Shown here: positions 1 to 64,000 of the stretch, one piece after another
Layout: every line of letters begins with the position of its first letter
Position numbering within the stretch: position 1 is the first letter of the stretch
Origin: a phage
Direction: 5' to 3' (one strand)
DNA length: 64,000 nucleotides
Sequence record: PZ445432.1
Notes under the pieces: model-generated
The model's database searches: none
The model's input: the letters and a program-made list of their open reading frames with translations, nothing else
What the model was told of the DNA's origin: nothing
Position numbers and translations under genes: made by a program

Positions 1-215
1 ATTACTAAACGTGGTATCCATACTGGAACATATTGTATGTCCAAACTAGGATCGTTTGTAAACTTGTATTCGGCATAATTTCGTAGACTTAAAATTCCTA
101 GATATTCTGCCAGTTGTCTATTAGACAATTTATTTGGATTATCAACTATTGTTGATTCGTTCAAAATGAATGAGGAACCGACCAATAATTGGTGAGCATC
201 AGGCTCTGTAAGCAT
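1..215 (-). CDS. hypothetical protein, N-terminal part only (gene runs off window start)
   Basis: Minus-strand ATG at 215 opens a frame with no stop before position 1; preceded by a promoter-leader cassette at about 300-345. Start codon uncertain. Confidence 0.3.
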   Translation of the reverse strand, partial: MLTEPDAHQLLVGSSFILNESTIVDNPNKLSNRQLAEYLGILSLRNYAEYKFTNDPSLDIQYVPVWIPRLV

Positions 216-303
216 TCTTTTGAATAGCTTAATAATTAGGTCGGAATTTCCTCTAGCTAGTAAGTATAGCTTTTCATAATCGAAGAATTTAATTTTTGTT
301 TTC

Positions 304-333
304 TCCTCGAATTTATGTATATATTATACTAGA
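304..333 (-). promoter_or_regulatory. sigma70-like early promoter (approximate)
   Basis: Reverse complement reads TTGCTA-like -35, about 17 nt spacer, TATAAT, then the ATAAATTCGAGGAG leader shared by other cassettes in the window. Confidence 0.4.
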
Positions 334-435
334 TTTCGAGAGAATTTAGCAACTAAAATTTTTATTTTTCTGCTTCGGACTTTCTTATCAATCCGAAACT
401 TTCTCTCTCAAATTTATGTGTATATTATACATCAT

Positions 436-1788
436 TTATAAGCTGTTGCCAAATGCAATTTTAGCTAATTGAACTGCTTTCTCCGGAGTCATAGTAATAG
501 TTTTCCACCCGTTGTTACGATATACTGCCATACGTCCAGAAGCCTGTCTTAGTCCAGTGCCACCTTTCATAATTAGATCTACAACAATAGGGTCGAGTTT
601 ACCATCGACAATACGTTGAACACGACCTGCAAGCTGTTCAATGAGAGATTCATTATTAATAAGACTCCCAGTTATTAAACAAGACAGCTCGTTAAGTGAA
701 ATACCTTCAGAGAAGATGCTTTGAGCTGCTGCAAGCACACACGGCCCGCCTTTTGCTATATCTTCCTGAATTTTTAATCGGTCATCTAAGTGGGTTGCTC
801 CTATAATTTCATATGTTGTAACACCACGCTGTGTAAGAGCTTCTAGTACTATTTGGATTAACTCTGTTCTATCACTTACAATGAGTACTTTATGCCCCAT
901 ATTCACATATAAATGCGCTAGGTTTATAATAGTCTCTCGATATTCGGGGTGATTATACACATCGTTAGCACGTAATGCCCACGGTACGTTTTGATTTCCT
1001 GATAGCTCAACAGGCACGGAGTACCTATGAATTGTAGGTGCAACAGTATTATTAACAGGCGGGCTAAAGATCTTATATCCAAAGAAATCTTTGAACATAA
1101 CTTGTAGACCATCTTTACGTTTTAATGTTCCAGATAGTCCAATTTTATAGCGCGCACAGGATATTTCTAGGAAATTAGTGAAAGTTGTAGCCACACAATG
1201 GTGAACTTCATCAACTATAACAGTGCCGAATACTTTAGAAAGATTATTCGCATGTTTATTCACTGTTTGAATATTACTAACTACAATTGGTGGATCAATA
1301 TTGTATTTCCCAGAACCTATGATGCCCGGTTCAAACCCAAACCATTTACGAACTTCTGCCGCCCACATCTCACGAATAGATGTGTTAGTACAAATTACCA
1401 GGGTTTTCTGGCCAAATTTATACGCAAGTGCGAGGGCTAGGATAGTTTTGCCAAATCCAGGCTTACCATTAATAATACAGGTATCATCACACTCTTCATA
1501 TATTGGGAGCTGGTCTTCTTCACGCAGCTTGAACTTAGGTTTTGGTATATCTACCGGAGCTAATGTGCGTTTATCGACTAATTCGTATTTTATTCCTTTA
1601 GCATCTAATAAGTCCAGACGCGTAATAGGAATCCACTTAATCTCTTTGGCAACAACACCACTATTCTTATACATAATAGGGTATTTACTGGTCATTGTCT
1701 CTATGTGATAAGTGGTTTGCTTACTACAATAATCCCAAAGTTCATCATCGGGCTTGAAATAGGCTTTATTAGATATAACAACCTTCAT
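436..1788 (-). CDS. SF2 DExH-box ATP-dependent DNA helicase (T5 D10-like)
   Basis: Walker A GKPGFGKT and DEVHH box in a 450-aa ORF, sitting directly downstream (as transcribed) of the DNA polymerase. Confidence 0.75.
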   Translation of the reverse strand: MKVVISNKAYFKPDDELWDYCSKQTTYHIETMTSKYPIMYKNSGVVAKEIKWIPITRLDLLDAKGIKYELVDKRTLAPVDIPKPKFKLREEDQLPIYEECDDTCIINGKPGFGKTILALALAYKFGQKTLVICTNTSIREMWAAEVRKWFGFEPGIIGSGKYNIDPPIVVSNIQTVNKHANNLSKVFGTVIVDEVHHCVATTFTNFLEISCARYKIGLSGTLKRKDGLQVMFKDFFGYKIFSPPVNNTVAPTIHRYSVPVELSGNQNVPWALRANDVYNHPEYRETIINLAHLYVNMGHKVLIVSDRTELIQIVLEALTQRGVTTYEIIGATHLDDRLKIQEDIAKGGPCVLAAAQSIFSEGISLNELSCLITGSLINNESLIEQLAGRVQRIVDGKLDPIVVDLIMKGGTGLRQASGRMAVYRNNGWKTITMTPEKAVQLAKIAFGNSL

Positions 1789-2282
1789 AATTTTATTCTA
1801 AGTCTAGGAATTTCAGGCTCCTCTTGATGGACTTGATAAATAACAGGGCTATTATTTACCAGAATATAGCTTATATAAGCTGGAACATAGGATAATACAA
1901 ATGGATAAGGGACTTTAGCCACATAGCATTGGTATTTTCCATTATAAATTCTAGCTGAATGCAAAACTTTAGAGGTGACAACATCATAAAACGTAGTTTT
2001 CTTCCAATTAATAAGATTTCCATCAGAATCTATAAACTGGTTACGCTTTGACCCAACTAATTGAGACAACATTGATATTCTACCCCTAATAGGATAGAGC
2101 TTGTATGGTAATTCTTTCCGTTTCTCAAATAGAATAAGCCTACGTTGAGAAAACGTGCCAGGCAACTTCCTGTTATCTAGCACATATTTATTATATCTTG
2201 TTGTAATTACGGAATAATCACCTTCTTGCTCAATTGATACAAACGCCCGTAACGCATAGACGGGCAATTTGAAATTAAGCAC
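1785..2282 (-). CDS. hypothetical protein
   Basis: 165-aa ORF whose start overlaps the polymerase stop and whose stop overlaps the helicase start; no recognisable motif. Confidence 0.5.
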   Translation of the reverse strand: MLNFKLPVYALRAFVSIEQEGDYSVITTRYNKYVLDNRKLPGTFSQRRLILFEKRKELPYKLYPIRGRISMLSQLVGSKRNQFIDSDGNLINWKKTTFYDVVTSKVLHSARIYNGKYQCYVAKVPYPFVLSYVPAYISYILVNNSPVIYQVHQEEPEIPRLRIKL

Positions 2283-4842
2283 CGAGAATCCTTTTCACGT
2301 TATCCAGATCTTTACATATAGCAATAAACTTATCGTCCTTGTACTTGCTATGATCTGGATGCTCTTTATCCATTGCAGCTAATTTCTTATACTCGAACTC
2401 TGCATCAAGTAATACACCCTTGACATAGCGAGTATATTCATCATCATCAATACAAGCGATTGATGGGTGCTGTTTCTTCATCTTACCACAAGAATAGTCA
2501 CGAGAACCTCCAGCTTCAGAATCTGAATCAATACCAATCGGACAGCCAGGAATACTGATACCACGGTCTTTCTGAATATTACGAATCAGGATTTCATTGT
2601 ATTGGTCGATTAAGTCTTCACGAACAATAGCAACTACGGAGTCATGAACCAGCATAACAATCTTCATCTCTTGCTCTAGGCCAAGAGAAATGATCTCATT
2701 ATCTGCATCTACAGCACCTAAAAGGAGACTATCAGAAGAAGCAGACTGAATGATTGCGTTAAATCCAGAACGAATTTCTTCCCCCTGAACGCCACGATCT
2801 TCAGAATGGATATTATGCAGACGACGTTTACGACCAAAGTGACTATAGATAAATCCATGATTCTTGATCTGATCGTGGCACTTATCGATCCAACGCTTAA
2901 GCTGTGGGAATTGACCAAAGTAAGTCTCAATGTACTCTTTAGCATCTGCAACAGTACACTCTACAAACGGTTCCCCAGTTTTAGCTGCTTGTTCGAGCAA
3001 TGCTTCGTTAACAGAATGTGCTACTTTAGCTGGGCCAGAACCATACAGAATACCAAAGGTGATTGCTTTAGCTGCTTGACGCAGAGCTGGGAATAACTTT
3101 TTAACATCACGAGGTTCGCATTGGAGCTTAAATACCATGTGTGCGATGTTAGAGTGGAAGTCAGGGTATTTATCAGGTTCATTTCTCATGTTGATAAATA
3201 CTTGTTGCATATTTCTATCACCAGATAGAGCAGCAGCATAATAAACTTCCGCAGTTGTTAAGTCCCACGCGATTACACGATACCCAGGAGGAGCTACTAC
3301 ACAACCCTTGATAATAGATTCATCACGAGGTAACTGTTGCAGGTTCAGTTTACCAGAAGAACTCAGACGACCAGAAGTGGTCATATGTTCATGGAAACCA
3401 GTACGAATGCACCCATCTGCATCAATACTCAGAAGAATCTTCTCAACATAAGTAGAGATTAGCTTAGTCAGCTTACGAATCTCTAGCAGAGTTTTAGCAA
3501 TTGGATGCTGCGTAGCCAGTTCATTCAGAGCTTCTGCATCCGTAGAATCTGCACCAGTATCTGTTAACTTACCAGTTGGAGTCAAACCAACATAATCGAA
3601 CAGAAGAACACGAAGTTGTTTAACAGAGTTCGGGTTAAATGCTTCATTCTGATCTTGTTCTAGCTGTTTAACTTCTGGATAAGTGTACAGTTTCTCACGG
3701 GCTTTATTCAGGTTATGGGTTAACTGATACTGAGCTTCTTTCAAACGATCAATAGAGATAGGTACGCCACGATCTTCGACACGTTGTAAGAATACGCAAC
3801 CAGGCATCAAAACATCGTAATACAGACTACAAAGTTTTTCATTCTTCTCAATCTTTGGTAAGAAGAAGTTGTGTAAACGTAGGGTAGCATCTGTATCTTT
3901 CGCAGCATATGGCCACATAATATCAAATGGAATTAAATCATAGGTGAAATCTTCTTTCTTGATTTTATGTGCTTTGCAGTAATCATCTTTGAACTTATCT
4001 AGTTCGAAGTCATAGTCACCCATATCGGTATACTTCATTGCTAGGGATTTCAAGCCATGAGTACCCCGACGTTCGTCTAGAACATAGTGCTGCAACATGG
4101 TATCATGGAGCCTGCGTTCTTTATGTGCTTTATCAAAAGTAAGCCCCAGATGGTACTTATAAAAGTGCATATCAAACTTTAAGTTGTGAAAAACAATAGT
4201 GTGGTTTTCACTATCTAGAATTTTCTGGAGATAATATACTGCAACCTCTGTGAGACAATCAGAATCGATATATACACCCTGATATTCTTGGTGAGATATA
4301 GAAACACCAAGCAGATAACCATCTCGACAGTATAGTGCTGAGGTTTCGGAGTCGAATGCGACGGGTCCGATAACCATATTATACACCATCTTGATATATT
4401 CTTCCGCCTCGTCAGGGTCAGTAATAGGACGGTAATCACCAGCTTTTGCAATCTTCTCACGACCATTGATAATATCGTGGATATTCTCTACTGTTGCATC
4501 AAAAACTGGTTTCATTTCAGGCTTAAAGTGTAACTGGGCTGGGCTGATACTCGCAATCCAGTTAGCATATCCATTATATTCTACACGTTTACCAGTATAG
4601 TCACCAATGCCTTTCTTACCTGCGAAATACAGGAAAGGTTCAGCACCTACTAGTATAACAAAATCATAATCATTCGGATCAAACGGGTTTTCTGGTGTTC
4701 CAATAGTAATGTGCTTTTTAAGCAAACGACCAGATAACTTCTCGTTACACATATGGAATACATCAACTTCCTCGCCGTATAGCTGGAAATGTTTATCGTA
4801 ACGAGTGTTACTTAGAGCTTTATCAACTACTGCGATTTTCAA
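2275..4842 (-). CDS. DNA polymerase, family A, with 3'-5' exonuclease domain
   Basis: 855-aa ORF with Pol A motif B (RQAAKAITFGILYGSG) and motif C (LVHDSVV); N-terminal exonuclease-like region. Confidence 0.95.
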   Translation of the reverse strand: MKIAVVDKALSNTRYDKHFQLYGEEVDVFHMCNEKLSGRLLKKHITIGTPENPFDPNDYDFVILVGAEPFLYFAGKKGIGDYTGKRVEYNGYANWIASISPAQLHFKPEMKPVFDATVENIHDIINGREKIAKAGDYRPITDPDEAEEYIKMVYNMVIGPVAFDSETSALYCRDGYLLGVSISHQEYQGVYIDSDCLTEVAVYYLQKILDSENHTIVFHNLKFDMHFYKYHLGLTFDKAHKERRLHDTMLQHYVLDERRGTHGLKSLAMKYTDMGDYDFELDKFKDDYCKAHKIKKEDFTYDLIPFDIMWPYAAKDTDATLRLHNFFLPKIEKNEKLCSLYYDVLMPGCVFLQRVEDRGVPISIDRLKEAQYQLTHNLNKAREKLYTYPEVKQLEQDQNEAFNPNSVKQLRVLLFDYVGLTPTGKLTDTGADSTDAEALNELATQHPIAKTLLEIRKLTKLISTYVEKILLSIDADGCIRTGFHEHMTTSGRLSSSGKLNLQQLPRDESIIKGCVVAPPGYRVIAWDLTTAEVYYAAALSGDRNMQQVFINMRNEPDKYPDFHSNIAHMVFKLQCEPRDVKKLFPALRQAAKAITFGILYGSGPAKVAHSVNEALLEQAAKTGEPFVECTVADAKEYIETYFGQFPQLKRWIDKCHDQIKNHGFIYSHFGRKRRLHNIHSEDRGVQGEEIRSGFNAIIQSASSDSLLLGAVDADNEIISLGLEQEMKIVMLVHDSVVAIVREDLIDQYNEILIRNIQKDRGISIPGCPIGIDSDSEAGGSRDYSCGKMKKQHPSIACIDDDEYTRYVKGVLLDAEFEYKKLAAMDKEHPDHSKYKDDKFIAICKDLDNVKRILGA

Positions 4843-4903
4843 ATTTAATCTCCTCTTGGTAAGTAAGTATAACTTCAGTGTTTCTTCTCTAACTTACCAA
4901 TAT

Positions 4904-4933
4904 ATTATACCAAATCTTTAAGCGATTCAGCAA
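4904..4933 (-). promoter_or_regulatory. sigma70-like promoter upstream of the DNA polymerase gene
   Basis: Reverse complement gives TTGCTG, 18 nt, TATAAT; lies inside the 3' end of the primase ORF. Confidence 0.45.
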
Positions 4934-5795
4934 CTAAAATTTCAATACGTTTTGCTAACATATCAATTTCATCTTTGTTTAAATCACCTGGATCCTTGCC
5001 TTCTGGCAGAAGAAAGTTAGCCACTACAGGTGTTAAACGCGTTTTTGTACGAATTAGCTTGGCCAATGCTTGTGCAGCTTTATTACCAGAAGCATCATTA
5101 TCTAGTAAGATAACAACAACTTTTACACCGGCAATAATATAAGGACTGAACTTATCTGCAATGTTATCCGAAGTAAACTGATGGGTACCAAAGCAGCAAG
5201 AAGCATAGTCTATACCATTATCCTCTAGGTTCAGCATATCAAAGATGCCTTCAACTAGAATAAGAACTGGAGTATTATATCGTACAGGAAAAATTGGCGG
5301 TGAAACTTGTTTTGGTTTTACTAAGTATTTAGGAGGGGCAGAACTGTTTATAGAACGACCCAAAAATAGGATATTGCGTCCAACAGCATCTGTGATTGGG
5401 AATACAATTCTGCCTTCCCAGCTCTCTTGGTGTTGGAAAGCAAAATATTTCTTCAAGGTCTTAGAACTGATACCTCGGAAATCACCTTCGAAAAGGCAGG
5501 CAGACTCAGGTATTGCAAGATTCATAGATCCATTTCTAATTTCTGAAATCTTTTTTCGTACCTGTGATAGTCTTGGGGACTGTCGGTACTGAGCCTCATT
5601 AAAATAATGGTAAATGCTCGGTATACCTTTACCGAAGCCACAACTCAAGCAGTGCATGACCCCTGACTCGGGGTCAATACGTAGACTTGGATGTTTATCA
5701 TCATGTTCAGGATTCAGGCAGCATATAAGAATATCCCCGCCTGTATCCTTGTACTCAATTCCTTTTAGATCAAGTAGTTCTGTTATTCTACTCAT
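4905..5795 (-). CDS. DNA primase (CHC2 zinc finger plus TOPRIM)
   Basis: CCLNPEHDDKHPSLRIDPESGVMHCLSCGFGKG zinc finger, then a TOPRIM-like acidic region (VEGIFD ... LLDNDASG). Confidence 0.85.
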   Translation of the reverse strand: MSRITELLDLKGIEYKDTGGDILICCLNPEHDDKHPSLRIDPESGVMHCLSCGFGKGIPSIYHYFNEAQYRQSPRLSQVRKKISEIRNGSMNLAIPESACLFEGDFRGISSKTLKKYFAFQHQESWEGRIVFPITDAVGRNILFLGRSINSSAPPKYLVKPKQVSPPIFPVRYNTPVLILVEGIFDMLNLEDNGIDYASCCFGTHQFTSDNIADKFSPYIIAGVKVVVILLDNDASGNKAAQALAKLIRTKTRLTPVVANFLLPEGKDPGDLNKDEIDMLAKRIEILVAESLKDLV

Positions 5796-7258
5796 ATATC
5801 GCTGGCCTGTTCACCTGTTGAATTTTCAGTTTTATCTTTCTTAGCACGTTTAGATTGAGCTGGCTTATCCTTTTCAATAGGGATAATGAACTCAGCTTCC
5901 ATTTGAGATATATCTTCCATTGCTAGGTTGGTAGTGTTATCCATCCGCAGAGTTTCCCAGTTCATCTTAGGCATAAACTTCACGCTACCAGAAGAACGGG
6001 TCTTAACGAAGTCAAACATAATAGCACCTTGACCATTATCAGCTTTTGCAGCATTAAGATTAGCAGCCATGTCTGCGGAATCAAGAATCCCCTTTGACAT
6101 ACGTGTTCTACCATCTTGATCGATCTGGTAAGGAGCTACGCCAGCCACGTTATGTTTCTGGCAGATAGATTTGAAAGACGAGCTAACAACCATCTGTTCT
6201 TTCCAGTCATACATATCAATGGTTTTAGAATCTGGAAGTCGGGTTTGGTTAATATAGTCAAGTAAAGCTACTGTAACCTTATCCCCATATCTAGCAACTA
6301 ATTTATTTAACTCTACGTCAACTGTTGTAATAGACAGCTCAGGGTCATAAACAATAATCATAGGAGTATGTAGCTCATATCCTTCTATTAGCTTACTTTC
6401 CATATCGTAGAAATCACTCATCTTAGCCATTGTGTACTGTTTAACGAAGTTATCGAAAAGCTCTTCACCACCATTAAACATTCTAGCTCTAGTTCTGGCT
6501 AATCTCAACAGAGCTGCACCTTCTAGAGTATTATTACGCATTGCTAATGCTGATACACCAGCTAACATGGCTAGATTACGTCTAAATACTTCATGTTCTT
6601 TCATCTCAATTGAGAAGTATGGAGCAATATCCCCATTCAAATATTGCTGAACCTGTATGTTTGAACAGATAATGGATTTACCAGTACCACGCCAACCACC
6701 AAGCAGTAACGTTTCTGTGCGAGCTAAACCAATTTGAGCGTCGAACTCATTACAAATACCAAGAGCGATTAAATTCAGTTTGGTATCTTCTTCTCTCTGG
6801 AAAATACGCATGTTATCTGCGTTGAATACTTTCCCAGTATTCGTTACTTTCTCTTCTAATTTTAAGTGAAGGGAGGCAACTCGGTTAAGAATTTCTCCCT
6901 GATCCAGCATTGTTAAATCTTGAAGCACGTCTGTTTCTAGAAGCTTCAGGAATAAATCCTGTGTATACTCGGCCTCTAGGACTTCAAGTGCCTGTTCCAT
7001 GCTAACTTCTGGAATTTGAGTGTTAGCTAAAACGACTAGAGCTTGAGAAAGGCGGGCGTTCCTATTAGCCTCAAGCATCAGTGCGTCAATGGACGGCATT
7101 GTGTTATATTTTTTATAATAATTCTGGACGGCTTGGTAAATTGAGGAGAAAGCGTCATTAAAATGATCTTTATGCAGTTTTGAGAATGTTTCCAATGCTA
7201 TTTGCTTCTGTTCGGAAGCTAGAAGCATCTTCAACACTACAGCTTGCACGTTAAACAT
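5792..7258 (-). CDS. DnaB-like replicative helicase / RecA-fold ATPase
   Basis: 488-aa ORF with Walker A GGWRGTGKS; translationally coupled to the primase ORF. Confidence 0.65.
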   Translation of the reverse strand: MFNVQAVVLKMLLASEQKQIALETFSKLHKDHFNDAFSSIYQAVQNYYKKYNTMPSIDALMLEANRNARLSQALVVLANTQIPEVSMEQALEVLEAEYTQDLFLKLLETDVLQDLTMLDQGEILNRVASLHLKLEEKVTNTGKVFNADNMRIFQREEDTKLNLIALGICNEFDAQIGLARTETLLLGGWRGTGKSIICSNIQVQQYLNGDIAPYFSIEMKEHEVFRRNLAMLAGVSALAMRNNTLEGAALLRLARTRARMFNGGEELFDNFVKQYTMAKMSDFYDMESKLIEGYELHTPMIIVYDPELSITTVDVELNKLVARYGDKVTVALLDYINQTRLPDSKTIDMYDWKEQMVVSSSFKSICQKHNVAGVAPYQIDQDGRTRMSKGILDSADMAANLNAAKADNGQGAIMFDFVKTRSSGSVKFMPKMNWETLRMDNTTNLAMEDISQMEAEFIIPIEKDKPAQSKRAKKDKTENSTGEQASDI

Positions 7259-7832
7259 TATTTAGCAACTCCTCTGTAAAGTTATCCGCTATATTCTGCG
7301 GTTTAACCCTCTCTATATCTAGAGCATCTAGGGCTGCGAAATCTCCGTACAAGGCTAAAAGCAGCTTATCTCTATACCACAGAGCTTCTCCTAGAGTTTT
7401 TAGGGTTTTTCTAAATACTTTGGAGTTTTTAGATATGGTTACTTTAAATGTGTTATTTTTTGTTACTTCTATGTTACGAATGCCTAGCTTGTTACCTATA
7501 AAGCTATTAGCGGAATTTTGAGAGGAAGTAACTTCACGTAAGTTATTCCAAGTATTATCAGTTTTAATTCTATTTTTATGATCAACCTTGTCAGGGATTT
7601 CTCCTTCCATATATAGAAAGGCCCACCTATGCGCTCCCATAGATTTTTGTATACCTGACTCTAAGGTTATCTTTATGTAAATATAGCCTGATGAATGCAT
7701 ATAGCCTGCAGGTTTGTTAGCGTGCTTAGCATTGAACGCAGGATTATTTTCTCTAGGTAGCCAGTAGAAATTTCCAGTATCAGGCTCATATCTTAATAAT
7801 GTTTTAAGATACTGCTGGGTAATCTCCCCCAT
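7251..7832 (-). CDS. HNH homing endonuclease
   Basis: VDHKNRIKTDNTWNNLREVTSSQNS HNH motif; one of four paralogs (also 26080, 33761, 54277). Confidence 0.8.
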   Translation of the reverse strand: MGEITQQYLKTLLRYEPDTGNFYWLPRENNPAFNAKHANKPAGYMHSSGYIYIKITLESGIQKSMGAHRWAFLYMEGEIPDKVDHKNRIKTDNTWNNLREVTSSQNSANSFIGNKLGIRNIEVTKNNTFKVTISKNSKVFRKTLKTLGEALWYRDKLLLALYGDFAALDALDIERVKPQNIADNFTEELLNNV

Positions 7833-7844
7833 TATGTAGCCTTC

Positions 7845-7878
7845 TAATATACAAGAAAGGAGAACCGAAGTTCTCCTT
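7845..7878 (-). terminator. rho-independent terminator (minus strand)
   Basis: GGAGAAC-CGAA-GTTCTCC hairpin followed by a T-run on the minus strand, downstream of the 7892-8659 ORF. Confidence 0.5.
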
Positions 7879-7891
7879 ATCTGCCTTCTAA

Positions 7892-8659
7892 TTATTCAGC
7901 AGCCGCAGCTTTTGCATCCAGTTTAGCACGCTTAGCGGCACCATCATAGTCCTTAGCAACCAGACCACGACGAGACAGCATAGATTTAACACCGCGCTCA
8001 GACTTACCAGTTTTCTCAGCGATCTCAGCAACAGTCATGTTAACCAGATCCAGACCTTCTAACAGATCTTCACGAGTTTTAGCACTTGAGGTTTCCTGTA
8101 CCGGCATAGCAGCGATACGACCTTCACGAAGCAGACTCAGAGCTTTACCACGGATCTGTTTGATATTACGACCGAAGTGAGCAGCGATAGCTTCAATAGT
8201 AGCCCCAGCAACAACCTGATTAACAAAGTCAGTTTCTTCATCCGGAGTGAAGGAACGAACAGCAGCAGTTTTTTCGGTTGGTTTAACAGAAGCGGTCATT
8301 TCCAGACTCAGGATCTTACCCTGTACCTGTTTAGCACCGAACTGACCACCAGCCACAGCAGCAGCGATTTCAGCATAAGTATACTGACCAGCATGAGCGT
8401 TCAGGAAATCAACCAGTTCAGCTTCCTGCTCAGGAGTCCACGGGGATTTCTGTACTTCGTTAGCTTTCTGTACTTCAAAACCTTCTTTACGCAGTTTAGA
8501 GCCAACAGAGCGAGCAGTAACATCTTTGCCAGTTTCAGCAGCCAGTTCAGCGGCGATAGCAGCTACTTGTTCTTGAGAGATTACATCAACACCCAGAGCA
8601 GTGGCTTTTGCTTTCAGAGACTCGGTTACACCTTCTACGTTCCAGTTCAGTTTAGACAT
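7892..8659 (-). CDS. putative abundant DNA-binding protein (T5 D5-like)
   Basis: 255-aa Ala/Lys/Glu-rich ORF with host-optimal codon bias; assignment is by position and composition only. Confidence 0.45.
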   Translation of the reverse strand: MSKLNWNVEGVTESLKAKATALGVDVISQEQVAAIAAELAAETGKDVTARSVGSKLRKEGFEVQKANEVQKSPWTPEQEAELVDFLNAHAGQYTYAEIAAAVAGGQFGAKQVQGKILSLEMTASVKPTEKTAAVRSFTPDEETDFVNQVVAGATIEAIAAHFGRNIKQIRGKALSLLREGRIAAMPVQETSSAKTREDLLEGLDLVNMTVAEIAEKTGKSERGVKSMLSRRGLVAKDYDGAAKRAKLDAKAAAAE

Positions 8660-9434
8660 TATTATTTTTCTCCAATAGTTCTTTAATCGACAGGATTTCT
8701 ATCCCATTCGTTTCGGCTTTCTTATAAGATGAGGAAGAACGCTTCGATTCATCCTCACAGATTAGGTATTTGACGTCTTTGGTAACGGATTTCTTAACCG
8801 TATATCCTAGACCTTCTAAATAGTTTGTTGCATCCGTTCTATTTGCAAAATCTTGCAAAGATCCGGTAATACATACCGCGATTCCATTTGGCTGGGCAGC
8901 TAATTCATCCGTAGTGATAATATTAGCTTTAGTGCCCTTAATACCAGTTGAGAATTTCCACGGTAGTTCGATAACATCCTTGCCTTGTGGGGAATTTAGC
9001 CAGGCTTTGTAATTTTCTCCAGCCTTGCCGTCAGCCTTCACATCATGGAAGCTAGTGCAATTTTGGGATAATTTCTTTGCTGCAACCTCTCCAATTAGAG
9101 GGATTCCTAAAGAACCGAGAACTGAACCAAAGTCAATGTCTCCGCGAACTTTAGTATTTAATTCGCTAGTTAACTTAGCGGCAACCTTGCTACCCACGGC
9201 TCTAACCAAATCTTCTTCGGTTAGGTAAAATAGTTCTGAAATCTTCGTCAGCTCCAGCTTCTCAATAGTTTTTGGGCCAAAGCCCTTTAACTTCATTTTT
9301 GAACAGAAGTTCTCAATTAACTTGCTTGATTGCGCTGGACAGTTGGACTTATTACGACAGAATAATTGTCCGTTGACAAGATCTAGCTTAGAACCACAAG
9401 AGGGACATTGTGTTGGAATTTCGATTTTCATCAA
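8652..9434 (-). CDS. ligB: NAD-dependent DNA ligase, C-terminal subunit (Zn finger, HhH, BRCT)
   Basis: CPSCGS ... C ... CPAQ zinc-finger pattern typical of LigA, HhH-like region, BRCT-like AVCITGSL. Confidence 0.8.
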   Translation of the reverse strand: MMKIEIPTQCPSCGSKLDLVNGQLFCRNKSNCPAQSSKLIENFCSKMKLKGFGPKTIEKLELTKISELFYLTEEDLVRAVGSKVAAKLTSELNTKVRGDIDFGSVLGSLGIPLIGEVAAKKLSQNCTSFHDVKADGKAGENYKAWLNSPQGKDVIELPWKFSTGIKGTKANIITTDELAAQPNGIAVCITGSLQDFANRTDATNYLEGLGYTVKKSVTKDVKYLICEDESKRSSSSYKKAETNGIEILSIKELLEKNNNV

Positions 9435-9461
9435 ATTTCTTCCTTATCAATTTATATAAAT

Positions 9462-9490
9462 ATTATAGCAAGTATTTAAGCATTTAGCAA
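9462..9490 (-). promoter_or_regulatory. sigma70-like promoter between the two ligase ORFs
   Basis: Reverse complement gives TTGCTA, 17 nt, TATAAT, followed by the leader cassette. Confidence 0.5.
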
Positions 9491-9633
9491 CTACAATTTT
9501 AATTAACTTTGCTTACCCTCGCCATAACTTTCTATCCCTCAACTGAATGATAATAGTATATACCTAAGCGGCGAAAATGTCAATAACCACTTTATAATTC
9601 CGATATGGTAGATGGGTAGCAAAGGGTTATGTA

Positions 9634-10605
9634 TTAATCGTATACTCGCTCTACTATGCACGGGATTACACCACCAGCACGAATCACTCGAATCTGGCAA
9701 CCGATCTCTAGATCGAGAGAGTTAATATAATCAACGTTATTAAGAGTTGCTTTAACAATTGTAGCATCATCAATAATTACCGGTTCAAAATAACCAACTG
9801 GAGTTACTTTACCCGAAGCCCCCACCTGCCATTCAACTTTAGTAAGAGTTGTAATCTCGCCTTCTTCATCCTCTTTAATAGCGAATGCTCCACGAGGGAA
9901 TTTATTAGTCCAGCCTTCACGGAAGAATTTGTTGTTATCATTAATACGAACAACTTTACCGTCCGTCGGAATCCATTTAAAGAAGGAACGCACATTAACA
10001 ACTGTTAAGAAGTTCTCATTCTCCAGCCAAAGCATATCTTTTAAGTATGATTCTGTAATACCTACAGATTCAGCAGAACACTGGATACCATATGCAACGA
10101 AGATTAAACCACCTTCCCCAATGCGTTGTACGAAATCATCACTATCTTTGAGGTTAATAGCACCAGAGGCAAAGTTACGTTTATTTTCTACTTCTTTTGT
10201 AATTAGAACTTCACCAGTTATTTGAGTAGGTACTTTTTGGGAAATCTTTTTAGGAATATTCAGCAATCTTACGTTGCTTGTGACATCATTCCCTAGAATA
10301 CCGTTACCACGAGTTAGTGCTTGAACAAATTCGCCGTTAATATACAGCAGAGAAATTGCACAACCATCTAACTTATCGGTTTCCACCTGACCTAAAGGAT
10401 TGAATGGTGGTTTATCACCACGGTTATAGTAAACTTTCTGTAAAGAATACATACGATATAGATGTGGAATATCACCCTTAGGCCCGATCTCTTCCTCTAA
10501 TGGGAAGCGTTTTACCAGACGATCATATTCTTCATCAGAGATTAAAGACATTCCCTGGTAATATGCTTCTTGGCAACGTTTAATAAAGTCTTTTACATTA
10601 GTCAT
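9634..10605 (-). CDS. ligA: NAD-dependent DNA ligase, N-terminal adenylation/OB subunit
   Basis: KLDG adenylation motif (KLDGCAISLLY) and an OB-fold-like C-terminus (IRVIRAGGVIP). Confidence 0.8.
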   Translation of the reverse strand: MTNVKDFIKRCQEAYYQGMSLISDEEYDRLVKRFPLEEEIGPKGDIPHLYRMYSLQKVYYNRGDKPPFNPLGQVETDKLDGCAISLLYINGEFVQALTRGNGILGNDVTSNVRLLNIPKKISQKVPTQITGEVLITKEVENKRNFASGAINLKDSDDFVQRIGEGGLIFVAYGIQCSAESVGITESYLKDMLWLENENFLTVVNVRSFFKWIPTDGKVVRINDNNKFFREGWTNKFPRGAFAIKEDEEGEITTLTKVEWQVGASGKVTPVGYFEPVIIDDATIVKATLNNVDYINSLDLEIGCQIRVIRAGGVIPCIVERVYD

Positions 10606-10878
10606 TTATTCTGCCTCATAGTACGTGGGTTGTCTGGTAGATCCGTGCCACGTATAATTTTTGCAAAGATGCAAATATGTAGTTTTTACTAGCCTATCCG
10701 ATAATGGAGAGTATATTTCAGCTATTAATACTTCTTTTTCGTAATAAAGTGAAATCAGTTTATACCCAGCTCTAGTTTTAGTATACTTTTCCCCATTAAT
10801 CTTTTCCTCCCACATGAGTATGAGAGGCTGTCCGATATATGGAAAAGGTTTAAGTGTACTTATATGTATCTTTTTCAC
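10606..10878 (-). CDS. hypothetical protein
   Basis: 90-aa ORF immediately upstream of, and co-directional with, the ligase adenylation ORF. Confidence 0.45.
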   Translation of the reverse strand: MKKIHISTLKPFPYIGQPLILMWEEKINGEKYTKTRAGYKLISLYYEKEVLIAEIYSPLSDRLVKTTYLHLCKNYTWHGSTRQPTYYEAE

Positions 10879-10908
10879 TTTGCAACCCTCTCATTAATTT
10901 ATATAAAT

Positions 10909-10937
10909 ATTATATAACAAAACTGAGTTGAAAGCAA
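10909..10937 (-). promoter_or_regulatory. sigma70-like promoter
   Basis: Reverse complement gives TTGCTT, 17 nt, TATAAT, then the ATAAATTAATGAGAGG leader. Confidence 0.5.
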
Positions 10938-10964
10938 ATACATTTATAAAGAAAAAGCCAAGAA

Positions 10965-11273
10965 CTAGGCATTCTTGGCTTTGAGTTCTTCAGCTCGTTT
11001 CTGTACTTCATGTAAAACCTCAGATTCGCTAAGAATCTGTGTAAACGCATAGAAAAGCTGTGATGTTGTTTCTAGGGTGTAAGGAAAAGAGAAGCCAGAT
11101 TTCGTTGGAAACCATTCATCATTAATATCAAGAAGCCAGTAACGAATACCCATGTATAGATTCCCACGAAATTCAGATACTGTTAATCTTACTTGTTCCC
11201 CCTCCCTCTCCCAAAGTATGATGGACTGGTCATCAACGTGTCCTTCATAGTTTTGATTTACCTGTTCGCTCAT
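10965..11273 (-). CDS. hypothetical protein
   Basis: 102-aa ORF; a terminator-like hairpin overlaps its 3' end. Confidence 0.45.
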   Translation of the reverse strand: MSEQVNQNYEGHVDDQSIILWEREGEQVRLTVSEFRGNLYMGIRYWLLDINDEWFPTKSGFSFPYTLETTSQLFYAFTQILSESEVLHEVQKRAEELKAKNA

Positions 11274-11289
11274 TTACATATCCCAAATA

Positions 11290-11315
11290 CACAAAAAGCC
11301 CCATATAGGGGCTAA
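11290..11315 (-). terminator. rho-independent terminator (minus strand)
   Basis: AGCCCC-TATAT-GGGGCT hairpin followed by a T-run on the minus strand. Confidence 0.5.
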
Positions 11316-11323
11316 TTGTTTTC

Positions 11324-11620
11324 TTATCGGCCTACTGGAGAAGCACGATCTAACTCTGATTGGAGGCTAGTCACACGACGAACTTTCTCAACAGGAATAA
11401 AACGGAAGCTATCATTAGTACGAGAGAAGACAAGGATTTCGTCATCTTTTGGTTGACGGATACGTTCGCGTTTAATACGCTCCGCCAGATATTTATCTTG
11501 GGCCGGATCAAATTCCATTGTACCCTGAAGATATGTGGTTCCTTTCTGACGAAGTTTCTCGTAATGAAGATAAAACTCACCAAATTTTTCACACTGTGCA
11601 ATAATTTCAGCTTTAGTCAT
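11324..11620 (-). CDS. hypothetical protein
   Basis: 98-aa ORF. Confidence 0.45.
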   Translation of the reverse strand: MTKAEIIAQCEKFGEFYLHYEKLRQKGTTYLQGTMEFDPAQDKYLAERIKRERIRQPKDDEILVFSRTNDSFRFIPVEKVRRVTSLQSELDRASPVGR

Positions 11621-11656
11621 AGCTATAGTTCCTTTTGTTGGTGGATTTATCTAAAA

Positions 11657-12067
11657 TTATTTAGTGATGGCTCGAATTGCTTCTGCCAGATGAGCAGCCG
11701 CTTTACCGGTCAGTTTGTCGATAATTGCATCATCCAGAAAATCTGGTGCTAAGCCAGCGTCAGAGAATGCTGAGCGAAGGTCAGCATGAGCTTGGGCTTT
11801 GGAGGTACGAGAACCACCAGAGGCTTTTTCTGCAGTAGATGCGCTAGATTTAGAAGCAGAGCCAGCAGCTTTCTTGATATACACACCTGCTTTAGTCAGC
11901 TTCATACGAAAACCGTTCGGAGTTACACCATTTTCCTGGGCAATTTCGCTAACAATTTCCATGCTAACATTCGGACGTTCATCCTCTGGGAATTGCTCCA
12001 TACGAGCAACGTATTCGGAAGACATTTTTTCGAACAGTTCATCAGTCCACTGAGTTGGAGTAGTCAT
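11657..12067 (-). CDS. hypothetical protein (Ala/Ser-rich C-terminus)
   Basis: 136-aa ORF downstream of the promoter at 12125-12153. Confidence 0.45.
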   Translation of the reverse strand: MTTPTQWTDELFEKMSSEYVARMEQFPEDERPNVSMEIVSEIAQENGVTPNGFRMKLTKAGVYIKKAAGSASKSSASTAEKASGGSRTSKAQAHADLRSAFSDAGLAPDFLDDAIIDKLTGKAAAHLAEAIRAITK

Positions 12068-12124
12068 ATTTTATATTTCCTTAATTAAGAATTAAACAGA
12101 ATAGTTCTTTCAAACTATGAGAAT

Positions 12125-12153
12125 ATTATATCAAGAATTATAGGATTAAGCAA
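12125..12153 (-). promoter_or_regulatory. sigma70-like promoter
   Basis: Reverse complement gives TTGCTT, 17 nt, TATAAT. Confidence 0.5.
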
Positions 12154-12170
12154 CTGAAATTTTTAAGTAG

Positions 12171-12446
12171 TTACTCCACCAGGCCAACAGCGAGCATATC
12201 ATCAATGCTGGCAACCTCCCAATCGTCCGCAATAGCTTCGCATACTGTTAATGAAACAACCTCGCTATATGGATAGTTACCGGCTACCCAGGTATGCTGA
12301 GTAGCTACATCTGAGTCAGCATCTAAAGTTAATAACACTAAGCCGTTATTATCGTTATCCCAGCTTCTACGATATAGCGTTTTTACTTCCCCATCTTTAA
12401 GTAAATCAGTTAGTCTACTCACTACGTTTTCCTTTTTCTTTATCAA
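12171..12446 (-). CDS. hypothetical protein
   Basis: 91-aa acidic ORF. Confidence 0.45.
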   Translation of the reverse strand: MIKKKENVVSRLTDLLKDGEVKTLYRRSWDNDNNGLVLLTLDADSDVATQHTWVAGNYPYSEVVSLTVCEAIADDWEVASIDDMLAVGLVE

Positions 12447-13119
12447 GTTTCAAGGCAGCCTTAACAGCTTCGTTAATCAGTGTGATAACTTCTTCCCGGG
12501 ACCATTTATACCCCAGAGATTTTACGTCTACCCCCAGCTTTTCCAGATGCTTTACAGAAGCCAATTCATAATTCATATAATGAACGTTCTGTTGTTTGCC
12601 TTCTGATAGAAGCCATACACGGTAGCAACCAACAGGATTATCCATTGCTTTTTTGATTTCACCGATACACTGGTATCCAGGAACCCAAACAAGCTCACCT
12701 ACCTCAAATTCTTCTGCTACAGCATCATCAGGAATAATTGGTGGATTCAATGGATCTACAATATCATTCAAACGAAGCAGAGCACCATATCGTTCCAGAA
12801 CAGATTTAACCATTGCTACAGAGCGGTAATTACGATCGGCAATCTCTTCAAAAGAATCGCCAGATAGATACTGTTCAATAACGTTGGCTAACTCAATACC
12901 TTCAATGAGTGTACCACGTTTCTTTTTCTTCATTTCGGCAACTTGAATCTGGCGGTCTTGCCACTCTTCAATCATCCTTTCCATAGTTGGATTGGATGAT
13001 ACACCGAGCATTTCACATGCTGCTTTCTTAGTACCACCGTTCTCCAGATGCTCTATAACTTTTTTAAAGACTTCATCCGGGATTTCATGGATGTGTTTCT
13101 TTCTGCGAGAACCAGCCAT
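12415..13119 (-). CDS. HTH-domain DNA-binding protein
   Basis: N-terminal helix-turn-helix-like segment (GGTKKAACEMLGVS); 234 aa. Confidence 0.5.
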   Translation of the reverse strand: MAGSRRKKHIHEIPDEVFKKVIEHLENGGTKKAACEMLGVSSNPTMERMIEEWQDRQIQVAEMKKKKRGTLIEGIELANVIEQYLSGDSFEEIADRNYRSVAMVKSVLERYGALLRLNDIVDPLNPPIIPDDAVAEEFEVGELVWVPGYQCIGEIKKAMDNPVGCYRVWLLSEGKQQNVHYMNYELASVKHLEKLGVDVKSLGYKWSREEVITLINEAVKAALKLDKEKGKRSE

Positions 13120-13150
13120 ATTTAAACTCCTCTCTCAAATTTATGAATCT

Positions 13151-13179
13151 ATTATACAGAAAAATTTTCCTGAAAGCAA
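13151..13179 (-). promoter_or_regulatory. sigma70-like promoter
   Basis: Reverse complement gives TTGCTT, 17 nt, TATAAT. Confidence 0.5.
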
Positions 13180-13188
13180 ATAAATTTT

Positions 13189-13431
13189 TTATGATTCTTT
13201 GAGCAAAGAAGAAAGTTCAGCATATACTTTATCTAACTCAAACCCTATGCGAAGAGATACGTTAGTCCTCCGTTGTTTAAGTAACCACTCGGATATGTTA
13301 GGGATGCCAGCTAGTCTAGCAGGAACCACCCTACATAGCTTCTCCGAAGTATCATAAACAGGGACTTTACGTTCTTTTACTGGAAACTTCCTTGTTTCCC
13401 ATTTTTTATTCTTCACTGTCATTTCTAGCAC
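13189..13431 (-). CDS. hypothetical protein
   Basis: 80-aa ORF overlapping the stop of the large ATPase gene. Confidence 0.4.
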   Translation of the reverse strand: MLEMTVKNKKWETRKFPVKERKVPVYDTSEKLCRVVPARLAGIPNISEWLLKQRRTNVSLRIGFELDKVYAELSSLLKES

Positions 13432-16195
13432 CTAGCTCTGACATTGCTTCTTCTGCCATAGCCTTCTCTTCCTCTGTCATGAATTTGAAAGGAATTGGCA
13501 TACACTCGATTTTACAATAGGTTCTGTACCAGTCTACGATATTCTCCGTGTTCATATCTTTACCAATACCCATCATACCAAGATACATTCTAGCATATTT
13601 TGGGTTAGCACTCTGGCCTGTTTTAAGGAAGAAATCCTTTTTCTTACCTTTTAGAGCTTCTATGAATGGTTTAATGGTTACATTTGAACACTTCTTAATG
13701 TCTTCCCAGAACATCTCGTGCATCTTATGAAAGAATGCAGCTCGATCATTTGGTTTATCTTTGATATATTGTTCAACATGCTCAACTGTTACATCTTTAA
13801 TAGACTCAAGATGATAATAGCGAACAATAAGTAGTTTAGCTTCATACGCATCAGCATGACGTGGAGCACAATAATCCGGAGTTGAATGTAGAATAGCTTT
13901 GATTCGCTCTTCTGTGTACTCTTTACCAGCACCTTCAATAGTTCCCCAGCTTTCACTGAAAATATCAATAGTTGCACCCTGATCAAGCAAGTAATAACGT
14001 AAAGTACTAGTATAGTTCCTAGATTCCAGCTCCCTGCGACGTGCGTATAATTGCTGTGCTAACTCCAGCCAACCCTCATCAATGTTATACTGTTCAGAAC
14101 CTGCGGAGAATCCACTCGTAGATTTATCAATAAAATAATAAATGTTCTGAGCGCCACGGTCGCGCCTGATTGCTTGGAAACGCATGTTTGGCGCTTGATT
14201 ACTGGTTCTAGTAATAACAAATACGTTATCAAAATAGTTGAAGTCAACTCCACTCGTTACGGATGGACTACATAATAAGCAATCAATTTGTTGATCAATT
14301 AGCTCATTAGTTGTGTAATCCAGAATACGTCTAATATCCACATCTGATGTGGAGTTTGAGTGGATTTCCTTAACTAACGCACCAGTATTACGACGTAGTG
14401 CCATGCCCTTCTCATTCAGCTCATCAGGGCCACAATCAGATACTAGAATAGATTTCTCACCCATCTCTAGAGAAGTCTGAAGTGCAACCCAAATACTGGA
14501 TTCATCGGGGAACTCATAAGCGTGAGCTTTTGACAGCATTTTACGGTGATGATTATAAAATGCTACTGGTTTATCGAACTCAATCAAAGAACCATATGCT
14601 TCAATTGTTTCAGCACTAATATCACCATCGGATAGTATAATGATTTTTGCAGTTGCAAGAATATCACGAAGAACCTGAATACACTCGCGACGTTGCTTAA
14701 CAACTGGGGCGAATAATAGGTCATTCATTACTGCATCACATTCATCGATAAAGATTGCATCAATTTGACCAATAAAACTCTTAAACTTATGTAAAGAGTG
14801 GATAGTTGTGGACATACGGTCAATAGCACCACGCTTAAAATTAAGCATATCTACAGACTTATCATATTGTCCTGCACTAAATTTCTTGGCATTTGAAGAC
14901 ACCAGTGCCCTAGTATTGGTAATTGCTAAGAAATTACCTTTAATAACTCCTGAATCTAACCAACGCACAACTGCCGTGGTTTTACCTGTACCTAGACTTG
15001 CTTTTACAAAAGTCATATAACCTTCTGGTGGTACAGTGTTTAATTTCAAGAAGTTATCAGTTTCTAGAGAATTAGTTTCTAATTTTTTAAGTGGAACACC
15101 TTTTAATACTTCTGGGATCTCACGCTTAGAGTTATTAACAAAGGCTTTTAATGCCTGTTTTCGACCGTTATTAAAATAATCTTGAATATTACGACTATTA
15201 TCTTTAGTTGCAATATACTCAGATAAAGCTGGGCGGATCTCCTTCTCTAGCCAACCAAAATCTACACCATCCTCTAACGCTCGGTGATATAGCTTTGGAA
15301 TAATACGTAGATATACACCATCCTCAGCCTCTTCTAACTCGCTAATGGTTTCTTCTACTTTATCAGAAGCAATCTTTTTGCCTTTAATTTGATCGAGTAA
15401 AGAGTAGAATTCCTCTTTAAACTCCCCTCTAGTTGTTTCATAGTCAACCAGATTATTAGGTAAATTTACTTTAGAACCCTTAACAAATACCAGACGTGAA
15501 GCACCCTCCGCTTTAAACGGATCAACTATACCATCAGTAAATAAAGGATCTGCAAAGTAATGGAGCTGTACGGAAGAGTAATAAGCTAAGTCGGCAATAT
15601 CAAAGCCATACTTTTGTCTACTACTTTCATTGATAGATGTAAATAAGAACTTGATCTGACCCTGTGTAACTTTAACATTAGATTCTAGTATTAAGTGCAT
15701 TCGGATACCTGGTTTTAGTCCAGCCGAAGACGATGCATGAGCAATAAACCCTGCATCAAGAGGAAACATATCCTCACTAATACTATTCAACATTCTAATA
15801 ATATGACGCGCCATGCCAACAAGATCAAACTTGTTACAACCTCCTGTATCTACAATACCATCCACGTCCATTGCAATTATATGACTTGGGTTAGATACAT
15901 TAAAGTTGTCCTTCTTACGCCGCACATTATTTTTAGGTGCAAGACATCGACCTCGTACCGCAACGATATGGGGGTCAGACGTTAAACGTCTCATAAGAGG
16001 GAGCATTTCTACTAGGGTTTGAGGATCAACTTCATCAATTACATCAAACTTGAAGGGCATTGAAGCTGGTTTACCTTCAGGATGCTTTGAGGAAAATCTT
16101 TTAGCAAAAAGATAATCTTCTGCTTTAACTTCTCGCCAATTGCCCGTGGCTAAATCGCGATGAAATCCTGCATGACCTTGTAGGATTGAGAACAC
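13406..16195 (-). CDS. large P-loop ATPase, putative replication-initiation/helicase-like protein
   Basis: Walker A ASLGTGKTT and Walker B FIDECD. Start set at a GTG preceded by AGGAG; the track ORF extends to 16393 and an internal ATG lies at 16060. Confidence 0.6.
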   Translation of the reverse strand: MFSILQGHAGFHRDLATGNWREVKAEDYLFAKRFSSKHPEGKPASMPFKFDVIDEVDPQTLVEMLPLMRRLTSDPHIVAVRGRCLAPKNNVRRKKDNFNVSNPSHIIAMDVDGIVDTGGCNKFDLVGMARHIIRMLNSISEDMFPLDAGFIAHASSSAGLKPGIRMHLILESNVKVTQGQIKFLFTSINESSRQKYGFDIADLAYYSSVQLHYFADPLFTDGIVDPFKAEGASRLVFVKGSKVNLPNNLVDYETTRGEFKEEFYSLLDQIKGKKIASDKVEETISELEEAEDGVYLRIIPKLYHRALEDGVDFGWLEKEIRPALSEYIATKDNSRNIQDYFNNGRKQALKAFVNNSKREIPEVLKGVPLKKLETNSLETDNFLKLNTVPPEGYMTFVKASLGTGKTTAVVRWLDSGVIKGNFLAITNTRALVSSNAKKFSAGQYDKSVDMLNFKRGAIDRMSTTIHSLHKFKSFIGQIDAIFIDECDAVMNDLLFAPVVKQRRECIQVLRDILATAKIIILSDGDISAETIEAYGSLIEFDKPVAFYNHHRKMLSKAHAYEFPDESSIWVALQTSLEMGEKSILVSDCGPDELNEKGMALRRNTGALVKEIHSNSTSDVDIRRILDYTTNELIDQQIDCLLCSPSVTSGVDFNYFDNVFVITRTSNQAPNMRFQAIRRDRGAQNIYYFIDKSTSGFSAGSEQYNIDEGWLELAQQLYARRRELESRNYTSTLRYYLLDQGATIDIFSESWGTIEGAGKEYTEERIKAILHSTPDYCAPRHADAYEAKLLIVRYYHLESIKDVTVEHVEQYIKDKPNDRAAFFHKMHEMFWEDIKKCSNVTIKPFIEALKGKKKDFFLKTGQSANPKYARMYLGMMGIGKDMNTENIVDWYRTYCKIECMPIPFKFMTEEEKAMAEEAMSELGARNDSEE

Positions 16196-16791
16196 AACAA
16201 TACTCCTGTGTTGGAAATGAAATAAGTTTTCTTTAGGACTATTCAGAAAGAATAGAACAACTGTTACTGTCAATTTCTCAACAATTAATCGCAAATACTG
16301 AAGTGGGGTGGCAACTTCCACTTTCACGCTGCGCTGCTGCCTCATTATACCGCACAAATCCTTGAGGATGGCCGCTAAGCCGGATTTGCTCACCTAATGC
16401 TTCATATACTAGCTCATACTAGATGCAATATAACTTACAGAATCACGTCTCGGTAGTTTTTCACTCCTCCCATCTCACTTCACAACCACCTCATACTAGG
16501 TTGCTTCGAGGCCTTACCAGGGTTCCTATGGGACGCAGATCGCTAAGTATTCTATTAACTATTTGTTTAAAAACTAACACGTAACAGTTAAAACAACCCT
16601 TAATGGGGCAGCCTAACTGTTCCGTATCGCGGATTGTAAACAAGAAAAAACTTTTTCGTAAAGCTCTAGCAACGTACCTTATGCAGCTATTTACGGGTCA
16701 TCGATTCCTCTCGCCGTAAATCCATTGTCAGCTTCACTAAGAAAAATTAGCAAAATCAATTTTTACTAATGTCTCTCAATTCAATATAAAT

Positions 16792-16820
16792 ATTATAGCA
16801 AGATTTTGAGCATCATGCAA
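16792..16820 (-). promoter_or_regulatory. sigma70-like promoter
   Basis: Reverse complement gives TTGCAT, 17 nt, TATAAT; would give a leader of roughly 400-600 nt before the large ATPase gene. Confidence 0.45.
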
Positions 16821-16896
16821 GTAAATTTTTAAGGAGAATGCTATCAGTGTCTTTGAGCACAGTGAAAACCGAGCCAAAATGACTCGGTTATGTGGA

Positions 16897-17091
16897 TTAG
16901 ACACTTAAAATACTTCTAATCTCTTCTATATACTTATCTACTTTTTTAGCATCTATTTTACTTAGTTTTCCTATATCAAAATCAGGATCAGTCAAATATC
17001 TTGCCATAAATTTTACTTGTTTAGCTGAAAGTTGACCCTTATTCCACTTTTTAATTTTACCATAACATACCCAATATTCTTTATTCATCAT
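16897..17091 (-). CDS. hypothetical protein
   Basis: 64-aa basic ORF. Confidence 0.4.
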   Translation of the reverse strand: MMNKEYWVCYGKIKKWNKGQLSAKQVKFMARYLTDPDFDIGKLSKIDAKKVDKYIEEIRSILSV

Positions 17092-17473
17092 TTAGTCCCG
17101 AAACATAAATCCCAACACGGTTTAATTGTTCTTTGGCTTCTTTGAGAATATCTGGAGTGTACTCCCAAATATCATCTTCCACCTGTAAAAGATGGGGCGA
17201 ACAACCGTCATCGGGCACACGACATATGGCCAAACCACGTGGATGGAACAAAGAGAAATTTAGTGCAACAATTAAACCCATAGCAGACAACTCATTCCAA
17301 TCCAATTCCCATTCCCTAGCGTAGCCTGATAGGAAAACACCAATACAGGGATCGTCTATTTGCTGCTCCGGAAAAGTAAAGGAGGCTTGTCTTACCCCCA
17401 ACCAACGTTGTAGCAGCTTCTCCGCACGCTTCACCAAACTAGGATCAATCTGACGCCAATATACTTGTTCCAT
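17081..17473 (-). CDS. hypothetical protein, paralog A of a tandem pair
   Basis: Shares PCIG ... W.ELD.MGL..ALN..LF.P with the adjacent 17483-17911 ORF. Confidence 0.5.
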   Translation of the reverse strand: MEQVYWRQIDPSLVKRAEKLLQRWLGVRQASFTFPEQQIDDPCIGVFLSGYAREWELDWNELSAMGLIVALNFSLFHPRGLAICRVPDDGCSPHLLQVEDDIWEYTPDILKEAKEQLNRVGIYVSGLNDE

Positions 17474-17482
17474 TGTGCCACC

Positions 17483-17911
17483 TTAGGCAGTTAAACCAGG
17501 AATTTGATAACCAAAACGACGAAGTTTCTGGATACCATCATTTACTTCTTCCGGTGAGTAAGACCAACCGTAATGTTCATCAACTTGAAAGCCAGGAGAT
17601 TCACTGGTTTTATAGTTAACAACAATACGGTGTTTATTGGGCATAAATAGCTTATAGTTTAATGCAAAAACCAACCCCATTTCATCCAGCTCTTTCCAGC
17701 CGACAATCTCTTCCAGACCATCCTCTACCTGCACAACTAGACCAATACACGGGGCCTCATCAATATCATCTTTAAAAGCAAAGGAGATTTCATTATTTTC
17801 ACACCATATTTTCAAGGAGTTAATAGTCTCATTATACAGGCTAGCTGGGAGAGTACGCCAGAAGTTAACCAAAATTGGATTAGCTTCTTTAGAGAATACA
17901 TTATTGAACAT
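17483..17911 (-). CDS. hypothetical protein, paralog B of a tandem pair
   Basis: Same conserved blocks as the 17081-17473 ORF. Confidence 0.5.
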   Translation of the reverse strand: MFNNVFSKEANPILVNFWRTLPASLYNETINSLKIWCENNEISFAFKDDIDEAPCIGLVVQVEDGLEEIVGWKELDEMGLVFALNYKLFMPNKHRIVVNYKTSESPGFQVDEHYGWSYSPEEVNDGIQKLRRFGYQIPGLTA

Positions 17912-17913
17912 AT

Positions 17914-18420
17914 TTACACCTTAAGTTGTTGTAGGGCTTTACACATTTCAAGATCTGGACTAAATTCTAGCATATAGCTAACAGCCATTAAATCTTGAAG
18001 GTTTATTCCAGTTCTACCGTTGACTATAACCGTTGGATACTGGTACATCATAGCACCAGCGTCATCCAGCACACACCAATGTTTGAGCTTATGCTTTTCA
18101 ACGAAGCGAAGAACAGAATTACCCCTAGATAGCCCACCACCAGTAAAATCCGTTGTACCAAGAAAACGATCAATAAGATCTAATCTGGTCATAATCTGAA
18201 CGTTCTCCATCTCATTCCTGACAGAGAACCATGAAGATACCCCAACAATCATTATTGGAGAAGGACGAATAAAGTCCTGAAAAGCCTTGAGAAGCGGCTT
18301 AAAAACCCAGTCACTTCCAAAGAAAATCTTTTCATCATCAGGTGCATGATGGTGGGAGATGCTCGAATTAAGCACCCCATCGATGTCTAGAAAAATAATT
18401 GGAGTATTACTTATTTCCAT
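17914..18420 (-). CDS. HAD-superfamily phosphatase-like protein
   Basis: N-terminal FLDIDGVL (HAD motif I, DxDx[TV]) and a later LDDAG segment. Confidence 0.55.
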   Translation of the reverse strand: MEISNTPIIFLDIDGVLNSSISHHHAPDDEKIFFGSDWVFKPLLKAFQDFIRPSPIMIVGVSSWFSVRNEMENVQIMTRLDLIDRFLGTTDFTGGGLSRGNSVLRFVEKHKLKHWCVLDDAGAMMYQYPTVIVNGRTGINLQDLMAVSYMLEFSPDLEMCKALQQLKV

Positions 18421-18589
18421 TTCTGTTCCTTTCTAAGAACGTATCATACTCAACCGTATCAACATATATGACACCATAGTCATCGGATTTATAGTCCATT
18501 TCCCATAGCTCACATCGATAGCACCAACTACCATCCGCCCATACAAATATATCATCGGGATGTGTATACACAGATTTAACTATGGACAT
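18407..18589 (-). CDS. hypothetical protein
   Basis: 60-aa ORF overlapping both neighbours. Confidence 0.35.
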   Translation of the reverse strand: MSIVKSVYTHPDDIFVWADGSWCYRCELWEMDYKSDDYGVIYVDTVEYDTFLERNRNGNK

Positions 18590-19404
18590 ATTTGTTTTCC
18601 CGGCATATAAGGTCTACCCTCTAGATGAGCTTCTACACGAGCAATAAAACCAGGATCACTGAAAGCATCTACTGCACCTTTACTCCAGTAAGGAATACCA
18701 CGATCTTCCAGTTGGTACATATCACTACGAGTCATACCTTGATAGCCTGGTTTCGACGCTAGGGCACTATCATAGTAGTTAACTACCATAAGTTTCGCAG
18801 CAGTCCGATTAAGAACAGGGAATAGTTCCCAGTAGAAGTTAATTACTTGGTTAGAGCAACCAACTACAACGATCATATCTTGACTGGTAATACCATCAAA
18901 AATATTGTACATTTCTGCGTACGCTGGAGCATGCTCACCAAAAAAGATTACATTAGGTTTAACCCATTTATAATCATCTGGGTCAATAGAGTTATACCCA
19001 ACATCAATAACCCGTTTATTACTACTATTGTAGCTATCAGCTACAACAACCTCTTTTAAATATCCGTGAATGTGCAGAATATCACTATGTGGAACGCCAG
19101 CACGCTCAATAAGGTCATCAACGTTGGTAGTCAAGTTTACTACTTGACCCGGATATTTCTTATACCATTCACCAATACGCAAGTGTGCAAGATTAGGTTC
19201 AACAGTTTCTAACTCTTCACGCCGCTTGTTGTAAAACATATGGGTTTTATGATAAAAGTTACCACGAAAGGCGTGAATATTACATACTTCTTCTAGATCA
19301 TAATCATCCCACAGTGCTTTACCACTAGCAGTATCGGTACGAAAAGCTCGTACACCACTTTCAACGCTCAAACCTGCACCGCTAATAATAATTAATCTAC
19401 GCAC
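18580..19404 (-). CDS. Sir2 (sirtuin)-family NAD-dependent enzyme
   Basis: SGAGLSVESGVRAFR, TTNVDDL, HG and PNVIFFGE sirtuin motifs; no zinc-ribbon CxxC pairs seen. Confidence 0.7.
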   Translation of the reverse strand: MRRLIIISGAGLSVESGVRAFRTDTASGKALWDDYDLEEVCNIHAFRGNFYHKTHMFYNKRREELETVEPNLAHLRIGEWYKKYPGQVVNLTTNVDDLIERAGVPHSDILHIHGYLKEVVVADSYNSSNKRVIDVGYNSIDPDDYKWVKPNVIFFGEHAPAYAEMYNIFDGITSQDMIVVVGCSNQVINFYWELFPVLNRTAAKLMVVNYYDSALASKPGYQGMTRSDMYQLEDRGIPYWSKGAVDAFSDPGFIARVEAHLEGRPYMPGKQICP

Positions 19405-19598
19405 TATACGATTCCTCGCTTAAATCCTTCGATAATATTTCGGAGTAAAATTGCTTCCTCCGGGCGTACCTTCTCTTGCTTAATAAGCATATCCAATCCA
19501 GCAATACAACTAGTTACACCAGCATTATAACCAGAGTTCCATTGCTCAATGAGCATGTTTTCTAGATTACTTTTTAGATTCTGATTCAAGAAGTCCAT
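19404..19598 (-). CDS. hypothetical protein
   Basis: 64-aa ORF. Confidence 0.4.
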   Translation of the reverse strand: MDFLNQNLKSNLENMLIEQWNSGYNAGVTSCIAGLDMLIKQEKVRPEEAILLRNIIEGFKRGIV

Positions 19599-19791
19599 AA
19601 AGTTTCTCCTCTAGTCCCATAATACGATTTTCATAAGAAGCACGCAACTTTTCAATTGCCAGCGCACGCACTGTAACCTCATTAGAATTAATAGCTAACT
19701 GGGCCAGATCTTCTGTTTCCATACGTCCGTTGTAAATTAAGCGATATTTAAGGTGTTTCACATTCTTGGTCATTATTAAACTCCACTGCAA
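19567..19791 (-). CDS. hypothetical protein
   Basis: 74-aa ORF. Confidence 0.4.
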   Translation of the reverse strand: MQWSLIMTKNVKHLKYRLIYNGRMETEDLAQLAINSNEVTVRALAIEKLRASYENRIMGLEEKLYGLLESESKK

Positions 19792-20146
19792 CTGTTTCTA
19801 GGTCTTCGTCAAAAAAACTAGAGTATGTATCTTTAAGATACTGTTTAATACTCCAAGTAATATCTTCGTATCCATCTGGACTACGTTGGTATACTTTTAA
19901 CACTCTATTATACACAAATTCAAGATTACATTTTACTTCATCTCTGTCTTCATCAAACAAGCAATATGGGTTATATGGCGATACATCTAGATTTGTTTCC
20001 ACCCAATCACCAATAACGGTGGGGTATCCAGCACCATCTATATGAGAGTAATCACCTGTGGCAGCAAAGACAGCCTCAGCAATATCATCCACGCCCAGAT
20101 GGAAATCACCACATGTAGATTCAACTATATAGGGCTTTAATTCCAT
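19748..20146 (-). CDS. hypothetical protein
   Basis: 132-aa acidic ORF downstream of the promoter at 20175-20203. Confidence 0.45.
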   Translation of the reverse strand: MELKPYIVESTCGDFHLGVDDIAEAVFAATGDYSHIDGAGYPTVIGDWVETNLDVSPYNPYCLFDEDRDEVKCNLEFVYNRVLKVYQRSPDGYEDITWSIKQYLKDTYSSFFDEDLETVAVEFNNDQECETP

Positions 20147-20174
20147 ATCTTTCTCCTCTCAAATTTATAAATCT

Positions 20175-20203
20175 ATTATACATAAATTTTTAGCTGAAAG
20201 CAA
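20175..20203 (-). promoter_or_regulatory. sigma70-like promoter
   Basis: Reverse complement gives TTGCTT, 17 nt, TATAAT. Confidence 0.5.
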
Positions 20204-20211
20204 ATAAAATA

Positions 20212-20242
20212 AAAGCCAGGTCGACTAGCAACCCGGCTGATT
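20212..20242 (-). terminator. rho-independent terminator downstream of nrdD
   Basis: GCCGGG ... CCTGGC hairpin followed by TTTTATTTT on the minus strand. Confidence 0.5.
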
Positions 20243-20245
20243 AGC

Positions 20246-22072
20246 TTACTTAAGATTTAAGTGTTTTACTCTACCAAGAACTTCTTTTTGTTTCCCAGAA
20301 TTGAAAGGCCTACTGCTAGGGGATCCCAAGTACCCGCAAACCCTACGTGTAACCTCTATTTCTTCAGACCCACAACTCGGACATACAAACCCACGTTCAG
20401 AGGCAACAGATTCACCCATATACCCACAGTTGAAGCACTCATCAATTGGTATATTAACACCAATATAATGGCTACATTCTAGCCCCTTATCCACCACATA
20501 CTCAAGAGCTTTGTGGAACTTTTTCATTTGAGGTAGTTCCACAAATGATATATTACCACCATTAGCTATTTTGGTAAAATGAGCCTCGTACTCAAATTTA
20601 GTATCTGGGGCTACCTTCTCTCTTACGTCCAAATGGTGACTATTAGTGAGATAGCCTTTATCTGTTAGCCAAGAATACTCTGGGAATCTACGTTCTAGTA
20701 ATTTATTAAAACGATTACATAGAGACTCACTAGGAGTAGCGTATAAGCTAAATCCAAGATTAGTCTCATTAGCTTTAACTTCGCAACGATTTTTTAGGTG
20801 AGTAAGAACTTCTTCTGTAAATTCAATACAATCCCTATGGGTTTGTGGTAGACCAAACATTATTTGGCACATCTCATAGACCCCAATGTATCCAAGAGAT
20901 ACAGAAGATCTACCCTCAAAAATAGGCCATACATACTCTTCCCCATCTAAACGCACACCAAAACCACCGTGCATATAAAGAATAGGGGCTTGTTTAGCCT
21001 TAACTTTCTTCAGTCTGTTTAAGAAGAAGTCATGCGCTTCAAAAGCCTCATCCACATATTTGTCTAGAATATCCCAGAAATCTTCAAAAACCCCATCTGC
21101 CTCAGCAGCAACCATAGGTAGATTAATAGACACTACACCTAAATTATTGCGCCCTGCAATTTCTCCGGAGGGGATAGCAGATAAAAAGCTACGACAACCC
21201 ATAGGTGCTTTAAAATCACCAGTAACAGCTACAACTTTCTCATAGCTTAAATAGTCCGGGTACATACGGGTAGCAGAACACTCAAGTGCTAGCTGTTTTA
21301 TATCGTAGTTAGGATCGCCTGGATTTTTATTTAACCCTTCTTTAACTGAGAATACTAGTTTAGGGAAGATAGGGGTTGACTCAGCAGCACCTAAACCTTT
21401 AATACGGTTTTGGAGGATGGCTTTCTGAATCATCCTTTCCTCCCACTCCTGTCCTAGCCCAAAGCCAAGCGTAACAAAAGGAGTCTGTCCATTAGAGTTA
21501 AATAATGAATTAGTTTCATACTCTAGGGCTTGGAATGCGTCATAACACTCTTTTTCAGTGAGTTCAGTAGCATATACAGCAGCTTTCCTTTCATCCTTGA
21601 GCCAACGTAGACCACGACCCAGGTGCTTATCATAAGACTTTCTGACATAAGGGGCTAAAACCTCATCGATACGATCAATAGAAGTGCCACCATACTGAGC
21701 ACCAGATACTTGGGCAATAATCTGAGCAGTGATTGCACATGCAGTAGTTATGGATTTAGGAGTTTCAATATTTGCATTACCAATTTTAGTACCATTCTTC
21801 AGCATGCCACCAAGGTCTACTAAACAACAGTTAGTGTATCCCTGTGCCCTGTAATCCATATCATGGATGTGTATTTTACCTAGATTATGGGAGTCTAATA
21901 GATGTTTAGGTAATTCTTGTGCTACTAAATACTTGTTGATTTCTCCAGCTAATAAGTCTCTTTGGGTATGGAACATCTCACTAGGCTTATTAGCATTATT
22001 ATGTTGTAAGTCCTTATCAGCAGTTAGAGTGAGCAGGCCTTTGCAATTCTCAATTAATTCATTCTCTGTCAT
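20246..22072 (-). CDS. nrdD: anaerobic ribonucleoside-triphosphate reductase
   Basis: 608-aa ORF with a C-terminal glycyl-radical motif (RVCGYLG) and C-terminal CxxC zinc site. Confidence 0.85.
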   Translation of the reverse strand: MTENELIENCKGLLTLTADKDLQHNNANKPSEMFHTQRDLLAGEINKYLVAQELPKHLLDSHNLGKIHIHDMDYRAQGYTNCCLVDLGGMLKNGTKIGNANIETPKSITTACAITAQIIAQVSGAQYGGTSIDRIDEVLAPYVRKSYDKHLGRGLRWLKDERKAAVYATELTEKECYDAFQALEYETNSLFNSNGQTPFVTLGFGLGQEWEERMIQKAILQNRIKGLGAAESTPIFPKLVFSVKEGLNKNPGDPNYDIKQLALECSATRMYPDYLSYEKVVAVTGDFKAPMGCRSFLSAIPSGEIAGRNNLGVVSINLPMVAAEADGVFEDFWDILDKYVDEAFEAHDFFLNRLKKVKAKQAPILYMHGGFGVRLDGEEYVWPIFEGRSSVSLGYIGVYEMCQIMFGLPQTHRDCIEFTEEVLTHLKNRCEVKANETNLGFSLYATPSESLCNRFNKLLERRFPEYSWLTDKGYLTNSHHLDVREKVAPDTKFEYEAHFTKIANGGNISFVELPQMKKFHKALEYVVDKGLECSHYIGVNIPIDECFNCGYMGESVASERGFVCPSCGSEEIEVTRRVCGYLGSPSSRPFNSGKQKEVLGRVKHLNLK

Positions 22073-22262
22073 TGATTATTTCCTCAATAAACTTTATAGC
22101 TACTTTTGGTTCAATATTGAAGAATTCCGTAGCGCCGTCAAAATCTTTGTACTGGCAATTCTGCTCTTTAAAGTAGTTATGGGCTAATTTTTCTATTCGA
22201 ACTGCACTACTATATTCTCCAATTTCAAATACTTTAATTTTTTCGGCATTACTCTTCTCCAC
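22059..22262 (-). CDS. hypothetical protein
   Basis: 67-aa ORF overlapping the nrdD start. Confidence 0.4.
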   Translation of the reverse strand: MEKSNAEKIKVFEIGEYSSAVRIEKLAHNYFKEQNCQYKDFDGATEFFNIEPKVAIKFIEEIINDRE

Positions 22263-22443
22263 AGAATTTTCACACCTATTATACTAAACATTATCCACTA
22301 TGTCAATTAAAATTTTCTTTCGCCACCTAATACTGTAATATTCCGCGTATAAATAAATGATTATCTAATACCATACATTTCCCGTTAAAAGCAAGCAAAT
22401 TTTTTATTTAAATGCAATATCATAGGCTTATTTAAAATTGTAG

Positions 22444-22472
22444 TTGCTTTTTACTGCATATACTGGTATAAT
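22444..22472 (+). promoter_or_regulatory. sigma70-like promoter upstream of phoH
   Basis: TTGCTT, 17 nt, TATAAT. Confidence 0.5.
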
Positions 22473-22548
22473 ATATTTGTAAGTTGATAAACAAGATCTC
22501 TTTGTTGATCCTCTGTTAGAAGCGAAGTACACTATAGGAGTGTTATGT

Positions 22549-23301
22549 ATGGGAAAAGCACGTCAAAAAAGAGAGAACCGCAATGGTTCAAGAAAGCGTG
22601 GCAACAAATATGAGAATAACGTAATTCAGGCTGATTTTTCTAATGATTACGCTAACCCAGTTGCTAAATCCCTAGTAGGTAAAAACCGAGAGCAAAAATC
22701 ATATATCAATATGATCAAGAACAACACAGTGACTGTGGGTATCGGTGAGCCAGGTACAGGTAAAACCTTTATCCCGTCTGTTCTTGCAGCTCAGGAACTC
22801 GTAGACATTCACTCAGATATTGAGCAAGTGATCCTCGTACGTCCTAATGAACCTCTAGGTAAGTCTCTTGGTATGCTTCCTGGTGATCTAGCAGAAAAGC
22901 TAGAGCCTTGGTTGGAGCCAATAGCTGATGGTATGAAATGGGCCATCGGTGATCATGCCTATAGGGGATACGTCGAACGTCAGAAAATTAAATTTTTGGC
23001 TATCGAACATGCTCGTGGCAGAACTTTCAACAACTCCTATGTAATTGTCGATGAAGCTCAGAATATTTCCGTTGAGGCAATGATTTGTCTCCTAACTCGT
23101 GTAGGACAAGACTGCCGTTTAATTATCTGCGGAGATATAGCTCAGAAAGACATTAAAGGTGACTCAGGTCTAGCACTCCTTATGGAAGTCTATGAGAAAT
23201 ACGAAAATGCCCCCTTCTCAATGATCGAATTGATTGATAACGTTCGTTCTGCTGAGTCTAAAGCATTCTACGATATTTTTAAAGACATGGGGAAGGTGTA
23301 A
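22549..23301 (+). CDS. phoH: PhoH-like ATPase
   Basis: Walker A GEPGTGKTF; ATG at 22549 preceded by AGGAG (the track ORF starts at a GTG at 22540). Confidence 0.8.
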   Translation: MGKARQKRENRNGSRKRGNKYENNVIQADFSNDYANPVAKSLVGKNREQKSYINMIKNNTVTVGIGEPGTGKTFIPSVLAAQELVDIHSDIEQVILVRPNEPLGKSLGMLPGDLAEKLEPWLEPIADGMKWAIGDHAYRGYVERQKIKFLAIEHARGRTFNNSYVIVDEAQNISVEAMICLLTRVGQDCRLIICGDIAQKDIKGDSGLALLMEVYEKYENAPFSMIELIDNVRSAESKAFYDIFKDMGKV

Positions 23302-23302
23302 T

Positions 23303-23500
23303 ATGGGAGACGTTGTACATCTACACCGAAAAACTAAAATACATCGTACTTCACTGAGTGCTGCTAATATGATTACACGTAAGGAAGGGGAAGAAAGTCC
23401 TAAGACTACCCTAGCGTGGAAAATTGTAACCTCAAATCCAAATCGGCCCTTCAATTATAACGAACTAAGTACCTCAATAGATATTCTGCTGAGAACTTAA
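23303..23500 (+). CDS. hypothetical protein
   Basis: ATG preceded by GGAAGGTG, directly after the phoH stop. Confidence 0.4.
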   Translation: MGDVVHLHRKTKIHRTSLSAANMITRKEGEESPKTTLAWKIVTSNPNRPFNYNELSTSIDILLRT

Positions 23501-23644
23501 GTGGCCAAAAACTAGACTGACAACACAGAAGGCCTGGGTATGAAAGTACTCGGGCCTTTTCTATCAGAAAATTTTATTTGCCAAATGACTGAGAATAAAG
23601 TAAACTATTTCCTAAATCCTGATAACTATAAAAAGGAAAGCCAA

Positions 23645-25978
23645 ATGAGCCATCGCATTGAAAAGGTAATTAAACGTGACGGTACTGTAGAAGACTTTGC
23701 TCCTGAAAAACTCAATGGTTGGGCAGAGTATGGTTGCAAAACAGTTGATGTAAGTTGGTCTGCCATTACTATGGCTGCTCAAAAAACTCTGCCTAAAGGG
23801 GTTGTAGATTCCGACACTCTGATGGATGCGTTAATTAAAGCTGCTGAAAGTCTTATCAAAGATAATCCAGCATACGACGTGCCAGCAAAGGAATTACGTC
23901 TTGCGCAGATGCGTAAACGCCTTTATGATTCCTTTGAACCACCTTCTCTACGCTTCTTCCACGATCATATGGTTAGTGTAGGTGCATGGGAAGACATGAG
24001 TGCATGGATTACCGATGAGCAATTTGAAGCTCTGAATCAGGTTATCGACCATGATCGTGACCGTCTTTTCACTAGTGGAGGACTGAAACAATTCTTTGAT
24101 AAGTATTCCCGTCGTAACATAGCCACCGGTGAAATTTATGAAACCCCGCAGTTTGCCTACATGGGTATGGCAATGGCGATGCTATCTCAACCTAACTGGA
24201 CAATTCTCGATGCAATCGACCTATACAACGCAATGTCACTCCACAAAATCAACGTTCCTACGCCGCCACTGGTTGGTCTGCGCTCTAGTGATCGTGGATT
24301 TGCTAGTTGTTGCCTCGTTGATTCCACTGACACATTGGATTCAATCGACACAGCCGAGCACATCGTTTTTAAAATGGTCGCAGCCAGAGCGGGAATCGGG
24401 TATCATCTTGAAAGCAGATCAATTGCTGATCCGGTGCGAAATGGGGCATTCCCGCATTCCGGAAAACTGCCATATTATCGACACATTGACCGCTCAGTAA
24501 AGGCCAACACTCAGCAAACTCGTGGTGGTTCTGCTACAGTGTCTTATCCATACTTTGATCCTGAAATCATTCAGTTGATGCAGGTTAAGCAACAACGTGC
24601 TACAGACGAGAATAAAATCGATAAGATGGATTATTCTCTGAGCTTCAACAATCTTTTGTTAAAACGTTATCTTAAAAATGAAGATATTACGCTAATGTCA
24701 TACTTCTATGCTCCGGAAGTTCATGAAGCGTTTTATAGTGATGACGAGGCTAAATTTGAAGAAATCTATGTGGCAGCGGAGAAACGTGTGGCATCTCTTA
24801 CAAAGATCGACCACGAAGGAAAAACAGTTCCAGCAGCTCCTAAAGTCTCTGCAAAAGAAATCCTAGATACTTGGCTGCGTATCCGAATGGAAACAGGACG
24901 TATGTATGCCCACCACATTGGGGAATCTAATCGTCACGGTAACTTCCTTGATCCGATCCGTATGACAAACCTTTGTGTTGAAATTACTCAGCCTACACGC
25001 CCGTTCCATCATATCACGGAACTGTATAAAACGAAAGAGCAGCTTGACCAAATGAAGCCGGAGGATATTGGGGAAGTATCTCTATGTAACTTAGGTGGTG
25101 TTGTACTAGGACGCATGGAATCTCTAGCTGAGTGGGAAAAAACTTGCTACATCCTCCTGAAATTCGTTGATACAATTATTGAAATTCAGGATTATCCGTT
25201 CCCAACTATGGAATATACGGCTAAGAAACGTCGTAATGTTGGTATTGGCCTGATGAACGCAGCAGGTGCAATGGCAGCAGAAGGTCTGGCTTATGAAGGT
25301 ATTGAAGCCCGTAACTGGATTCACCGTGAGGCTGAAAAACTGTCTTACTTCCTGCATAAAGCCTCTGTACGCCTAGCTAAAGAACAGGGTGCATGTGAGT
25401 GGTTTGATCGTACTAAACCATCTAAAGGAATTCTGGTAATCGACACATACAAGAAAACTGTTGATGAGCTGGTATCCGTAGGTCTAGAAATGGATTGGGA
25501 ATCTCTGCGTGCAGATATTCTGAAATACGGTATGCGTAACTCTGTTCTGACTGCGCAGATGCCTGGAGAAAGTTCCTCTGTACTATTGGGTGTTACCAAC
25601 TCAATTGAGCCACCTCGTAGGATTGTATCTATCAAGGGTAGTGCAGTGAATAAAGTAATTGCAATTGCTCCGGGTGCAACTGATTGGGATACTCTCATGA
25701 GCTATAAACTGGCCTATGATATTGATCGCACTGAGTGGATCAAATGGAACGCCGTTTACCAAAAATTCTTGAGCCAGTCATCAAGTTTCCAGATGTATTA
25801 TGATTACTCTAAATTCGAGAATGAAATCATTCCTGGCCCAGTAGTAGTTCGTGACTTTATGACTGCGGTTAAGTATGGTATAAAGACCTGGTATTATGCT
25901 AACTTTAACACTGCGAATGGTGGAGGAGCTGGTGAAGAGGCGGCAACAGGTTGTGCATCAGGCGGTTGTCAGTTATAA
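23645..25978 (+). CDS. nrdA: ribonucleoside-diphosphate reductase, large subunit
   Basis: ATP-cone N-terminus (KVIKRDGTVEDF) and class I RNR core; start at an internal ATG with RBS (track ORF starts at 23540). Confidence 0.85.
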   Translation: MSHRIEKVIKRDGTVEDFAPEKLNGWAEYGCKTVDVSWSAITMAAQKTLPKGVVDSDTLMDALIKAAESLIKDNPAYDVPAKELRLAQMRKRLYDSFEPPSLRFFHDHMVSVGAWEDMSAWITDEQFEALNQVIDHDRDRLFTSGGLKQFFDKYSRRNIATGEIYETPQFAYMGMAMAMLSQPNWTILDAIDLYNAMSLHKINVPTPPLVGLRSSDRGFASCCLVDSTDTLDSIDTAEHIVFKMVAARAGIGYHLESRSIADPVRNGAFPHSGKLPYYRHIDRSVKANTQQTRGGSATVSYPYFDPEIIQLMQVKQQRATDENKIDKMDYSLSFNNLLLKRYLKNEDITLMSYFYAPEVHEAFYSDDEAKFEEIYVAAEKRVASLTKIDHEGKTVPAAPKVSAKEILDTWLRIRMETGRMYAHHIGESNRHGNFLDPIRMTNLCVEITQPTRPFHHITELYKTKEQLDQMKPEDIGEVSLCNLGGVVLGRMESLAEWEKTCYILLKFVDTIIEIQDYPFPTMEYTAKKRRNVGIGLMNAAGAMAAEGLAYEGIEARNWIHREAEKLSYFLHKASVRLAKEQGACEWFDRTKPSKGILVIDTYKKTVDELVSVGLEMDWESLRADILKYGMRNSVLTAQMPGESSSVLLGVTNSIEPPRRIVSIKGSAVNKVIAIAPGATDWDTLMSYKLAYDIDRTEWIKWNAVYQKFLSQSSSFQMYYDYSKFENEIIPGPVVVRDFMTAVKYGIKTWYYANFNTANGGGAGEEAATGCASGGCQL

Positions 25979-25987
25979 TAAAAACAA

Positions 25988-26010
25988 GGAGATCTTCGGG
26001 TCTCCTTTTT
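25988..26010 (+). terminator. rho-independent terminator after nrdA
   Basis: GGAGATC-TTCG-GGTCTCC hairpin followed by TTTTT. Confidence 0.6.
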
Positions 26011-26024
26011 CTTTGAAATTTTAC

Positions 26025-26053
26025 TTGCTAATCGCTACCAGATTTGCTATAAT
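26025..26053 (+). promoter_or_regulatory. sigma70-like promoter
   Basis: TTGCTA, 17 nt, TATAAT. Confidence 0.5.
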
Positions 26054-26079
26054 ATCTCCATTAGTTAAGGAGATTAGTT

Positions 26080-26595
26080 TTGATAACACAAGATGAATTA
26101 AAAAGGATTCTGGAGTATAATCCAGATGAAGGAACATTTACTTGGTTAAATAACCAGGAAGTACACAATAAAGTAAGGGGACTACCTGCTGGCTGTTTAA
26201 AACCCCACTCAGTAGATCCTAACCGAAAAGACTTAGTAATACAAATCAAGGGTAAGAAGTATCCCGCACAAAATATTGCTTTCCTGTACATGACAGGAAA
26301 CTTACCTAAAGTTATGGTTGACCATATAGATGGAGATTCACTAAACTATAAGTGGGCTAATCTAAGAGAAGCAGACTGGCAGTTAAATAGTCAAAATAGA
26401 AAAACTAGTAAAAACAATATATTGGGTACTAAGAATATTCGGAAGAAAGGGTCTGGATTTCAAGTTAGAAAATCCATTAACGGAAAAGAATATGTGAAAA
26501 CTCTCCCAACTCTAGAAGAGGCGATAGAGTATCGAGATTCTTTAATCCTCTCTATAACCAAAGATCCAACACTACTTAGAAACACAGATAAATAG
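26080..26595 (+). CDS. HNH homing endonuclease (between nrdA and nrdB)
   Basis: VDHIDGDSLNYKWANLREADWQLNSQN HNH motif; TTG start preceded by AAGGAG. Confidence 0.75.
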   Translation: MITQDELKRILEYNPDEGTFTWLNNQEVHNKVRGLPAGCLKPHSVDPNRKDLVIQIKGKKYPAQNIAFLYMTGNLPKVMVDHIDGDSLNYKWANLREADWQLNSQNRKTSKNNILGTKNIRKKGSGFQVRKSINGKEYVKTLPTLEEAIEYRDSLILSITKDPTLLRNTDK

Positions 26596-26603
26596 GAGAA
26601 CTA

Positions 26604-27749
26604 ATGACAACTTTACTTAACTTAAACTGGGATCATACCAATAAAGATCTATTTCTCGGTGATTCTCTTGGTATTGCAGATTATGTACGAGTAGCCCATC
26701 CAGAGCTGGAAAGGCTGGCGTTATTAGCTCGCTCTCAATTCTGGACTGAAACTGAAATCAGTCTGGAAGCAGATAAGAAACAATGGCCTAATCTCCCACG
26801 AGAAATTCAGGAAATTACCCTCCTGAATTTAGCATGGCAGACTCAAACTGATTCCTTTATCAGTCGAGCGCCTGAAGCAGCTATTATGCCACTTGTAAGT
26901 CGTCCAGAATTGGAAGGTATGCTAAAGCAGTGGAGCTACTTCGAAGACCTGCATAGTCGCGCCTATAGCAATATTATTCGTAATGTGCTGACTGATCCAG
27001 CAGAATTTATTGATTCTGTAACCAAAAACCAGGAAGCATTCGCACGCATCGCTGATTCTGTTGAACTGTTCGATGAACTGTATCAGTTAGGTCAGTATTT
27101 CCTCGCAGTACGCGATCATCGTGGTGACAATACATATCCAGAAACTGAGTTCCCTGAAGTTAAACGTGAAACTCAGGCTAAACTATTAGACGCTTACTTT
27201 GCGATCTATGGTCTGGAAGCAATGCAGTTTTACGCATCCTTTGCATGTACTTTTGCTCTAGCAGAGAACGATATTCTGCAAGGTATTGCTAAGAACCTGC
27301 AATTAATCGCTAAAGATGAGGCTCTGCACACCCAGATGTCTAAAGCAATCATCCAGATTATGTTCCAGCAGTTTGACAAAGATCTGGTAGATGAAGCAGT
27401 GGCTAAAGCACCAGCACAGCTCCTGAAAACTCTGAAAACTGAAATTGAATGGGGTCATTTCATTTTCAAAGGTCGTAGTCTGATTGGCTTGAATGCAGAA
27501 CTTCTAGAAGAATATCTGTACTTTGTGGGGCGTAATGCATTTATGCACATCGGTGTAGAATGGCCTAGTCATTTACCAGTAATCACTAAGAACCCCATTC
27601 CGTGGATCATGAACTGGCTGGATACCACTTCTTTACAGCCTGCTCCACAAGAAATCCAGATTGGTGCAGCCTACCGTGTAGGTCAGGTAACTGAGACCTC
27701 TACTGATACTCTGAAAGATCTGGGTAATGAATTTGGAGATTTCTTATGA
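26604..27749 (+). CDS. nrdB: ribonucleoside-diphosphate reductase, small subunit
   Basis: 381-aa ORF with ferritin-like E..H segments, immediately following nrdA and the HNH ORF. Confidence 0.8.
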   Translation: MTTLLNLNWDHTNKDLFLGDSLGIADYVRVAHPELERLALLARSQFWTETEISLEADKKQWPNLPREIQEITLLNLAWQTQTDSFISRAPEAAIMPLVSRPELEGMLKQWSYFEDLHSRAYSNIIRNVLTDPAEFIDSVTKNQEAFARIADSVELFDELYQLGQYFLAVRDHRGDNTYPETEFPEVKRETQAKLLDAYFAIYGLEAMQFYASFACTFALAENDILQGIAKNLQLIAKDEALHTQMSKAIIQIMFQQFDKDLVDEAVAKAPAQLLKTLKTEIEWGHFIFKGRSLIGLNAELLEEYLYFVGRNAFMHIGVEWPSHLPVITKNPIPWIMNWLDTTSLQPAPQEIQIGAAYRVGQVTETSTDTLKDLGNEFGDFL

Positions 27750-28276
27750 TTACAGCAATGTATGCAGTTGGGCCGAATGGAGAGTTCGGCCTCCGAGGTA
27801 AACTTCCCTGGGGTTCCTTCAAAGAAGAGTTAGATGCTTTCTATTCTCAACTGGACGTGTTGAATCCAGATAACATCATCATTGGTGCGGGTACTTATTT
27901 AGCACTTCCAGAAGTTGTTAGGCAACGTATGATTGGAGAATCCGACCTCTTTATTCGTGCTGACCGACCTCTGGCTGATAGCATCAAAGAAACTTACACT
28001 GCCATATCAAGGATAGGTGATACACTACCTACTTTCCTAAAAGATCAGCAAACAGTAGTTCTAGGCGGAGCTAATCTTCTCCTAGAAATGTATCAGCATG
28101 GGCATATAGAAAGTGCTTTTGTATCTACAATCTTTAGTGAGCAGAAGCTAGAGGCAGATACATACCTAGATAGTATGATACTGGATTATAACTATGAATC
28201 CACTCGATTAGTCTATGCAGTTGGCGCAAACAGTGATAACAGCCTGCGATTTGTACAGGAATTGGTTACTTATTAA
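27746..28276 (+). CDS. dihydrofolate reductase
   Basis: N-terminal MYAVGPNGEFG..GKLPW DHFR-like motif; overlaps nrdB stop and thyA start. Confidence 0.7.
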   Translation: MITAMYAVGPNGEFGLRGKLPWGSFKEELDAFYSQLDVLNPDNIIIGAGTYLALPEVVRQRMIGESDLFIRADRPLADSIKETYTAISRIGDTLPTFLKDQQTVVLGGANLLLEMYQHGHIESAFVSTIFSEQKLEADTYLDSMILDYNYESTRLVYAVGANSDNSLRFVQELVTY

Positions 28277-29115
28277 TGCAACAATACTTAAAAATTTTGA
28301 CAGATGTAATTTTACTAGGTGAACCCCGTAATGACCGTACAGGAACAGGCACAGTTTCAATTTTTGATTCCTATGCTAAGTTCGATCTACGTGAGGGATT
28401 CCCTGCCGTAACCACTAAACGTCTAGCCTGGAAATCAGTAGTAGGAGAACTTTTATGGTTCTTGTCTGGTTCCACAAATCTTCATGATCTACGTGTATTC
28501 ACATTTGGGCGTGACGAAGGACAGTGGACCATCTGGACTCCAAATTATGAAGACCAAGCTATAAGTATGGGGTATGATAAGGGTAATCTAGGACCGGTAT
28601 ATGGTAAACAGTGGCGTAACTTTGGTGGGCGAGATCAGATTCTAGAACTTATTGAAGGACTCAAGAATAATCCTCATGGCCGCAGACATCTAGTTTCTGC
28701 ATGGAACGTAGCTGAACTTGATAAAATGGCATTACCGCCCTGCCACTACGGCTTCCAGTGCTATGTAAGTAACGATGGATACCTAGATCTTAAATGGACA
28801 CAACGTTCTGTAGATTGTTTCCTCGGTTTACCCTTCAATATTGCTAGTTATGCTTTATTAACGCATATATTAGCAAAACTGACAGGATTAAAACCTCGTT
28901 ATCTCATCTTTAGTGGTGGAGATACTCATATCTATAATGACCACATGGAACAGGTAGAAGAACAGGTAAAACGCAAGCCACGCCCTCTACCAACTCTAGT
29001 AATGCCAGAGTTTGTAGATCTTTACGATTTATTAGAAAATAATACGGCAGCTTGGTCCTTCCAGCTTGAAGGATATGATCCGCATCCGGCTCTTAAAGCT
29101 AAAATGTCTTCCTAA
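28276..29115 (+). CDS. thyA: thymidylate synthase
   Basis: Active-site PPCHYGFQCYV and a DRTGTGT-type N-terminal motif. Confidence 0.9.
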   Translation: MQQYLKILTDVILLGEPRNDRTGTGTVSIFDSYAKFDLREGFPAVTTKRLAWKSVVGELLWFLSGSTNLHDLRVFTFGRDEGQWTIWTPNYEDQAISMGYDKGNLGPVYGKQWRNFGGRDQILELIEGLKNNPHGRRHLVSAWNVAELDKMALPPCHYGFQCYVSNDGYLDLKWTQRSVDCFLGLPFNIASYALLTHILAKLTGLKPRYLIFSGGDTHIYNDHMEQVEEQVKRKPRPLPTLVMPEFVDLYDLLENNTAAWSFQLEGYDPHPALKAKMSS

Positions 29116-29121
29116 CTCAAA

Positions 29122-29145
29122 TAGCCCTTCGGGGCTATTATATTT
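29122..29145 (+). terminator. rho-independent terminator after thyA
   Basis: TAGCCC-TTCG-GGGCTA hairpin followed by a T-rich tract. Confidence 0.6.
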
Positions 29146-29154
29146 AAATTTCAT

Positions 29155-29183
29155 TTGCTTATTTAGTGAAATTTAAATATAAT
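29155..29183 (+). promoter_or_regulatory. sigma70-like promoter
   Basis: TTGCTT, 17 nt, TATAAT. Confidence 0.5.
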
Positions 29184-29208
29184 ATATTTTATAAATTGGA
29201 GGTATATA

Positions 29209-29490
29209 ATGATTTCAGCCAAAGAAGCTCAAGAACTTGCAGGATTAACAGAAGTACCCGCATTCCTAAAGTTTATAGAAGAAAAGATTGTAGAAGCTGC
29301 TAAGTCTGGAAATACAGAAGTAATTATTCGAGATAATCCTTACGCTAGGTGGCTATATAATCCTAGAGAAATGCCAGGAGCAGCTAAATCGGTACTAAAA
29401 ACCTTATCGGATAAGGGGTATCACCTCTCACAATACTACCGAGAAGCCGCCTTTGTAGACATGGGTCTTAAAATTAGTTGGGAGGTATAA
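29209..29490 (+). CDS. hypothetical protein
   Basis: 93-aa ORF with RBS GGAGG upstream. Confidence 0.5.
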   Translation: MISAKEAQELAGLTEVPAFLKFIEEKIVEAAKSGNTEVIIRDNPYARWLYNPREMPGAAKSVLKTLSDKGYHLSQYYREAAFVDMGLKISWEV

Positions 29491-29966
29491 TGTCGGTTTT
29501 CCACATTTACACAGATGGTGCTTGTAAGTCTAACCCAGGTCCAGGTGCTTGGGGTTTTATTGTCTATAATGATAACGACGATCGTTTAGGTTCTAAATCT
29601 GGTTATAATCCTAAAACTACAAATAATGAGATGGAACTCACAGCTATTGTAGAAGCTCTACGTTGGTCTGTTAAAAAAGATAATAGACCAATTGCTATCT
29701 ATACTGATTCTGCTTATTGCAAAAATGGCATGGAAAGTTGGATGTTTTCTTGGCAAAGGAAAGGCTGGAAGAAAGCAGATGGTGAAGTTCCCCTTAATCT
29801 AGAACTTTGGCAGGAAGCATTTAAATTAACACAGCAGTATATCAACTTTCATAATATTAACCCTACTTTTATTAAGGTTAAAGGACATTCTGGTATTAGT
29901 GGTAATGAAGCTGTAGACGCCTTATGTAACACAGTTATTACTGAGCAAGAACTTGCCGAGATGTGA
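29490..29966 (+). CDS. rnhA: ribonuclease H
   Basis: HIYTDGAC ... E ... IYTDS ... GHSG..GNE..D RNase HI pattern; ATG overlaps the upstream stop (TAATG). Confidence 0.8.
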   Translation: MSVFHIYTDGACKSNPGPGAWGFIVYNDNDDRLGSKSGYNPKTTNNEMELTAIVEALRWSVKKDNRPIAIYTDSAYCKNGMESWMFSWQRKGWKKADGEVPLNLELWQEAFKLTQQYINFHNINPTFIKVKGHSGISGNEAVDALCNTVITEQELAEM

Positions 29967-29986
29967 TAAGTAAATTAAAAATTCAA

Positions 29987-30015
29987 TTGCTTAAAGCCCT
30001 CTAATTTAGTATAAT
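29987..30015 (+). promoter_or_regulatory. sigma70-like promoter
   Basis: TTGCTT, 17 nt, TATAAT. Confidence 0.5.
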
Positions 30016-30042
30016 ATTCGTATTGAAAGTGAGGAGGGCTTT

Positions 30043-30327
30043 ATGAGAATTTATAACTCAAATTCATTAGGATTTAAACCATTGAGAAAACGTGCACAAT
30101 CACCTCGTCAAATAAGAAAGGCTAATATTGGTGAACCAGAAACACGTCTTCCACCTCCTCCAGAACAACGTTTAGTTTATCTGGACGAAGAATTAGCGGA
30201 ACGCGAAAGAAAAGCTCAAGAAGAGATTAAGCATAAGAAAATGTGTACTGCTCCAGCCTACTCCAAAGGGGCTTATCAATATATCTATACAGCCGAGGAG
30301 GCTAAAGATGCGGGGCGTAAAAAATGA
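30043..30327 (+). CDS. hypothetical protein
   Basis: 94-aa basic ORF with RBS GAGGAGGG. Confidence 0.5.
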   Translation: MRIYNSNSLGFKPLRKRAQSPRQIRKANIGEPETRLPPPPEQRLVYLDEELAERERKAQEEIKHKKMCTAPAYSKGAYQYIYTAEEAKDAGRKK

Positions 30328-30773
30328 AGATTACTGAATTTAAAGGTACTTATAGTTTTTTATCTAACTTTTATTTATCACCAATTACTTTCGAATATCT
30401 AAATGAGATATGGCATGCTGATACTGTAGAACATGCTTTTCAGGCTATGAAATCCGACCAAAAAGATGATGTAGCTCATGTGCTGCGCTCCCTAAATGCA
30501 GGAGTTGCCAAACGTAGAGGACGTAAATTAACTCTGCGCTCTGACTGGGATAAGGTAAAAGATGATGTAATGTTAGAGCTTTTACGGTTAAAGTTTGCAA
30601 TCCCTGATTTGAGGGACAAACTGTTAGCAACAAAAAATGCAACTTTGATCGAAGGAAATACCTGGGGAGATACATACTGGGGTGTTTGCCGAGGCATCGG
30701 GGATAATACTTTAGGAGTTCTTTTGATGCAGGTAAGGTCTGAAATTAAAAGAAGTTTACAGTTAATAAATTAA
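30324..30773 (+). CDS. NADAR-domain (YbiA/DUF1768-like) protein
   Basis: FLSNFY, HAFQAMK, GN.WGD..WG and LG..LM..R blocks as in YbiA/NADAR proteins. Confidence 0.65.
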   Translation: MKITEFKGTYSFLSNFYLSPITFEYLNEIWHADTVEHAFQAMKSDQKDDVAHVLRSLNAGVAKRRGRKLTLRSDWDKVKDDVMLELLRLKFAIPDLRDKLLATKNATLIEGNTWGDTYWGVCRGIGDNTLGVLLMQVRSEIKRSLQLIN

Positions 30774-30781
30774 AAATTCAT

Positions 30782-30810
30782 TTGCTAAACGCTTCAAATT
30801 CTAGTATAAT
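30782..30810 (+). promoter_or_regulatory. sigma70-like promoter
   Basis: TTGCTA, 17 nt, TATAAT. Confidence 0.5.
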
Positions 30811-30848
30811 ATACTTCATAAATTGATAAACAAAAAGGAAAATAAATA

Positions 30849-31364
30849 ATGGCTAAGCAGAAAAACGCAAAAACTCAAGCAGCAACTACAGTTAAAACTT
30901 TCCCTCAGACTGAGGCTAACCGCAAAGCTCGTCTGGAACGCCACCTGCGCAAGCATCCTACTGATGCTCAAGCTGCACAGGCACTGAATCGTCCGGCTCC
31001 GATTCGTCAAAAGCCGAAGGCTAAGAATGCTACTCGTTCTGTAACCCGCCTTGTGACCTATGTACAGGGTTATGGCCACAAATCTGTTCCAGTAACACTG
31101 AGTTTCAATGCTGGAGCTGAATTGTTCCCTCGTAATGGCATGGCCATGAAAGATTACGAGAAAGCAGTTAACCAGAAACGCAAGCCAACGGCAGATGTGC
31201 TTCGTGACACTCATGGACAGTTTGGCTCTGTTAAGCCAAATATCTTTGGCGTAGAGTATAGTAAAGATAGTGTTCGTGCTCTGTGTTACGGTGTAGGCAT
31301 TAAGTTCACTGGTGATTCTGCTCGTAAATCTGCTAAACCAGCTCGTAAACGTAAAGCGAAGTAA
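30849..31364 (+). CDS. hypothetical basic protein
   Basis: 171-aa Lys/Arg/Ala-rich ORF with host-optimal codon usage (CGT, CTG). Confidence 0.5.
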   Translation: MAKQKNAKTQAATTVKTFPQTEANRKARLERHLRKHPTDAQAAQALNRPAPIRQKPKAKNATRSVTRLVTYVQGYGHKSVPVTLSFNAGAELFPRNGMAMKDYEKAVNQKRKPTADVLRDTHGQFGSVKPNIFGVEYSKDSVRALCYGVGIKFTGDSARKSAKPARKRKAK

Positions 31365-31405
31365 TAGATAGGAGGGGCGAAAGCCCCTCATATTTTGGAG
31401 AAACT

Positions 31406-31642
31406 ATGCGTAATTTTGTAGTAAAGAATGATTTTAACCGTGCTAGCACCCATAAGTCCGCTAGAGATTATACACGACTTTCTAGTCATGAGGTAATGGA
31501 TACCTGTTATGAAGAGCTGGAAGATAACTGGAATGAATGGCCAGACTTTTCTATGGAAGAAAACTGGGATGTTAGTGAAGATATGCTTCCTGGTTTTAAA
31601 GACCCCAAGAAGTGGGAGTCTATTAAAGAGACAGCTCTTTAA
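31406..31642 (+). CDS. hypothetical acidic protein
   Basis: 78-aa ORF. Confidence 0.45.
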   Translation: MRNFVVKNDFNRASTHKSARDYTRLSSHEVMDTCYEELEDNWNEWPDFSMEENWDVSEDMLPGFKDPKKWESIKETAL

Positions 31643-31670
31643 TAGTTTTCTACACAATAAAGGATAAGTT

Positions 31671-32372
31671 ATGAAAGTAAAACCATTTGGTATGCTAGAT
31701 ATTGAATCTCTAGGAACTCCGGGGGATTGTGGTACTACTCATATCGCAATGCCTTCTTTCGCTTTTGTGGCTATGCATGGGATTGATAAAGACCCTGACT
31801 TAGTATTTGCTACTTTGGATGTGCAGGATCAGCTTAATTCTGGTGCCAAAGTTACAGCATCTACTCTAGCATTCTGGATGGATCAAGCTAAAAATAGCCC
31901 GTCTGCTATTCACATTATGGAAGCTATGAAGGAACGTAATCCAAAACTGATTGCCTTCCAAAATGGTAAACATCATTGCACTACTAAATTAGGCTCAAAC
32001 TATGCTGCCTTCTCTATGGCTCAAAATATTATGGAGTTGGCTCTAGGCGAAAATGCTTTGTATTATGGCAATGGCCCAGAGTTTGATATGACTATCTACT
32101 CTGCAAACACGTTCCATGCTGGAACCAATGAAGAGGTAGTTCCGTGGAAATTCTGGAATTTAGGCAATGTTCGATCTCTTCGTAATCTCTGGATGCAAGC
32201 GGGTTATAGTTACAAAGATCTAGAGGCTGAAGGTATTAGCTGGGCAAAAGCTAAAATGGAGAAGATGGACACCATTCGTTATGGGATCTATCCGGTTAAG
32301 CACGACCCAGCATTCGATGCCCTAGTTGAGGGCTATTGTGTTGCAGCTATGATCGAAAAAATGAAAATTTGA
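31671..32372 (+). CDS. hypothetical protein
   Basis: 233-aa ORF; an N-terminal LDIES segment resembles a DEDD exonuclease motif but this is unsupported. Confidence 0.45.
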   Translation: MKVKPFGMLDIESLGTPGDCGTTHIAMPSFAFVAMHGIDKDPDLVFATLDVQDQLNSGAKVTASTLAFWMDQAKNSPSAIHIMEAMKERNPKLIAFQNGKHHCTTKLGSNYAAFSMAQNIMELALGENALYYGNGPEFDMTIYSANTFHAGTNEEVVPWKFWNLGNVRSLRNLWMQAGYSYKDLEAEGISWAKAKMEKMDTIRYGIYPVKHDPAFDALVEGYCVAAMIEKMKI

Positions 32373-32443
32373 TTTGCTTCCGGCTCCAAAATTCTGTATA
32401 ATATATTTATAAATTTGAGAAAACAATAAAAGGAAAAACAAAT

Positions 32444-32626
32444 ATGCCAGTATCTAAAAATGTTCGTAAAAATGGTAAGAAAGCTACTCGTAATCTGGGT
32501 ATCCGTCGTATGGCCGAACGTCAATCAGGTGTCCAGAAAATCTTTGATCTGTTAAATCGTGCTAATCCTAAAATTGATAACAGTAATGATACTGTTCTGC
32601 GCACTCTGCTGGCAATTGGTCTGTAA
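32444..32626 (+). CDS. hypothetical small basic protein
   Basis: 60-aa ORF downstream of a promoter-leader cassette. Confidence 0.45.
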   Translation: MPVSKNVRKNGKKATRNLGIRRMAERQSGVQKIFDLLNRANPKIDNSNDTVLRTLLAIGL

Positions 32627-32679
32627 TAGATCAAATTTAAACAAATTCAAATCTCAAACTTCATATAAGGAAGCAAATA

Positions 32680-33318
32680 ATGACTACTCGTATTTCTAAA
32701 ACTCGCGCTCTGGCAACTATCAAATCTCTGGAAGCTAAAATCCGTAAAGCTGCTGAACAGCAGGTTCTGATCGCTGTTGGTGAAGGTAAGGATAAAAATA
32801 AGGTTGTAGTTGGCGCTGCAATCGAAGTAGACGATCTGTCCGCCCGTATTAAGGCAGATTTCCAATCTCTCCTGGATATGATGTCCCAGCGTGATCGTAT
32901 CAAAGCTGCTCTGATTAAGAGCAATGCGGAAACAATCGTTGAGATTGGCTCTCGTAAGATGACTGTTGCGGAAGCAATTGAAGCTAAGCGTTCTATGGAA
33001 CTTAAAGCCCAACTGCTGGCTAACATGCGTAAGCAGTTCCAAGCCGCTACGGCTAAGTTTAATACGCAGAAAGCACAGTTTGATGCTAAATATGAGCGTT
33101 TGCAGGATAGCATGGCTACCCGCGATAAGAAAACTTCCGAAGATGAAGTTAAAATGCAGCTCAACCTGCTGGAACTCAAGAATACTCCATTCTTGATTGA
33201 TCCGCTGGAACTGGAGAAGCTGATTAAGCAGCATGACGAGGAATACCAGGACTTTGCAACAAATGTTGACTTTGTTCTGTCCGAGTCTAACGCCTCTACC
33301 TTCATTGAAGTAGAGTAA
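32680..33318 (+). CDS. hypothetical coiled-coil protein
   Basis: 212-aa ORF with host-optimal codon usage and heptad-like Ala/Lys/Glu/Gln-rich sequence. Confidence 0.5.
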   Translation: MTTRISKTRALATIKSLEAKIRKAAEQQVLIAVGEGKDKNKVVVGAAIEVDDLSARIKADFQSLLDMMSQRDRIKAALIKSNAETIVEIGSRKMTVAEAIEAKRSMELKAQLLANMRKQFQAATAKFNTQKAQFDAKYERLQDSMATRDKKTSEDEVKMQLNLLELKNTPFLIDPLELEKLIKQHDEEYQDFATNVDFVLSESNASTFIEVE

Positions 33319-33760
33319 TAATTTAAAAGCTAGTAAATCGGTAGACGAAAGCCCAAGCATCTTACCTCGCAGCAGCGGTTGAAATACGAGGTTAAATAAG
33401 ACCGCTGACCATACTATAAAGTATAATCTATTGGAGATTATGTTTATTACATCAGACATTTAATCTGACACGTAAAAACAAAGCGTCGTTGATATTACCG
33501 ACACAACTTCAAAGATCAACATTTAAGTATGAAAGCTGAAAAGTTTAAAGAACTCAAACTTCTAAACTTCTAAAGCTAAAAGATGCAAAGTATTCGTTGA
33601 TGATTCAAACCCTAGATCAAAGGTACATGGCTCATAAGATATGGCCTGTGGCGCCTCTAGGCTGTTTATCGGTTTACTAGTTTCACAATTTAAAAATGTA
33701 TTTGCTAATTTATTAAGTTATCTGTATAATATATTTTTAAATTGATGAAACGAGGCTATT

Positions 33761-34582
33761 ATGGGTAAATTACAAAAACAAATACTACCATATATAGATT
33801 ATATCCGAGAAATTATAGAGTATAATCCCTATACTGGTAAATTATTCTATAAGCCTAATAAATATAAGAATAAAACTTGGCATACTTTATATGCTGGGAG
33901 AGAAATATGTAGTAAGAACTCTGATGGGTACATCAGAGTTAGTTTGCTCTTAGATAATAAACCCACAATTATTTATGGACACCGAATAGCGTGGCTCCTT
34001 CACTATGGGGAGGAACCACCTGCTATGATTGATCATATAAATACTATACCGTGGGATAATAGAATTATTAACCTAAGAGAGACAAATTTTAAGTTAAACA
34101 GACTTAATACTAACAAAACGGTAGGTGTAGAGCTGCTGCCAGAAGGATTTGTGTACAGCATTACATTAGGTGAAAAGTTTTTTGTATCCCCCGGCTTCCC
34201 CACTTTCGAACAAGCTAAAGTGGAAAGAGAAAAACTAGTAAATGGTTTATGTAATGCAGAAATTGGGAAGCAGACCAATATTCTAATAGACGATGTTAGA
34301 GATTTACCTGAAATGTCCATTATTTGTCGTACAGTTATAGGTGCGCTGGAACTATCAGATGTGTTTAGTTTCACAGGATCCTATTTATTTATGGACTCAG
34401 ATTTAGGAGATTCAGAGGTACAAGGAAAAGATTTATTAGATCATATACTATTATTAGGTCAAAGACCCCTAAAAGTGATTCTAGTAACATCTAATCCTGT
34501 TGACGCAGAGTACATGAGAGGTACTCTTACGTCTTATGGATACCGAGAAAATCCCAATAGATTAGAATATGATCTATTTTAA
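33761..34582 (+). CDS. HNH homing endonuclease
   Basis: GHRIAWLLHYGEEPPAMIDHINTIPWDNRIINLRETN HNH motif. Confidence 0.7.
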   Translation: MGKLQKQILPYIDYIREIIEYNPYTGKLFYKPNKYKNKTWHTLYAGREICSKNSDGYIRVSLLLDNKPTIIYGHRIAWLLHYGEEPPAMIDHINTIPWDNRIINLRETNFKLNRLNTNKTVGVELLPEGFVYSITLGEKFFVSPGFPTFEQAKVEREKLVNGLCNAEIGKQTNILIDDVRDLPEMSIICRTVIGALELSDVFSFTGSYLFMDSDLGDSEVQGKDLLDHILLLGQRPLKVILVTSNPVDAEYMRGTLTSYGYRENPNRLEYDLF

Positions 34583-34594
34583 GGAGTAAAAAGA

Positions 34595-35044
34595 ATGAAG
34601 GCAGCTTTGCTTTTAGTAGCTGCCCTTACCTTCAGCTTCAATAGTCATGCGACCTACGACTCAAAGCAGATTGATTGCATTGCAAAAAATATCTACTTCG
34701 AAGCACGAGGTGAGGGCATAAAGGGAATGACGGCGATTGCACACGTTACTAAAAACCGTGTTAACTCTGGTACTTTTCCTGATTCTTACTGTAAAGTAGT
34801 ATATCAGTCTAACCAGTTCTCTTGGGTATCTAAGAGACCAAAAGTTGATAAAACTGATGAGGCTTGGAAAACCGCCAAGAATTTAGCTAGAGTGATATAC
34901 TACGTTGATTCACCACAAGATCCTACACATGGAGCGTTATACTTCCATAGTGGTAAAGATAAACCGCGCTGGACAAAGAAGTTTAAGAAAACAACTAAGA
35001 TTGAGGGACATACATTTTATAAGCCTGTTGTCACTAAAACTTAA
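34595..35044 (+). CDS. secreted cell-wall hydrolase (SleB/Hydrolase_2-like)
   Basis: Signal peptide MKAALLLVAALTFSFNSHA, then NIYFEARGEG ... AHVTKNR ... YCKVVYQ.NQFSW blocks. Confidence 0.55.
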   Translation: MKAALLLVAALTFSFNSHATYDSKQIDCIAKNIYFEARGEGIKGMTAIAHVTKNRVNSGTFPDSYCKVVYQSNQFSWVSKRPKVDKTDEAWKTAKNLARVIYYVDSPQDPTHGALYFHSGKDKPRWTKKFKKTTKIEGHTFYKPVVTKT

Positions 35045-35052
35045 AAATTTAT

Positions 35053-35081
35053 TTGCTTAAATACTTAAACTTCTGTATAAT
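35053..35081 (+). promoter_or_regulatory. sigma70-like promoter
   Basis: TTGCTT, 17 nt, TATAAT. Confidence 0.5.
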
Positions 35082-35112
35082 ACTTTCATAAATTAATGAG
35101 AGGAAGCGAAAT

Positions 35113-35283
35113 ATGAAAAACTTGATCGTCATTGGTGTTAACACTCGCGGTATTCGTACTACGAAAACTGTTAAAACTTCTAACGTTGCTGAGATCACTA
35201 CGAACCCTAAAAAGTTTGATTTCGCCAAAGTCTCAGCAGTTATGACAGAACAATCTTTTAACCAAGCGTTAGGAATGAAATAA
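35113..35283 (+). CDS. hypothetical small protein (56 aa)
   Basis: ATG preceded by GAGAGGAAG; stop overlaps the next start (TAATG). Below the track's size cut-off. Confidence 0.4.
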   Translation: MKNLIVIGVNTRGIRTTKTVKTSNVAEITTNPKKFDFAKVSAVMTEQSFNQALGMK

Positions 35284-35726
35284 TGGGAGAGAATATTTTA
35301 GATGTTTTGCGTAGAGCTTTGCAGGATTCTAAGTTTAATGGTTCTGATAAAGAAGTCGCTAAAAGCTATCAGACCATAATCGGGGATCTTCAGCGTATTG
35401 ATAAAGATTTCATCACTTCTGAACAATTTGTGTCTTATCTCAAAGCTCAACTAAAAAGCATTAACCAGATGAAAGCTAAACTTCATGGTCAAGATCTTGA
35501 TAGTTATAGCTTGCAGTCCGCTCAGTATGAATACATTCTAAATAAGTGGTTGCAGGAGTATCTGCCTCCTCAGTTATCTGATACTGAGATTCGTAAATAC
35601 TTTGCAGAATTAGTTAAGCTAAACCCTGGAATTACAAAAGGTATGCTGATGAAAGCGATTAAGGAAGAATTTCCTGGGCGTTATGATGGTGGTACTGCTG
35701 CTCAGATTGCTGGCGAATTTAATTAA
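35283..35726 (+). CDS. GatB/YqeY-domain protein
   Basis: 147-aa ORF with the YqeY-like pattern (YLP..LS..E ... G..KG..M ... DG..A) next to the tRNA cluster. Confidence 0.55.
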   Translation: MGENILDVLRRALQDSKFNGSDKEVAKSYQTIIGDLQRIDKDFITSEQFVSYLKAQLKSINQMKAKLHGQDLDSYSLQSAQYEYILNKWLQEYLPPQLSDTEIRKYFAELVKLNPGITKGMLMKAIKEEFPGRYDGGTAAQIAGEFN

Positions 35727-35734
35727 AAATTTAT

Positions 35735-35763
35735 TTGCTAAATGCCTATAAATTCTGTATAAT
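35735..35763 (+). promoter_or_regulatory. sigma70-like promoter facing an ORF-free RNA region
   Basis: TTGCTA, 17 nt, TATAAT. Confidence 0.5.
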
Positions 35764-35769
35764 ATATTA

Positions 35770-36559
35770 ATAAATTAGAGAACAGCGGGCCGATTACGCT
35801 GAGTGCAGAATCCAAACCGGAGTGCATTGAATAGAGTCGGTGGGTTAGTTGTAAAACTAGTACACAGTGGGCGGCAATCCCGGTTAGTGGCTAGAACGTG
35901 TAAAATGGGGCGTCTGAAACCTCTCCCCTAAACTCTTCTCTAGTTTATAAATAGTGGGGTGTGGAAATCACTTATGTAGTAACACTGCCGATCTAGTATA
36001 AACGGTATTATCAAGCCGTAACTGGTGGAAGATGTAGGTTCGAATCCTACGATCGGTAAGAACTGGATAACTGGTGCTTTTAACGTAAAAGCTTCCGAGG
36101 TTAGTTGCGCACTGCCTAAACCACGCGGTAGTTGGTTCCAGACTAACCAACCAGTCTGCTGAATAGTTTTATTACGATTTAACTATGTCCAGGCTAAAGA
36201 AGAACTTTAGAAGGTATTCTAGGTGGTGAAGTTTTTCCTCCATATCGGAGTAGTTTTTCAAGCTACCAACAAAGTGGGAAATGCTGACATGAGAGATGTC
36301 ACTAATGGTGCACAATAGCACAGGTAATTCGCGATAACTCCTGTTGAGTAGCAGCAAAAGGCGGGAAGTCATGACCCCAAGCCTAACCGAGTCCTCAATA
36401 TACCGCAGGACATAACCACTAAGTCACCCTGACTTAAACTGGAAAATAATAGACGTTACTGTATTTTGTCTTGAAATACTTAATGAGTGAGACTTATGAC
36501 TCTCCCGGTATCGTCTGTATTTTTAAGAGTTTTTACGAGAGTTCTTAAAAATACTTAAA
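35770..36559 (+). ncRNA. ORF-free transcribed region, possible stable small RNAs
   Basis: About 800 nt with no plus-strand ORF, downstream of a consensus promoter; contains several hairpins and tRNA-like fragments. Confidence 0.3.
35987..36058 (+). tRNA. tRNA-like element (possible pseudo-tRNA)
   Basis: Acceptor stem GCCGATC/GATCGGT and T-arm GTAGG-TTCGAAT-CCTAC are intact, but no canonical D or anticodon stem could be folded by hand. Confidence 0.3.
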
Positions 36560-36634
36560 CGGGGTGTAGTCTAAGGGAGAGGCAGGAGTCTTCTAAATTC
36601 CTTTATGCAGGTTCGAATCCTGTCACCTCGGCCA
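36560..36634 (+). tRNA. tRNA-Arg (anticodon TCT)
   Basis: Acceptor CGGGGTG/CACCTCG, anticodon stem GGAGT/ATTCC with loop CTTCTAA, T-arm GCAGG-TTCGAAT-CCTGT, encoded CCA. Confidence 0.6.
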
Positions 36635-36668
36635 ATTTTATTAACTGTAACTAAAACAAAGGAAATAT

Positions 36669-37616
36669 ATGTTTAATACTAAAAATATGAAAGAACTGAC
36701 TTCTGAGCAAAAAGTAATTCGCACTATTAAACGTTGGGGTATTGGTTCTGTAGTTGGTTTAGCAGGTTTAATCCTAGCTTTTAATTCATATACTATTGTT
36801 TCTGATGGTACAGTTAAAACCCAAACATTTCTGGGTAAAGTAGATCCTAACCCAGTATTACCTGGTTTCCATCTTGTAAACCCATTTGCATCTTTCGATA
36901 CTTTTAGTACAAAAGATATTGCTGTAAAATTAGATAAACTTCAGGTTCCTAGCCAGGATAAGTTTAAATCCACTGTTGACCTGACTGTTATGTTGCAGTT
37001 TGATGGTTCTAAGGCACCGATCAACCGTATTAATGCAGGTACTCAGGATCAGGCGTTAGACAAATATGTTACTGAAAAATTACTGTCTACCATCCGTGAG
37101 TTTGGTAAGTCTGTACCTAAAGCACAAGATTTGTTTGATGCTAAAATTCAAGCACAATTACAAACTGCAATTCAACAGGAAGTTGAAGAGTATGCACGCC
37201 CTTATGGTTACACAGTTAAGCAAGTGTTCCTTCAGGATATTACATTGCCACCGGTAATTATGGAACAGGTACAGAATACCAAAGTTCGTGAAGAACAAGT
37301 TAATGCTGCGAAAGCTGAATTGGCTCGTGTTGAACAAGAAGCACAGCAGAAGGTTAAACAAGCAGAAGCAGATCGTGAAGCTCGTAACAACCAAGCTATT
37401 GCAAACGAACGTGATGCAGATGCTAAACTGTATGCAGCTAAGAAAGAAGCCGAAGCTAACGCCGCTCTGCAACGTACTATTACTCCTGAGATGATTCGCT
37501 GGAAACAACTAGAAGTTGAAATGACTCGTGCTCAGAAGTATCAAGGTGGTGTGCCTCAGACTGTAGTAGGTACTGGTTACGATGGTCAAATGATCATGGA
37601 TATGCGTAACAAGTAA
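36669..37616 (+). CDS. SPFH/band-7 (prohibitin/HflC-like) membrane protein
   Basis: N-terminal transmembrane segment, then a long Ala/Glu/Gln-rich coiled coil typical of SPFH proteins. Confidence 0.5.
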   Translation: MFNTKNMKELTSEQKVIRTIKRWGIGSVVGLAGLILAFNSYTIVSDGTVKTQTFLGKVDPNPVLPGFHLVNPFASFDTFSTKDIAVKLDKLQVPSQDKFKSTVDLTVMLQFDGSKAPINRINAGTQDQALDKYVTEKLLSTIREFGKSVPKAQDLFDAKIQAQLQTAIQQEVEEYARPYGYTVKQVFLQDITLPPVIMEQVQNTKVREEQVNAAKAELARVEQEAQQKVKQAEADREARNNQAIANERDADAKLYAAKKEAEANAALQRTITPEMIRWKQLEVEMTRAQKYQGGVPQTVVGTGYDGQMIMDMRNK

Positions 37617-37639
37617 TAGTTACACGTAATCTTCGAAGT

Positions 37640-37680
37640 AAGCCCTGTGTTCCCTGGAGAGCGCAGGGCTTTTCTGTTTT
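37640..37680 (+). terminator. rho-independent terminator
   Basis: AGCCCTG ... CAGGGCT hairpin followed by TTTTCTGTTTT. Confidence 0.55.
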
Positions 37681-37842
37681 AAGGTAGAGGATAAGTGTGT
37701 CTCTTTGGTCACTCAGCTATGACAAATACTTTACACTATATCACATTGAAAATCAAGTGGGGATAACAATTTTGGGGTCTATCCACTTACCTGCTACCCT
37801 TAAGCATCCTGTTATTTTCCTCTAAAAAGTTAAAAAATTCAA

Positions 37843-37871
37843 TTGCTTGAATGCTAAATTCTCTGTATAAT
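37843..37871 (+). promoter_or_regulatory. sigma70-like promoter
   Basis: TTGCTT, 17 nt, TATAAT. Confidence 0.5.
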
Positions 37872-37903
37872 ATACTTATAAATTTGAGAGAGAGGAATCT
37901 AGT

Positions 37904-38422
37904 ATGACTGTTGATGAACTAACAGAACATCTCTTATCTAGAGGGTTTGATACAGATAAGTATCATTGCTGGTTAAGTCCGGAAGGATGGCTAACAGTCC
38001 CGTTGTATGACTTCTCTGGGATGTTGAGAGGCTATCAGACTTATAATCCTTCTGCTCCAAAAGGTCATGGTAAGTGCCCCTTTGAAGCTAAATATTTTAC
38101 TTATTCAACTACACAGTGTGTATGGGGATTAGAAACTCTCAATGGAGATGAAAAAGTAGTATTGATTGCTGAATCTGTATTTAAGGCAGTTGCGTTACAT
38201 AACGCTGGTTATCCAGCCCTGGCAATGTTGGGTTCTTCCCCCGGAAAAGCATTGTTAAAGCAATTGAAATTATTACCTTTTAAATTGGTAGCTGTCGGAG
38301 ATAATGATCCTGCGGGTGAAAAATTTGCTAGAAAATTAAACGGCTTTGTTTCTCCTGTAGATGTAGATGAGATGTCTACCGAAAACTTGAAAAATTTTCT
38401 TGCTATGAAGCTAAATTTCTAA
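37904..38422 (+). CDS. Toprim-like domain protein
   Basis: VVLIAESVFKAVALHNAGYPALAMLG ... VAVGDNDPAGEKFARKL resembles a TOPRIM fold. Confidence 0.45.
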   Translation: MTVDELTEHLLSRGFDTDKYHCWLSPEGWLTVPLYDFSGMLRGYQTYNPSAPKGHGKCPFEAKYFTYSTTQCVWGLETLNGDEKVVLIAESVFKAVALHNAGYPALAMLGSSPGKALLKQLKLLPFKLVAVGDNDPAGEKFARKLNGFVSPVDVDEMSTENLKNFLAMKLNF

Positions 38423-38442
38423 TATAATATATTTATAAATTC

Positions 38443-38531
38443 GGAAGAATAGCATAACGGTATTGCAGCAGATTGCTAATCTGTCGGTTTGAAATATAGC
38501 CTTGTGGGTTCGATTCCCACTTCTTCCGCCA
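38443..38531 (+). tRNA. tRNA-Ser (anticodon GCT), type II
   Basis: Acceptor GGAAGAA/TTCTTCC, 3-bp D stem, anticodon loop TTGCTAA, long variable arm, T-arm GTGGG-TTCGATT-CCCAC, encoded CCA. Confidence 0.7.
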
Positions 38532-38537
38532 AATTCT

Positions 38538-38615
38538 GGTTCTCAAGCTCATATGGTATGAGCACCCAGCTCATAACTGGAAGGTACGTAGGTTCGAATC
38601 CTCGGGGAGCCACCA
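38538..38615 (+). tRNA. tRNA-Met/Ile2 (anticodon CAT)
   Basis: Acceptor GGTTCTC/GGGAGCC with G-U pairs, D stem GCTC/GAGC, anticodon loop CTCATAA, TTCGAAT T-loop, encoded CCA; T stem has mismatches. Confidence 0.5.
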
Positions 38616-38634
38616 AATTAAATAAGGACAACTA

Positions 38635-38823
38635 ATGGAATTATTCATAGTTTCTGTTAAATTTGCACAAGATAGAGAACGTTCGGATGAGTTTAAACAA
38701 GGGTACAGACTAGTAAAGGCTACATCTGAACTCCATGCTATGGACAAAGTAGTAGACTATATGTATAATGTAGAAGATGTTTACTACGTCAATGCTTTAG
38801 AAGCCTCAAAAGTAATTGACTAA
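38635..38823 (+). CDS. hypothetical protein
   Basis: 62-aa ORF with RBS AAGGA. Confidence 0.45.
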   Translation: MELFIVSVKFAQDRERSDEFKQGYRLVKATSELHAMDKVVDYMYNVEDVYYVNALEASKVID

Positions 38824-38832
38824 GGAGACTAT

Positions 38833-39018
38833 ATGTCTAAGTTTCAAGAACTCAAGCAAGAGCTAGAAGAATGTGCCTGCCCTGAGTGTAGAGGAATTGG
38901 TGAAAGTTCTGATGCAGAAGCAGTGGATACTTTTTGCAATATCTGGGTTTGCCCAAATTGCAAGGGTACAGGTATTAATCCTAACTGTGGTATTTCTCTA
39001 GATATTGAAAGAGGATAA
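38833..39018 (+). CDS. hypothetical zinc-ribbon protein
   Basis: CPECRG ... CPNCKG double CxxC; RBS AAGGAG. Confidence 0.45.
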   Translation: MSKFQELKQELEECACPECRGIGESSDAEAVDTFCNIWVCPNCKGTGINPNCGISLDIERG

Positions 39019-39120
39019 TACCTGTGAAACTAAAAGATTATTATATTGGTTGGTTTGTGGGACTAGTAGTAGGATTTTCACTAGGCTATAATATGTATCA
39101 ACTAATAAACTGATTACATG

Positions 39121-39193
39121 GGGGTGTAATCGAATTGGCATAGGTACTGTACTTAAAATTCAGGTTTTGTGGGTTCGAATCCCAGCGAGGCGT
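39121..39193 (+). tRNA. tRNA-like element (anticodon-like loop TAA; acceptor stem does not pair)
   Basis: Good T-arm (GTGGG-TTCGAAT-CCCAG) and anticodon-like hairpin CTGTA-CTTAAAA-TTCAG, but no 5'/3' acceptor pairing found; a -10 TATAAT lies upstream. Confidence 0.25.
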
Positions 39194-39241
39194 AACTGCC
39201 TGGTGTGATAGAGGCATCATTCCACTAATATTGGAAAACTA

Positions 39242-39472
39242 ATGAAACGAAAATTAAAAAAATCTTATATAATTAAGATAAATAAGCTAAGAAGTAGGGC
39301 AAAAGGATGGCCACTTCGGATATTAATTGCGGATAACCATATTAGATACCATGCGGAACAACGTCATTATAAACAGTGGGAGTCATACTGCCGCTCAAAA
39401 GCAGGTCGTTTAGATGGATCTTATGAGTTTCTATTTGGTAAGAAGCCTACTAGAGTAGCTTTAGGTAATTAA
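39242..39472 (+). CDS. hypothetical basic protein
   Basis: 76-aa ORF. Confidence 0.4.
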   Translation: MKRKLKKSYIIKINKLRSRAKGWPLRILIADNHIRYHAEQRHYKQWESYCRSKAGRLDGSYEFLFGKKPTRVALGN

Positions 39473-39477
39473 TACTT

Positions 39478-39568
39478 GGAAGAGCAAATCGAATTGGCGA
39501 CGAAAACCGCTTGGAAAGTGGCTGACCGGTAAAACGGCTTGAGAGTTCAAATCTCTCCTCTTCCGCCA
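39478..39568 (+). tRNA. tRNA-Ser (anticodon GGA), type II
   Basis: Acceptor GGAAGAG/CTCTTCC, anticodon loop TTGGAAA, long variable arm, T-arm GAGAG-TTCAAAT-CTCTC, encoded CCA. Confidence 0.6.
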
Positions 39569-39580
39569 AACAATTTATAT

Positions 39581-39675
39581 GGTAGGTCAATCCAACGGCT
39601 GGCGCTGGACTCCGACTTGAAATCGGTTGATCGTAGTGATACGGTGTAAGGGTTCGATCCCCTTACCTACCTCCA
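39581..39675 (+). tRNA. tRNA-Ser (anticodon TGA), type II
   Basis: Perfect acceptor GGTAGGT/ACCTACC, anticodon loop CTTGAAA, variable-arm hairpin CGTA-GTGA-TACG, T-arm AAGGG-TTCGATC-CCCTT, encoded CCA; D-loop unusually long. Confidence 0.5.
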
Positions 39676-39812
39676 AATCTTGAAGTATGCCGGAATCGGT
39701 AGACGGGGCTGCCTAAAAGGTTTATAGGGAACATCCACTCCCTGCAACATACCTCATAAAGCGGCTGAGATAAATGGTCTATCTCGTGAAGGTTCAAGTC
39801 CTTCTGCTTCTT
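39676..39812 (+). other. tRNA-like or structured RNA region, unresolved
   Basis: Contains a T-arm-like hairpin GAAGG-TTCAAGT-CCTTC and D-loop-like AATCGGTAGA, but no acceptor pairing could be found. Confidence 0.2.
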
Positions 39813-39927
39813 GATACATCTATGGCTCAAAGTGTAACGGTGCTATTTGATGCTCTTGGTAAGACTTCCCCGACATGCGTTCGGGAGTAAGCTGCTAAGA
39901 CTAGAGTAGAAGAGTTTCTGAGAGCCG

Positions 39928-40046
39928 CCACAATTGAAAATTCGTACTCGTCTTGAGCTGCGTGCAATAGGAGATAACTTGATTAGTATTCTAGAACATG
40001 CTAATTGAGGATGGTTTCGCTAACCCTGCGAGTTTTCAATTGTGGC
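39928..40046 (+). repeat. 13-bp perfect inverted repeat bracketing a 93-nt spacer
   Basis: CCACAATTGAAAA at 39928-39940 and TTTTCAATTGTGG at 40034-40046; the right arm overlaps the tRNA-His 5' end. Confidence 0.6.
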
Positions 40047-40117
40047 TATATCATAATTGGTTAATGATCCTGATTGTGAATCAGGCCTATGTGGATTCGA
40101 ATTCCACTAGCCACCCC
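40042..40117 (+). tRNA. tRNA-His (anticodon GTG)
   Basis: Acceptor GTGGCTA/TAGCCAC, D stem TCAT/ATGA, anticodon stem CCTGA/TCAGG with loop TTGTGAA, T-arm GTGGA-TTCGAAT-TCCAC, encoded CCA. Confidence 0.7.
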
Positions 40118-40143
40118 AAATTAACTTAAATAGGAAATAAAAT

Positions 40144-40341
40144 ATGGCTGATTTCTGCAAACAATGCTCCATTGATATGTGGGGCAGAGATACTGGTGAT
40201 CTTTCTGGTTTGATTACAGAAGCCGAAGTCAAAGAAGGTTATGGTGCAGTTGTGGTTTGCGAAGGATGCGGAGTTATTCGAGTAGATCATGAAGGCAAAC
40301 GTTTAGAAGAACCGGAAAATTTAGGAGAAACAAATGAGTAA
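40144..40341 (+). CDS. hypothetical zinc-ribbon protein
   Basis: CKQC ... CEGCG motif; RBS AGGAAA. Confidence 0.45.
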   Translation: MADFCKQCSIDMWGRDTGDLSGLITEAEVKEGYGAVVVCEGCGVIRVDHEGKRLEEPENLGETNE

Positions 40342-40570
40342 TGCTTTAATTAGTGAAATTATGTTAACACGTCTTGCAGAACTGCAAACTCTTCGAGATG
40401 AATCTCAGAATAACTTATCCTACCATAAACAGATGGTAGATACTCTTACTACTCGTATTGAAACTTACGAGCGTGATATTGCAGCATTACAAGCTCTTTT
40501 CTCCGTATCAGCACCAGATACGTTAGAACAGCCTGCTGTATCTCAGCCAGTAGAGACAGCATCTAGTTAA
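40334..40570 (+). CDS. hypothetical protein
   Basis: 78-aa ORF with RBS AGGAGA. Confidence 0.45.
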   Translation: MSNALISEIMLTRLAELQTLRDESQNNLSYHKQMVDTLTTRIETYERDIAALQALFSVSAPDTLEQPAVSQPVETASS

Positions 40571-40579
40571 TAGCATTTT

Positions 40580-40655
40580 TGGAGTGTAGATCAATTGGCA
40601 GATCGTCGGCCTCTGACTCCGAAGGTTCCTGGTTCGATCCCAGGCACTCCAGCCA
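40580..40655 (+). tRNA. tRNA-Gln (anticodon CTG)
   Basis: Acceptor TGGAGTG/CACTCCA, D stem GATC/GATC, anticodon loop CTCTGAC, T-arm CCTGG-TTCGATC-CCAGG, encoded CCA. Confidence 0.6.
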
Positions 40656-40661
40656 AATAAT

Positions 40662-40737
40662 TGGAGAGTAGTGTAACGGTTAGCACAACGGCCTTTGACT
40701 CCGTTAATGGTAGGTTCGATTCCTCCTTCTCCAGCCA
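40662..40737 (+). tRNA. tRNA-Gln (anticodon TTG)
   Basis: Acceptor TGGAGAG/TTCTCCA, anticodon loop CTTTGAC, T-arm GTAGG-TTCGATT-CCTCC, encoded CCA. Confidence 0.6.
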
Positions 40738-40744
40738 AAATAAT

Positions 40745-40819
40745 GCGTGATTAGTTCAGTGGCTAGAACAACTGGCTTCCAACCAGTAGACACGAGTTCG
40801 ACTCTCGTATCCCGCACCA
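40745..40819 (+). tRNA. tRNA-Gly (anticodon TCC)
   Basis: Acceptor GCGTGAT/ATCCCGC (one mismatch), D stem GTTC/GAAC, anticodon stem ACTGG/CCAGT with loop CTTCCAA, T-arm ACGAG-TTCGACT-CTCGT, encoded CCA. Confidence 0.65.
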
Positions 40820-40833
40820 AATAAGGAATCTCT

Positions 40834-41085
40834 ATGCACGTTTTTGAGTTTCGTAATAAAAGTACCAATAAACGAGTTATTGTTATTGGGGAAACATATC
40901 GAGCATATGAACAAACTGACGGCTCTGTTATCTTGAATGATGAGAAAGGGGGTTTTAGCTTTTATCCAGAAGAACCTTATGAAGAGTTTCGAAAACAATT
41001 TAACCTAGACTGGAGAAAGCATTTAAACACTGTTGCTTCATCTGTAGTACTGCCAACTACCAGTACTGTACTATCTAATGGCTGA
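40834..41085 (+). CDS. hypothetical protein
   Basis: 83-aa ORF with RBS AAGGAA. Confidence 0.45.
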   Translation: MHVFEFRNKSTNKRVIVIGETYRAYEQTDGSVILNDEKGGFSFYPEEPYEEFRKQFNLDWRKHLNTVASSVVLPTTSTVLSNG

Positions 41086-41242
41086 TAACCTAAAAGTCAA
41101 GATCGACAAACAAAAGAAACGTGTAGAAGTAGAGATTGGTGAAGAACGTGTAGCCTTCACCTTTGAATTTCTACAACAAATGGCAATGACAGTTATGACT
41201 GATAAGTCTCCTGTTATTGAAAAAGAAATCCCGTTGAAATAA
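41078..41242 (+). CDS. hypothetical small protein (54 aa)
   Basis: ATG overlapping the upstream stop; below the track's size cut-off. Confidence 0.3.
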   Translation: MADNLKVKIDKQKKRVEVEIGEERVAFTFEFLQQMAMTVMTDKSPVIEKEIPLK

Positions 41243-41250
41243 CGGGTTCT

Positions 41251-41337
41251 GCTGGGTTGGCAGAATGGTTGAATGCACCTGATTTGTAATCAGGAGGAGT
41301 AATCCCGTTGCAGGTTCGAATCCTGTGCCCAGCACCA
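41251..41337 (+). tRNA. type II (long variable arm) tRNA, anticodon reads TGT (Thr?)
   Basis: Acceptor GCTGGGT/GCCCAGC, 3-bp D stem, perfect anticodon stem CCTGA/TCAGG with loop TTTGTAA, variable-arm hairpin GGA-GTAA-TCC, TTCGAAT T-loop, encoded CCA. Confidence 0.5.
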
Positions 41338-41351
41338 ATTTAAGGACTATT

Positions 41352-41519
41352 ATGTTTAAACTGTTAGTAGTTATCTGGTATAGTCAATCAAATAGAGCGA
41401 ATACCTCCCACGTTATAGACTTTACTACTAAAAATGAAGCTGAAAAAGCATATGCTAATTTAATAGAACGCAATAAAGAATCTCGTAGTATAGTTTATGA
41501 AGTGACTAAACTTTATTAA
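41352..41519 (+). CDS. hypothetical protein
   Basis: ATG with RBS AAGGAC just after the tRNA; the track ORF begins earlier, inside the tRNA. Confidence 0.4.
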   Translation: MFKLLVVIWYSQSNRANTSHVIDFTTKNEAEKAYANLIERNKESRSIVYEVTKLY

Positions 41520-41527
41520 AAATTCAT

Positions 41528-41556
41528 TTGCTTTCCCTCTTATTTATTGTTATAAT
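41528..41556 (+). promoter_or_regulatory. sigma70-like promoter
   Basis: TTGCTT, 17 nt, TATAAT. Confidence 0.5.
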
Positions 41557-41586
41557 ATTTATATAAATTAATGAGAGGGAAACCAA

Positions 41587-41877
41587 ATGAAACGTTATCT
41601 TTCTGTTATGTTCCAAACCGGCGGCCAAAGATACACCTATGAATTTCCACCTTCCTGGAAAATCAGGGAAGGTGATCAAATAGTTGTGTTGACACCGCGT
41701 GAAGAATATAAAGTAGTGACGGTTAAACAAGTATTTCCAAAAGATCATGAACCAGCTATAGGCATCCGATATAAGATGATTCATGGCGTGGTTCGTCAAG
41801 TACCACGAACTGAGGTAGAAGTAGATAATACTGGAGAAACTAAATTCCATTATACTTCTTACTTAGACAGTGTGTGA
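41587..41877 (+). CDS. hypothetical protein
   Basis: 96-aa ORF directly after a promoter-leader cassette. Confidence 0.5.
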   Translation: MKRYLSVMFQTGGQRYTYEFPPSWKIREGDQIVVLTPREEYKVVTVKQVFPKDHEPAIGIRYKMIHGVVRQVPRTEVEVDNTGETKFHYTSYLDSV

Positions 41878-41892
41878 TGTAAATATTTTAAT

Positions 41893-41969
41893 GCTTCGGT
41901 AGCTTAGCGATCTAAAGCACTCGGCTGATAACCGAGAGATCAGGGGTTTAAATCCCTCCCGGAGTACCA
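41893..41969 (+). tRNA. tRNA-Ile (anticodon GAT)
   Basis: Acceptor GCTTCGG/CCGGAGT, D stem GCTT/AAGC, anticodon stem CTCGG/CCGAG with loop CTGATAA, T-loop TTTAAAT, encoded CCA. Confidence 0.65.
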
Positions 41970-42065
41970 AATCTAGGAATTAAGACTATGCGTCCAGGAA
42001 AGTTTAAAAAAGCTAGTTGGTCTAAAGAGTACAAAGAATACTTACTTAGCCTAGTAAAACGTAAT

Positions 42066-42141
42066 AGTTAGTTGGCAGAGTGGTTATGCGCCTCCTTCAT
42101 ACGGAGCGACTACAGTGGTTCAAATCCACTACTAACTACCA
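42066..42141 (+). tRNA. tRNA-Met/Ile2 (anticodon CAT)
   Basis: Acceptor AGTTAGT/ACTAACT, anticodon loop TTCATAC, T-arm AGTGG-TTCAAAT-CCACT, encoded CCA. Confidence 0.6.
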
Positions 42142-42154
42142 AACAGGAGATCTA

Positions 42155-42523
42155 ATGAAAGCGTATCAAAATCTTAAATCTGGCGTAATTAATATTGTTC
42201 ATAATAATCAGATTATTCAACTGTACTCTAAAGATGGTGAACTTAAACAAAAGGTTCTAGTTGAAGATCTAGATGGTATCACACCTCATTTTGACCCAGA
42301 ATCCTTTCGTGAAGTCAAAGTGGAAGTCGCCCCTCAAATTGAAGGTGGTCAACACCTAAATGTCAATGTGTTAAGTCGTGATCAGCTTTTGGATGCGCAG
42401 AAACATCCTGAAAAATACCCTCAATTAACTATCCGTGTTTCAGGGTACGCTGTGCGTTTTAACGCACTGACGCGTGAACAGCAGAACGACGTTATTAGTC
42501 GTACATTTACTCAGGCGATGTAA
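42155..42523 (+). CDS. grcA: autonomous glycyl-radical cofactor (GrcA/YfiD-like)
   Basis: C-terminus [12 protein letters not shown] ... [37 protein letters not shown] closely matches the GrcA/pyruvate formate-lyase glycyl-radical domain; RBS AGGAGA. Confidence 0.8.
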
Positions 42524-42604
42524 TGGGGCTTGGATACGGTTTCTACGAACTACGTAAGGTAGTCGAGCAAACTCCATTTATCTCCCAAGTTTTAGGAGAA
42601 ATGT

Positions 42605-42919
42605 GTGGATCGAGCATTAAGACGTCATCACCGGCAACGTGTAAAGAACAACCGCAAGAAGTATTGGACAGTCTTCCCACATGAAGAAAGCCCTAAACGG
42701 TTAGGTATTATCACTACTACTCCTTGTATCTGTTCTTGTTGGATGTGCGGGAACCCTCGCAAACACTTTAAGAATAGTAAAGCAGGGATGAAAACCTCGG
42801 AGATTAGGAAAATGGAAGCAATGATTACGGATATTTCAAATGATGAATTTGATGGCTTCGTAGGATTCGGGGAAGATATTAGCTCGGACTGTTTCGAAGA
42901 TGAGCTCCCAGGTCTATGA
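42605..42919 (+). CDS. hypothetical protein
   Basis: GTG start 6 nt after AGGAG; basic N-terminus and a CxCxC segment. Confidence 0.4.
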   Translation: MDRALRRHHRQRVKNNRKKYWTVFPHEESPKRLGIITTTPCICSCWMCGNPRKHFKNSKAGMKTSEIRKMEAMITDISNDEFDGFVGFGEDISSDCFEDELPGL

Positions 42920-42928
42920 TTAATAACA

Positions 42929-42966
42929 AACCCCAGCTATTGAATAAGTAGTCTGGGGTTTTTCTG
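42929..42966 (+). terminator. rho-independent terminator
   Basis: ACCCCAG ... CTGGGGT hairpin followed by TTTTTCTG. Confidence 0.55.
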
Positions 42967-43040
42967 TATACAGGTAGATAATTTATGTATAATAAAATTC
43001 ATCCACATTAGGTTAATTCAAAAGACTTAATGGAGGTAAT

Positions 43041-43388
43041 ATGAGCCGTACTTATCGTAGACAAACTGGTGATCAGTGGTGGAAGTCTAAAGCTAATTAC
43101 ACCCAGGGATATACTTTCCTCAAAGCAAGTGACTACTACATTCGTGTTACTTATGCTAAATCCTGGGATGAGGTAGAACAGGAAATGGAAGAAGCAACCA
43201 TTCGTAATGAGAAAAAGGATGGTTATAGCTGGAATTCTGTTAGTAAGAATGTTAAGTGGCATTCTAATAAAATGGTTCGTCAAGGAAATCGTCAAGAACT
43301 CCACCGCGTGATGAAAGACCCAGAAAATTACGACTATAATCGCGATCATGACATGCGTAAGCGTGGGTTACGGTGGTGCTATGACTAA
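43041..43388 (+). CDS. hypothetical protein
   Basis: 115-aa ORF with RBS GGAGG. Confidence 0.45.
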   Translation: MSRTYRRQTGDQWWKSKANYTQGYTFLKASDYYIRVTYAKSWDEVEQEMEEATIRNEKKDGYSWNSVSKNVKWHSNKMVRQGNRQELHRVMKDPENYDYNRDHDMRKRGLRWCYD

Positions 43389-43405
43389 ATTCTGAAATAA
43401 TTCAT

Positions 43406-43434
43406 TTGCTAAACCTCTCTTTTCTTGCTATAAT
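43406..43434 (+). promoter_or_regulatory. sigma70-like promoter
   Basis: TTGCTA, 17 nt, TATAAT. Confidence 0.5.
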
Positions 43435-43464
43435 ATATTTATAAATTGATGAGAGAGGTTTGAA

Positions 43465-43746
43465 ATGAAAACTCGTCTAGACTGTGCTGTTCATGTTCTT
43501 GAACATGATGTTGTGGGAACCTGTATGTCTTATCACGAAGCAGGTCGTTTAATTAAAGAACGTGTGGCAGATGTATGTGGGTTGAAGATTACTGCTGAGG
43601 AAGCTGATGATCTTCTAGACCAGGCACTGGGGAAAACAGAAATATTCCTCTGCGATTCCTGCTCCTGGTGGTGTGAAGCTCACGAACATTCCTTCAACGA
43701 TTATGATGTATGCCGTGACTGTAATGAGGGGGACCATGATGAATAA
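43465..43746 (+). CDS. hypothetical Cys-rich protein
   Basis: 93-aa ORF with CDSCSWWCEAH and CRDCNEGDH segments. Confidence 0.45.
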   Translation: MKTRLDCAVHVLEHDVVGTCMSYHEAGRLIKERVADVCGLKITAEEADDLLDQALGKTEIFLCDSCSWWCEAHEHSFNDYDVCRDCNEGDHDE

Positions 43747-44038
43747 GTTTATTGTTGCACTGATGGTTTCAGCAGTTAGTTTCGGTTCTCTAGCATCTAC
43801 CAAAGTTTTTATGAAAAACGGTAATGTTAGGGTACAACAGAATGGTATTATTACCGAGTATGGTAAAGTGCGTGATATTAAAGAACGTAATGGCAAAGTA
43901 GAAATATATACTAATAAAAACTTCTCTACTCCAGCCGTTACTGTTAGCAAACGCGGTGAAATAACCACTCAACGTACTAATAGCTCTAGTTCTTTTACTT
44001 GTCGTTATGATTGCGACTTTGAAGGTGAAGATGAATAA
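43736..44038 (+). CDS. hypothetical secreted protein
   Basis: Internal ATG after GAGGGGGA followed by a signal peptide (MMNKFIVALMVSAVSFGSLAS); the track ORF starts earlier. Confidence 0.45.
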   Translation: MMNKFIVALMVSAVSFGSLASTKVFMKNGNVRVQQNGIITEYGKVRDIKERNGKVEIYTNKNFSTPAVTVSKRGEITTQRTNSSSSFTCRYDCDFEGEDE

Positions 44039-44381
44039 TTTAGATCCTAGAATTAAATTTGCAATTACAGAAATCCAAGATCAAATTGATGAAGACTTCA
44101 CTGTTTGGTCAAGGTCCGGTAACGGGGAATACTGCCAGCTTTATAGCATGAAAATGGGTATCTCAATTGAGCTTAATATCAACTCTGAAGGTAGAGTAGA
44201 AGCCCAACCCATGTTCAGTGTTCCAGGCTTCTCTGGATTTGTTGCAGGTATGAAATTGTGTCTACCAAATAACCATCTTCATCGAGTTATTTGTCAACTA
44301 GAGACTATTAAACACTTCTTGCCAGAAGGTAATATTAATGACTACTACCATGAAGTTGTAGCAGCTCATATGATGAAATAA
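44031..44381 (+). CDS. hypothetical protein
   Basis: ATG preceded by GAAGGTGAAG and overlapping the upstream stop. Confidence 0.4.
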   Translation: MNNLDPRIKFAITEIQDQIDEDFTVWSRSGNGEYCQLYSMKMGISIELNINSEGRVEAQPMFSVPGFSGFVAGMKLCLPNNHLHRVICQLETIKHFLPEGNINDYYHEVVAAHMMK

Positions 44382-44403
44382 TGCAAACGTCGGAGAGAAG
44401 AAC

Positions 44404-44700
44404 GTGAAAAGACTAAACATCAACAGCACAGTGCAGATTCCAGCAACTAAGGATATTTTAACCTTCCTACGGAGTGAAAACGCTCAGTTTTGGCATGATC
44501 ATGTTGTAAAGAACGGTAGTACTCCAGATGTAGTTGCCTTTGCTAAAAAACGTATCGAGGAGTACAAAGATCCAGAGATTAAAGATGGTATGATTACTAT
44601 GCAGTTGTGGGTAGCTATGCAAACCTTTGGCCCCACCATGTGTTTAGGAAATACTCCATTATTTACAAATATTTTAATTAATGAAAAGGATTTGAAATGA
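44404..44700 (+). CDS. hypothetical protein
   Basis: GTG start preceded by GGAGAGAAG. Confidence 0.4.
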   Translation: MKRLNINSTVQIPATKDILTFLRSENAQFWHDHVVKNGSTPDVVAFAKKRIEEYKDPEIKDGMITMQLWVAMQTFGPTMCLGNTPLFTNILINEKDLK

Positions 44701-44981
44701 TTGTTTCTCCATTTGCTCTTTGGTTCGTCATTGGGTCTATAGTTGCTATTTATAGTCTAATAGATGATTTATTCATCTCCAAGAATAAAGATGTGTTCTT
44801 ATATGTTGCACACAAAACACGCCCATCAGACCTAGCACCTCTTGATGATAAAACGCTACTAAGATGTGCTAGAGCTGCAATATTTATTATGGATATTCTG
44901 CTAGGACCAGCATCTGTATTTTTCTATTACCGAAAAACTCGTAATATGAAAAAATTTAAAGCAGAAATGCAGAATAACTAA
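44697..44981 (+). CDS. hypothetical membrane protein
   Basis: 94-aa ORF with two hydrophobic segments. Confidence 0.4.
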   Translation: MIVSPFALWFVIGSIVAIYSLIDDLFISKNKDVFLYVAHKTRPSDLAPLDDKTLLRCARAAIFIMDILLGPASVFFYYRKTRNMKKFKAEMQNN

Positions 44982-45091
44982 AGAACTCGCGTAGGACCGA
45001 GTTGCGTCACCTGCAACTGTTACGGATAAGGGAGTCGTGCCCCTTAGTGCGGTAAGTGGTGAGTTGGTCGCTGACCCTAACTGGAGATGAT

Positions 45092-45436
45092 ATGACTATA
45101 TTACTAATTCTTGTTACTACCTGGTTTTTAATCGGTGCTGGATATGCAATAGCTATTATTAGACATTTGGATGAACATTCTGCTGAATGGTTTGTTAAAT
45201 ATCTACGTATAGACAACAAGGATCACGAGTTTAAAGATGAAAAGCAGAAAAAAGCAGTTGAAGAAATGACAGGCGAAGAATGTTTATTCTATATGCGTGC
45301 AATAGGATTCTTAGGATTATTTAGTGCTGGCCCACTAGGTTTTACCATAGCTCCTTATAAAGAAACAGTAGACGATATTAAGTTATGGAGAAATGCAGGG
45401 GTACTACGCAAAGCTAGAGAAACTAATATTACATAA
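45092..45436 (+). CDS. hypothetical membrane protein
   Basis: ATG after GGAGATGA; N-terminal transmembrane helix (ILLILVTTWFLIGAGYAIAII). Confidence 0.4.
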   Translation: MTILLILVTTWFLIGAGYAIAIIRHLDEHSAEWFVKYLRIDNKDHEFKDEKQKKAVEEMTGEECLFYMRAIGFLGLFSAGPLGFTIAPYKETVDDIKLWRNAGVLRKARETNIT

Positions 45437-45480
45437 GATTGACACTAAGTCAGCTTACTAGCAAAAGCAAATAATGACAA

Positions 45481-45516
45481 AGCCCAGCCTGCACTTTTGC
45501 AACTGGGCTATTTTTA
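45481..45516 (+). terminator. rho-independent terminator
   Basis: AGCCCAG ... CTGGGCT hairpin followed by ATTTTT. Confidence 0.55.
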
Positions 45517-45590
45517 TAATAAAATTTTAGTTGCTTAGATGCCCAAACTTTTGTATAATATGTTTATAGATTGAGGCAAGAGGATTAAAT

Positions 45591-46271
45591 ATGAGGATTA
45601 TTTCTAAGTTCGCCGATGTGTATGATCTGCAGAACAGTTTGTTTGACCCAGATCGTGTGTGGGAACGTAAAACTGAAGAGCTAACAATAAAAGCCCCAGA
45701 TGATGACAACTATACGATCATGCAAGAACGTAGGATTGCTCGTATTGAGGGAAAGATTGGTTACTTTAAAATTTTGCCTTTCTTCCTAGCTGGGGAGATT
45801 TACTGGTTATACCACATTGATGTACTGGATACCCAAGTAAAAACCTTCAGTTTGGACGAGGCGTTAGAAATTTTGGAGGAGAAGGGATGGTCAACAGGGT
45901 TTTCTTTGCTAGACATAAATAGGGGGAAGCCAAAAGAGTCTATCTTAGCATGGCAAGAAGAAGTTACCCCCAAAGCTAAAGAAGCCTTAACTGAGTTAAG
46001 AGTACCCTTAGCAATTCTAGACTCAGTAGTTCCAAATGATAAAGATAACAATAAATACTTCAAGGTTATAACTAATCCACGCCTACACCTATCAGGAATA
46101 CCGTGGCAGAGTGTGGAACCTAACTTATATCGACTGCACCAAAGAATCGAGCAGTATATTTGGGGTGTACTAGGAACTGGTGAGCCTGATATGATTACTG
46201 TGTCAGATAAAGACCGCCTAGCAGCACATGGATTTGATACGGTTACGTCATTCAGGAATATGAAAAGATGA
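45591..46271 (+). CDS. hypothetical protein
   Basis: 226-aa ORF downstream of a promoter-leader cassette. Confidence 0.5.
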   Translation: MRIISKFADVYDLQNSLFDPDRVWERKTEELTIKAPDDDNYTIMQERRIARIEGKIGYFKILPFFLAGEIYWLYHIDVLDTQVKTFSLDEALEILEEKGWSTGFSLLDINRGKPKESILAWQEEVTPKAKEALTELRVPLAILDSVVPNDKDNNKYFKVITNPRLHLSGIPWQSVEPNLYRLHQRIEQYIWGVLGTGEPDMITVSDKDRLAAHGFDTVTSFRNMKR

Positions 46272-46711
46272 TAAAAAACTTTATTAGTTCTCTATGGCAA
46301 GGTAAATGGTATATCCTGGGAGCAGGTCTAGCGATAGGCATCGGATTCGGTGCTTATCACTTAGTAGATAAAGTGGAGACTTTAGCAGGAGATCTTGCGG
46401 TAGCTACTAAAAAGATTTCTTCCCTAGAAACTTCCCTCAATAAGGTGAAAGCTGAAAGCGAACTTCGTGAGACTAGAATGAATCAGTATTTCACAATGAA
46501 TAATATTTCGCAAGCAGATCTAGACAAAAAGATTAAGCAGTTAGATAAAGCTCTTAGTCGCCAAGATATTATAGCTGCAAAGCCTGGATTGGTAACATTA
46601 ATTGCTAAAAAGCAGAGTAAAGAATTTGAGGAGAGATTAGCATGTCTTTCTGGAAGTGTGGAATACTGCTCGCAGCCGCAATCACAATCACAGGCTGTGC
46701 ACAAGAAATAA
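46268..46711 (+). CDS. putative i-spanin
   Basis: N-terminal transmembrane helix then a coiled-coil periplasmic domain; the next ORF is embedded in its 3' end in another frame. Confidence 0.45.
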   Translation: MIKNFISSLWQGKWYILGAGLAIGIGFGAYHLVDKVETLAGDLAVATKKISSLETSLNKVKAESELRETRMNQYFTMNNISQADLDKKIKQLDKALSRQDIIAAKPGLVTLIAKKQSKEFEERLACLSGSVEYCSQPQSQSQAVHKK

Positions 46712-46995
46712 AGCCAGAGCCCTCTCATGAGCTACCAACAGCTCACGTAGATTGGCCTAAAGGACTTCAACCTTGTAGCTTTGACTTTAAGTTTGAAAAG
46801 AAAGTAGCTACAAATGGAGAAGAGGGCGTAGTAGTTGTTGTACCATATAAAGATTGGAATATGTTGGCAAAATGCCGTGAGGCAGAATATTCCTTTATTT
46901 CACGACTGACTAGTATGGTTTGCTTCTATCGCCAAGATTTACAAGAAAAACGTTGCTTAATTTACTATCCACCCATTAACAGTAGGAAAGATTAA
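46642..46995 (+). CDS. putative o-spanin (lipoprotein)
   Basis: Signal peptide with lipobox ITGC (MSFWKCGILLAAAITITGCAQE); overlaps the preceding ORF. Confidence 0.45.
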   Translation: MSFWKCGILLAAAITITGCAQEIKPEPSHELPTAHVDWPKGLQPCSFDFKFEKKVATNGEEGVVVVVPYKDWNMLAKCREAEYSFISRLTSMVCFYRQDLQEKRCLIYYPPINSRKD

Positions 46996-47747
46996 TGTCA
47001 GTATTAGTAGGTTTACATGGCGAGGCAGGTGCAGGAAAAGATACCGTTGCAAAATTAATTATCGATTGGTGTAATGACACGTATCCAACGTGTTTACCAC
47101 GTCGTTACAGTTTTGCTAAACCAGTTTATGAGCTTGCATCCGTAATCCTCGGGGTAACTCCAGAGTTTCTAGGAGAGCGCAGGGGAAAAGAAATTGACCA
47201 ATGGTTTACGGTCACACAATCTCAATTGGAGCGAGCTAGAGACGTATGGTTTAAATATGGTATCGATAAGTTTGAAGACTTCTCGTACGTTTGGCCGATT
47301 TTTGAGGAAAAATATCTTAATCCTCAACAACTTATCTCAGAGAATAAAGAAGACGGACTTTATAGTTTATTTATTTCTCCGAGAAAAATGTTACAGCTCG
47401 TAGGAACAGAGCTAGGAAGGCAGCTGGTACATGAACGCATTTGGCTCATAATTCTGGAGCAATCCATCGCTAAAGACGACCCAGATGTCGCCGTAATAAC
47501 AGATGTGAGATTCCCCAATGAAGGAGAGTTACTCAGAGAAACGAACCATTTAGATATGGATTCTTTACTAATAAATGTAGTGCCCGCTGAGCAGAAGTTC
47601 ACTATTAAATCAGATCATCCATCTGAAAGTGGTATTCCTACAAAATATATCACTCACGAATTAGTTAATAAATTCGATGGTATCAATAACCTTAAACTAG
47701 AAGTGTATAACTTCTGTGACTTAGAGCTAGAACCACTAGTTGGATAA
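46995..47747 (+). CDS. dnk: deoxynucleoside monophosphate kinase
   Basis: N-terminal P-loop GLHGEAGAGKDT in a 250-aa ORF; family assignment is an inference. Confidence 0.6.
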   Translation: MSVLVGLHGEAGAGKDTVAKLIIDWCNDTYPTCLPRRYSFAKPVYELASVILGVTPEFLGERRGKEIDQWFTVTQSQLERARDVWFKYGIDKFEDFSYVWPIFEEKYLNPQQLISENKEDGLYSLFISPRKMLQLVGTELGRQLVHERIWLIILEQSIAKDDPDVAVITDVRFPNEGELLRETNHLDMDSLLINVVPAEQKFTIKSDHPSESGIPTKYITHELVNKFDGINNLKLEVYNFCDLELEPLVG

Positions 47748-47759
47748 TCAAGGATTGCT

Positions 47760-48353
47760 ATGGCTAATAAAAAAGAAGAAAAGACTAACCTGTTTCACTC
47801 CATTCGCCAATCTAACGAGTATACCTTTTTCTTTGATGAAGAACTTGGTCCGCCTGATGAATACCGTGATTTATCAATGGTACTTATGCAGGCAAATGAG
47901 GACGACGAAATTAATCTGATGATTAATGGCCCTGGTGGCTATGTTGATACCGCTGCACAGTTATCTAACTTAATTGCCAATTGCCGTGGAACAGTTATAG
48001 GACATCTGATTGGTCCTAGTGCTTCTGCTTATTGCACAATTTTCCTATCCTGTCATAGATGGGTAGTACATCCACATGCTACGCTAATGGGACACACGTT
48101 CTCTGGCGGATTCTGTGAGAAAGGTCAAGAAATCAAGAAAGCCTATGAATCTTACAACAAGTTTGTAGAAGATATGATGCTAGATGTCTACTATCCGTTC
48201 TTCTCAATAGATGAAATCGACGAGATGGTAAAAGACAACAAAAATATCTATCTAGATAGCAAGGAAATTCATAAGCGTATTGAAATCTTGGCAAAATATC
48301 GATCTGAGCAATATAATAAAGCCCAGTTACCTCAATCCTGGGGGCACAACTAA
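47760..48353 (+). CDS. ClpP-like serine peptidase
   Basis: LMINGPGGYVDTAAQL resembles the ClpP INSPGG segment; catalytic triad not confirmed. Confidence 0.45.
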   Translation: MANKKEEKTNLFHSIRQSNEYTFFFDEELGPPDEYRDLSMVLMQANEDDEINLMINGPGGYVDTAAQLSNLIANCRGTVIGHLIGPSASAYCTIFLSCHRWVVHPHATLMGHTFSGGFCEKGQEIKKAYESYNKFVEDMMLDVYYPFFSIDEIDEMVKDNKNIYLDSKEIHKRIEILAKYRSEQYNKAQLPQSWGHN

Positions 48354-48369
48354 GAGTAAGTAGTTTTAA

Positions 48370-48400
48370 GCCAGGGTTTAACGACCCTGGCCTTTCTTTT
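48370..48400 (+). terminator. rho-independent terminator
   Basis: GCCAGGGT-TTAACGA-CCCTGGC hairpin followed by CTTTCTTTT. Confidence 0.6.
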
Positions 48401-48516
48401 ATCTAAAATTCTTCTTGACAACGACATAATTTTGTGCTCCAAGTGTAACGTTTAAAAACCAATTGAAATTTTCCTCCAAAATTAGTATAATGGTACTGGT
48501 TAGAGGAGGTTACAAA

Positions 48517-49173
48517 TTGGAAAAGTTCTTACAATTATTAACAGTACTGCTCCAAGAAGCGAAAGACCCAGCATCGCTTCTTAAACGTCTGCTAACTATC
48601 TTAGTTGCTGTCATTATTTTCTTATTTGTTAGTAATACTAGTGAGGTGATGTCATTCTTAAAGACTTTCTCCACGTCTGCGGTTCTACAGGATGTTCAAA
48701 CTCAAAGGATAAGTAATTTTCCTAACGTAGCTAGAGAAAAGAGCATGGTGCTTTTTTCCCAAACGGGTGCGGATGCTGTTTTTGTAGTCAAGTATAAACC
48801 CGATGCCATTAATGATTATTCTAACATTATTGCATGGGAAAGCAATGCGCAATTAGATAGGGCTGACTTGGCTGATAAAGCGGTAAATAAGACGTCTGAG
48901 CTATATAGACGTCACTTAGACGGCTTTAACTACGCATCGGATTTAAGTGTAAAAGTAAATAAATACATGGGGTTAAATATACCTGCGTTTAAGAACGTTA
49001 CTTTTAATTACATATACACTTGTCCGTATTTCAATCTAAACAATATCTATGCTGGATATATTGGTATTGCTTGGAAAGATAATCCTGTAGATACAGCTGA
49101 TTCTGAACAGTTCAAGGAATATTTAGCAAAGCTCTGTTCCCCACAACAGAGATCTTTAGGTAGGTCAATATGA
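48517..49173 (+). CDS. putative holin
   Basis: TTG start 7 nt after GAGGAGG (the track's ATG at 48463 lies upstream of the -10 at 48486-48491); one transmembrane segment; immediately precedes the endolysin. Confidence 0.55.
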   Translation: MEKFLQLLTVLLQEAKDPASLLKRLLTILVAVIIFLFVSNTSEVMSFLKTFSTSAVLQDVQTQRISNFPNVAREKSMVLFSQTGADAVFVVKYKPDAINDYSNIIAWESNAQLDRADLADKAVNKTSELYRRHLDGFNYASDLSVKVNKYMGLNIPAFKNVTFNYIYTCPYFNLNNIYAGYIGIAWKDNPVDTADSEQFKEYLAKLCSPQQRSLGRSI

Positions 49174-49583
49174 GTTTTAAATTTAGTAAAAGAAGTTTAG
49201 ATAGATTAAAGGGTGTTCATCCAGATTTAGTAAAAGTAACTCATAGAGCTTTAGAATTAAGCCCATATGATTTTACTATTACAGAAGGATTACGTTCCTT
49301 AGAACAAAGCGCCCAAAATATTAAGAATGGAACCTCGTTTTTAAAAGACCCGAGCAAGTCAAAACACGTACAAGGGCTGGCTGTTGACTTTGCTCCTCTT
49401 AAAAATGGGGAGATTGATTGGAATGATTTAGAATCATTCAAATTAGTGGCAGATGCCTTCTTTAAGGCAGCAGAAGAGCTAGGAGTAAAGATTAGATGGG
49501 GTGGTGATTGGAACCAGAACGGAAGTTATAAGGATGAAATCCAACGTGGTACTTTTGATGGCCCACATATAGAATTGATTTAA
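49170..49583 (+). CDS. endolysin, L-alanyl-D-glutamate peptidase (M15-like)
   Basis: 137-aa ORF with H ... D ... H zinc-peptidase-like residues (KHVQGLAVDF ... GPHIEL); assignment by resemblance to T5-type endolysin. Confidence 0.75.
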   Translation: MSFKFSKRSLDRLKGVHPDLVKVTHRALELSPYDFTITEGLRSLEQSAQNIKNGTSFLKDPSKSKHVQGLAVDFAPLKNGEIDWNDLESFKLVADAFFKAAEELGVKIRWGGDWNQNGSYKDEIQRGTFDGPHIELI

Positions 49584-49592
49584 GTAAAATAC

Positions 49593-49615
49593 GGCGGGAA
49601 TACTCCCGCCTTTTT
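49593..49615 (+). terminator. rho-independent terminator after the endolysin
   Basis: GGCGGGA-ATACT-CCCGCC hairpin followed by TTTTT. Confidence 0.65.
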
Positions 49616-49658
49616 AGGCAAAGGGGGCTTTAATAACTTTTGAAGATAGGAGAAAGCC

Positions 49659-50075
49659 ATGTTTGCAGAACTATTCACTACGATGCTGCTAGGTATCTGG
49701 AAAATAAGTCTAGTAGTATTCGTTTTAATAATAGTCTTTACTATCCTTGCACTAACTACCAGAAATATCTTATTAATAAAGATTACTCATGGACTAGAGT
49801 ATATAATTATGGGTTCATTCGGCGTTTGTAAATGCAATTGCCATAGAGATACGAAATATTGTTGGTTATGGATGGAACTAGAGAATCCTATATCCATAGC
49901 TTTGGCTGTTTCATTCGGTATGATTCTTATGGCCCTTACTCTAGCATTAATACCTTTGATGTTAGCTGGGGGAGTTACAGCGTATTTCACCCTTTTATCC
50001 CCGATACTTATGTACTCAATTTACCCAATAACTATGTATCTAGTTAGGAAAAGATTTATACATGCAGTAGATTAA
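49659..50075 (+). CDS. hypothetical multi-pass membrane protein
   Basis: 138-aa ORF with three or four hydrophobic helices; RBS AGGAGA. Confidence 0.5.
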   Translation: MFAELFTTMLLGIWKISLVVFVLIIVFTILALTTRNILLIKITHGLEYIIMGSFGVCKCNCHRDTKYCWLWMELENPISIALAVSFGMILMALTLALIPLMLAGGVTAYFTLLSPILMYSIYPITMYLVRKRFIHAVD

Positions 50076-50088
50076 GATAAAAAAGTAG

Positions 50089-50117
50089 TTGACTTTTAGC
50101 CCTAGTTATTATATAAT
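50089..50117 (+). promoter_or_regulatory. sigma70-like promoter (TTGACT -35)
   Basis: TTGACT, 17 nt, TATAAT. Confidence 0.5.
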
Positions 50118-50150
50118 ATATACATAAATTAGTTAAGAGAGGTATATATT

Positions 50151-50558
50151 ATGTCTGATCGTTTCTATACTCAAATGGCGGAACATTATAACATGGCTCC
50201 ATATGAGTTGAACATCGCATTACGTGACCTCGATTCACCAGAGCGTAAAAAACTTGAGAAGAAGGCAGGAACTACTATGTCTAAAGGCAAAAAGTTAACT
50301 CGTCTTGATCTTAATAAAATTTTAACTGAACTTTTGGGTACTGATATTGAAGGTGCTAAATTACCGCTTCTTGTACTAGAGACTATGATTAAAAAGGTCA
50401 AAAATAAAGAATATAAGAAGGTAGAAGTCCCAGAAGGCAGATTAAAGGCTCCTTATCAGGAAGCATTAACCGAGTGTTTGGGTGTAAATCTTGATCTGAG
50501 CACCGCAACCGTAAAAACTATGAAAAACTTCTTAGAGGCCATTAATAACTATGAGTAA
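50151..50558 (+). CDS. hypothetical protein
   Basis: 135-aa ORF after a promoter-leader cassette. Confidence 0.5.
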   Translation: MSDRFYTQMAEHYNMAPYELNIALRDLDSPERKKLEKKAGTTMSKGKKLTRLDLNKILTELLGTDIEGAKLPLLVLETMIKKVKNKEYKKVEVPEGRLKAPYQEALTECLGVNLDLSTATVKTMKNFLEAINNYE

Positions 50559-50841
50559 ATTAGTATATCTATTAAAAGGTTCCACGTGTCGTCCTTGTGC
50601 TCTTTTCGAGCCAGTATTTGATAAAGTAGTCAATGAGTATAATTTGGAAGTCCATAAAGAGACTGATAATACAGAATTAATGCAGAAATTTGGCGTACGC
50701 CAAGTTCCTGTAGTAGTTCTGGCGGATCGCTTACCTAATGGTCGAGTAGAAGCTAATCATATTTTGATTGGACGTCAGCTTCGTAAAGAAACTATGCACG
50801 AAGCTATTAAAAATTTCCTGGATGATAATCCAGAAGGTTAA
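50551..50841 (+). CDS. thioredoxin/glutaredoxin-like protein
   Basis: CRPC (CxxC) motif near the N-terminus of a 96-aa ORF. Confidence 0.45.
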   Translation: MSKLVYLLKGSTCRPCALFEPVFDKVVNEYNLEVHKETDNTELMQKFGVRQVPVVVLADRLPNGRVEANHILIGRQLRKETMHEAIKNFLDDNPEG

Positions 50842-50846
50842 TAAAC

Positions 50847-50880
50847 CAAGCCTGATCTTAGCGGATCAGGCTTTTATTTT
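50847..50880 (+). terminator. rho-independent terminator
   Basis: AAGCCTGATC-TTAGCG-GATCAGGCTT hairpin followed by TTATTTT. Confidence 0.6.
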
Positions 50881-50968
50881 ACTTGCTTTTTGCTAAAAAT
50901 TTTGGTATAATACTTATATAAATTGATAAGAAGGCTATCTACGCACTACAAAAAATAGGAGTATTCCA

Positions 50969-51346
50969 ATGAACTATGCATATCTAATTATTAATAATAA
51001 CGTAGTTTGTGGTACTCGCGCTGTTGAGATGGGTATTACAGAAGAAGAGTATAAGTCACTTCCAGAAAAGGAACAACAATATTATGTTGAAGAAGCTGCT
51101 TGGGAGTATGCTGAGGTTTATCCCGAACAACGTGAAGATCGCGTTACTATTGTTGTTTCTTTGGGGCTGGTTGGCTGTGATACCGAAGTTGATACAGACC
51201 TAGAGACTTTAGAGGAGTGGGAAGAGTTAGATATTTCAGCTAAAAACTCCTTAATCCGTGAAGCCTTTTGGGAAGCTGTAGATTGCCACGTAGTATTTGA
51301 GCCTAATGATGAAGAGGCTGAAAAACATACTAACCATTGGAGATAA
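50969..51346 (+). CDS. hypothetical acidic protein
   Basis: 125-aa ORF with RBS AGGAG. Confidence 0.45.
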   Translation: MNYAYLIINNNVVCGTRAVEMGITEEEYKSLPEKEQQYYVEEAAWEYAEVYPEQREDRVTIVVSLGLVGCDTEVDTDLETLEEWEELDISAKNSLIREAFWEAVDCHVVFEPNDEEAEKHTNHWR

Positions 51347-51350
51347 TTAA

Positions 51351-51596
51351 ATGTTAGCAGAGCGAGCAAAACGTTTAGCTAGGGTTAATAGAGCTGCTCT
51401 TCTCAAGAGCAGGAAGAAATCATATAAGTATGTTAAAAGACGGATTATAGCTTCTGTAGAGGCTGGAGGTTCTTATGTGCAGTTTAACCGTGACGAAATT
51501 AGTTATGAAGCTATAAAAGCCCTCAATAAAGATGGTTATACTCTCAAACTATCTAATGAGTATGGCACAACTATTTTAACTGTTATTTGGGAATAA
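51351..51596 (+). CDS. hypothetical protein
   Basis: 81-aa ORF with RBS GGAGA. Confidence 0.45.
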   Translation: MLAERAKRLARVNRAALLKSRKKSYKYVKRRIIASVEAGGSYVQFNRDEISYEAIKALNKDGYTLKLSNEYGTTILTVIWE

Positions 51597-51598
51597 TT

Positions 51599-52450
51599 AT
51601 GAAAAAAGAATTTAATGTACATAAAACTCTAGTAGTGCCAGATGATGCCAACTTGTTTTTCGTTGGTGATATTCATGGGTGCAACGATTTGCTAGAAGAT
51701 GCACTACAATTAGCTGGCTATAACGGCAAGAAAGATTGCGTTGTATGCGTAGGGGATTTAATTGACCGAGGCACGCAGAACCTACAAGTTTTAGCCAAAT
51801 TCCTGTATAATCCACGCTTTATCAGTGTCCGTGGTAATCATGACCAATTTATGATTGTGGGAGATTGGGCTAACTGGATGTATAACGGTGGTATGTGGGC
51901 TATGAATGAACTAGATGCAGATACCATTAAAAATATTGCCGAAGACATGGCTGAAAAAATGCCAGTATTCCTAACTGTTAAACATCGTGGCAAGAAGTAT
52001 GGTGTTGTTCACGGTGCGGTTCCCTACAGGCATAAAGGGGATAATAACATATCTAAAATCCCAAATTGGGACACTCTTATTCTGGAGGCAGAGCAGGCCA
52101 AAGGGCTTGATTTAGCAGATATTATAGACGATGCTCTATGGGATAGGGATGTGATCCAAGATGTATTTTCCCATATGTCTGAGGATGCTGACCACCCGTA
52201 TTTTCAAAGATATGCTGGACTTCCAGAAAACTTAATTAATCACATTCCTAAGGTAGAAGGAGTAGAATTCGTATTTCACGGGCATACTGGAGTTCCTTAC
52301 CCAATATTATATAAGAACCGTGTCTATCTTGATACTGGCGGTGTTTTCAACGGGCAGTTGACGGTTGCGCAGGTTAATGATGAAACTGGCAAAATCACCA
52401 CATTTACCACAGACAAAAATGATAGCTGCGGTGTACAGAGGGTTCTTTAA
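51599..52450 (+). CDS. PPP-family Ser/Thr protein phosphatase (lambda-PPase-like)
   Basis: GDIHG, GDLIDRG and GNHD metallophosphatase motifs; ATG directly after the upstream stop. Confidence 0.75.
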   Translation: MKKEFNVHKTLVVPDDANLFFVGDIHGCNDLLEDALQLAGYNGKKDCVVCVGDLIDRGTQNLQVLAKFLYNPRFISVRGNHDQFMIVGDWANWMYNGGMWAMNELDADTIKNIAEDMAEKMPVFLTVKHRGKKYGVVHGAVPYRHKGDNNISKIPNWDTLILEAEQAKGLDLADIIDDALWDRDVIQDVFSHMSEDADHPYFQRYAGLPENLINHIPKVEGVEFVFHGHTGVPYPILYKNRVYLDTGGVFNGQLTVAQVNDETGKITTFTTDKNDSCGVQRVL

Positions 52451-52737
52451 TGAATGATAGAATGAAAGAAGTACAAGAAGAGTTACGAGCAATGCGTATT
52501 GATGCCCTTCGTTGGAGGGCATTAGTTAATGCTTTCGTAAAAGGAGATACCGGAGTAATATATTCTGGAATAGCAGTCAATTTTTGTTTTAATTCTCCTG
52601 CTGAAATAGAGATAGAAACAAGGCTTACTACCTTCCTTAATGAGGTAGACCTTAAGGAAGGAGAGACTCCCGAGGAGTTTAAAACTAGAGTATTAACTAC
52701 CTGGGTTGATAATTTAATACAAAAAAGGAGTAAGTGA
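52450..52737 (+). CDS. hypothetical protein
   Basis: 95-aa ORF. Confidence 0.4.
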   Translation: MNDRMKEVQEELRAMRIDALRWRALVNAFVKGDTGVIYSGIAVNFCFNSPAEIEIETRLTTFLNEVDLKEGETPEEFKTRVLTTWVDNLIQKRSK

Positions 52738-53327
52738 TGAGGGTTAAATTCTGGTCAGACTTGCACTTAGACCACCCTGGAGCACTACGTTTCCGTCCGT
52801 GGTTTAAGAACATGAAAGAGCACGATGAGTATATTCTAGATACTTTGTCCAAGCATATTGGTAAACGAACAAAACTTATTTTGCTAGGAGATATTGCAGT
52901 AGGTCGTGAAGGTCTGGCCAAATTAAAGTCGGTTATCCACAATGTCCCTAATCAACTCATTATGGGTAATCATGATGCGGAGCGTCAAGGACTGAGTATT
53001 AGGGACTTAGCGGAAGTTTATGACGATATTCAAGCTCTAGGCAAACAGACTGGAGGTGGCAAAAAGTTTTGGCTATCTCATTGCCCTTTGCACCCCAATG
53101 AGCTTCGGGGCAAATTAAATATTCACGGACACGTACATGCTACTTCTATACGTGACCCTCGTTACATCAATGTCTCATTTGAAATGAGCAAAACTCCTAT
53201 TCCTCTAGAAGATATTGTATCAGGTAAGTTTACTAGCTATGATAGAGTAGTTAATTGTACTACTGGCGAAGTATTACAAATAGGGGAAGATGTAGCTGCT
53301 GTATTACGTGGCGATATAAATGTCTAA
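52737..53327 (+). CDS. calcineurin-like metallophosphoesterase
   Basis: SDLHLD, GD, GNHD and HGHVH motifs; ATG 6 nt after AAGGAG. Confidence 0.6.
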   Translation: MRVKFWSDLHLDHPGALRFRPWFKNMKEHDEYILDTLSKHIGKRTKLILLGDIAVGREGLAKLKSVIHNVPNQLIMGNHDAERQGLSIRDLAEVYDDIQALGKQTGGGKKFWLSHCPLHPNELRGKLNIHGHVHATSIRDPRYINVSFEMSKTPIPLEDIVSGKFTSYDRVVNCTTGEVLQIGEDVAAVLRGDINV

Positions 53328-53435
53328 GTATATAGCTGGGGCTATAATTAAACGAGTCATACAAGCAGTAGCAATACTTATAATCATTTGTATTGCTATT
53401 GGTACAGGACTAGGCATTTTAATTAAAAGTTTTAT

Positions 53436-53464
53436 TTGCTAAAATGCCTAAGTTTCTGTATAAT
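53436..53464 (+). promoter_or_regulatory. sigma70-like promoter
   Basis: TTGCTA, 17 nt, TATAAT. Confidence 0.5.
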
Positions 53465-53494
53465 TACTTTATAAATTGATGAGAGGGAAACAAA

Positions 53495-53926
53495 ATGAAC
53501 AAAGTAGATAAAGCTCTAGTTTTTGCAGCAGCAGATAAGTTTGAACAAGTTAAAGCTACTTTCCGAACCCTGTTCCAGTCTTACGTTCAGGATAAGTCTA
53601 ATCCTATTTCTGAACGCTTGATGGTTTGGGAGTGTCATGCTTGCAATGCCTTGCTAATTGCTGATTACCGTAGTGATATAGATAAAGATCTTTGTGAAAT
53701 CCTTATCCCCGAGGAAGCAGAACGTTATCAGTTAATCTCTTTTCAAGATTTAGCAGAACAGATCATCCCTGATGATCTTTGGGACAAGTATTATGGTGAT
53801 CCTGAAGACGAAGGAATGACTCCAGAAGCATGTATTGAACTGATCTGCAAAGATCATCCTGAAATTGCAGAAAAATTTGAGAAAGTTTTTGTTTCTGAGT
53901 TCTCCGGTGTTGTTAACGATTGGTAA
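53495..53926 (+). CDS. hypothetical protein
   Basis: 143-aa ORF after a promoter-leader cassette. Confidence 0.5.
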   Translation: MNKVDKALVFAAADKFEQVKATFRTLFQSYVQDKSNPISERLMVWECHACNALLIADYRSDIDKDLCEILIPEEAERYQLISFQDLAEQIIPDDLWDKYYGDPEDEGMTPEACIELICKDHPEIAEKFEKVFVSEFSGVVNDW

Positions 53927-54004
53927 GTAATTAAAAAATTCAGTTGCTTCAAGCCTTAAAATTCTGTATAATAAGTTCATAAATTAATGAGAGAGGAAAT
54001 TCTA

Positions 54005-54283
54005 ATGGAAAACATGACTAAAGACTTCGACGCCTCTAACCTTACCAAGACTGAAATGGCCAATGTATTAGCAATTCTCCTCGACATGCAAGGATTTGAG
54101 GGGCAACTGATGAAAATGTCTATTCCGGCGATGAAGAAGATGTATGATTCTCTTAACAAGAACGCCATGGCCTTTAACTTAGCAAAACAAGAGGCACGCT
54201 TTGCTAAGGAGCACCAAGCAGTGGCAGAACGCCGAGCAGCTAGCTTTGAGCGTGAAGTTAAGCAATTAAAGAAAAAATGCTAA
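54005..54283 (+). CDS. hypothetical protein
   Basis: Start moved to the ATG after the GAGAGG leader; the track's ATG at 53987 lies inside the conserved leader. Confidence 0.45.
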   Translation: MENMTKDFDASNLTKTEMANVLAILLDMQGFEGQLMKMSIPAMKKMYDSLNKNAMAFNLAKQEARFAKEHQAVAERRAASFEREVKQLKKKC

Positions 54284-54813
54284 CACAAGAAAGATTAAAA
54301 GAGCTATTTGAATACCGCCCGGAAACGGGCGAGTTTATTAGATTAGTAAGTATAGGTAATCAAAAAGCTGGTAGTACTGCTGGCTGTCTAAGAAAGACTG
54401 GGTATATAGAAATAAGAGTAGATAAAGTAGGCTACAAAGCACATCGACTAGCCTTCCTCTATATGGAAGGTTATATTCCCGAAGTAATAGACCACGTAAA
54501 TCGTATACGGAGTGATAATAGGTGGGCTAACCTTAGAGAATCTAATAACCAAGAAAATTCTAGAAATAGAACAGCAAGGAGCAAATCATGGTATTTGGGA
54601 ATCTTTTGGCATAAACAAAAGCAAAAATGGGAAGTAAGGGTTGTAGATTCGTACAAAAAGTTAGTGCATGGTGGGTATTTTGATTTTCTAGATCTAGAAT
54701 TAGCGGTTCAAAGAGCTAATGAACTACGTTTAGAACTACATGGGCCTAACGCTGTTATAGAAACTTTTGATCATACAAAACCCTTACCTACTTTAGAGGA
54801 ATTAAATAAATGA
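54277..54813 (+). CDS. HNH homing endonuclease
   Basis: IDHVNRIRSDNRWANLRESNNQENS HNH motif. Confidence 0.75.
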   Translation: MLTQERLKELFEYRPETGEFIRLVSIGNQKAGSTAGCLRKTGYIEIRVDKVGYKAHRLAFLYMEGYIPEVIDHVNRIRSDNRWANLRESNNQENSRNRTARSKSWYLGIFWHKQKQKWEVRVVDSYKKLVHGGYFDFLDLELAVQRANELRLELHGPNAVIETFDHTKPLPTLEELNK

Positions 54814-55091
54814 TTACAGAAATTCTTATTGGGTTACTAGTTCTTACTACACTAGTAGCGATTGGCGGAGTTATTGGGATTGTGAATGCACGAAAAAACA
54901 TGGAAAATATGCTCATTACTAATGATGGGCTACACCACCGCTTGCTAGAGCAAGAGCAGGATATTGAACTAGCACAGAGACGCTCAGATATTCTTAAAGA
55001 AAAATTAAATAATATAGAAGCAATAGTTGGGAATAATAAATTACCTGCTAAAGTAATGCGTACACAGATAATTACGGAGATTAAAAAATGA
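54810..55091 (+). CDS. hypothetical membrane protein
   Basis: 93-aa ORF with an N-terminal transmembrane helix. Confidence 0.4.
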   Translation: MITEILIGLLVLTTLVAIGGVIGIVNARKNMENMLITNDGLHHRLLEQEQDIELAQRRSDILKEKLNNIEAIVGNNKLPAKVMRTQIITEIKK

Positions 55092-55330
55092 TGTTTATTC
55101 TAGCGTTTTATTTGATTGTGGTAGGAGTTCTGGTTACTAAGTACCATACATGGGCACCAAAGAATGTAGCTAAGGTAGCACTATTTGTTATCCCAGTTCC
55201 ACTTATTATACTTTCTATGTTACTGGTGATGTTAATCGGTAAAGTGACGAAGACCGATATTAAGCGCATTGCTGACGAATTGCAACAGTCCTGTGATATG
55301 ATTGAGGATATTATTAAAGATGAAACTTAA
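55088..55330 (+). CDS. hypothetical membrane protein
   Basis: 80-aa ORF with two hydrophobic helices. Confidence 0.4.
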   Translation: MMFILAFYLIVVGVLVTKYHTWAPKNVAKVALFVIPVPLIILSMLLVMLIGKVTKTDIKRIADELQQSCDMIEDIIKDET

Positions 55331-55646
55331 TTTCAATGAGTTAAATACCTTGCATGAGCTGTTACAGTTTGTAAATAATAATATTAGTATTCCAGCTGAC
55401 ACACTAGAAGTTCTCACGGTAATCGAGAAAAAGGTAGGAATTGAAATTGAGGACTCTTGGAAACCACTTTCTGTATTAACGCCACTCAATATGAAAGTGA
55501 TTGTTAAAAATATCAATACCGGAGAAGAACGTGAGATGGTTCGTACAGAACTGGCTGATAGTTACTCTCCAACGTCTGTAGTGATGCAACATGATGGTGT
55601 TTCTGAAGTTCTACAGACAGCTAATTACGTATGGCGTCTCCCATGA
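55302..55646 (+). CDS. hypothetical protein
   Basis: 114-aa ORF with a non-ATG start. Confidence 0.35.
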   Translation: MRILLKMKLNFNELNTLHELLQFVNNNISIPADTLEVLTVIEKKVGIEIEDSWKPLSVLTPLNMKVIVKNINTGEEREMVRTELADSYSPTSVVMQHDGVSEVLQTANYVWRLP

Positions 55647-55745
55647 TTGATCTAGTACCAATTACTGCGGGACTAATAGCACTATTAGTGCTCGCAGTTT
55701 TCATTATTGTGGAGCAGGCCAAAGTAATAAGGAGACTTAAAAACA

Positions 55746-55946
55746 ATGATAAAACGTCTTGTTTATCAGACACCAAAGATTGTAACTGAGTATTTTGTAT
55801 TACTGCCTCAAATTGTATTTCTAACAGCATTATTTAATATACTTTTTCGACATCTAGGAATAACAGAAAATATATTCTATACTTCTGGGTTACTTCCTTT
55901 TATGTACGAAGGCATCATTATGGCGATTAACGGGGTTCGTAAATGA
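55746..55946 (+). CDS. hypothetical membrane protein
   Basis: 66-aa ORF with RBS AGGAGA. Confidence 0.4.
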   Translation: MIKRLVYQTPKIVTEYFVLLPQIVFLTALFNILFRHLGITENIFYTSGLLPFMYEGIIMAINGVRK

Positions 55947-56410
55947 CAGCGCTACAACAACTACAGAATTACTGGTTTGATAACCAATTTAACGATCTTT
56001 TCATCCAGTTGTTTGTCGAAACGAACGGACGCTTCAACTACCGATTCTTTAATAAGTTTCATGAAACAAAATTCTCACATACAGAAATTAATGCAGCGAT
56101 CCAAGACCTAACTGGTTCTAAAGTAATTCAATATCGCGAAGTAGACTTTACACCAGATTGTTTTGGGTTTGAATTGTTTAAGAAAGCATATAAGTTTGGT
56201 AAGTTTGAAGATGCTCGTCAATGGGTTCACGATTTTTGGTATAACACCGATATTGTTCCTAGTCGCGTGCTGATTCTTAACTGGATTGCTAAGCAACATC
56301 CACCTAAAATGCAATCATCCTTCTTACCGACTGCCACAGGAAACCTCTACCATGACAGAAAAGAAGAATCCATTATTGGAGCAGATGAAGGAGTGGGAGA
56401 GCAATATTGA
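55943..56410 (+). CDS. hypothetical protein
   Basis: 155-aa ORF. Confidence 0.45.
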   Translation: MTALQQLQNYWFDNQFNDLFIQLFVETNGRFNYRFFNKFHETKFSHTEINAAIQDLTGSKVIQYREVDFTPDCFGFELFKKAYKFGKFEDARQWVHDFWYNTDIVPSRVLILNWIAKQHPPKMQSSFLPTATGNLYHDRKEESIIGADEGVGEQY

Positions 56411-56723
56411 ATCTGGTCTAATAGACGGTGAAGATATTGTTAATTCCATGTTAGAAGTAACAGTAGATAATATTAATCCTATTTTGGAGGGAGAAACCTC
56501 AGATCTTATAGGACTCTCTAGCACATTTGATTCTTTGGCTAAATTAGCTTTAGACGATGAAGAGATAACCAAAGAAGATCTCGCTACAGCTATGAATATG
56601 GCTATTAATGCTTACATCGGTAAACGTACTGATGAACTTGGTAAACAGATCAAAAAGCGTGATGCTACGCTAGGTCTTATGGAAACGGCCACTATGTTAC
56701 GAAGTGGTAAACAACTTCATTAA
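56352..56723 (+). CDS. hypothetical acidic protein
   Basis: Internal ATG with RBS AGGAAA; the track ORF starts at 56286 and overlaps its upstream neighbour. Confidence 0.4.
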   Translation: MTEKKNPLLEQMKEWESNIESGLIDGEDIVNSMLEVTVDNINPILEGETSDLIGLSSTFDSLAKLALDDEEITKEDLATAMNMAINAYIGKRTDELGKQIKKRDATLGLMETATMLRSGKQLH

Positions 56724-56731
56724 TTTTAGGG

Positions 56732-56765
56732 GGCCAGGGCTTAACTGTTCTGGCCTTTTATGTTT
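56732..56765 (+). terminator. rho-independent terminator
   Basis: GGCCAG ... CTGGCC hairpin followed by TTTTATGTTTT. Confidence 0.5.
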
Positions 56766-56779
56766 TCAAGGAAATTCAA

Positions 56780-56983
56780 ATGCAAGTATATGTCCTTACT
56801 AGAGATATAAATGAGTATAATCAGGATGGTGAGTATTTTGTAAAAGTATTCGCTGAAAAGCCAAGTAAACAACAATTATTAGATGTTGGAGTACCGGAAG
56901 ACCAGGCTAAGTGTTTATTACAGGATAAAGAGTTTACTGGAGATGCTTACGAATGTTTCCACCTTAGCTGTGAGACTATTTAG
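56780..56983 (+). CDS. hypothetical protein
   Basis: 67-aa ORF. Confidence 0.4.
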   Translation: MQVYVLTRDINEYNQDGEYFVKVFAEKPSKQQLLDVGVPEDQAKCLLQDKEFTGDAYECFHLSCETI

Positions 56984-56984
56984 T

Positions 56985-57431
56985 ATGAGAGAAAAAGTAA
57001 ATGAATTATTAATCGAGGAAGCTAACAACTTTCCAATAAATAGGTTCGTCAAATCAGATGGGTCTATTAATAGAACTAAGATTAAGCAGCTACACCCCGA
57101 CTTCCAGCAAGAAGCGCTAAACCTTATCTTTATCAAGAAAGCCATTGCAGCTCACGGGGCTTTCTTTGGGTATGAGCGTGTAAATTATAAAACAATGCAG
57201 CAGCAAGTCGAGATCTATTGTCCAGACCATGATGGTTATTACTGGCAAACTGCTAGATCTCATTTAGAAGGGCATGGATGTCGACTGTGCGCACACAAGG
57301 TTGTGCAGCGTGTCACGGATTATGGAACTTATACCGTACCAGCATGTTACCATAAATTTGTAATTGACGATAATCACATAGTTTGGTATAATAAGTTTTC
57401 AAAGTTAAGAATGGAGATAAGTAGTGAGTAG
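56985..57431 (+). CDS. hypothetical protein
   Basis: ATG directly after the upstream stop; the track ORF starts at 56883 in overlap. Confidence 0.4.
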   Translation: MREKVNELLIEEANNFPINRFVKSDGSINRTKIKQLHPDFQQEALNLIFIKKAIAAHGAFFGYERVNYKTMQQQVEIYCPDHDGYYWQTARSHLEGHGCRLCAHKVVQRVTDYGTYTVPACYHKFVIDDNHIVWYNKFSKLRMEISSE

Positions 57432-57714
57432 CTATATTGTATGGTCAAACCCACTAGCAGCACTTAGTAACAAACTATTTAAAACAACGTGGGGGTATAA
57501 TGAAATAGACTTAGGTAGTCACCCAATACCAAACAAACATCCCTTAGTTCCAGAGCTGTATAGGGTAGTGATAAATGGCGCGGAGTATTTGGTTGATAAA
57601 TTTGACAGAAAACGTTTACTAGAGGGTATCTACGATAATTCTACATCAATAAATGAATTAGTAGAACATGCCCAAATATATGATAAAAGCTGGATGTTAA
57701 TATGGAGATCATAG
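57424..57714 (+). CDS. hypothetical protein
   Basis: 96-aa ORF. Confidence 0.4.
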   Translation: MSSYIVWSNPLAALSNKLFKTTWGYNEIDLGSHPIPNKHPLVPELYRVVINGAEYLVDKFDRKRLLEGIYDNSTSINELVEHAQIYDKSWMLIWRS

Positions 57715-57926
57715 TAATTATTTTAGCAGTTATGTTGTTTATTGTAACATTTGTATCATTTGCTATTATGCGCAGAGCTAGAGAACTAGCGGAAGATATA
57801 ACAAAATTACGTGGTGAGTTGGCTGCCCTTAAACTACAGCGCGAGGCTTTAAAGTTATTTGTGGTTCAAGTAGCGTGGAGCATACAACAGAAGACTTCAT
57901 CACGTATCTCAAACATTACATGGTAA
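57702..57926 (+). CDS. hypothetical membrane protein
   Basis: 74-aa ORF with an N-terminal transmembrane helix. Confidence 0.4.
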   Translation: MEIIVIILAVMLFIVTFVSFAIMRRARELAEDITKLRGELAALKLQREALKLFVVQVAWSIQQKTSSRISNITW

Positions 57927-57933
57927 TTAAATA

Positions 57934-58119
57934 ATGGAAACTCTTTTTCTTTTAATGCTTGTAGGTTCCCTGCTAGTCATATTAGCACTTCTACTAATCT
58001 GCAATATTCTTAATAATAAGAATTTAGAGTTAAAGTGTGAGAACCAAATCCTTAATCGTGAACTTAAACAATATAATCTAGCAGCTCATAAACTGCTAGA
58101 CAAACTGGAGAATAAATAA
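57934..58119 (+). CDS. hypothetical membrane protein
   Basis: 61-aa ORF with an N-terminal transmembrane helix. Confidence 0.4.
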   Translation: METLFLLMLVGSLLVILALLLICNILNNKNLELKCENQILNRELKQYNLAAHKLLDKLENK

Positions 58120-58727
58120 TGTTTACACAACAACCTATTCAAGTAGTACCAGATCATGAACTGAATACATGGGATTATAGCTTTAAAGATTTAACTGCTA
58201 CTGTACAATTCAAATCTATGAAGCTAACCTTTGCACACACTAATATTAAAGCATGTAAAGATTTTGAAGGTAGGCTCAACAACGCTCGTAAGATTTTTGG
58301 TACGGCTCGGATTCCAGCTGATAACCTTATTAACGCATTAATAGATGCGGGCTATAAACTCGTGAAGGCTGAGGTGAACCGCCCTAGTACTCCAGTAACT
58401 GTTAGTGATCCGTGGCAGTCAGGGCCAATTATAAGGTGGAACAGTCCTAAAATAACGTCGGATTTGCACAATGTTCCATGCGGTGGTGCGCTGTCGTCTA
58501 ATCAGTCCTATCGAGTTGGGGAAGATTATGGGCCTTCTGCACAGTTGAAACATACTCAAGAAGCTTTTGAATCTGACATGAAAAGCGTAGCACCTGCAGA
58601 TGCTGGAGTTTCTAGGAGTTCTGTTTGTACTATTCATTTTAATAATCCTAGTAAACATGGAAGTCTAGAAGATGCTATTATGGGGGCGTTGGGAGCTGCT
58701 CTTAATGAAGATAAGAGAGGTAATTAA
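58119..58727 (+). CDS. hypothetical protein
   Basis: 202-aa ORF. Confidence 0.45.
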   Translation: MFTQQPIQVVPDHELNTWDYSFKDLTATVQFKSMKLTFAHTNIKACKDFEGRLNNARKIFGTARIPADNLINALIDAGYKLVKAEVNRPSTPVTVSDPWQSGPIIRWNSPKITSDLHNVPCGGALSSNQSYRVGEDYGPSAQLKHTQEAFESDMKSVAPADAGVSRSSVCTIHFNNPSKHGSLEDAIMGALGAALNEDKRGN

Positions 58728-59452
58728 TGAGTATTAAAAAGAATTTAGCAGAGATTATTAAATTAGCTAGAGCTTGTAATGGAAAATGTGTTTCTCAACT
58801 TAATGAACTAGAGGCACATGCAGTAGCGTTTTGTGCAGAGTTTTATCCTGCATATATTAACGCTAGTGGACAGCCGAAATATAATAAAGATGCAGAAGAA
58901 GTTACGTTAGCTCCTTCGTATATTAGTATACGTCGTCTGATTCAAACTGTTGACCCTAATATTAAAGGATTTTCAGCAGATTCATTCCATGTTTTTGCGG
59001 ATAAAGAACTCCCACATTTTAAAGAAGGAAGTGCAAAGACAGCCCTAGAATGTTATCCTAATATTTTGATGATTCCACCTAAGCAATGTAAGTATGATCA
59101 TCTTCCTAGACTTACAAAGAAAGTAGAACCACCTTATTCTTCTCTATCTGAATTAAAGCTAGGAATTGTATCTACACTTGCGCAGGTTCATCTAAGTATA
59201 GTTGACGACTCAACAACATCTAATCCAGTCTTAGATGCTGCACATTATGAAATTTTACGTGACCCTGAACAGGCTAGAAAAGTTGCGAAGTCTGTTAAGT
59301 TTGACATCTCAACAATTCTTGATACGATGCAAGATACGAGACCTAGAGGAAGTGTAGATTATTCTGCGCTAAATTCCGAGTCATCTTACCTAGCAACATT
59401 CCTTTTCATGGCATCGAAGGGAATCATACTCAAAGTCAATCACGATGTATAA
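58727..59452 (+). CDS. hypothetical protein
   Basis: 241-aa ORF; last plus-strand gene before the repeat-rich region. Confidence 0.45.
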   Translation: MSIKKNLAEIIKLARACNGKCVSQLNELEAHAVAFCAEFYPAYINASGQPKYNKDAEEVTLAPSYISIRRLIQTVDPNIKGFSADSFHVFADKELPHFKEGSAKTALECYPNILMIPPKQCKYDHLPRLTKKVEPPYSSLSELKLGIVSTLAQVHLSIVDDSTTSNPVLDAAHYEILRDPEQARKVAKSVKFDISTILDTMQDTRPRGSVDYSALNSESSYLATFLFMASKGIILKVNHDV

Positions 59453-59468
59453 ACGTTAACAAAATCTT

Positions 59469-59497
59469 CTTGACATTATTTGAGCTGTATGTTATAA
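59469..59497 (+). promoter_or_regulatory. consensus sigma70 promoter (TTGACA-17-TATAAT) facing the ORF-free repeat region
   Basis: Exact TTGACA at 59469-59474 and TATAAT at 59492-59497 with a 17-nt spacer. Confidence 0.6.
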
Positions 59498-59852
59498 TAA
59501 TCTCATAGATTAAAAACATCAACTTGTTTTTACCTCTAGGCCGTAGATTTACATCATTCCTCGTAGGAAAACACTTGATGACGGTTCTGTTCGCAGGTTC
59601 TCGTCAATTGTTCTTCCTCCCCGAGACTCAGGAGGATGTATCAAATCGCACGCGCCTAGAGGGGCTAACTCTCATGAAATGGGGGTATATTAACTTTTAA
59701 ATAACTGATAAATATTTAAAGGCAATATCTGTGTTCAAGATGATACACCTGTTGCCGCTCATCTGCTAGGATGGCACAACACTTTCTTCTAGACTCCTAA
59801 GTTTCTAGGAAATTGATAAGCACAAATTCTAGAGATCGCACAAAAATATTCA

Positions 59853-60631
59853 TCGGATTTGCACATATTCTAGGAAATTGATAAGTACAAAAATATTCAT
59901 CGGATTTGCACATATTCTAGGGCAGTTTCTCTCAAACGTTACACATACTAGGCGGTTAATATAGGGCGGTTATAGGGAGGGCGGTTATTTCTAGGAGACA
60001 TTTTTTGAAAACACATTTCTGGATTTTACTGTCGGATTTGCACACTGCATTTCTAGAAATTTATGGTCGGATTTGCACAAACGCCTAAGTTTTTAGGAAC
60101 ATATAATCTCTTGAAAATGGCAGCATTATTTCGGGCCGAAGGCCCATGATTGCCTGAGTTTTTAGAGCCACAGGAATTTTCACTTGTCAAGCTATTTTGC
60201 CCCATTTTGCTAATAAAATTTTACTTTTTCTGCACCTATCTCAAATTTCCCCAAATTATCTCAACTCTTCCCCAAAACCCCGCAAATCAGGTGCTCCGCA
60301 CCAATCCTGCGCCCACACCATTCTAGCCTCCCAAATTTCTCTCGCTCTCTCATCTTCTCCTCAAACCTATACAATCACACACCCTCTCATCGAAGTCACA
60401 AAAATTTCATCGGATTCGCACAAATAAACCCATGTCGGATTTGCACATATTCTAGCTAATTCCACAGGATTGATGCGCAGCATCGGATTGCTGGAGTTTT
60501 TGGGAAAATTCGTCGTCGGATTCGCACATCACAAAAGTTTTTAGGGTCGGATTTGCACACTACCAAAAATTGTCGGATTCGCACATACACGCCCGCACGT
60601 AACACCCGTGGAGCAATGTCGGATTTGCACA
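59853..60631. repeat. dispersed array of about 10 copies of TCGGATT(T/C)GCACA
   Basis: Copies start near 59853, 59900, 60032, 60067, 60410, 60435, 60516, 60547, 60573 and 60619, all in the same orientation, often followed by ATATTCTAG. Confidence 0.7.
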
Positions 60632-60636
60632 AAAGC

Positions 60637-60654
60637 GCAGGGCAATTGCCCTGC
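60637..60654. repeat. 18-bp perfect palindrome GCAGGGCAATTGCCCTGC
   Basis: Read directly; could act as an operator or form a hairpin. Confidence 0.6.
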
Positions 60655-60661
60655 GACTTTG

Positions 60662-60680
60662 AATGAGAATCATTATCATT
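60662..60680. repeat. 19-bp near-palindrome AATGAGAATCATTATCATT (left boundary element)
   Basis: Near-identical palindrome recurs at 61216-61234, so the pair brackets the iteron/DnaA/LexA block. Confidence 0.55.
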
Positions 60681-60891
60681 TAAGAAGTGGAATGCAAATG
60701 ATAATTATTCTCATTTAAGAAGTGGAATGATTCTCATTTAATAAGTGGAATGCAAATGATAATTATTCTCATTTAAGAAGTGGAATGAGAACTATTCAAG
60801 AAGTGAAACGATTCTCATTAAAGAAGCGAAACGATTCTCATCCTAGAAAGGGAATGCAAATGATAATGATTCTCATTTAAAAACGGAAGTG
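60676..60891. repeat. iteron-like direct repeats (about 8 copies of a 21-bp unit TCTCATTTAAGAAGTGGAATG)
   Basis: Copies start near 60676, 60709, 60732, 60767, 60792, 60813, 60836 and 60871; some are separated by CAAATGATAATTAT spacers. Confidence 0.7.
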
Positions 60892-60910
60892 AGAAACACT
60901 GTTATTTAAG

Positions 60911-60992
60911 TTATCCACAGACTTATTAACAGCACGATTTGACTTGACAGAATCCTAGCCATTTTGAGGCGTTATCCACAGACTTATCCACA
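60911..60992. promoter_or_regulatory. three consensus DnaA boxes (TTATCCACA)
   Basis: Exact TTATCCACA at 60911-60919, 60972-60980 and 60984-60992, all in the same orientation. Confidence 0.65.
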
Positions 60993-61000
60993 GCTTATTC

Positions 61001-61020
61001 TACTGTATAAATATACAGTA
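61001..61020. promoter_or_regulatory. LexA/SOS-box-like palindrome TACTGTATAAATATACAGTA
   Basis: Matches CTGT-N8-ACAG with flanking TA; 20-bp palindrome immediately after the DnaA boxes. Confidence 0.55.
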
Positions 61021-61215
61021 TTCCTACGCAGTGAATAATTCTAATATAGGCCTAAAACGTCCTGAATCGCATTCTAGCGCGTTTTATTTTGGCGGGGATA
61101 CTAAAACAAGGGCAAAACTGGAGGAGGCTTAGAAATTAGTTAGCTCGCTAACGATCACACAAGGCGACACGTAACACCCTAATCATTAGCAGGCTAACCA
61201 TCGCGGGCGCGGTCA

Positions 61216-61234
61216 AATGAGAATCATTCTCATT
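61216..61234. repeat. 19-bp perfect palindrome AATGAGAATCATTCTCATT (right boundary element)
   Basis: Partner of the 60662-60680 element. Confidence 0.55.
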
Positions 61235-61275
61235 TGAGGATTGGGGGCACTTCCTGATAATTGCCCCCGTGATTA

Positions 61276-61470
61276 TTAGTCCGGTAATTGATGCGTGATC
61301 TTCTCCTCTTCCCCGTAGGAATCGACTAAATGCTGATAATAACCATCATGATCATAAATGACTTTATCATATTCGCCCAGCTCGACCGCTTGCCGGTTTT
61401 CCGGAGTATCGGGCACATAAAAAACGTCAACCATTGTGGTAGTTTTGGTCACAATAATTTTATCGCTCAT
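61276..61470 (-). CDS. hypothetical protein
   Basis: 64-aa acidic ORF; first of a minus-strand block with a shared upstream motif. Confidence 0.4.
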   Translation of the reverse strand: MSDKIIVTKTTTMVDVFYVPDTPENRQAVELGEYDKVIYDHDGYYQHLVDSYGEEEKITHQLPD

Positions 61471-61485
61471 AATAACGCCCCGTTA

Positions 61486-61767
61486 TTAGTTGACTATCTC
61501 AAAGATAGCGTTCTCAAGTGTCGCCCTTAGGATCCCATCGCGCCCTACTACGGAATACTTGAGATCAGGTATTTTGTAACGCTCAATTGCTTTGAGTAAT
61601 TGATCTTTTTGGGCTTTATATTTTTGCCCTTCTCGCGCTATCGTGTCGCCTTCGGCTTTAATGCAAATCAGTGTAACCATAATAATCCCCCTAGTAAATA
61701 TATTTTTGCCAATAGCGGCGAACGTTATCGCCACCAGCGGAATCATTAGCTGCCTTACTATTACCAA
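61486..61767 (-). CDS. hypothetical protein
   Basis: 93-aa ORF. Confidence 0.4.
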   Translation of the reverse strand: MVIVRQLMIPLVAITFAAIGKNIFTRGIIMVTLICIKAEGDTIAREGQKYKAQKDQLLKAIERYKIPDLKYSVVGRDGILRATLENAIFEIVN

Positions 61768-61962
61768 CGAAAATATATAATCTCATTAGTATTATTTTCC
61801 CCGCATTAATTTATACATAACTAACATCCCGCAAAACTGACCTAAGATAGTGCAGACAACAAGGGATAACACAATATTGCCTATGGTGTTATAAGTAACC
61901 ACACCAACAATAAGGGATAATGCATACCCTAGCAGGGCAATATAAACAGCCATATTATTTAC

Positions 61963-62313
61963 CTATTTTCGAAACGCTGTTTCAATACTATCAGCCGTGG
62001 ATTGAATATACGCGCCTTTCATTATCAGGCGCTCGGTGCATACTTTGCGAAAAATATTAATAAAATCATCTTCATTTTCTGCGATTAACGCCTCCCCCAT
62101 GACCTGAATATCACACGATGCAAAGGTCAAAAATTGAAACGCTAGTTCACGGGCGACGACCGCATTAATTTTATAATGCGCCTTTCCATCGTAAATATTA
62201 ACAACGCCCTTATATTCAGGCGAAAGCTGATTTAAGTAGTTTGCTAATAATCCCGGGCGGCAATTAGTAACAAAGCGATTCCCTTCATAAATTACCATTT
62301 TATAACCTCCCAA
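61963..62313 (-). CDS. hypothetical protein
   Basis: 116-aa ORF. Confidence 0.4.
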   Translation of the reverse strand: MGGYKMVIYEGNRFVTNCRPGLLANYLNQLSPEYKGVVNIYDGKAHYKINAVVARELAFQFLTFASCDIQVMGEALIAENEDDFINIFRKVCTERLIMKGAYIQSTADSIETAFRK

Positions 62314-62421
62314 TCAGATAGCCAGATAAAAGCATAAAAATCCCCAGCGAACTAGGGTCATTCTTAAACAAGGTGGCGGTAAAACCGCCAACCATTGCAA
62401 GGATAACAACAATAACGCTTT

Positions 62422-62634
62422 TCATAGTACCCCACGAAACGCAGCGTAAAAGGTGGCAAAGTGTCTAACCGTTTCAGCTATCACGTTGCCGCGCTTATCG
62501 AATTTTTTCTCGGTAACACGAAAGGCGTTTTTATTCCGTGCTACATATTCGATTTTACAATCTTCCCGCTCGAACGTGTTAACGTCCACCAGCTTAAAGC
62601 CTTTGGAACGAGCAAGGGAAACATTACGAATCAT
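62422..62634 (-). CDS. hypothetical protein
   Basis: 70-aa ORF. Confidence 0.4.
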   Translation of the reverse strand: MIRNVSLARSKGFKLVDVNTFEREDCKIEYVARNKNAFRVTEKKFDKRGNVIAETVRHFATFYAAFRGVL

Positions 62635-62636
62635 TT

Positions 62637-62825
62637 TTATTCTCCTTTACTATTCATGCAGCCCAGCAGATAAGAAAATACAGCGACACCCGCGCCAATA
62701 ATAACCATAGGTTTAGTATTTGCTAAACTGCAATAAGAATCCTGAATACCATAAGCGGTGGCGAAAAGAGTCAAAATAGCGCCCAAGATACCTGCTAAAA
62801 AAGCCCGAAAAATAACCATTTTCAT
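62637..62825 (-). CDS. hypothetical small membrane protein
   Basis: 62-aa ORF with two hydrophobic helices; RBS AGGAGA. Confidence 0.4.
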   Translation of the reverse strand: MKMVIFRAFLAGILGAILTLFATAYGIQDSYCSLANTKPMVIIGAGVAVFSYLLGCMNSKGE

Positions 62826-62865
62826 TCTCCTAGTTAGTGGGGCGAAAGTAGCGCCCCGTTATTAC

Positions 62866-63096
62866 TTACATTAAAACGATTTTGGCGGCTTGTTTTTTGG
62901 TGCAATGTTCTGCTTTCAGGGTATCCAGCAAAAAGCCCGCCGTTTGCTGATCGATTTGATCATTATCATAAAGCGCCTGAATGGTAGTGTAAGTTTTAGC
63001 AATGCCGTATTCTTGCACCATTTCTTGAATGATCCAGCGATTTGATACCCAGCCTTTTCCAGTGAAAAGATGACTAGCAGAAGAATAAGCAACCAT
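62866..63096 (-). CDS. hypothetical protein
   Basis: 76-aa ORF. Confidence 0.4.
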   Translation of the reverse strand: MVAYSSASHLFTGKGWVSNRWIIQEMVQEYGIAKTYTTIQALYDNDQIDQQTAGFLLDTLKAEHCTKKQAAKIVLM

Positions 63097-63214
63097 TATA
63101 AGCCTCCAAAATTTTTTGGGAAATTTTCAACCGTCCTCAAACGGTGTAAGGGCATTATAACAAAAAGGCCGCCATAATCGGCGACCTTTACAAAACTTTA
63201 CATTAGATTATTTA

Positions 63215-63769
63215 TTACTCGTTTTCGGTGTTAGTGGTAAAAGTAGAAATATCGATACCTTTTACCATTTCATCAATCATCTCAGCGATGTTAAAACTTT
63301 GCACCATTTCCAACATTGCCGCTTCCATAGCCGCTCCTGCTACCGCTTTCGCTTTCTGGTTATTCGGGGCGTACTGGTCAACCGCTACACTCAGCAGGTT
63401 AGCGATCACTACTCGACCGATCGGCGTATCAATATAGCCTTTAATCATAAATGGCGCTTTTTTAGCCGCTACTTTCGTGATTTGAGTTAGTGCAATTTTA
63501 CCCGCTTCCAGTTTTGCAGCATTTACAACAGCGGATTTATTAGCGGCAACGATGTTAGCGATCTTAGTCATGGTATTTTTTCCTTTGTTTTCAGTGGTTT
63601 GAGTGTTAACGCTTTGAGTGTTAGAATTTACAGCATGTTTTTCTATATTGTCAATAGGCTGATCTTCATCTTTCCAGAAAGAAAAGCCCGCGCTTTCTAT
63701 ATCCCCATCGTATACGTATGGGTATACTTCCGACGGTAGCAAAAAATTGCCATCATCATCAAAGGCCAT
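63215..63769 (-). CDS. hypothetical protein
   Basis: 184-aa ORF, acidic N-terminus and Ala-rich C-terminus. Confidence 0.45.
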   Translation of the reverse strand: MAFDDDGNFLLPSEVYPYVYDGDIESAGFSFWKDEDQPIDNIEKHAVNSNTQSVNTQTTENKGKNTMTKIANIVAANKSAVVNAAKLEAGKIALTQITKVAAKKAPFMIKGYIDTPIGRVVIANLLSVAVDQYAPNNQKAKAVAGAAMEAAMLEMVQSFNIAEMIDEMVKGIDISTFTTNTENE

Positions 63770-64000
63770 TACAGCCGCCAGACGATACCCGTCACCGATT
63801 GACCGATTCCAGCCAACTGATAAATAACGCCAAAATGAATCAAGAAAGTTTTCAACGTCATAAAGATCCTTATCATAAGGCTCATAATTTTCTATTGAAA
63901 AAACTTCTAAGCCCGCCCCAGCATCATAGGCTTTTACTGTGCTACCTTTTACGATTATGAAATCAGTGTCCGGCCCCCTACTAGTAAGCAGGTGATTATC

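Follow-up and report, generated by a model that had tools for sequence, protein, structure and literature searches.

The gene-free 1.8 kb at positions 59453 to 61270 of the window (the window being the whole stretch of phage DNA analysed, 64,000 nucleotides in length) spans the junction between unique DNA and the ~10-kb terminal repeat of a T5-like phage. Its repeat-internal 1.1 kb (60165-61270) is shown, by homology together with mapping of the repeat end, to be the counterpart of the injection stop signal (iss) of T5, and the second-step transfer begins with the part outside the repeat (59453-60164). The iss, which in the left terminal repeat of T5 is called "Repeat Region 3", reportedly goes back to Heusterspreute et al. 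in 1987. We put the probability of the whole explanation, that is the junction, the iss homologue and the landing-pad mechanism proposed for it below, at about 85%. This kind of element is already known, real and conserved, and the iss region is here rediscovered; what is added is the Fur-like iterons and palindromes, the host-type sites that are frozen across genera as against the diverging DRD repeats, the flanking of the repeat end by DRD, and a cassette of promoter and hairpins. The literature searched yielded no mention of sites for LexA or Fur in the iss of T5, and an earlier mention in Davison's 2015 review is possible.

The identity of the region follows from comparison with known phages. 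The 1.8 kb is 100% identical to HildyBeyeler (Bas33, MZ501074), an Escherichia phage of the Tequintavirus, and it matches T5 with 85-90% identity across ~1.3 kb, the alignment to AY587007 being nearly unbroken from T5 9290 to 10530. In the T5 annotation (GenBank AY543070 and AY587007, and the Davison preprint 10.1101/866236 for the iss) the matching segment carries the injection stop signal, the left terminal repeat, the 7.9% nick, palC-J, DRB, DRC and DRD, and the elements found here correspond one-to-one along the region. As in T5, the region lies past the last pre-early gene, where the long terminal repeat has its inner end: early genes occupy the + strand as far as 59452, the - strand carries pre-early genes from 61276 on, and the pre-early A2, A1 and dmp lie deeper inside the repeat. 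The original prediction had taken the region for a switch from plus-strand to minus-strand, GC-richer genes, and this is borne out, although the rise in GC beyond 61 kb is slight (~0.41 vs ~0.37). It had also left the choice among a theta-type replication origin, a titration or decoy element and the DNA-injection stop or terminal-repeat boundary of T5-like phages. The third proved right in view of the homology and of the repeat end at 60165; the origin placed at the head falls, and the decoy idea is weak. The BLASTN comparison proposed there shows a region that is conserved and not strain-specific, with 448 T5-like records matching, 88 of them with at least 80% of the query covered. That the region spans the repeat end, that a palindrome in it overlaps a nick site, that the "iterons" are Fur-box-like and that the promoter drives a structured cassette had gone unnoticed. 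The features are as follows, in the order of the window.

59470-59498, + strand: consensus sigma-70 promoter, TTGACA-17-TGnTATAAT, ~670 bp outside the repeat and facing it
59505-59700, + strand: swappable structured cassette with three hairpin parts
59511-59532: short 5' hairpin of the cassette
59533-59662: imperfect long hairpin of the cassette, 130 nt, CCTCTAGGCC...GCCTAGAGG
~59667-59700: small hairpin of the cassette, then a U-rich tail
59853-60079, + strand: four DRD repeats TCGGATTTGCACA outside the repeat (59853, 59900, 60032, 60067), corresponding to T5 DRD7-9
59951-59987: three GGCGGTTA repeats among the outer DRD copies
60153-60165: inner end of the terminal repeat, which begins at 60165 and extends rightward
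60181-60400, + strand: C-rich, G-poor tract just inside the repeat, where pyrimidines are denser than in any other 200 nt of the window
60410-60631, + strand: six DRD repeats inside the repeat (60410, 60435, 60516, 60547, 60573, 60619), corresponding to T5 DRD6-1
60633-60655: nick motif AAGCGCAGGG and 20-bp perfect palindrome CGCAGGGCAATTGCCCTGCG, corresponding to T5 "major nick 1, 7.9%" and palJ (T5 9650-9668)
60660-60895: iteron-like block, ~8 units of 23 or 35 bp, corresponding to T5 DRC1-4 and palE-I
60888-61020: IRC'-spacer-IRD' module, with a DnaA pair at 60911/60923, a spacer of ~51-52 bp (60927-60977), a DnaA pair at 60972/60984 and then palD
61168-61270: distal block, with the second copy of CACGTAACAC (the first is at 60596)
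61215-61235: perfect 21-bp Fur-like palindrome AAATGAGAATCATTCTCATTT, preceded by GGGCGCGGTC
61244-61269: GC hairpin GGGGGCA...TGCCCCC at the 3' end of the last pre-early gene

Read from the pre-early side, the order shared with T5 is palD (the LexA-like box), IRD'-spacer-IRC' with its paired DnaA boxes (T5 DRB), DRC/palE-I (the "iterons"), palJ with the 7.9% nick motif, six DRD, the repeat end and further DRD. The differences from T5 are minor: HildyBeyeler has 10 DRD copies where T5 has 9, the additional one lying in the outer array; its module holds three exact TTATCCACA boxes against a single one in T5; its iteron block is longer by two units; the centre of its palD is flipped; and a different hairpin cassette follows the common promoter.

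The end of the repeat was located in several ways. The end of the left terminal repeat of T5 at 10139 falls on 60164/60165 of the window, and in seven IMG/VR contigs bearing both repeats it falls at 60164-60167 (query 712-715; six contigs at 712-713 and one at 715), while the annotation of Spc35 puts it at ~60119. CCTRAGTTTYTAG occurs three times (59796, 60084 and 60153), and the repeat end falls within one of these copies; the sequence at the end, TTTTTAG/AGCCACAGGAATTTT, is also present in Klebsiella phage phiKp_27.

On both sides of this end stand the DRD repeats, TCGGATTYGCACA (T5 DRD1-9). About 10 same-orientation copies of TCGGATT(T/C)GCACA had been noticed from the sequence, and there are exactly 10, all on the + strand between 59853 and 60631, far above the ~0.09 expected per 64 kb. 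An eleventh copy in the same orientation lies at 58458, inside an early-gene ORF ~1.4 kb away, and no further exact one was found across the 111.6-kb genome. DRD has a single orientation in every locus compared (~45 loci). In the phages of E. coli and Klebsiella its arrays lie on either side of the repeat end, and in Vibrio phages the motif is altered to TAGAATCCGCACTCACA or TAGATTTCGCACT. The DRD part folds with no excess over shuffled sequences (z = +2.0). Between the end and the inner array, the C-rich tract has a pyrimidine fraction of 0.675 (mean of the window 0.49, sd 0.05), with only 14 G in 205 nt, and is nearly identical in T5; its + strand looks like a Rho-utilisation (rut) site, and its - strand is G-rich and contains GGGGTTTTGGGG (T5 DRA2/3). 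Because the DRD motif diverges between phage genera, the array of six copies inside and four outside the repeat end would more likely be read by a phage-encoded protein, for which the candidates are the small terminase subunit, making the repeat end in packaging, and/or A2, restarting transfer.

Such an arrangement brings up the reading that the region is mainly a cos- or pac-like site, where terminase recognises the DRD arrays and cuts at 60165, and where the injection pause is encoded elsewhere or comes as a by-product. In lambda cosQ-cosN-cosB and in the P1 pac hexamers, recognition sites stand on both sides of the cut, and the T7 concatemer junction has flanking short repeats and a promoter nearby. 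The end at 60165 likewise has short-motif arrays on both sides and a strong promoter facing the junction, and it lies within a thrice-repeated 13-nt element, with the copy at 58458 the only exact DRD elsewhere in the genome; moreover, packaging must begin at this repeat end because the left end exits first. In contrast to the sites of those phages, DRD has a single orientation throughout and is spread over ~800 bp, the terminase role is suggested here from sequence, and the region serves or coincides with an injection pause that lambda, P1 and T7 do not have. A packaging site also leaves unexplained both the second, inverted DnaA/palD module deep in the repeat and the preservation of host-type consensus sites out to Vibrio phages, and according to the literature the length of the first-step transfer (7.9%) and the shear site map within the region. 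As an account of the region in the main, we regard it as tentative and somewhat unlikely; packaging and stop roles are compatible with each other.

Next to the inner array comes the nick site. The palindrome that had been described as an 18-bp perfect one, the palJ of T5, is indeed perfect, but it measures 20 bp (60636-60655), and it overlaps the motif of the 7.9% nick, CCCTGCGC/AAGCGCAGGG, which is kept at 60633-60642 as a predicted nick. RAGCGCAGGG occurs three times on one strand of the window (37659, 47175 and 60633; 0.08 expected), with a spacing that agrees with the T5 nicks at ~32.6, 18.5 and 7.9%.

The iteron-like block was expected to hold about 8 repeats of 21 bp; the number of units is right, and the period is 23 bp with a long form of 35 bp. 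Fur-box-like palindromes TGA(G/T)AATNATT(C/A)TCA stand in it at 60664, 60699, 60757 and 60861. The two 19-bp palindromes thought to bracket the host-factor sites belong to this family, which has five members, these four and one at 61218, and only the last is perfect (21 bp). The Fur consensi used were GATAATGATAATCATTATC and TGATAATNATTATCA. The five palindromes depart from the 15-bp 7-1-7 Fur motif by 1-2 mismatches, and six sites lie within two mismatches of it, where 0.82 are expected in 64 kb; by a hand count against the 19-bp consensus four of the palindromes score 15/19 and the fifth (61213-61231) 14/19. Perfect Fur 15-mers are found in some relatives (L010, L057). The copy number of the block differs between phages, and in Vibrio phage VCPH it is swapped for unrelated GCAACAGTTG repeats.

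Beyond the iterons lie the DnaA and LexA-like sites. The three exact DnaA boxes claimed earlier, TTATCCACA, were found at 60911, 60972 and 60984 (~0.68 expected in the whole window) together with a variant TTATTAACA at 60923, so that there are two pairs, each with a gap of 3 bp between its boxes. Likewise found was the 20-bp palindrome likened to a LexA box, TACTGTATAAATATACAGTA at 61001-61020, which matches TACTGTATATATATACAGTA at 19 of 20 positions (chance expectation 0) and shows CTGT-N8-ACAG with an AT-rich centre. It is kept in most Tequintavirus and Epseptimavirus loci and also in Klebsiella and Vibrio phages, its centre flipping between AAAT and ATTT while the arms are retained, and is absent from two divergent relatives, L020 and L011. 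A promoter-like site on the + strand (61012-61039, 9/12) overlaps palD; no convincing promoter was found at the LexA-like or Fur-like sites, nor a regulated gene downstream of them. Thus palD and the five palindromes are like the SOS (LexA) boxes and Fur boxes of E. coli in sequence and unlike them in promoter context. The IRC'-spacer-IRD' module is the best-conserved block and the sole BLAST-detectable part in Vibrio T5-like phages; the DnaA pairs, the LexA-like box and the Fur-like palindromes are unaltered in Klebsiella and Vibrio T5-like phages while DRD diverges, and "GGGCGCGGTCAAATGAGA..TTCTCATTT" is retained in both Vibrio phages. A second DnaA/palD module of 131 bp, inverted, lies 3.4 kb deeper in the repeat, just beyond the window end (window-equivalent 64472-64581). 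Each repeat has 2 LexA-like boxes that are strong and 6 DnaA boxes of exact consensus.

Repeats next to DnaA boxes had led to the idea of a theta-type replication origin as in plasmids. The ~23-bp direct repeats do adjoin tandem consensus DnaA boxes, as ~20-bp repeat arrays do in the iteron origins of P1 oriR, F, pSC101 and R6K and as is also seen at oriC/datA of E. coli, and the GC skew changes sign at ~59-60 kb. That change, however, coincides with the switch of gene orientation, and the cumulative GC-skew minimum is at ~22-23 kb of the window. Nor is there a cognate Rep gene of the kind that iteron origins have: no Rep or initiator was found among six flanking proteins by Pfam and PHROG, whose hits are only to families without an assigned function (DUF7566 and PHROGs). 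The "iterons" are palindromic and Fur-like rather than asymmetric Rep sites, and the element is duplicated in inverted form within the terminal repeat. In the literature the origins of T5 are placed near the genome centre, and its replication genes are not expressed during the first-step transfer. A BLAST search of the iteron/DnaA/LexA block gave no match among 72,556 plasmids and one of the whole region no match among 5,426 E. coli genomes, and capture from a plasmid origin or from the host was rejected on these grounds. The plasmid-like origin was dropped as well, in view of the missing Rep gene, the lack of plasmid or E. coli homologues, the skew minimum elsewhere and the central T5 origins, and we give it hardly any credence.

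A titration or decoy element had also been suggested. On this reading the DNA injected first would be a sponge that titrates DnaA, LexA and Fur and so upsets the start of host replication, the SOS response and the control of iron. Sites close to the consensus of three global regulators of the host do cluster in the first-entering DNA and are conserved across genera, and clustered sites can titrate a protein, as known from the datA locus and from Fur-titration assays. What speaks against such a role is the stoichiometry, since the few strong LexA-like and exact DnaA boxes of each repeat face roughly a thousand or more molecules of each of the three proteins per cell. Moreover, T5 is reported to destroy host DNA and to stop host transcription within minutes, and derepression of host regulons would be of no obvious use because of this loss. 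A decoy is therefore considered very unlikely.

We now turn to the stop itself. Entry of T5 DNA is reported to pause after ~8% of the genome until the pre-early A1 and A2 are made. On the reading that we favour, the palindrome-rich core at 60630-61270 may serve as a landing pad, densely set with sites for DNA-binding proteins that act as dimers or oligomers. By sequence, the likeliest of these would be abundant host proteins: DnaA, with its two pairs of boxes, LexA, with an operator near the consensus, and Fur, with the five Fur-like palindromes. Once loaded, the pad and its inverted twin 3.4 kb deeper would fasten the DNA at the cell envelope or knot it there, and after it the 0.7 kb outside the repeat would enter first in the second step, where the promoter is expected to drive a structured, probably non-coding transcript. 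That the sites are bound by host factors is inferred from their resemblance to the DnaA, LexA and Fur consensi. The pad is supported by several observations: every motif class stands far above chance, the core but not the DRD part is strongly self-complementary, the host-type sites are unaltered in Klebsiella and Vibrio T5-like phages, and the centre of palD flips between retained arms. The whole core is highly conserved, so the conservation of host-like motifs is non-specific within Tequintavirus; L020 and L011 do without the LexA-like box, and VCPH without the Fur-like iterons. Cytoplasmic binding to DNA that is already inside would also not block entry by itself, and the only anchor for the pad is the membrane association of DnaA, which is reported to be largely membrane-associated in Davison's preprint (10.1101/866236) and which stands there as a proposal.

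A classical view, with the "knot and cut" of Davison as one variant, is that DNA structure makes the stop: hairpins or cruciforms, or pairing with the inverted twin, would jam the tail or envelope channel, and A1/A2 would resolve or cut them. The core as single-stranded DNA is strongly self-complementary, folding far better than shuffled sequences (z = -8.2), it holds perfect palindromes of 20 and 21 bp, the 131-bp DnaA/palD module has its inverted copy inside the repeat, and the literature leans to secondary structure and/or host components. Double-stranded DNA in transit, however, has no obvious drive for cruciform extrusion, and the palindromes are not arbitrary but fit specific protein consensi. 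The centre of palD flips while its arms stay, as expected of a dimer site, and the iteron block, whose copy number differs between phages, is entirely replaced in VCPH. We consider a stop made by structure unlikely.

The host sites may also be taken jointly in a more elaborate way. The pause would then come from a nucleoprotein plug of DnaA, LexA and Fur on the DNA that is injected first, and the weak promoter-like site overlapping palD, antisense into the pre-early operon, would link the shut-off of pre-early genes to host DNA damage. Separately, the first transcript of the second step would come from the promoter outside the repeat and be a conserved long-hairpin RNA. As a combination, this is decidedly doubtful. 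A timing of the release of the stop by SOS was marked down. E. coli DH5a, which is recA1, is listed as host of a T5-like phage, and therefore LexA cleavage cannot be required. The phenotype of A2 mutants points the same way: host DNA is degraded, and the second-step transfer still fails.

Outside the repeat, the promoter had been given as a consensus one at 59469-59497; it is indeed a full consensus (12/12, with the TG extension), and the coordinates given there were off by 1. Across 11 phages its hexamers never vary, while the 17-bp spacer comes in three unrelated versions, and T5, Klebsiella phiKp_27 and Vibrio X1 have an equivalent promoter. Behind it no credible ORF had been seen, which is supported by the comparison: the sole annotated small ORF (41-58 aa; gp020 in phage Seafire) was rejected, its 41-aa form being frameshifted in Spc35 and missing in S126. 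The transcript of the cassette is probably a non-coding RNA, to judge from its fold (z = -6.2), with a DNA hairpin as the alternative, and in a comparison of the strands both fold about equally. The cassettes of T5, Klebsiella and Vibrio phages differ in sequence and share the same architecture, and phage S126 keeps the hairpin despite strongly diverged inner sequence. Double changes occur at 11 of 64 hairpin pairs, only these being informative since the most divergent members misalign in the sequence-based alignment. Searches with Rfam 15 gave no match at E<=1 in 59453-59800, and over 59300-61400 two sub-threshold chance matches (folP and PrrF) in the iteron block; ARAGORN found no tRNA or tmRNA in the region.

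Since the 1960s, textbooks have treated the two-step DNA delivery of T5 as an oddity. In papers of 2026, one of them on Bas33 itself, the stop after 8% and the restart by A1/A2 are still called open. The present comparison sharpens this question, in that sites like those of the host factors DnaA, LexA and Fur are frozen across genera, while DRD co-diverges with the phage.

The gene-free region at 59453-61270 is an element of an already known kind, and it was reportedly first sequenced and described in 1987. It is annotated in the T5 GenBank records of the mid-2000s: AY543070 gives the stretch as 'injection stop signal (iss)', left terminal repeat and major single-chain interruption, and AY587007 gives palindromes C-J, direct repeats A-D, inverted repeats C'/D' and 'major single-stranded nick 1, 7.9%'. 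The 1,818 bp match Escherichia phage HildyBeyeler (Bas33, MZ501074; Demerecviridae, Tequintavirus) at 100% identity. They separate bas33_0167, the final early gene on the + strand (end 59452), from a run of small - strand genes that leads to the T5 pre-early genes A2, A1 and dNMP monophosphatase. Pairwise alignment and coordinate transfer give a one-to-one map from the elements first read in the sequence to T5 features.

Features of the region, with T5 names where mapped
59470-59498, + strand: promoter, 12/12 match with TG extension
59853-60631, + strand: exactly ten copies of the TCGGATT... repeat TCGGATTYGCACA (about 0.09 expected); T5 DRD1-9
60636-60655: perfect 20-bp palindrome CGCAGGGCAATTGCCCTGCG; T5 palJ, with the nick motif CCCTGCGC overlapping it
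60660-60895: about eight iteron-like units of 23 or 35 bp; T5 DRC1-4 / palE-I
60888-61020: module of DnaA-box pairs, T5 DRB1/2 within IRD' and IRC', and the LexA-like box
61001-61020: LexA-like palindrome TACTGTATAAATATACAGTA, one mismatch to the LexA consensus palindrome (0 expected by chance); T5 palD

All motifs listed in the original prediction are present, and all far above chance. The roughly ten same-orientation repeats, the 20-bp LexA-like palindrome and the three exact DnaA boxes (TTATCCACA, joined by one variant box) stand as described, while several dimensions are revised: the promoter lies one base to the right of 59469-59497, the palindrome given as 18 bp is longer, the eight or so iterons are not 21-bp units, and the two palindromes said to bracket the block belong to five related copies.

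The end of the terminal repeat can be placed precisely. Seven IMG/VR contigs carrying both terminal repeats stop at positions 712-715 of the region (window 60164-60167; six at 712-713, one at 715), and the T5 repeat end 10139 transfers to the same base. By this agreement the repeat starts at 60165 and runs rightward, so that the iss proper is 60165-61270 and 59453-60164 is unique DNA, entering in the second step only. Of the three interpretations proposed, injection stop or terminal-repeat boundary is thus right, by T5 iss homology and the mapped repeat end. The theta-type plasmid origin is rejected, since no neighbouring gene is Rep-like, searches of plasmids and E. coli genomes gave no homologue, and the GC-skew minimum is located elsewhere; reports that place T5 origins centrally also count against it. 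A role of the region as packaging site is a live proposal and is compatible with the injection-stop reading.

The repeat end sits within one of three CCTRAGTTTYTAG copies, with six copies of DRD, the short direct repeat TCGGATTYGCACA, inside the repeat and four outside; Klebsiella phage phiKp_27 likewise has DRD on both sides, four each. DRD orientation is always single across the T5-like loci compared, and the genome has no exact copy beyond this junction array and one at 58458. This eleventh copy (TCGGATTTGCACA, 58458-58470, +) lies about 1.4 kb outside the array in early-gene ORF 58119-58727, where it is read S-D-L-H; T5 and at least 10 other T5-like loci have a copy at equivalent distance. 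Outside the window, at MZ501074 28932 and 28947 in the recombination-nuclease gene region, two near-DRD motifs, TCGGATTTGCACC and TAGGTTTTGCACA, occur 15 bp apart on the + strand. GGCGGTTA occurs three times among the outer DRD copies (59951-59987), and AGGGCGGTTAT is duplicated at the equivalent place in phiKp_27. CACGTAACAC occurs twice (0.06 expected), amid the inner DRD repeats (60596-60605) and near the distal Fur-like palindrome (61168-61177), which it likewise precedes in both Vibrio phages.

Compared with shuffles, single-stranded DNA of the core folds far better (z = -8.2) and that of the DRD/repeat-end part worse (z = +2.0); these opposite scores indicate two kinds of DNA, palindromic sites and a linear direct-repeat array. 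That structure alone jams the DNA and causes the stop is a live explanation.

As for the nick, RAGCGCAGGG occurs three times, all on the + strand (37659-37668, 47175-47184, 60633-60642; 0.08 expected), and its distances from the left genome end fit the major nicks classically known in T5 (about 32.6, 18.5 and 7.9%). The phage nicking endonuclease, bas33_0003, probably recognises this motif. Colinearity between the window and MZ501074 is broken: the window lacks 5,041 bp of the tRNA-gene cluster (record 71,667-76,707), window 1-39184 being record 32483-71666 and window 39170-64000 record 76693-101523, with the junction at a 15-bp repeat in tRNA T-arm-like sequence (GGTTCGAATCCC, 39170-39184).

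The promoter hexamers are invariant in 11 phages and the 17-bp spacer comes in three unrelated versions, which is the signature of a real promoter. Downstream, a short 5' hairpin is followed by a long hairpin of 130 nt (59533-59662) and by a small one that carries a U-rich tail (RNA fold z = -6.2). Phage S126 keeps the long hairpin despite strongly diverged inner sequence, and T5, phiKp_27 and Vibrio X1 share the promoter-to-long-hairpin layout with differing sequences. Spc35 has a frameshift in the sole annotated ORF, S126 lacks this ORF, and Rfam gives no match to the cassette, which is probably a non-coding RNA cassette; a DNA-level hairpin is also possible because both strands fold about equally well. 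Further on, no other 200 nt in the 64-kb window are as pyrimidine-rich, C-rich and G-poor as those in 60181-60400 (14 G in 205 nt). This tract is nearly identical in T5, and on its complementary strand are GGGGTTTTGGGG and a third GGGG run (T5 DRA2/3). The + strand looks like a Rho-utilisation tract, which the cassette transcript would meet if it reads on, and the - strand is quadruplex-prone.

The DnaA-type boxes form two pairs with 3-bp gaps. Five Fur-like sites lie within 1-2 mismatches of TGATAATNATTATCA (0.82 expected), with perfect copies in some relatives. As we add here, the iteron units of the long form resemble Fur boxes, and so do the '19-bp palindromes'. Genome-wide, 6/8 TTATCCACA boxes and both strong LexA-like boxes belong to the module or to an inverted twin of it, which lies a little beyond the end of the window (window-equivalent 64472-64581, record 101995-102104, L001 11020-11130). 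This twin, a LexA-like box with DnaA boxes, is Davison's IRC-spacer-IRD and is placed between divergent pre-early operons; in Vibrio phage VCPH, too, a LexA-like box accompanied by a DnaA box recurs in inverted orientation. That such sites act as a decoy for host regulators is unlikely, as they are few and host DNA is rapidly destroyed. A weak promoter-like site (61012-61039, +, TATACA-16-AATAAT, 9/12), its -35 inside the LexA-like box, is directed antisense into the pre-early operon, and two Vibrio phages have a TAATAT/AATATT element at similar distance past that box. Outside the window, at MZ501074 107581 inside dmp, there is a perfect 15-bp Fur-type palindrome, TGATAATGATTATCA, close to where the terminal repeat has its outer, genome-left end.

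The region is conserved: 448 T5-like phage records match, in 88 the match spans 80% or more of the region, and module order is identical in about 25 loci. Davison (preprint, 10.1101/866236) named it 'Repeat Region 3', noted its extreme conservation and put forward membrane-bound DnaA as the holder of the DnaA boxes. Three kinds of site are unchanged in Klebsiella (Sugarlandvirus) and Vibrio (X1, VCPH) T5-like phages: the paired DnaA boxes, the LexA-type palindrome and, adjoining GGGCGCGGTC, the Fur-like palindrome. The DnaA-pair/palD stretch is the only part BLAST still picks up in the Vibrio phages, whereas DRD drifts to TAGAATCCGCACTCACA or TAGATTTCGCACT there. The pattern has exceptions: the LexA-like box is missing from two divergent relatives, and VCPH carries unrelated 15-bp repeats in place of the iteron block. 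Host-consensus sites that are frozen and a DRD that co-diverges would be expected if host proteins read the former and a phage protein the latter. The value of the region lies in the mechanism of the stop, which papers of 2026, one of them about Bas33, still regard as poorly understood, and in a split between host-type sites and phage-type repeats that lends itself to testing.

Follow-up and report, generated by a model that had tools for sequence, protein, structure and literature searches.

The window, a stretch of 64,000 nucleotides, carries a region that is 100% identical to Escherichia phage HildyBeyeler (Bas33, MZ501074.1), a T5-like Tequintavirus, and that is matched by about 450 T5-like phages. 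A plasmid collection searched with the region returned 0 matches, and the idea of a plasmid or prophage origin was dropped. Window positions equal record positions minus 37523, and the + strand of the window is the minus strand of the standard T5 map. Features of T5 were carried onto the window by pairwise alignment.

The locus is a non-coding gap between convergent gene blocks, with early genes on the + strand ending at 59452 and the pre-early genes of the terminal repeat, on the − strand, lying beyond. T5 records annotate here an injection stop signal (iss, 9140–10149), which aligns to 60235–61284 of the window, a major single-chain interruption of the DNA (9748/9749), and, with position 10219, the point where the left terminal repeat ends. 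T5 DNA enters the cell in two steps, by a mechanism still called poorly understood in papers of 2026, and the two sides of the nick are named below after the first and the second step. The features of the region, in window coordinates, are as follows.

58458–58470, + strand: an eleventh, exact copy of the 13-mer, on the sense strand of bas33_0166 (T5.019 homolog)
59453–61275, no strand: non-coding gap of 1.8 kb between the convergent gene blocks, homologous to T5 9157–10936
59470–59498, + strand: consensus sigma-70 promoter, TTGACA-17-TATAAT with TG (12/12), directed at the array
59853, 59900, 60032, 60067, 60410, 60435, 60516, 60547, 60573 and 60619, + strand: starts of the ten array 13-mers, 13 nt each
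59853–60079, + strand: outer cluster, the first four of these 13-mers (59853, 59900, 60032, 60067), in unique DNA directly outside the terminal repeat
59948–59995, no strand: repeat GGGCGGTTAT, three times, conserved, on the second-step side of the nick
60164/60165, no strand: predicted inner end of the terminal repeat, from T5 10219|10220, the repeat being coordinates from 60165 upward
60190–60400, + strand: spacer separating the clusters, rich in C and poor in G (GC skew −0.55 to −0.75), holding the repeat end
60410–60631, + strand: inner cluster, the other six 13-mers (60410, 60435, 60516, 60547, 60573, 60619), between the terminal-repeat end and the major nick and inside the iss as annotated in T5
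60483–60489, + strand: truncated half-copy, TCGGATT followed by GCTGG, amid the inner-cluster copies
60598–60641, + strand: bipartite nick signal CGTAAC-N31-GCGCAGG, with the nick predicted at A60634/G60635, equivalent to the T5 7.9%/99.6% major interruption 9748/9749
60636–60655, − strand: palindrome CGCAGGGCAATTGCCCTGCG followed by a T-run, terminator-like for transcripts exiting the terminal repeat and overlapping the nick site
60650–60880, + strand: long direct repeats, probably T5 'DRE', with Fur-box-like sequences, on the first-step side of the nick
60911–61020, + strand: three consensus DnaA boxes TTATCCACA (60911, 60972, 60984) and a LexA-box-like palindrome (61001–61020), equivalent to T5 IRD'spacerIRC'

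The gap contains ten 13-mers in one orientation, all on the + strand and exactly where the preliminary description had placed them. Their start-to-start distances are 47, 132, 35, 343, 25, 81, 31, 26 and 46 bp; the earlier figure of 25–380 bp was roughly right, the measured range being 25–343 bp. A tail, ATATTCTAG, had been described as often following the motif, but it follows only three of the ten copies. With the copy in bas33_0166, TCGGATTYGCACA occurs 11 times exactly in the window and on one strand (+) only, against 0.01 expected from shuffles, and the full 111.6-kb HildyBeyeler genome still holds just these 11, besides a near-copy pair in its D13-type nuclease gene. The preliminary description had named two grounds for refutation, a genome-wide frequency no higher than expected and a lack of positional conservation in relatives, and neither was found: the count of the motif is far above expectation, and its position is kept as far as Vibrio phages. 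Allowing up to 2 mismatches gives 2 matches outside the cluster in the window where about 1.7 are expected, and TCGGATT alone, expected about 3.9 times per strand, occurs 3–4 times outside the region. The additional matches described, near 16381 (2 mismatches) and about 408 (TCGGATT on the minus strand at 390), are no more than chance would give.

A weight-matrix scan of T5 from 6.5 to 111.5 kb found 12 sites of at least 19 bits, all of them on the nicked strand, with the next best site at 12 bits. There is no 13-mer site in the interior of the terminal repeat (about 9.7 kb) of T5 and HildyBeyeler, and no copies lie near the left genome end. The behaviour of the 13-mers is that of a DNA motif under selection and strictly polar in strand, and the repeats of the array are untranslated. 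The earlier statement that no ORF matches them holds for the ten copies, save for an annotated 50-aa ORF, probably spurious, that overlaps one.

No known site had been recognized in the preliminary description, but the motif does correspond to one. Judged by copy count and coordinates, the 13-mers are very probably the 'DRD' direct repeats of the T5-type non-coding injection-stop/terminal-repeat boundary. Nine DRD copies were described in T5 Repeat Region 3, at 9194–10409 of AY587007, a region found conserved in 25 T5-like phages and reaching 270 bp past the repeat end (Davison, bioRxiv 10.1101/866236). The T5 gap holds exactly nine 13-mers, at 9752–10489 of AY543070, with spacings of 46/26/31/81/25/344/35/137; read in T5 order, those of HildyBeyeler are 46/26/31/81/25/343/35/132/47. 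The outermost T5 copy ends at 10489 in AY543070, which with the 80-bp offset is 10409 in AY587007, the stated edge of Repeat Region 3. The T5 and HildyBeyeler arrays share genome position, strand and conserved spacing, as well as their neighbours: the DRE repeats, the paired DnaA boxes in IRD'spacerIRC' and the major nick. They differ in having nine and ten copies, respectively, the first two outer copies of HildyBeyeler lying within a 47-bp tandem duplication; T5, without the duplication, has three outer copies. The DRD repeats of the T5 iss region were reportedly also listed by Wang et al. in 2005 and by Davison in 2015. The feature has thus been described before as an element of T5-like phage sequence. 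The 13-mer string itself was not found in the searchable literature, where only miR-19b papers matched, and neither Davison nor the papers of 2026 give the repeats a function.

If mapped from T5 10219, the predicted repeat end separates the four outer from the six inner copies. The sequence records place this end at several positions. It is 10,219 bp in the T5 Moscow record, SPC35 and MM-2, the latter two with the same junction sequence as T5; in the chee158 record the boundary is 36 bp outside the inner cluster; and in the T5 Paris-Orsay record (AY692264) and BF23 the repeat ends at the nick. Among close relatives, conservation within the region is highest in the spacer around the junction (60190–60400), in an alignment that has little power because the non-coding block is 80–98% conserved throughout. 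No cut-site motif common to both terminal-repeat boundaries was seen.

At its other edge the array stops 3 nt 5′ of the 7.9% major nick, in both T5 and HildyBeyeler, and it extends only toward second-step DNA; the copy at 60619 sits within the spacer of the nick signal. The host-factor-like sites (DnaA, LexA-like, Fur-like) are all on the first-step side of the nick and the 13-mers on the opposite side. The LexA-like box is a 19/20 match, the sole one in the window, and is kept from T5 to Vibrio phages; it is not mentioned by Davison. The 59470 promoter is found at the same place in T5, KEY, KPN4, Proteus phage 2, Chester, SPC35, chee158 and MM-2, making nine phages with HildyBeyeler. Pfam and PHROGs scans of the flanking ORFs gave no DNA-binding domain matches.

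Further copies lie within genes 1.4–4 kb beyond the array in T5, HildyBeyeler and KEY, the density dropping with distance from the first 780 bp, which hold ten copies. Across 21 sequences, all four third-codon positions within the bas33_0166 copy are invariant or nearly so, whereas just 22% of the other third positions of the gene are fully conserved and the codons directly downstream vary synonymously. The only variants within this copy, TCGGATATGCACA and TCGGAAATGCACA, are those of the non-coding array of a Klebsiella phage. The antisense pair in the D13 gene shares its strand with the 64.8% nick, from which it is about 360 nt away in the 5′ direction, and is kept in T5, HildyBeyeler and two Epseptimaviruses. 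A Klebsiella relative has the D13 nick signal and no D13 pair.

A search of IMG/VR with a two-copy pattern found 43 loci, all on T5-like contigs of about 104–123 kb and always in one orientation. Where a contig has both terminal repeats, its terminal repeat copy carries the inner cluster alone, and such contigs mostly end about 245 bp past this cluster, others ending at 38, 157 or 279 bp. Loci in more distant relatives were found with A1 as an anchor, and all the relatives so examined have a gap of 1.8–2.4 kb in the same place. Erwinia phage KEY carries the identical motif eight times in its gap and has three in-gene copies, Klebsiella KPN4 has TCGGAWWTGCACA six times, and Vibrio phage Chester, whose A1 is 34% identical, has TMGRATTTGCACY seven or eight times in an array ending beside GCGCAGG. 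Proteus phage 2 and Aeromonas AhSzq-1 have one degenerate copy only, directly before a nick-like site; a degenerate copy stands at this nick-adjacent place in KEY and Chester as well. Proteus phage 2 also has a different multi-copy array. In the Proteus phage the protein may be present with a changed specificity instead of being lost. In the array-bearing Erwinia, Klebsiella and Vibrio relatives A1 is only 34–74% identical, and such breadth across relatives with diverged A1 fits a conserved phage protein. Most likely, the 13-mers form a polar array at which a phage protein binds.

Several more familiar identities can be set aside. The 13-mer is not the nick recognition site: the four major T5 nicks share Pu|GCGCRGG with YGTAAY about 30 nt upstream, and only the terminal-repeat nick has the 13-mer. 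The pattern YGTAAY-N26-34-GCGCRGG has exactly four matches in HildyBeyeler, on one strand, all homologs of mapped T5 nicks, and a 13-mer overlaps just one of these matches. GCGC is missing from the 13-mer, no 13-mer lies near two of the four major nicks, and the Klebsiella phage keeps its D13 nick signal without the pair. Nor is it a DnaA box (TT(A/T)TNCACA): ATTTGCACA matches at 8/9 positions and ATTCGCACA at 7/9, the first base is always mismatched, the invariant TCGG falls outside the box, and the Vibrio variant ends in C, losing the last A, while true TTATCCACA boxes stand nearby. The poor DnaA-box match noted in the preliminary description was borne out. No promoter-like sigma-70 site overlaps any copy, the sole strong one being at 59470–59498, and matches to Rfam families are all far below threshold. 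Of the roles originally offered, a DNA-binding, packaging or injection signal is in line with an array that lies at the boundary of first- and second-step DNA and flanks the predicted repeat end; a nicking site is not, as nicking has its separate bipartite signal.

For the protein that may bind the array, we tentatively favour the packaging machinery: the 13-mers may be co-oriented candidate binding sites for a phage-encoded, sequence-specific DNA-binding protein of packaging and nicking, a proposal that we regard as possible. The terminase small subunit (bas33_0001) would be the first candidate binder, perhaps with the nickase (bas33_0003), whose gene stands between those for terminase and portal. 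In the concatemers formed by replication, the two clusters would flank the cut for the right genome end, marking the cut site and giving the direction of packaging in a manner resembling P1 pac or lambda cosB. Since the left end of T5 is injected first, packaging should begin with the right end. In that case the motor would run 5′ to 3′ on the nicked strand, encountering first the 13-mers and next the terminal-repeat nick signal, a course that would explain both the strand common to 13-mers and nicks and the ending of the array exactly at a nick.

Several observations are consistent with this proposal. The predicted T5 repeat end (10219, corresponding to 60165) falls between the clusters, in agreement with the SPC35 and MM-2 junctions; the array abuts one nick and the D13 pair precedes another, with all sites on the nicked strand; a nicking endonuclease gene is annotated between the terminase and portal genes; and the two-copy pattern is confined to T5-like contigs of about 104–123 kb in IMG/VR. 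Others argue against it. Were the repeat to end at the nick, as in AY692264 and BF23, the array would not flank the cut, and the left genome end has no 13-mer in its vicinity. Terminase recognition sites commonly, though not always, lie within or next to the genes for the enzyme; here these genes are over 13 kb off, with terS/terL at record 1–1799, the array at record 97376–98154 and the whole terminal repeat between them. A small terminase forming a ring might prefer a regular spacing, which the array does not have. Proteus and Aeromonas relatives, which possess a terminase and terminal repeats, show only one degenerate copy, two of the four major nicks lack a 13-mer, and the D13 nick signal persists without the pair in the Klebsiella relative. 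The three GGGCGGTTAT repeats (59948–59995) are equally well placed as a candidate terminase site, and the only published role of the region is in DNA injection. Apart from the PHROG labels, Pfam and PHROGs scans of the small terminase, the nickase and A2 yielded nothing informative in the way of DNA-binding domains, and literature searches on T5 terminase signals and the nickase found nothing specific.

Injection itself offers two other readings. According to one, which we rank just after packaging as possible but somewhat doubtful, the array is a restart handle for second-step transfer: a pre-early protein (A2, perhaps with A1) made during the pause would bind the 13-mers, the first DNA out after the stop, and ratchet or pull the genome in. 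The confinement of the 13-mers to the second-step side with falling density is best explained in this way. The array starts at the nick, which is the first-step boundary, and runs only into second-step DNA, thinning with distance; no copies are found in the roughly 9.7 kb already in the cell; and the inner cluster is inside the annotated iss. The gathering of host-factor-like sites on the first-step side suggests a two-part layout, and second-step transfer cannot do without A2, a protein classed as DNA-binding. However, the divergence of A2 simply follows phylogeny and does not tell phages with the array from those without it, and A2 is equally present in the array-less Proteus and Aeromonas phages. 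A ratchet does not need strict polarity, which extends to the D13 pair at a distance of 69 kb; a second inner cluster stands at the right genome end, where nothing restarts; and the sites may still be outside the cytoplasm at the pause. Alternatively, the array could be part of the injection stop, with a pre-existing host or virion factor on it halting entry at 8%, the general view that the literature takes of the iss repeats. The T5 iss annotation (9140–10149) takes in the inner cluster, reviews regard all conserved repeats of the region as candidates, and the array length of about 740–780 bp is, by rough estimate, that of the DNA filling the tail and envelope path at the pause. We consider this unlikely. 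Ejection in vitro with purified receptor runs to completion, which counts against a virion plug, and the annotated iss does not include the outer cluster or the in-gene copies. The motif is also no DnaA box (invariant TCGG outside the box, mismatch at position 1, Vibrio variant ending in C). Davison (bioRxiv 10.1101/866236) also has the shear point to the left of the array, at about 9618, with IRD'spacerIRC' and DRE as the favoured iss.

The motif could instead act in RNA, the array being transcribed from the 59470 promoter or by read-through from the early operon and serving, for example, as sites that titrate an RNA-binding protein. The motif-strand sigma-70 promoter is conserved in nine phages, no strong + strand terminator precedes 60478, the ten array copies, the bas33_0166 copy and the in-gene copies of KEY are all on the sense strand of the promoter and early genes, and each motif contains GGA. 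This is nonetheless quite unlikely: the D13 pair is antisense to its gene, the inner cluster lies past a hairpin and the repeat end, placement next to a nick is a feature of DNA, no consistent local hairpin presents the motif, and no Rfam family matches. An origin of replication, in which the 13-mers would be iterons whose bound protein recruits the strand-displacing T5 polymerase to the nick 3′-OH, copying the terminal repeat or starting replication, is improbable. Direct repeats by a site-specific nick with DnaA boxes nearby do resemble iteron or rolling-circle origins, the 3′-OH of the nick is on the 13-mer-bearing strand and points into the repeat, and the T5 record notes strand displacement from nicks by the polymerase. 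Against this, nickless T5 mutants are viable, and the scanned flanking ORFs include no adjacent initiator gene. Origins are mapped near the genome centre, with replication genes silent in first-step transfer (Davison, bioRxiv 10.1101/866236). The copies might also add weak boxes to the DnaA cluster of the iss, given that ATTTGCACA matches the relaxed consensus TTWTNCACA at 8/9 and genuine boxes are 280–370 bp off. We hold this to be very improbable, as the C variant reaches just 7/9, the invariant TCGG falls outside, Vibrio phage Chester has ...GCACC although its own DnaA boxes are perfect, and Klebsiella variants freely change box positions 2–3. Our provisional suggestion is that the array may be a cis element by which a phage protein grips T5 DNA at the repeat boundary, polar, genome-wide and co-oriented with the nicks, and that it would serve either as a pac-like signal that also places the 7.9%/99.6% nick or as an A2/A1 restart handle.

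In P1 pac and lambda cosB/cosQ, terminase recognition repeats flank or adjoin the cut and their polarity directs packaging; cosQ acts on the translocating terminase just before the nick. Like the array, these elements have several short repeats on both sides of, or beside, the site of the mature end. In the array, by contrast, about 330 bp separate the clusters and the whole covers about 780 bp, terminase genes do not lie alongside and the position of the cut is disputed; the array also lacks the methylation sites of P1 pac. T7 has arrays of short co-oriented repeats at its terminal-repetition boundary, and its concatemer junction probably holds one repeat copy. The T7 repeats are tandem and have no known associated nick, and their motif and size differ from those of the 13-mer array. 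Iterons of rolling-circle origins and oriT resemble the array as direct repeats for an initiator or accessory protein beside a strand-specific nick, whereas the T5 nicks are made in mature DNA and ligatable, and other T5 nicks have no repeats. We know of no relaxase or Rep protein in a T5-type system. Strict co-orientation of all copies, far ones included, is a property shared with Chi (RecBCD) and KOPS (FtsK); in contrast to these, the 13-mer has 12–13 copies per genome, nearly all in one 780-bp stretch rather than dispersed.

How T5 DNA entry stops at 8% and restarts has been a question since the 1960s, and the making of the 10-kb repeats and of the strand-specific nicks is a question too. 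The repeats are not new, but the anatomy described here provides a testable object: a sharp 13-bp site, with a polarity common to the nicks, found on the second-step side only. The outer cluster, being single-copy, can be mutated without touching the duplicated repeat. The natural variants in Klebsiella and Vibrio phages and the near-absence of the motif in Proteus and Aeromonas phages can serve for comparison. Public nanopore long-read (PRJEB103991) and RNA-seq (PRJEB101990) data exist for Bas33 itself.

Pattern search of the whole HildyBeyeler genome with the bipartite signal YGTAAY-N26-34-GCGCRGG returned exactly four matches, all on one strand. These sites are the homologs of the mapped major nicks of T5 at 32.6%, 18.5%, 7.9% and 64.8%, and the annotated nick consensus, NPu|GCGCN, lacks the upstream YGTAAY element.

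37625-37667, 47141-47183 and 60598-60641 (window, + strand) and 29286-29327 (HildyBeyeler record, L006): nick-signal sites
28932-28959 (L006) and 78935-78962 (T5): adjacent near-copies of the 13-mer, TCGGATTTGCACC and TAGGATTTGCACA, antisense within the D13 nuclease gene

The near-copy pair in D13 lies on the nicked strand, approximately 354-377 nt 5′ of the 64.8% nick. It is conserved in both Tequintavirus and Epseptimavirus; the one Sugarlandvirus examined lacks it.

The public records of T5, BF23, chee158, SPC35, MM-2 and Chester do not agree on where the inner terminal-repeat end lies. The T5 Moscow, SPC35 and MM-2 records share a junction approximately 245 bp beyond the inner 13-mer cluster, the chee158 record places the repeat end 36 bp before that cluster, and the T5 Paris-Orsay (9,749 bp), BF23 (9,743 bp, PhageTerm) and Chester records place it at or near the nick. 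This disagreement suggests that in some records the nick was mistaken for the terminal-repeat end.

Several further elements surround the predicted repeat end.

59948-59995: three co-oriented GGGCGGTTAT-type repeats, between outer 13-mer copies
60053-60205, - strand: annotated CDS bas33_0168 (50 aa), which overlaps one of the 13-mers, a hairpin and the predicted repeat end
60190-60400, + strand: C-rich, nearly G-free tract of 210 bp, with GC skew down to -0.75

The GGGCGGTTAT-type repeats are a candidate for a further protein-binding element at the repeat boundary; they are conserved in KEY, KPN4, MM-2 and chee158, and Proteus phage 2 retains a single copy. The C-rich tract is located just inside the predicted repeat end; Chester carries a homologous tract, and in Proteus phage 2 a portion of it, CCATTCTATTA, is amplified approximately tenfold. 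The overlapping CDS bas33_0168, for which the T5 annotation shows no equivalent, is probably not a real gene.

The gap containing the 13-mers is regarded as untranslated, and a predicted promoter is directed into it, with a predicted transcript start at approximately 59505.

59470-59498, + strand: predicted sigma-70 promoter, a perfect consensus match (TTGACA-17-TATAAT) plus an extended -10 TG
~59675-59705: conserved G5...TATAT...TAAAA element

This promoter occupies the equivalent position in T5, KEY, KPN4, Proteus phage 2, Chester, SPC35, chee158 and MM-2, and the T5 records do not annotate it. For approximately 170 nt 3′ of the promoter the sequence is wholly different from lineage to lineage, after which the G5...TATAT...TAAAA element is conserved.

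Beyond the 7.9% nick, regulator-like boxes are found.

60659-60880: Fur-box-like sequences, several matching at 15/19, inside the long repeats that separate the nick from the DnaA boxes
61001-61020: LexA (SOS) box-like site TACTGTATAAATATACAGTA, matching the consensus at 19/20
6549-6645 (Vibrio phage Chester record, L054): six copies of AGACTTCTA, directly after a nick-like site

The LexA-like box, the sole match of at least 16/20 in the 64-kb window, adjoins the paired DnaA boxes. It is kept in T5, KEY (two copies), KPN4, Proteus phage 2 (two copies) and Chester, and is not mentioned in Davison's paper on the injection stop signal.

The majority of Fur-box matches of at least 14/19 in the window fall within 60659-60880, and boxes of a similar kind are present in T5, KEY, Proteus phage 2 and AhSzq-1. 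FhuA, the receptor of T5, is Fur-regulated. Chester has no Fur-like boxes of this kind; its AGACTTCTA repeats occupy the place held by the Fur-like repeats in the E. coli phages, and some copies are arranged in tandem as AGACTTCTAGACTTCT, similar to tandem MetJ boxes (AGACGTCT).

Follow-up and report, generated by a model that had tools for sequence, protein, structure and literature searches.

Gene content and position of the block

The window analysed here is the whole stretch of 64,000 nt from record PZ445432.1, which represents Escherichia phage HildyBeyeler (Bas33), a T5-like Tequintavirus, and shows 100% identity to MZ501074.1. Within it we examined the block at positions 61276-63769. 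An earlier note made from the sequence had reported a flip of gene orientation at this site, and indeed every annotated gene from 61276 to the window end lies on the minus strand. The note had counted seven ORFs; the block has nine annotated genes, and the last of the ORFs counted (63215-63769) is the 3′ part of bas33_0177. The genes, with one unannotated ORF, are the following.

61276..61470, minus: bas33_0169, 64 aa, T5.017 homologue (phrog_6973, E 2e-41)
61486..61746, minus: bas33_0170, 86 aa as annotated, T5.016 homologue
61691..61786, minus: unannotated conserved 31-aa ORF, MRLYIFVGNSKAANDSAGGDNVRRYWQKYIY, overlapping the annotated 5′ end of bas33_0170 out of frame
61792..61953, minus: bas33_0171, 53 aa, small and hydrophobic, without T5 counterpart, matching no family
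61963..62298, minus: bas33_0172, 111 aa, homologue of the NC_005859 gene tagged T5.015 (phrog_4379, E 7.5e-62)
62300..62425, minus: bas33_0173, 41 aa, small and hydrophobic (phrog_19184)
62422..62634, minus: bas33_0174, 70 aa, homologue of the NC_005859 gene tagged T5.014 (phrog_4227, E 8e-50)
62637..62825, minus: bas33_0175, T5.013 homologue with two transmembrane segments
62866..63096, minus: bas33_0176, 76 aa, T5.012 homologue (phrog_5145)
63215..64000 (running on to 64207), minus: bas33_0177, 330 aa, DUF7566, T5.011 homologue

Eight of the nine block proteins match T5-like PHROG families or DUF7566. In a Pfam scan of the block proteins DUF7566, found in the 011 homologue, was the sole family matched, and no mobility genes were detected among them by PHROG and Pfam searches. 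Positions 59000-64000 had no match in Rfam at E≤1.

As in T5 (NC_005859; Davison 2020 preprint; Annor et al. 2026 preprint), the block occupies the site between inverted repeats with DnaA boxes and adjoins the injection stop signal, and the homologues of T5.011-T5.017 follow in the same order and on the same strand. They diverge from the arm with A2, A1 and dmp and are transcribed in the direction away from it. Beyond these homologues the block holds two small membrane ORFs (bas33_0171 and bas33_0173), which are extra relative to T5, and the 31-aa ORF; unlike T5, Bas33 is devoid of hegG. The syntenic T5 segment, with a DNA identity of 85-93%, is 6098-9144 of the T5 left terminal repeat, which falls inside the T5 repeat (1-10219). 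The block also maps into the SPC35 feature annotated as “left TR; FST DNA”, and the inner boundary of the terminal repeat projects to about 60150-60180 of the window. The stretch 61276-63769 is therefore the pre-early (first-step-transfer) right arm, adjoining the injection stop signal and lying within the direct terminal repeat. Bas33 RNA-seq, proteomics and twofold read coverage identify the region as pre-early and as terminal repeat (PMC13250531). When Bas33 infection was blocked after first-step transfer, transcription and translation were restricted to the pre-early region, and in the presence of daunorubicin transcripts and proteins came only from the 17 pre-early genes (PMC13250531). 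The region is already known in this sense, through genetic dissection in T5 and through RNA-seq and proteomic profiling of Bas33.

T5 genes 011, 013 and 015 are toxic, T5.011 in E. coli and T5.013, which is also lytic, when expressed alone. A T5 deletion from hegG to 017 is viable in a phage already lacking the accessory genes of the dmp arm. Gene 011 is one of seven pre-early genes present in at least 60% of Demerecviridae genomes, and each gene of the 011-017 set except 016 occurs in more than 75% of Tequintavirus genomes; T5.016 is found in less than 15% of Demerecviridae.

Two features border the block on its inner side.

60887..61018, no strand assigned: inner arm of a 132-nt inverted repeat with paired DnaA boxes, homologue of T5 IRD'spacerIRC'
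61001-61020: LexA-like box, overlapping the 3′ end of the inner arm

The partner arm lies beyond the window, at window-equivalent positions 64474-64605. In L001 the two arms (10888-11019 and 14475-14606) are 83% complementary, spaced by 3455 nt, and bracket the block; the T5 counterpart of this repeat was described by Davison.

Promoters and terminator of the operon

The window contains 23 copies of the early promoter cassette, TTGCTW-N17/18-TATAAT, where 0.19 would be expected. None of the 23 copies lies in the block, the last being at 53944-53972, which agrees with the earlier statement that the block genes do not use it. The suggestion of separate regulation also held: the block is of the pre-early temporal class and has sigma-70 promoters of its own in place of the early type, as had already been published, including by Bas33 RNA-seq (PMC13250531). 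Promoter-like sites inside the block show no excess (19 vs. 13.0±3.8 in shuffles). The promoter of the 011 homologue, TTGCCT-18-TATCAT, lies just beyond the window at window-equivalent positions of about 64239-64268; in T5 the 011 promoter is annotated and experimentally characterised. Between the 011 and 012 homologues we found a compact set of signals.

63130..63189, minus: conserved 011-012 intergenic control region
63164-63189, minus: intrinsic terminator after the 011 homologue, stem-loop with U-tract, folding z -4.0, annotated in T5
63154-63162, minus: extended -10 element TGTTATAAT, overlapping the intrinsic terminator
63130-63145, minus: short hairpin, with two alternative self-complementary versions in relatives

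The extended -10 reads TGTTATAAT in 24 of 25 sequences and TGCTATAAT in one. This arrangement suggests that host RNA polymerase would start at the sigma-70 promoter upstream of the 011 homologue and would then meet the intrinsic terminator after 011. Transcription would probably restart at the predicted extended -10 promoter and continue from 012 through 017.

A stop-codon/G-run motif at gene ends

A sequence motif shared upstream of two genes had been noted before, and copies do lie 5′ of the starts at 61470 and 62825/62819. Of these alternatives the ATG at 62819, 6 nt after AGGAGA, is probably the true start of bas33_0175; the PHROG profile match of this protein begins at residue 3. Rather than an upstream promoter or operator, the motif is a gene-end or intercistronic cassette in which TAATAA stop codons are followed by a G-run. 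It occurs three times, each time on the coding strand, and closes the 012, 016 and 017 homologues. The G-run forms the 5′ arm of a conserved hairpin after 012 and 017 and the ribosome-binding site before 017.

62839..62864, minus: motif copy A, TAATAAC followed by the hairpin GGGGCG-CTACTTT-CGCCCC, between the 012 and 013 homologues
61470..61488, minus: motif copy B, TAATAACGGGGCGTTATTA(TG), with tandem TAA TAA stops of the 016 homologue
61243..61278, minus: motif copy C, operon-end hairpin, TAATAATCAC-GGGGGCA-loop-TGCCCCC, -16.2 kcal/mol

The core sequences are ACGCCCCGTTATTA at 61475-61488 and GCGCCCCGTTATTA at 62851-62864. A search allowing up to 2 mismatches gave three matches vs. 0.21 expected, and the pattern TAATAA-N0-4-GGGG has only three sites in 74 kb, all of them on the minus strand, at gene ends and inside the block. 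Exact matches to the motif in IMG/VR were all on T5-like contigs.

The GGGGCG...CGCCCC hairpin of copy A, also noted before, is real (62839-62857, -11.7 kcal/mol), though with a weak folding z of -1.4. In five relatives its stem is swapped for GGGGGATA/TATCCCCC, with compensatory changes at two fully paired positions; this covariation stems from one or two stem replacements within a group of close relatives. The G-run of copy B is the Shine-Dalgarno sequence of the 017 homologue, 7 nt before the ATG, and in most relatives it reads GGAG or GGGAG irrespective of the upstream gene; the copy also contains a perfect 8+3+8 AU-rich palindrome (-5.7 kcal/mol). Copy C starts with the in-frame tandem TAA TAA stops of the 017 homologue, and the folding z of its hairpin is also weak (-1.85). 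At the same site two relatives (L057 and L058) carry TAATAATAACGGGGCG...GCCCCGCTTTTTCT, a canonical intrinsic terminator with a U-tract. A classical terminator reading of the hairpins after 012 and 017 in Bas33 was rejected, as neither has a U-tract; the sequences on their 3′ sides are ACUAACUAGG and AAUCCUCAAA. A promoter reading was rejected as well, since the promoter-like sites of the block are not above shuffles and none is convincingly at the motif. No promoter-like hexamer pair was found at the copy after 012, and the copy before 017 has an overlapping 9-of-12 match, which is at chance level. The terminator after 011 and motif copies A and B are common to T5 and Bas33. The operon ends differ: Bas33 has a GGGGGCA hairpin without a U-tract, whereas T5 has the terminator CGGGGA...TCCCCGTTTTT.

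Transcript levels at the motif copies

We compared the motif positions with published Bas33 RNA-seq values, which are gene-level TPM from a single 20-min point without drug, well past the pre-early phase; the reads are deposited under ENA PRJEB101990. Upstream of hairpin A, bas33_0177 stands at 3540 and bas33_0176 at 2363. Between hairpin A and motif B the values are 537 (bas33_0175), 594 (bas33_0174), 1.6 (bas33_0173), ~342 (bas33_0172), 594 (bas33_0171) and 430 (bas33_0170), and after motif B bas33_0169 reaches ~46. Transcript levels thus drop 4.4-fold at hairpin A and 9.4-fold at motif B, the two largest steps along the operon. Between these steps levels remain within twofold, apart from the value for bas33_0173, which looks like an artefact. 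The motif sites would then act as partial terminators or as sites of RNA processing or stability that lower expression stepwise along the operon, and such graded expression would hold toxic downstream products low. The 4-fold and 9-fold steps suggest in this way a means of keeping the toxic pre-early products of the phage in check. Differential decay, mapping effects or short-gene effects could also produce the steps.

It is possible, if rather doubtful, that the motif is a reused junction of stop codon and ribosome-binding site left by cassette recombination, that it has no role in termination or stability, and that the steps have another cause. The G-run before the 017 homologue is plainly a Shine-Dalgarno sequence, the folding z-scores are weak, and T5.016 is present or absent precisely between two copies of GG(R)G..TTATTATG, as expected from short-repeat cassette exchange. 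Yet the hairpin after 012 persists although its stem sequence has been replaced entirely, some relatives have a canonical terminator at the copy after 017, and transcript levels make their two largest steps at motif copies and vary no more than twofold in between. We favour an attenuating role for the motif, which at the same time marks junctions where accessory genes such as T5.016 come and go.

We regard it as very unlikely that the motif works at the DNA level, as an operator or promoter element through which a regulator (the A2 dimer, A1 or a host factor) exerts shared control of the downstream genes. The perfect 8+3+8 palindrome of copy B has the form typical for dimer binding sites, A2 is a dimeric DNA-binding protein, A1 is required for pre-early shut-off, and transcripts step down at copies A and B. 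However, neither copy has a -35/-10 pair, and in many relatives the palindrome is missing or degraded so that only GGAG-N7-ATG is retained. Copy A keeps its stem by means of a different self-complementary sequence, and therefore structure is favoured over sequence recognition.

Composition and codon usage

A shift in composition had been proposed for the block, and it concerns CpG but not GC content. GC alone is unremarkable (0.407 vs. 0.388 elsewhere, z 1.4; 10% of equal-sized windows are as high). CpG, on the other hand, is a true outlier in sliding windows: 53 per kb in the block vs. 28 elsewhere, with an observed/expected ratio of 1.31 vs. 0.75±0.087 (z 6.4) and a maximum of 0.91 in other windows of the same size. 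In an acquired island or moron the atypical composition would be expected to stop at the element, but the CpG and codon shift spans the whole pre-early coding region of ~9 kb, with sharp ends. It thereby takes in the family hallmark genes A1, A2 and dmp, of which A1 and A2 are essential, and it is also seen in distant relatives from Serratia and Vibrio.

In pre-early genes the CpG observed/expected ratio is 1.28-1.39 at codon positions 2-3 and 1.09-1.37 at positions 3-1. The corresponding values are 0.55 and 0.70 for early genes (n=105) and 1.22 and 1.08 for E. coli K-12 genes (n=42). The codon-usage comparison proposed earlier separated pre-early from early genes clearly: the correlation of synonymous codon usage with E. 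coli was r 0.50-0.53 for the former and 0.13 for the latter, and the two classes differ in per-gene composition with p 4e-8 (Mann-Whitney). Synonymous positions carry the shift, and its direction is toward E. coli usage. We infer that the pre-early class as a whole is marked by an excess of CpG and of C/G-ending codons.

Separate acquisition of the block, the other proposal of the earlier note, was not supported, because the shift is region-wide, synonymous toward E. coli and present in Serratia and Vibrio, and because hegG keeps the phage composition. That the block is a horizontally acquired module of foreign composition is extremely unlikely. Its CpG and GC3 are strongly unlike the rest of the genome, the 132-nt inverted repeat brackets it, and DUF7566 aside no block protein matched Pfam. 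Gene content of the right arm varies among relatives, and no other part of the terminal repeat differs as much between T5-like phages, with many insertions and deletions in this arm. But the other arm (A1, A2, dmp) has the same composition, and A1 is present in 227/227 Demerecviridae surveyed. The PHROG and Pfam searches showed no mobility genes, and the one real insertion in the T5 pre-early region, the homing endonuclease gene hegG, retains early-type composition.

The likeliest reason for the CpG and C/G-ending codons would be that pre-early genes must be translated by host tRNAs alone. All annotated phage tRNA genes (~23) lie in the early region and enter only with second-step DNA. The tRNA explanation was borne out only partly by codon usage: among codons matched by phage tRNAs, AGA, GGA, ACA, GCA, CTA and AAG are clearly rarer in pre-early genes, while AGC, TGC, ATC and TCC are not. 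CpG is in excess across codon boundaries too, which indicates an additional effect at the level of dinucleotides.

A regional mutational or recombinational bias of the repeat, which is present in two copies per genome and could undergo GC-biased gene conversion, is an unlikely source of the CpG/GC3 excess in place of translational selection. The zone of high CpG and the coding part of the repeat coincide, and tRNA matching alone is insufficient where CpG is raised across codon boundaries. Still, the non-coding ~1.1 kb of the repeat is just intermediate (CpG observed/expected ~0.9-1.1), hegG remains early-type inside the T5 repeat, and codon preferences shift specifically to those of E. coli (r 0.5 vs. 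0.13). Taken jointly, the identity of the right arm, the transcription model, the role of the motif and the translational reason for the composition make up an account that we consider very probable.

Our literature search found no paper on a host-like codon split of first-injected DNA in T5-like phages. The host-like codon and CpG usage and the stop-codon/hairpin motif at mRNA step-downs are apparently undescribed, if modest, details. As a tentative extension, with rather less than an even chance of being right, first-injected DNA across the family may track the host in codon and dinucleotide usage, because it is read by an unmodified host without phage tRNAs, and may meter toxic host-takeover proteins by stop-codon/hairpin attenuators. 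Two-step injection would in that case amount to a natural experiment in which codon adaptation is tied to the order in which the genome physically enters the cell. The sharp, family-wide switch to host-like codon and CpG usage offers a simple marker, readable from the sequence alone, for recognising pre-early regions and the boundaries of terminal repeats in new Demerecviridae genomes, and a clean test of whether phage tRNA genes release later genes from host codon constraints.

Comparison with known systems and minor observations

In bacterial operons, intercistronic stem-loops and partial terminators grade expression, e.g., the REP hairpin between malE and malF. The Bas33 block resembles these in having a GC-rich hairpin between cistrons, with upstream RNA several-fold above downstream RNA. 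Its motif differs in sequence, which is unrelated to REP and without an Rfam match, and includes stop codons and, in one copy, a ribosome-binding site.

The promoter-early stem-loop (PeSL) cassettes of T4-type phages are repeated intergenic elements that bound shuffled genes. Similarly, the Bas33 motif is a short repeated stem-loop element at gene boundaries in a hypervariable, early-expressed region, and T5.016 is gained or lost exactly between repeats. In contrast to PeSL, it has no associated promoter and only three copies, all in one operon.

In tRNA-carrying phages, the phage tRNA genes match the codon usage of subsets of phage genes. Bas33, with ~23 tRNA genes, likewise shows codon usage split by temporal class within one genome. 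Here, however, the split follows a physical barrier, as the host-like class belongs to the DNA that goes in first, ahead of the tRNA genes.

RefSeq and PHROGs label the gene tagged T5.014 as an endonuclease nicking abasic sites made by host Ung, in conflict with papers that give the nickase the name 015. A PDB sequence search with the 70-aa homologue bas33_0174 returned no meaningful match. The true start of bas33_0170 is probably the ATG at 61680, with GGGGG just before it, which gives a protein of 64 aa. The amino-acid sequence of the 31-aa ORF at 61691..61786 is conserved in T5 and 9 further relatives, some of them without T5.016.

Identity and position of the block

The window corresponds to record positions 37524–101523, and its 61000–64000 segment was 100% identical to MZ501074.1 (Escherichia phage HildyBeyeler, Bas33; Tequintavirus), with 431 related records, nearly all of them T5-like phages of Salmonella and Escherichia. 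The block under study (61276–63769) aligned at 85–93% identity to T5 (NC_005859) 6098–9144, located in the 10,219-bp left terminal repeat and comprising genes T5.011–T5.017, after which comes the annotated injection stop signal. The match to Salmonella phage SPC35 lies within a feature annotated as 'left TR; comprises first-step-transfer (FST) DNA'. The stretch initially described as a DnaA/LexA module is the injection-stop region, and projection from T5 and SPC35 would place the inner end of the terminal repeat at about 60150–60180. The block as such was already known, and the analysis adds two modest, testable points: the composition signature and the gene-end cassette.

In T5, 17 pre-early genes lie on the first-step-transfer DNA, arranged as two divergent arms; of the three promoters characterized experimentally, one is upstream of 011. 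When expressed on its own, each of 011, 013 (lytic, with two membrane segments) and 015 (Ung-dependent nickase) is toxic. Deletion of hegG to 017, in a background already devoid of the dmp-arm accessory genes, gives viable phage with smaller plaques. Long-read depth in Bas33 doubles over the region and changes sharply at its edges, as a terminal repeat should show; RNA-seq and proteomics of Bas33 blocked after first-step transfer detected expression only from pre-early genes (PMC13250531). The suggestion of separate regulation is correct and already published.

Every gene from 61276 to the window end lies on the minus strand, as first noticed. Nine are annotated rather than seven, and the last ORF, taken to end at 63769, is really the 3′ portion of a gene of 330 aa that continues to 64207.

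Composition of the pre-early region

The earlier note considered the block richer in both GC and CpG. The latter makes it a true outlier (observed/expected 1.31 vs. 0.75 ± 0.087 elsewhere, z 6.4; unequalled by other windows of the same size), whereas GC is only mildly raised (0.407 vs. 0.388, z 1.4). We found no evidence for separate acquisition: the high-CpG zone extends beyond the block, over about 9 kb from the 017 homologue through dmp, with abrupt edges on both sides. The observation is confirmed and its interpretation half right.

Within coding sequence the CpG excess is synonymous, and Arg CGN codons do not contribute to it. Observed/expected values at codon positions 2–3 were 1.28–1.39 for pre-early genes, 0.55 for 105 early genes and 1.22 for 42 E. 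coli K-12 genes; across codon boundaries they were 1.09–1.37, 0.70 and 1.08, respectively. GC3 was 0.40 in the pre-early genes vs. 0.31, and synonymous codon usage correlated with that of E. coli at r 0.50–0.53 in both pre-early arms vs. 0.13 in early genes (per-gene Mann-Whitney test, p 4e-8). T5 showed the same pattern, except for the homing endonuclease gene hegG inside its pre-early region (5411–5929 of the T5 sequence L003), which is early-type (GC3 0.23, CpG at positions 2–3 0.39) and unlike all its neighbours, which fits a recent insertion. Near A1 of Serratia phage Kamaji, GC rises to 0.53 and CpG to 1.05–1.40, with mostly lower flanks (0.46–1.13); Vibrio phage Thalassa shows the same regional rise, weaker.

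The annotated tRNA genes are all located in the early region, and therefore none is in the cell during the pre-early phase. Since the shift is also synonymous and E. coli-like, our preferred explanation is selection for translation that relies only on the tRNA pool of the host. The match of pre-early codon usage to individual phage tRNAs was mixed, and CpG is in excess across codon boundaries too, which suggests that an effect at the dinucleotide level contributes. Recombination bias of the terminal repeat is another possible source of the shift. In the literature covered, which is partial for older T5 work, no published description of this signature was found.

Promoters and transcription unit

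T5-like early promoters were searched as TTGCTW-N17/18-TATAAT (consensus from PMC3326045). The window holds 23 sites vs. 0.19 expected, none beyond 53972, in agreement with the reported absence of this cassette from the block. One of the 23 carries what we take to be the core sequence of the T5 N25 promoter. Just beyond the window end is the 011 promoter, TTGCCT-18-TATCAT, preceded by an A-rich stretch; the gene is followed by a strong terminator:

63164–63189, minus strand: intrinsic terminator 3′ of the 011 homologue (z −4.0, U-tract present)

The terminator tail overlaps an extended −10 element, TGTTATAAT, and 3′ of this element lies a short hairpin for which relatives show one or the other of two self-complementary versions. 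Across 25 phages, the whole 011–012 intergenic stretch (about 100 nt) is better conserved than the genes on either side. Transcription would thus end after the 011 homologue and re-initiate at a putative promoter serving 012–017.

A perfect sigma-70 consensus (TTGACA, 17 nt, TG-extended TATAAT) is found at 59470–59498 on the plus strand, directly after the last early gene; it faces the injection-stop region, which is non-coding, and the terminal repeat, and is oriented antisense to the block.

The gene-end motif

The shared motif pointed out in the block, TAATAACGGGGCG on the coding strand, was recovered at 61475–61488 and, with one change, at 62851–62864, the second copy indeed forming part of a GGGGCG/CGCCCC hairpin. 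With up to two mismatches there were 3 matches vs. 0.21 expected. In 74 kb of this genome the loose form, TAATAA-N0-4-GGGG, has just three occurrences:

62839–62864, minus strand: copy A, after the 012 stop codon; G-run forms the 5′ hairpin arm
61470–61488, minus strand: copy B, after the 016 homologue and its tandem stops; G-run serves as ribosome-binding site for 017
61243–61278, minus strand: copy C, after the 017 homologue and its tandem TAA TAA stops

T5 carries both motif copies, and exact matches in IMG/VR were confined to T5-like contigs. In five relatives the copy A stem is replaced by GGGGGATA/TATCCCCC, two fully paired positions show compensatory changes, and 80% of alignment cells are paired vs. 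33–62% with the partner columns slid. At the copy C site, two more distant relatives (L057, L058) have a canonical terminator, CGGGGC...GCCCCGCTTTTTCT. The copy B G-run reads GGAG or GGGAG in most relatives, 7–8 nt before the ATG, regardless of the upstream gene. Among the relatives compared, T5.016 is either present or missing precisely between two copies of GG(R)G..TTATTATG, so the cassette is a recombination-junction marker as well. None of the motif copies has convincing promoter-like hexamers beside it, and Rfam gave no match.

Transcript levels along the operon

Mean TPM of Bas33 genes at 20 min without drug (Dataset S1 of PMC13250531), in order of transcription

bas33_0177 (011): 3540
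bas33_0176 (012): 2363; copy A follows
bas33_0175 (013): 537
bas33_0174: 594
bas33_0173 (41-aa ORF, 62300–62425): 1.6
bas33_0172: about 342
bas33_0171: 594
bas33_0170 (016): 430; copy B follows
bas33_0169 (017): about 46

Levels drop 4.4-fold at copy A and 9.4-fold at copy B, and between the copies stay within twofold, bas33_0173 excepted; its value (neighbours 340–590) is probably a counting artefact of a short gene overlapping its neighbour. As a correlation from one late time point at gene resolution, the steps hint at partial termination, or at processing with differential decay, either of which they fit.

Gene annotation and flanking repeats

An unannotated 31-aa ORF, MRLYIFVGNSKAANDSAGGDNVRRYWQKYIY (61691–61786, minus strand), is conserved in amino acid sequence in T5 and nine further relatives, including phages without T5.016. 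Since this ORF and the annotated 5′ end of bas33_0170 overlap in different frames, the probable start of bas33_0170 is the ATG at 61680. The annotated ATG of bas33_0175 (62825, minus strand) directly adjoins the AGGAGA ribosome-binding site, and comparison with T5 and with the PHROG profile points to the second ATG, at 62819, as the start codon. RefSeq and PHROGs place the label 'Ung-dependent abasic-site nickase' on a 70-aa protein (tag T5.014; here 62422–62634, minus strand). Both papers that name the nickase call it 015, which by NC_005859 tags is a 114-aa protein (here 61963–62298, minus strand); one of the two assignments, RefSeq/PHROGs or the papers, is off by one gene.

The block is flanked by a 132-nt inverted repeat, with arms at 60887–61018 and window-equivalent 64474–64605 (83% complementary). 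Davison (2020), in analysing these repeats, discusses DnaA boxes and never mentions LexA. A near-consensus LexA (SOS) box, TACTGTATAAATATACAGTA, at 61001–61020 (plus strand) overlaps the end of one arm. A second LexA-like copy, ending in G instead of TA, lies inside the partner arm (about 14480–14499 of L001, the Bas33 stretch reaching past the window), and the more distant relative L057 has the same LexA-like 20-mer.
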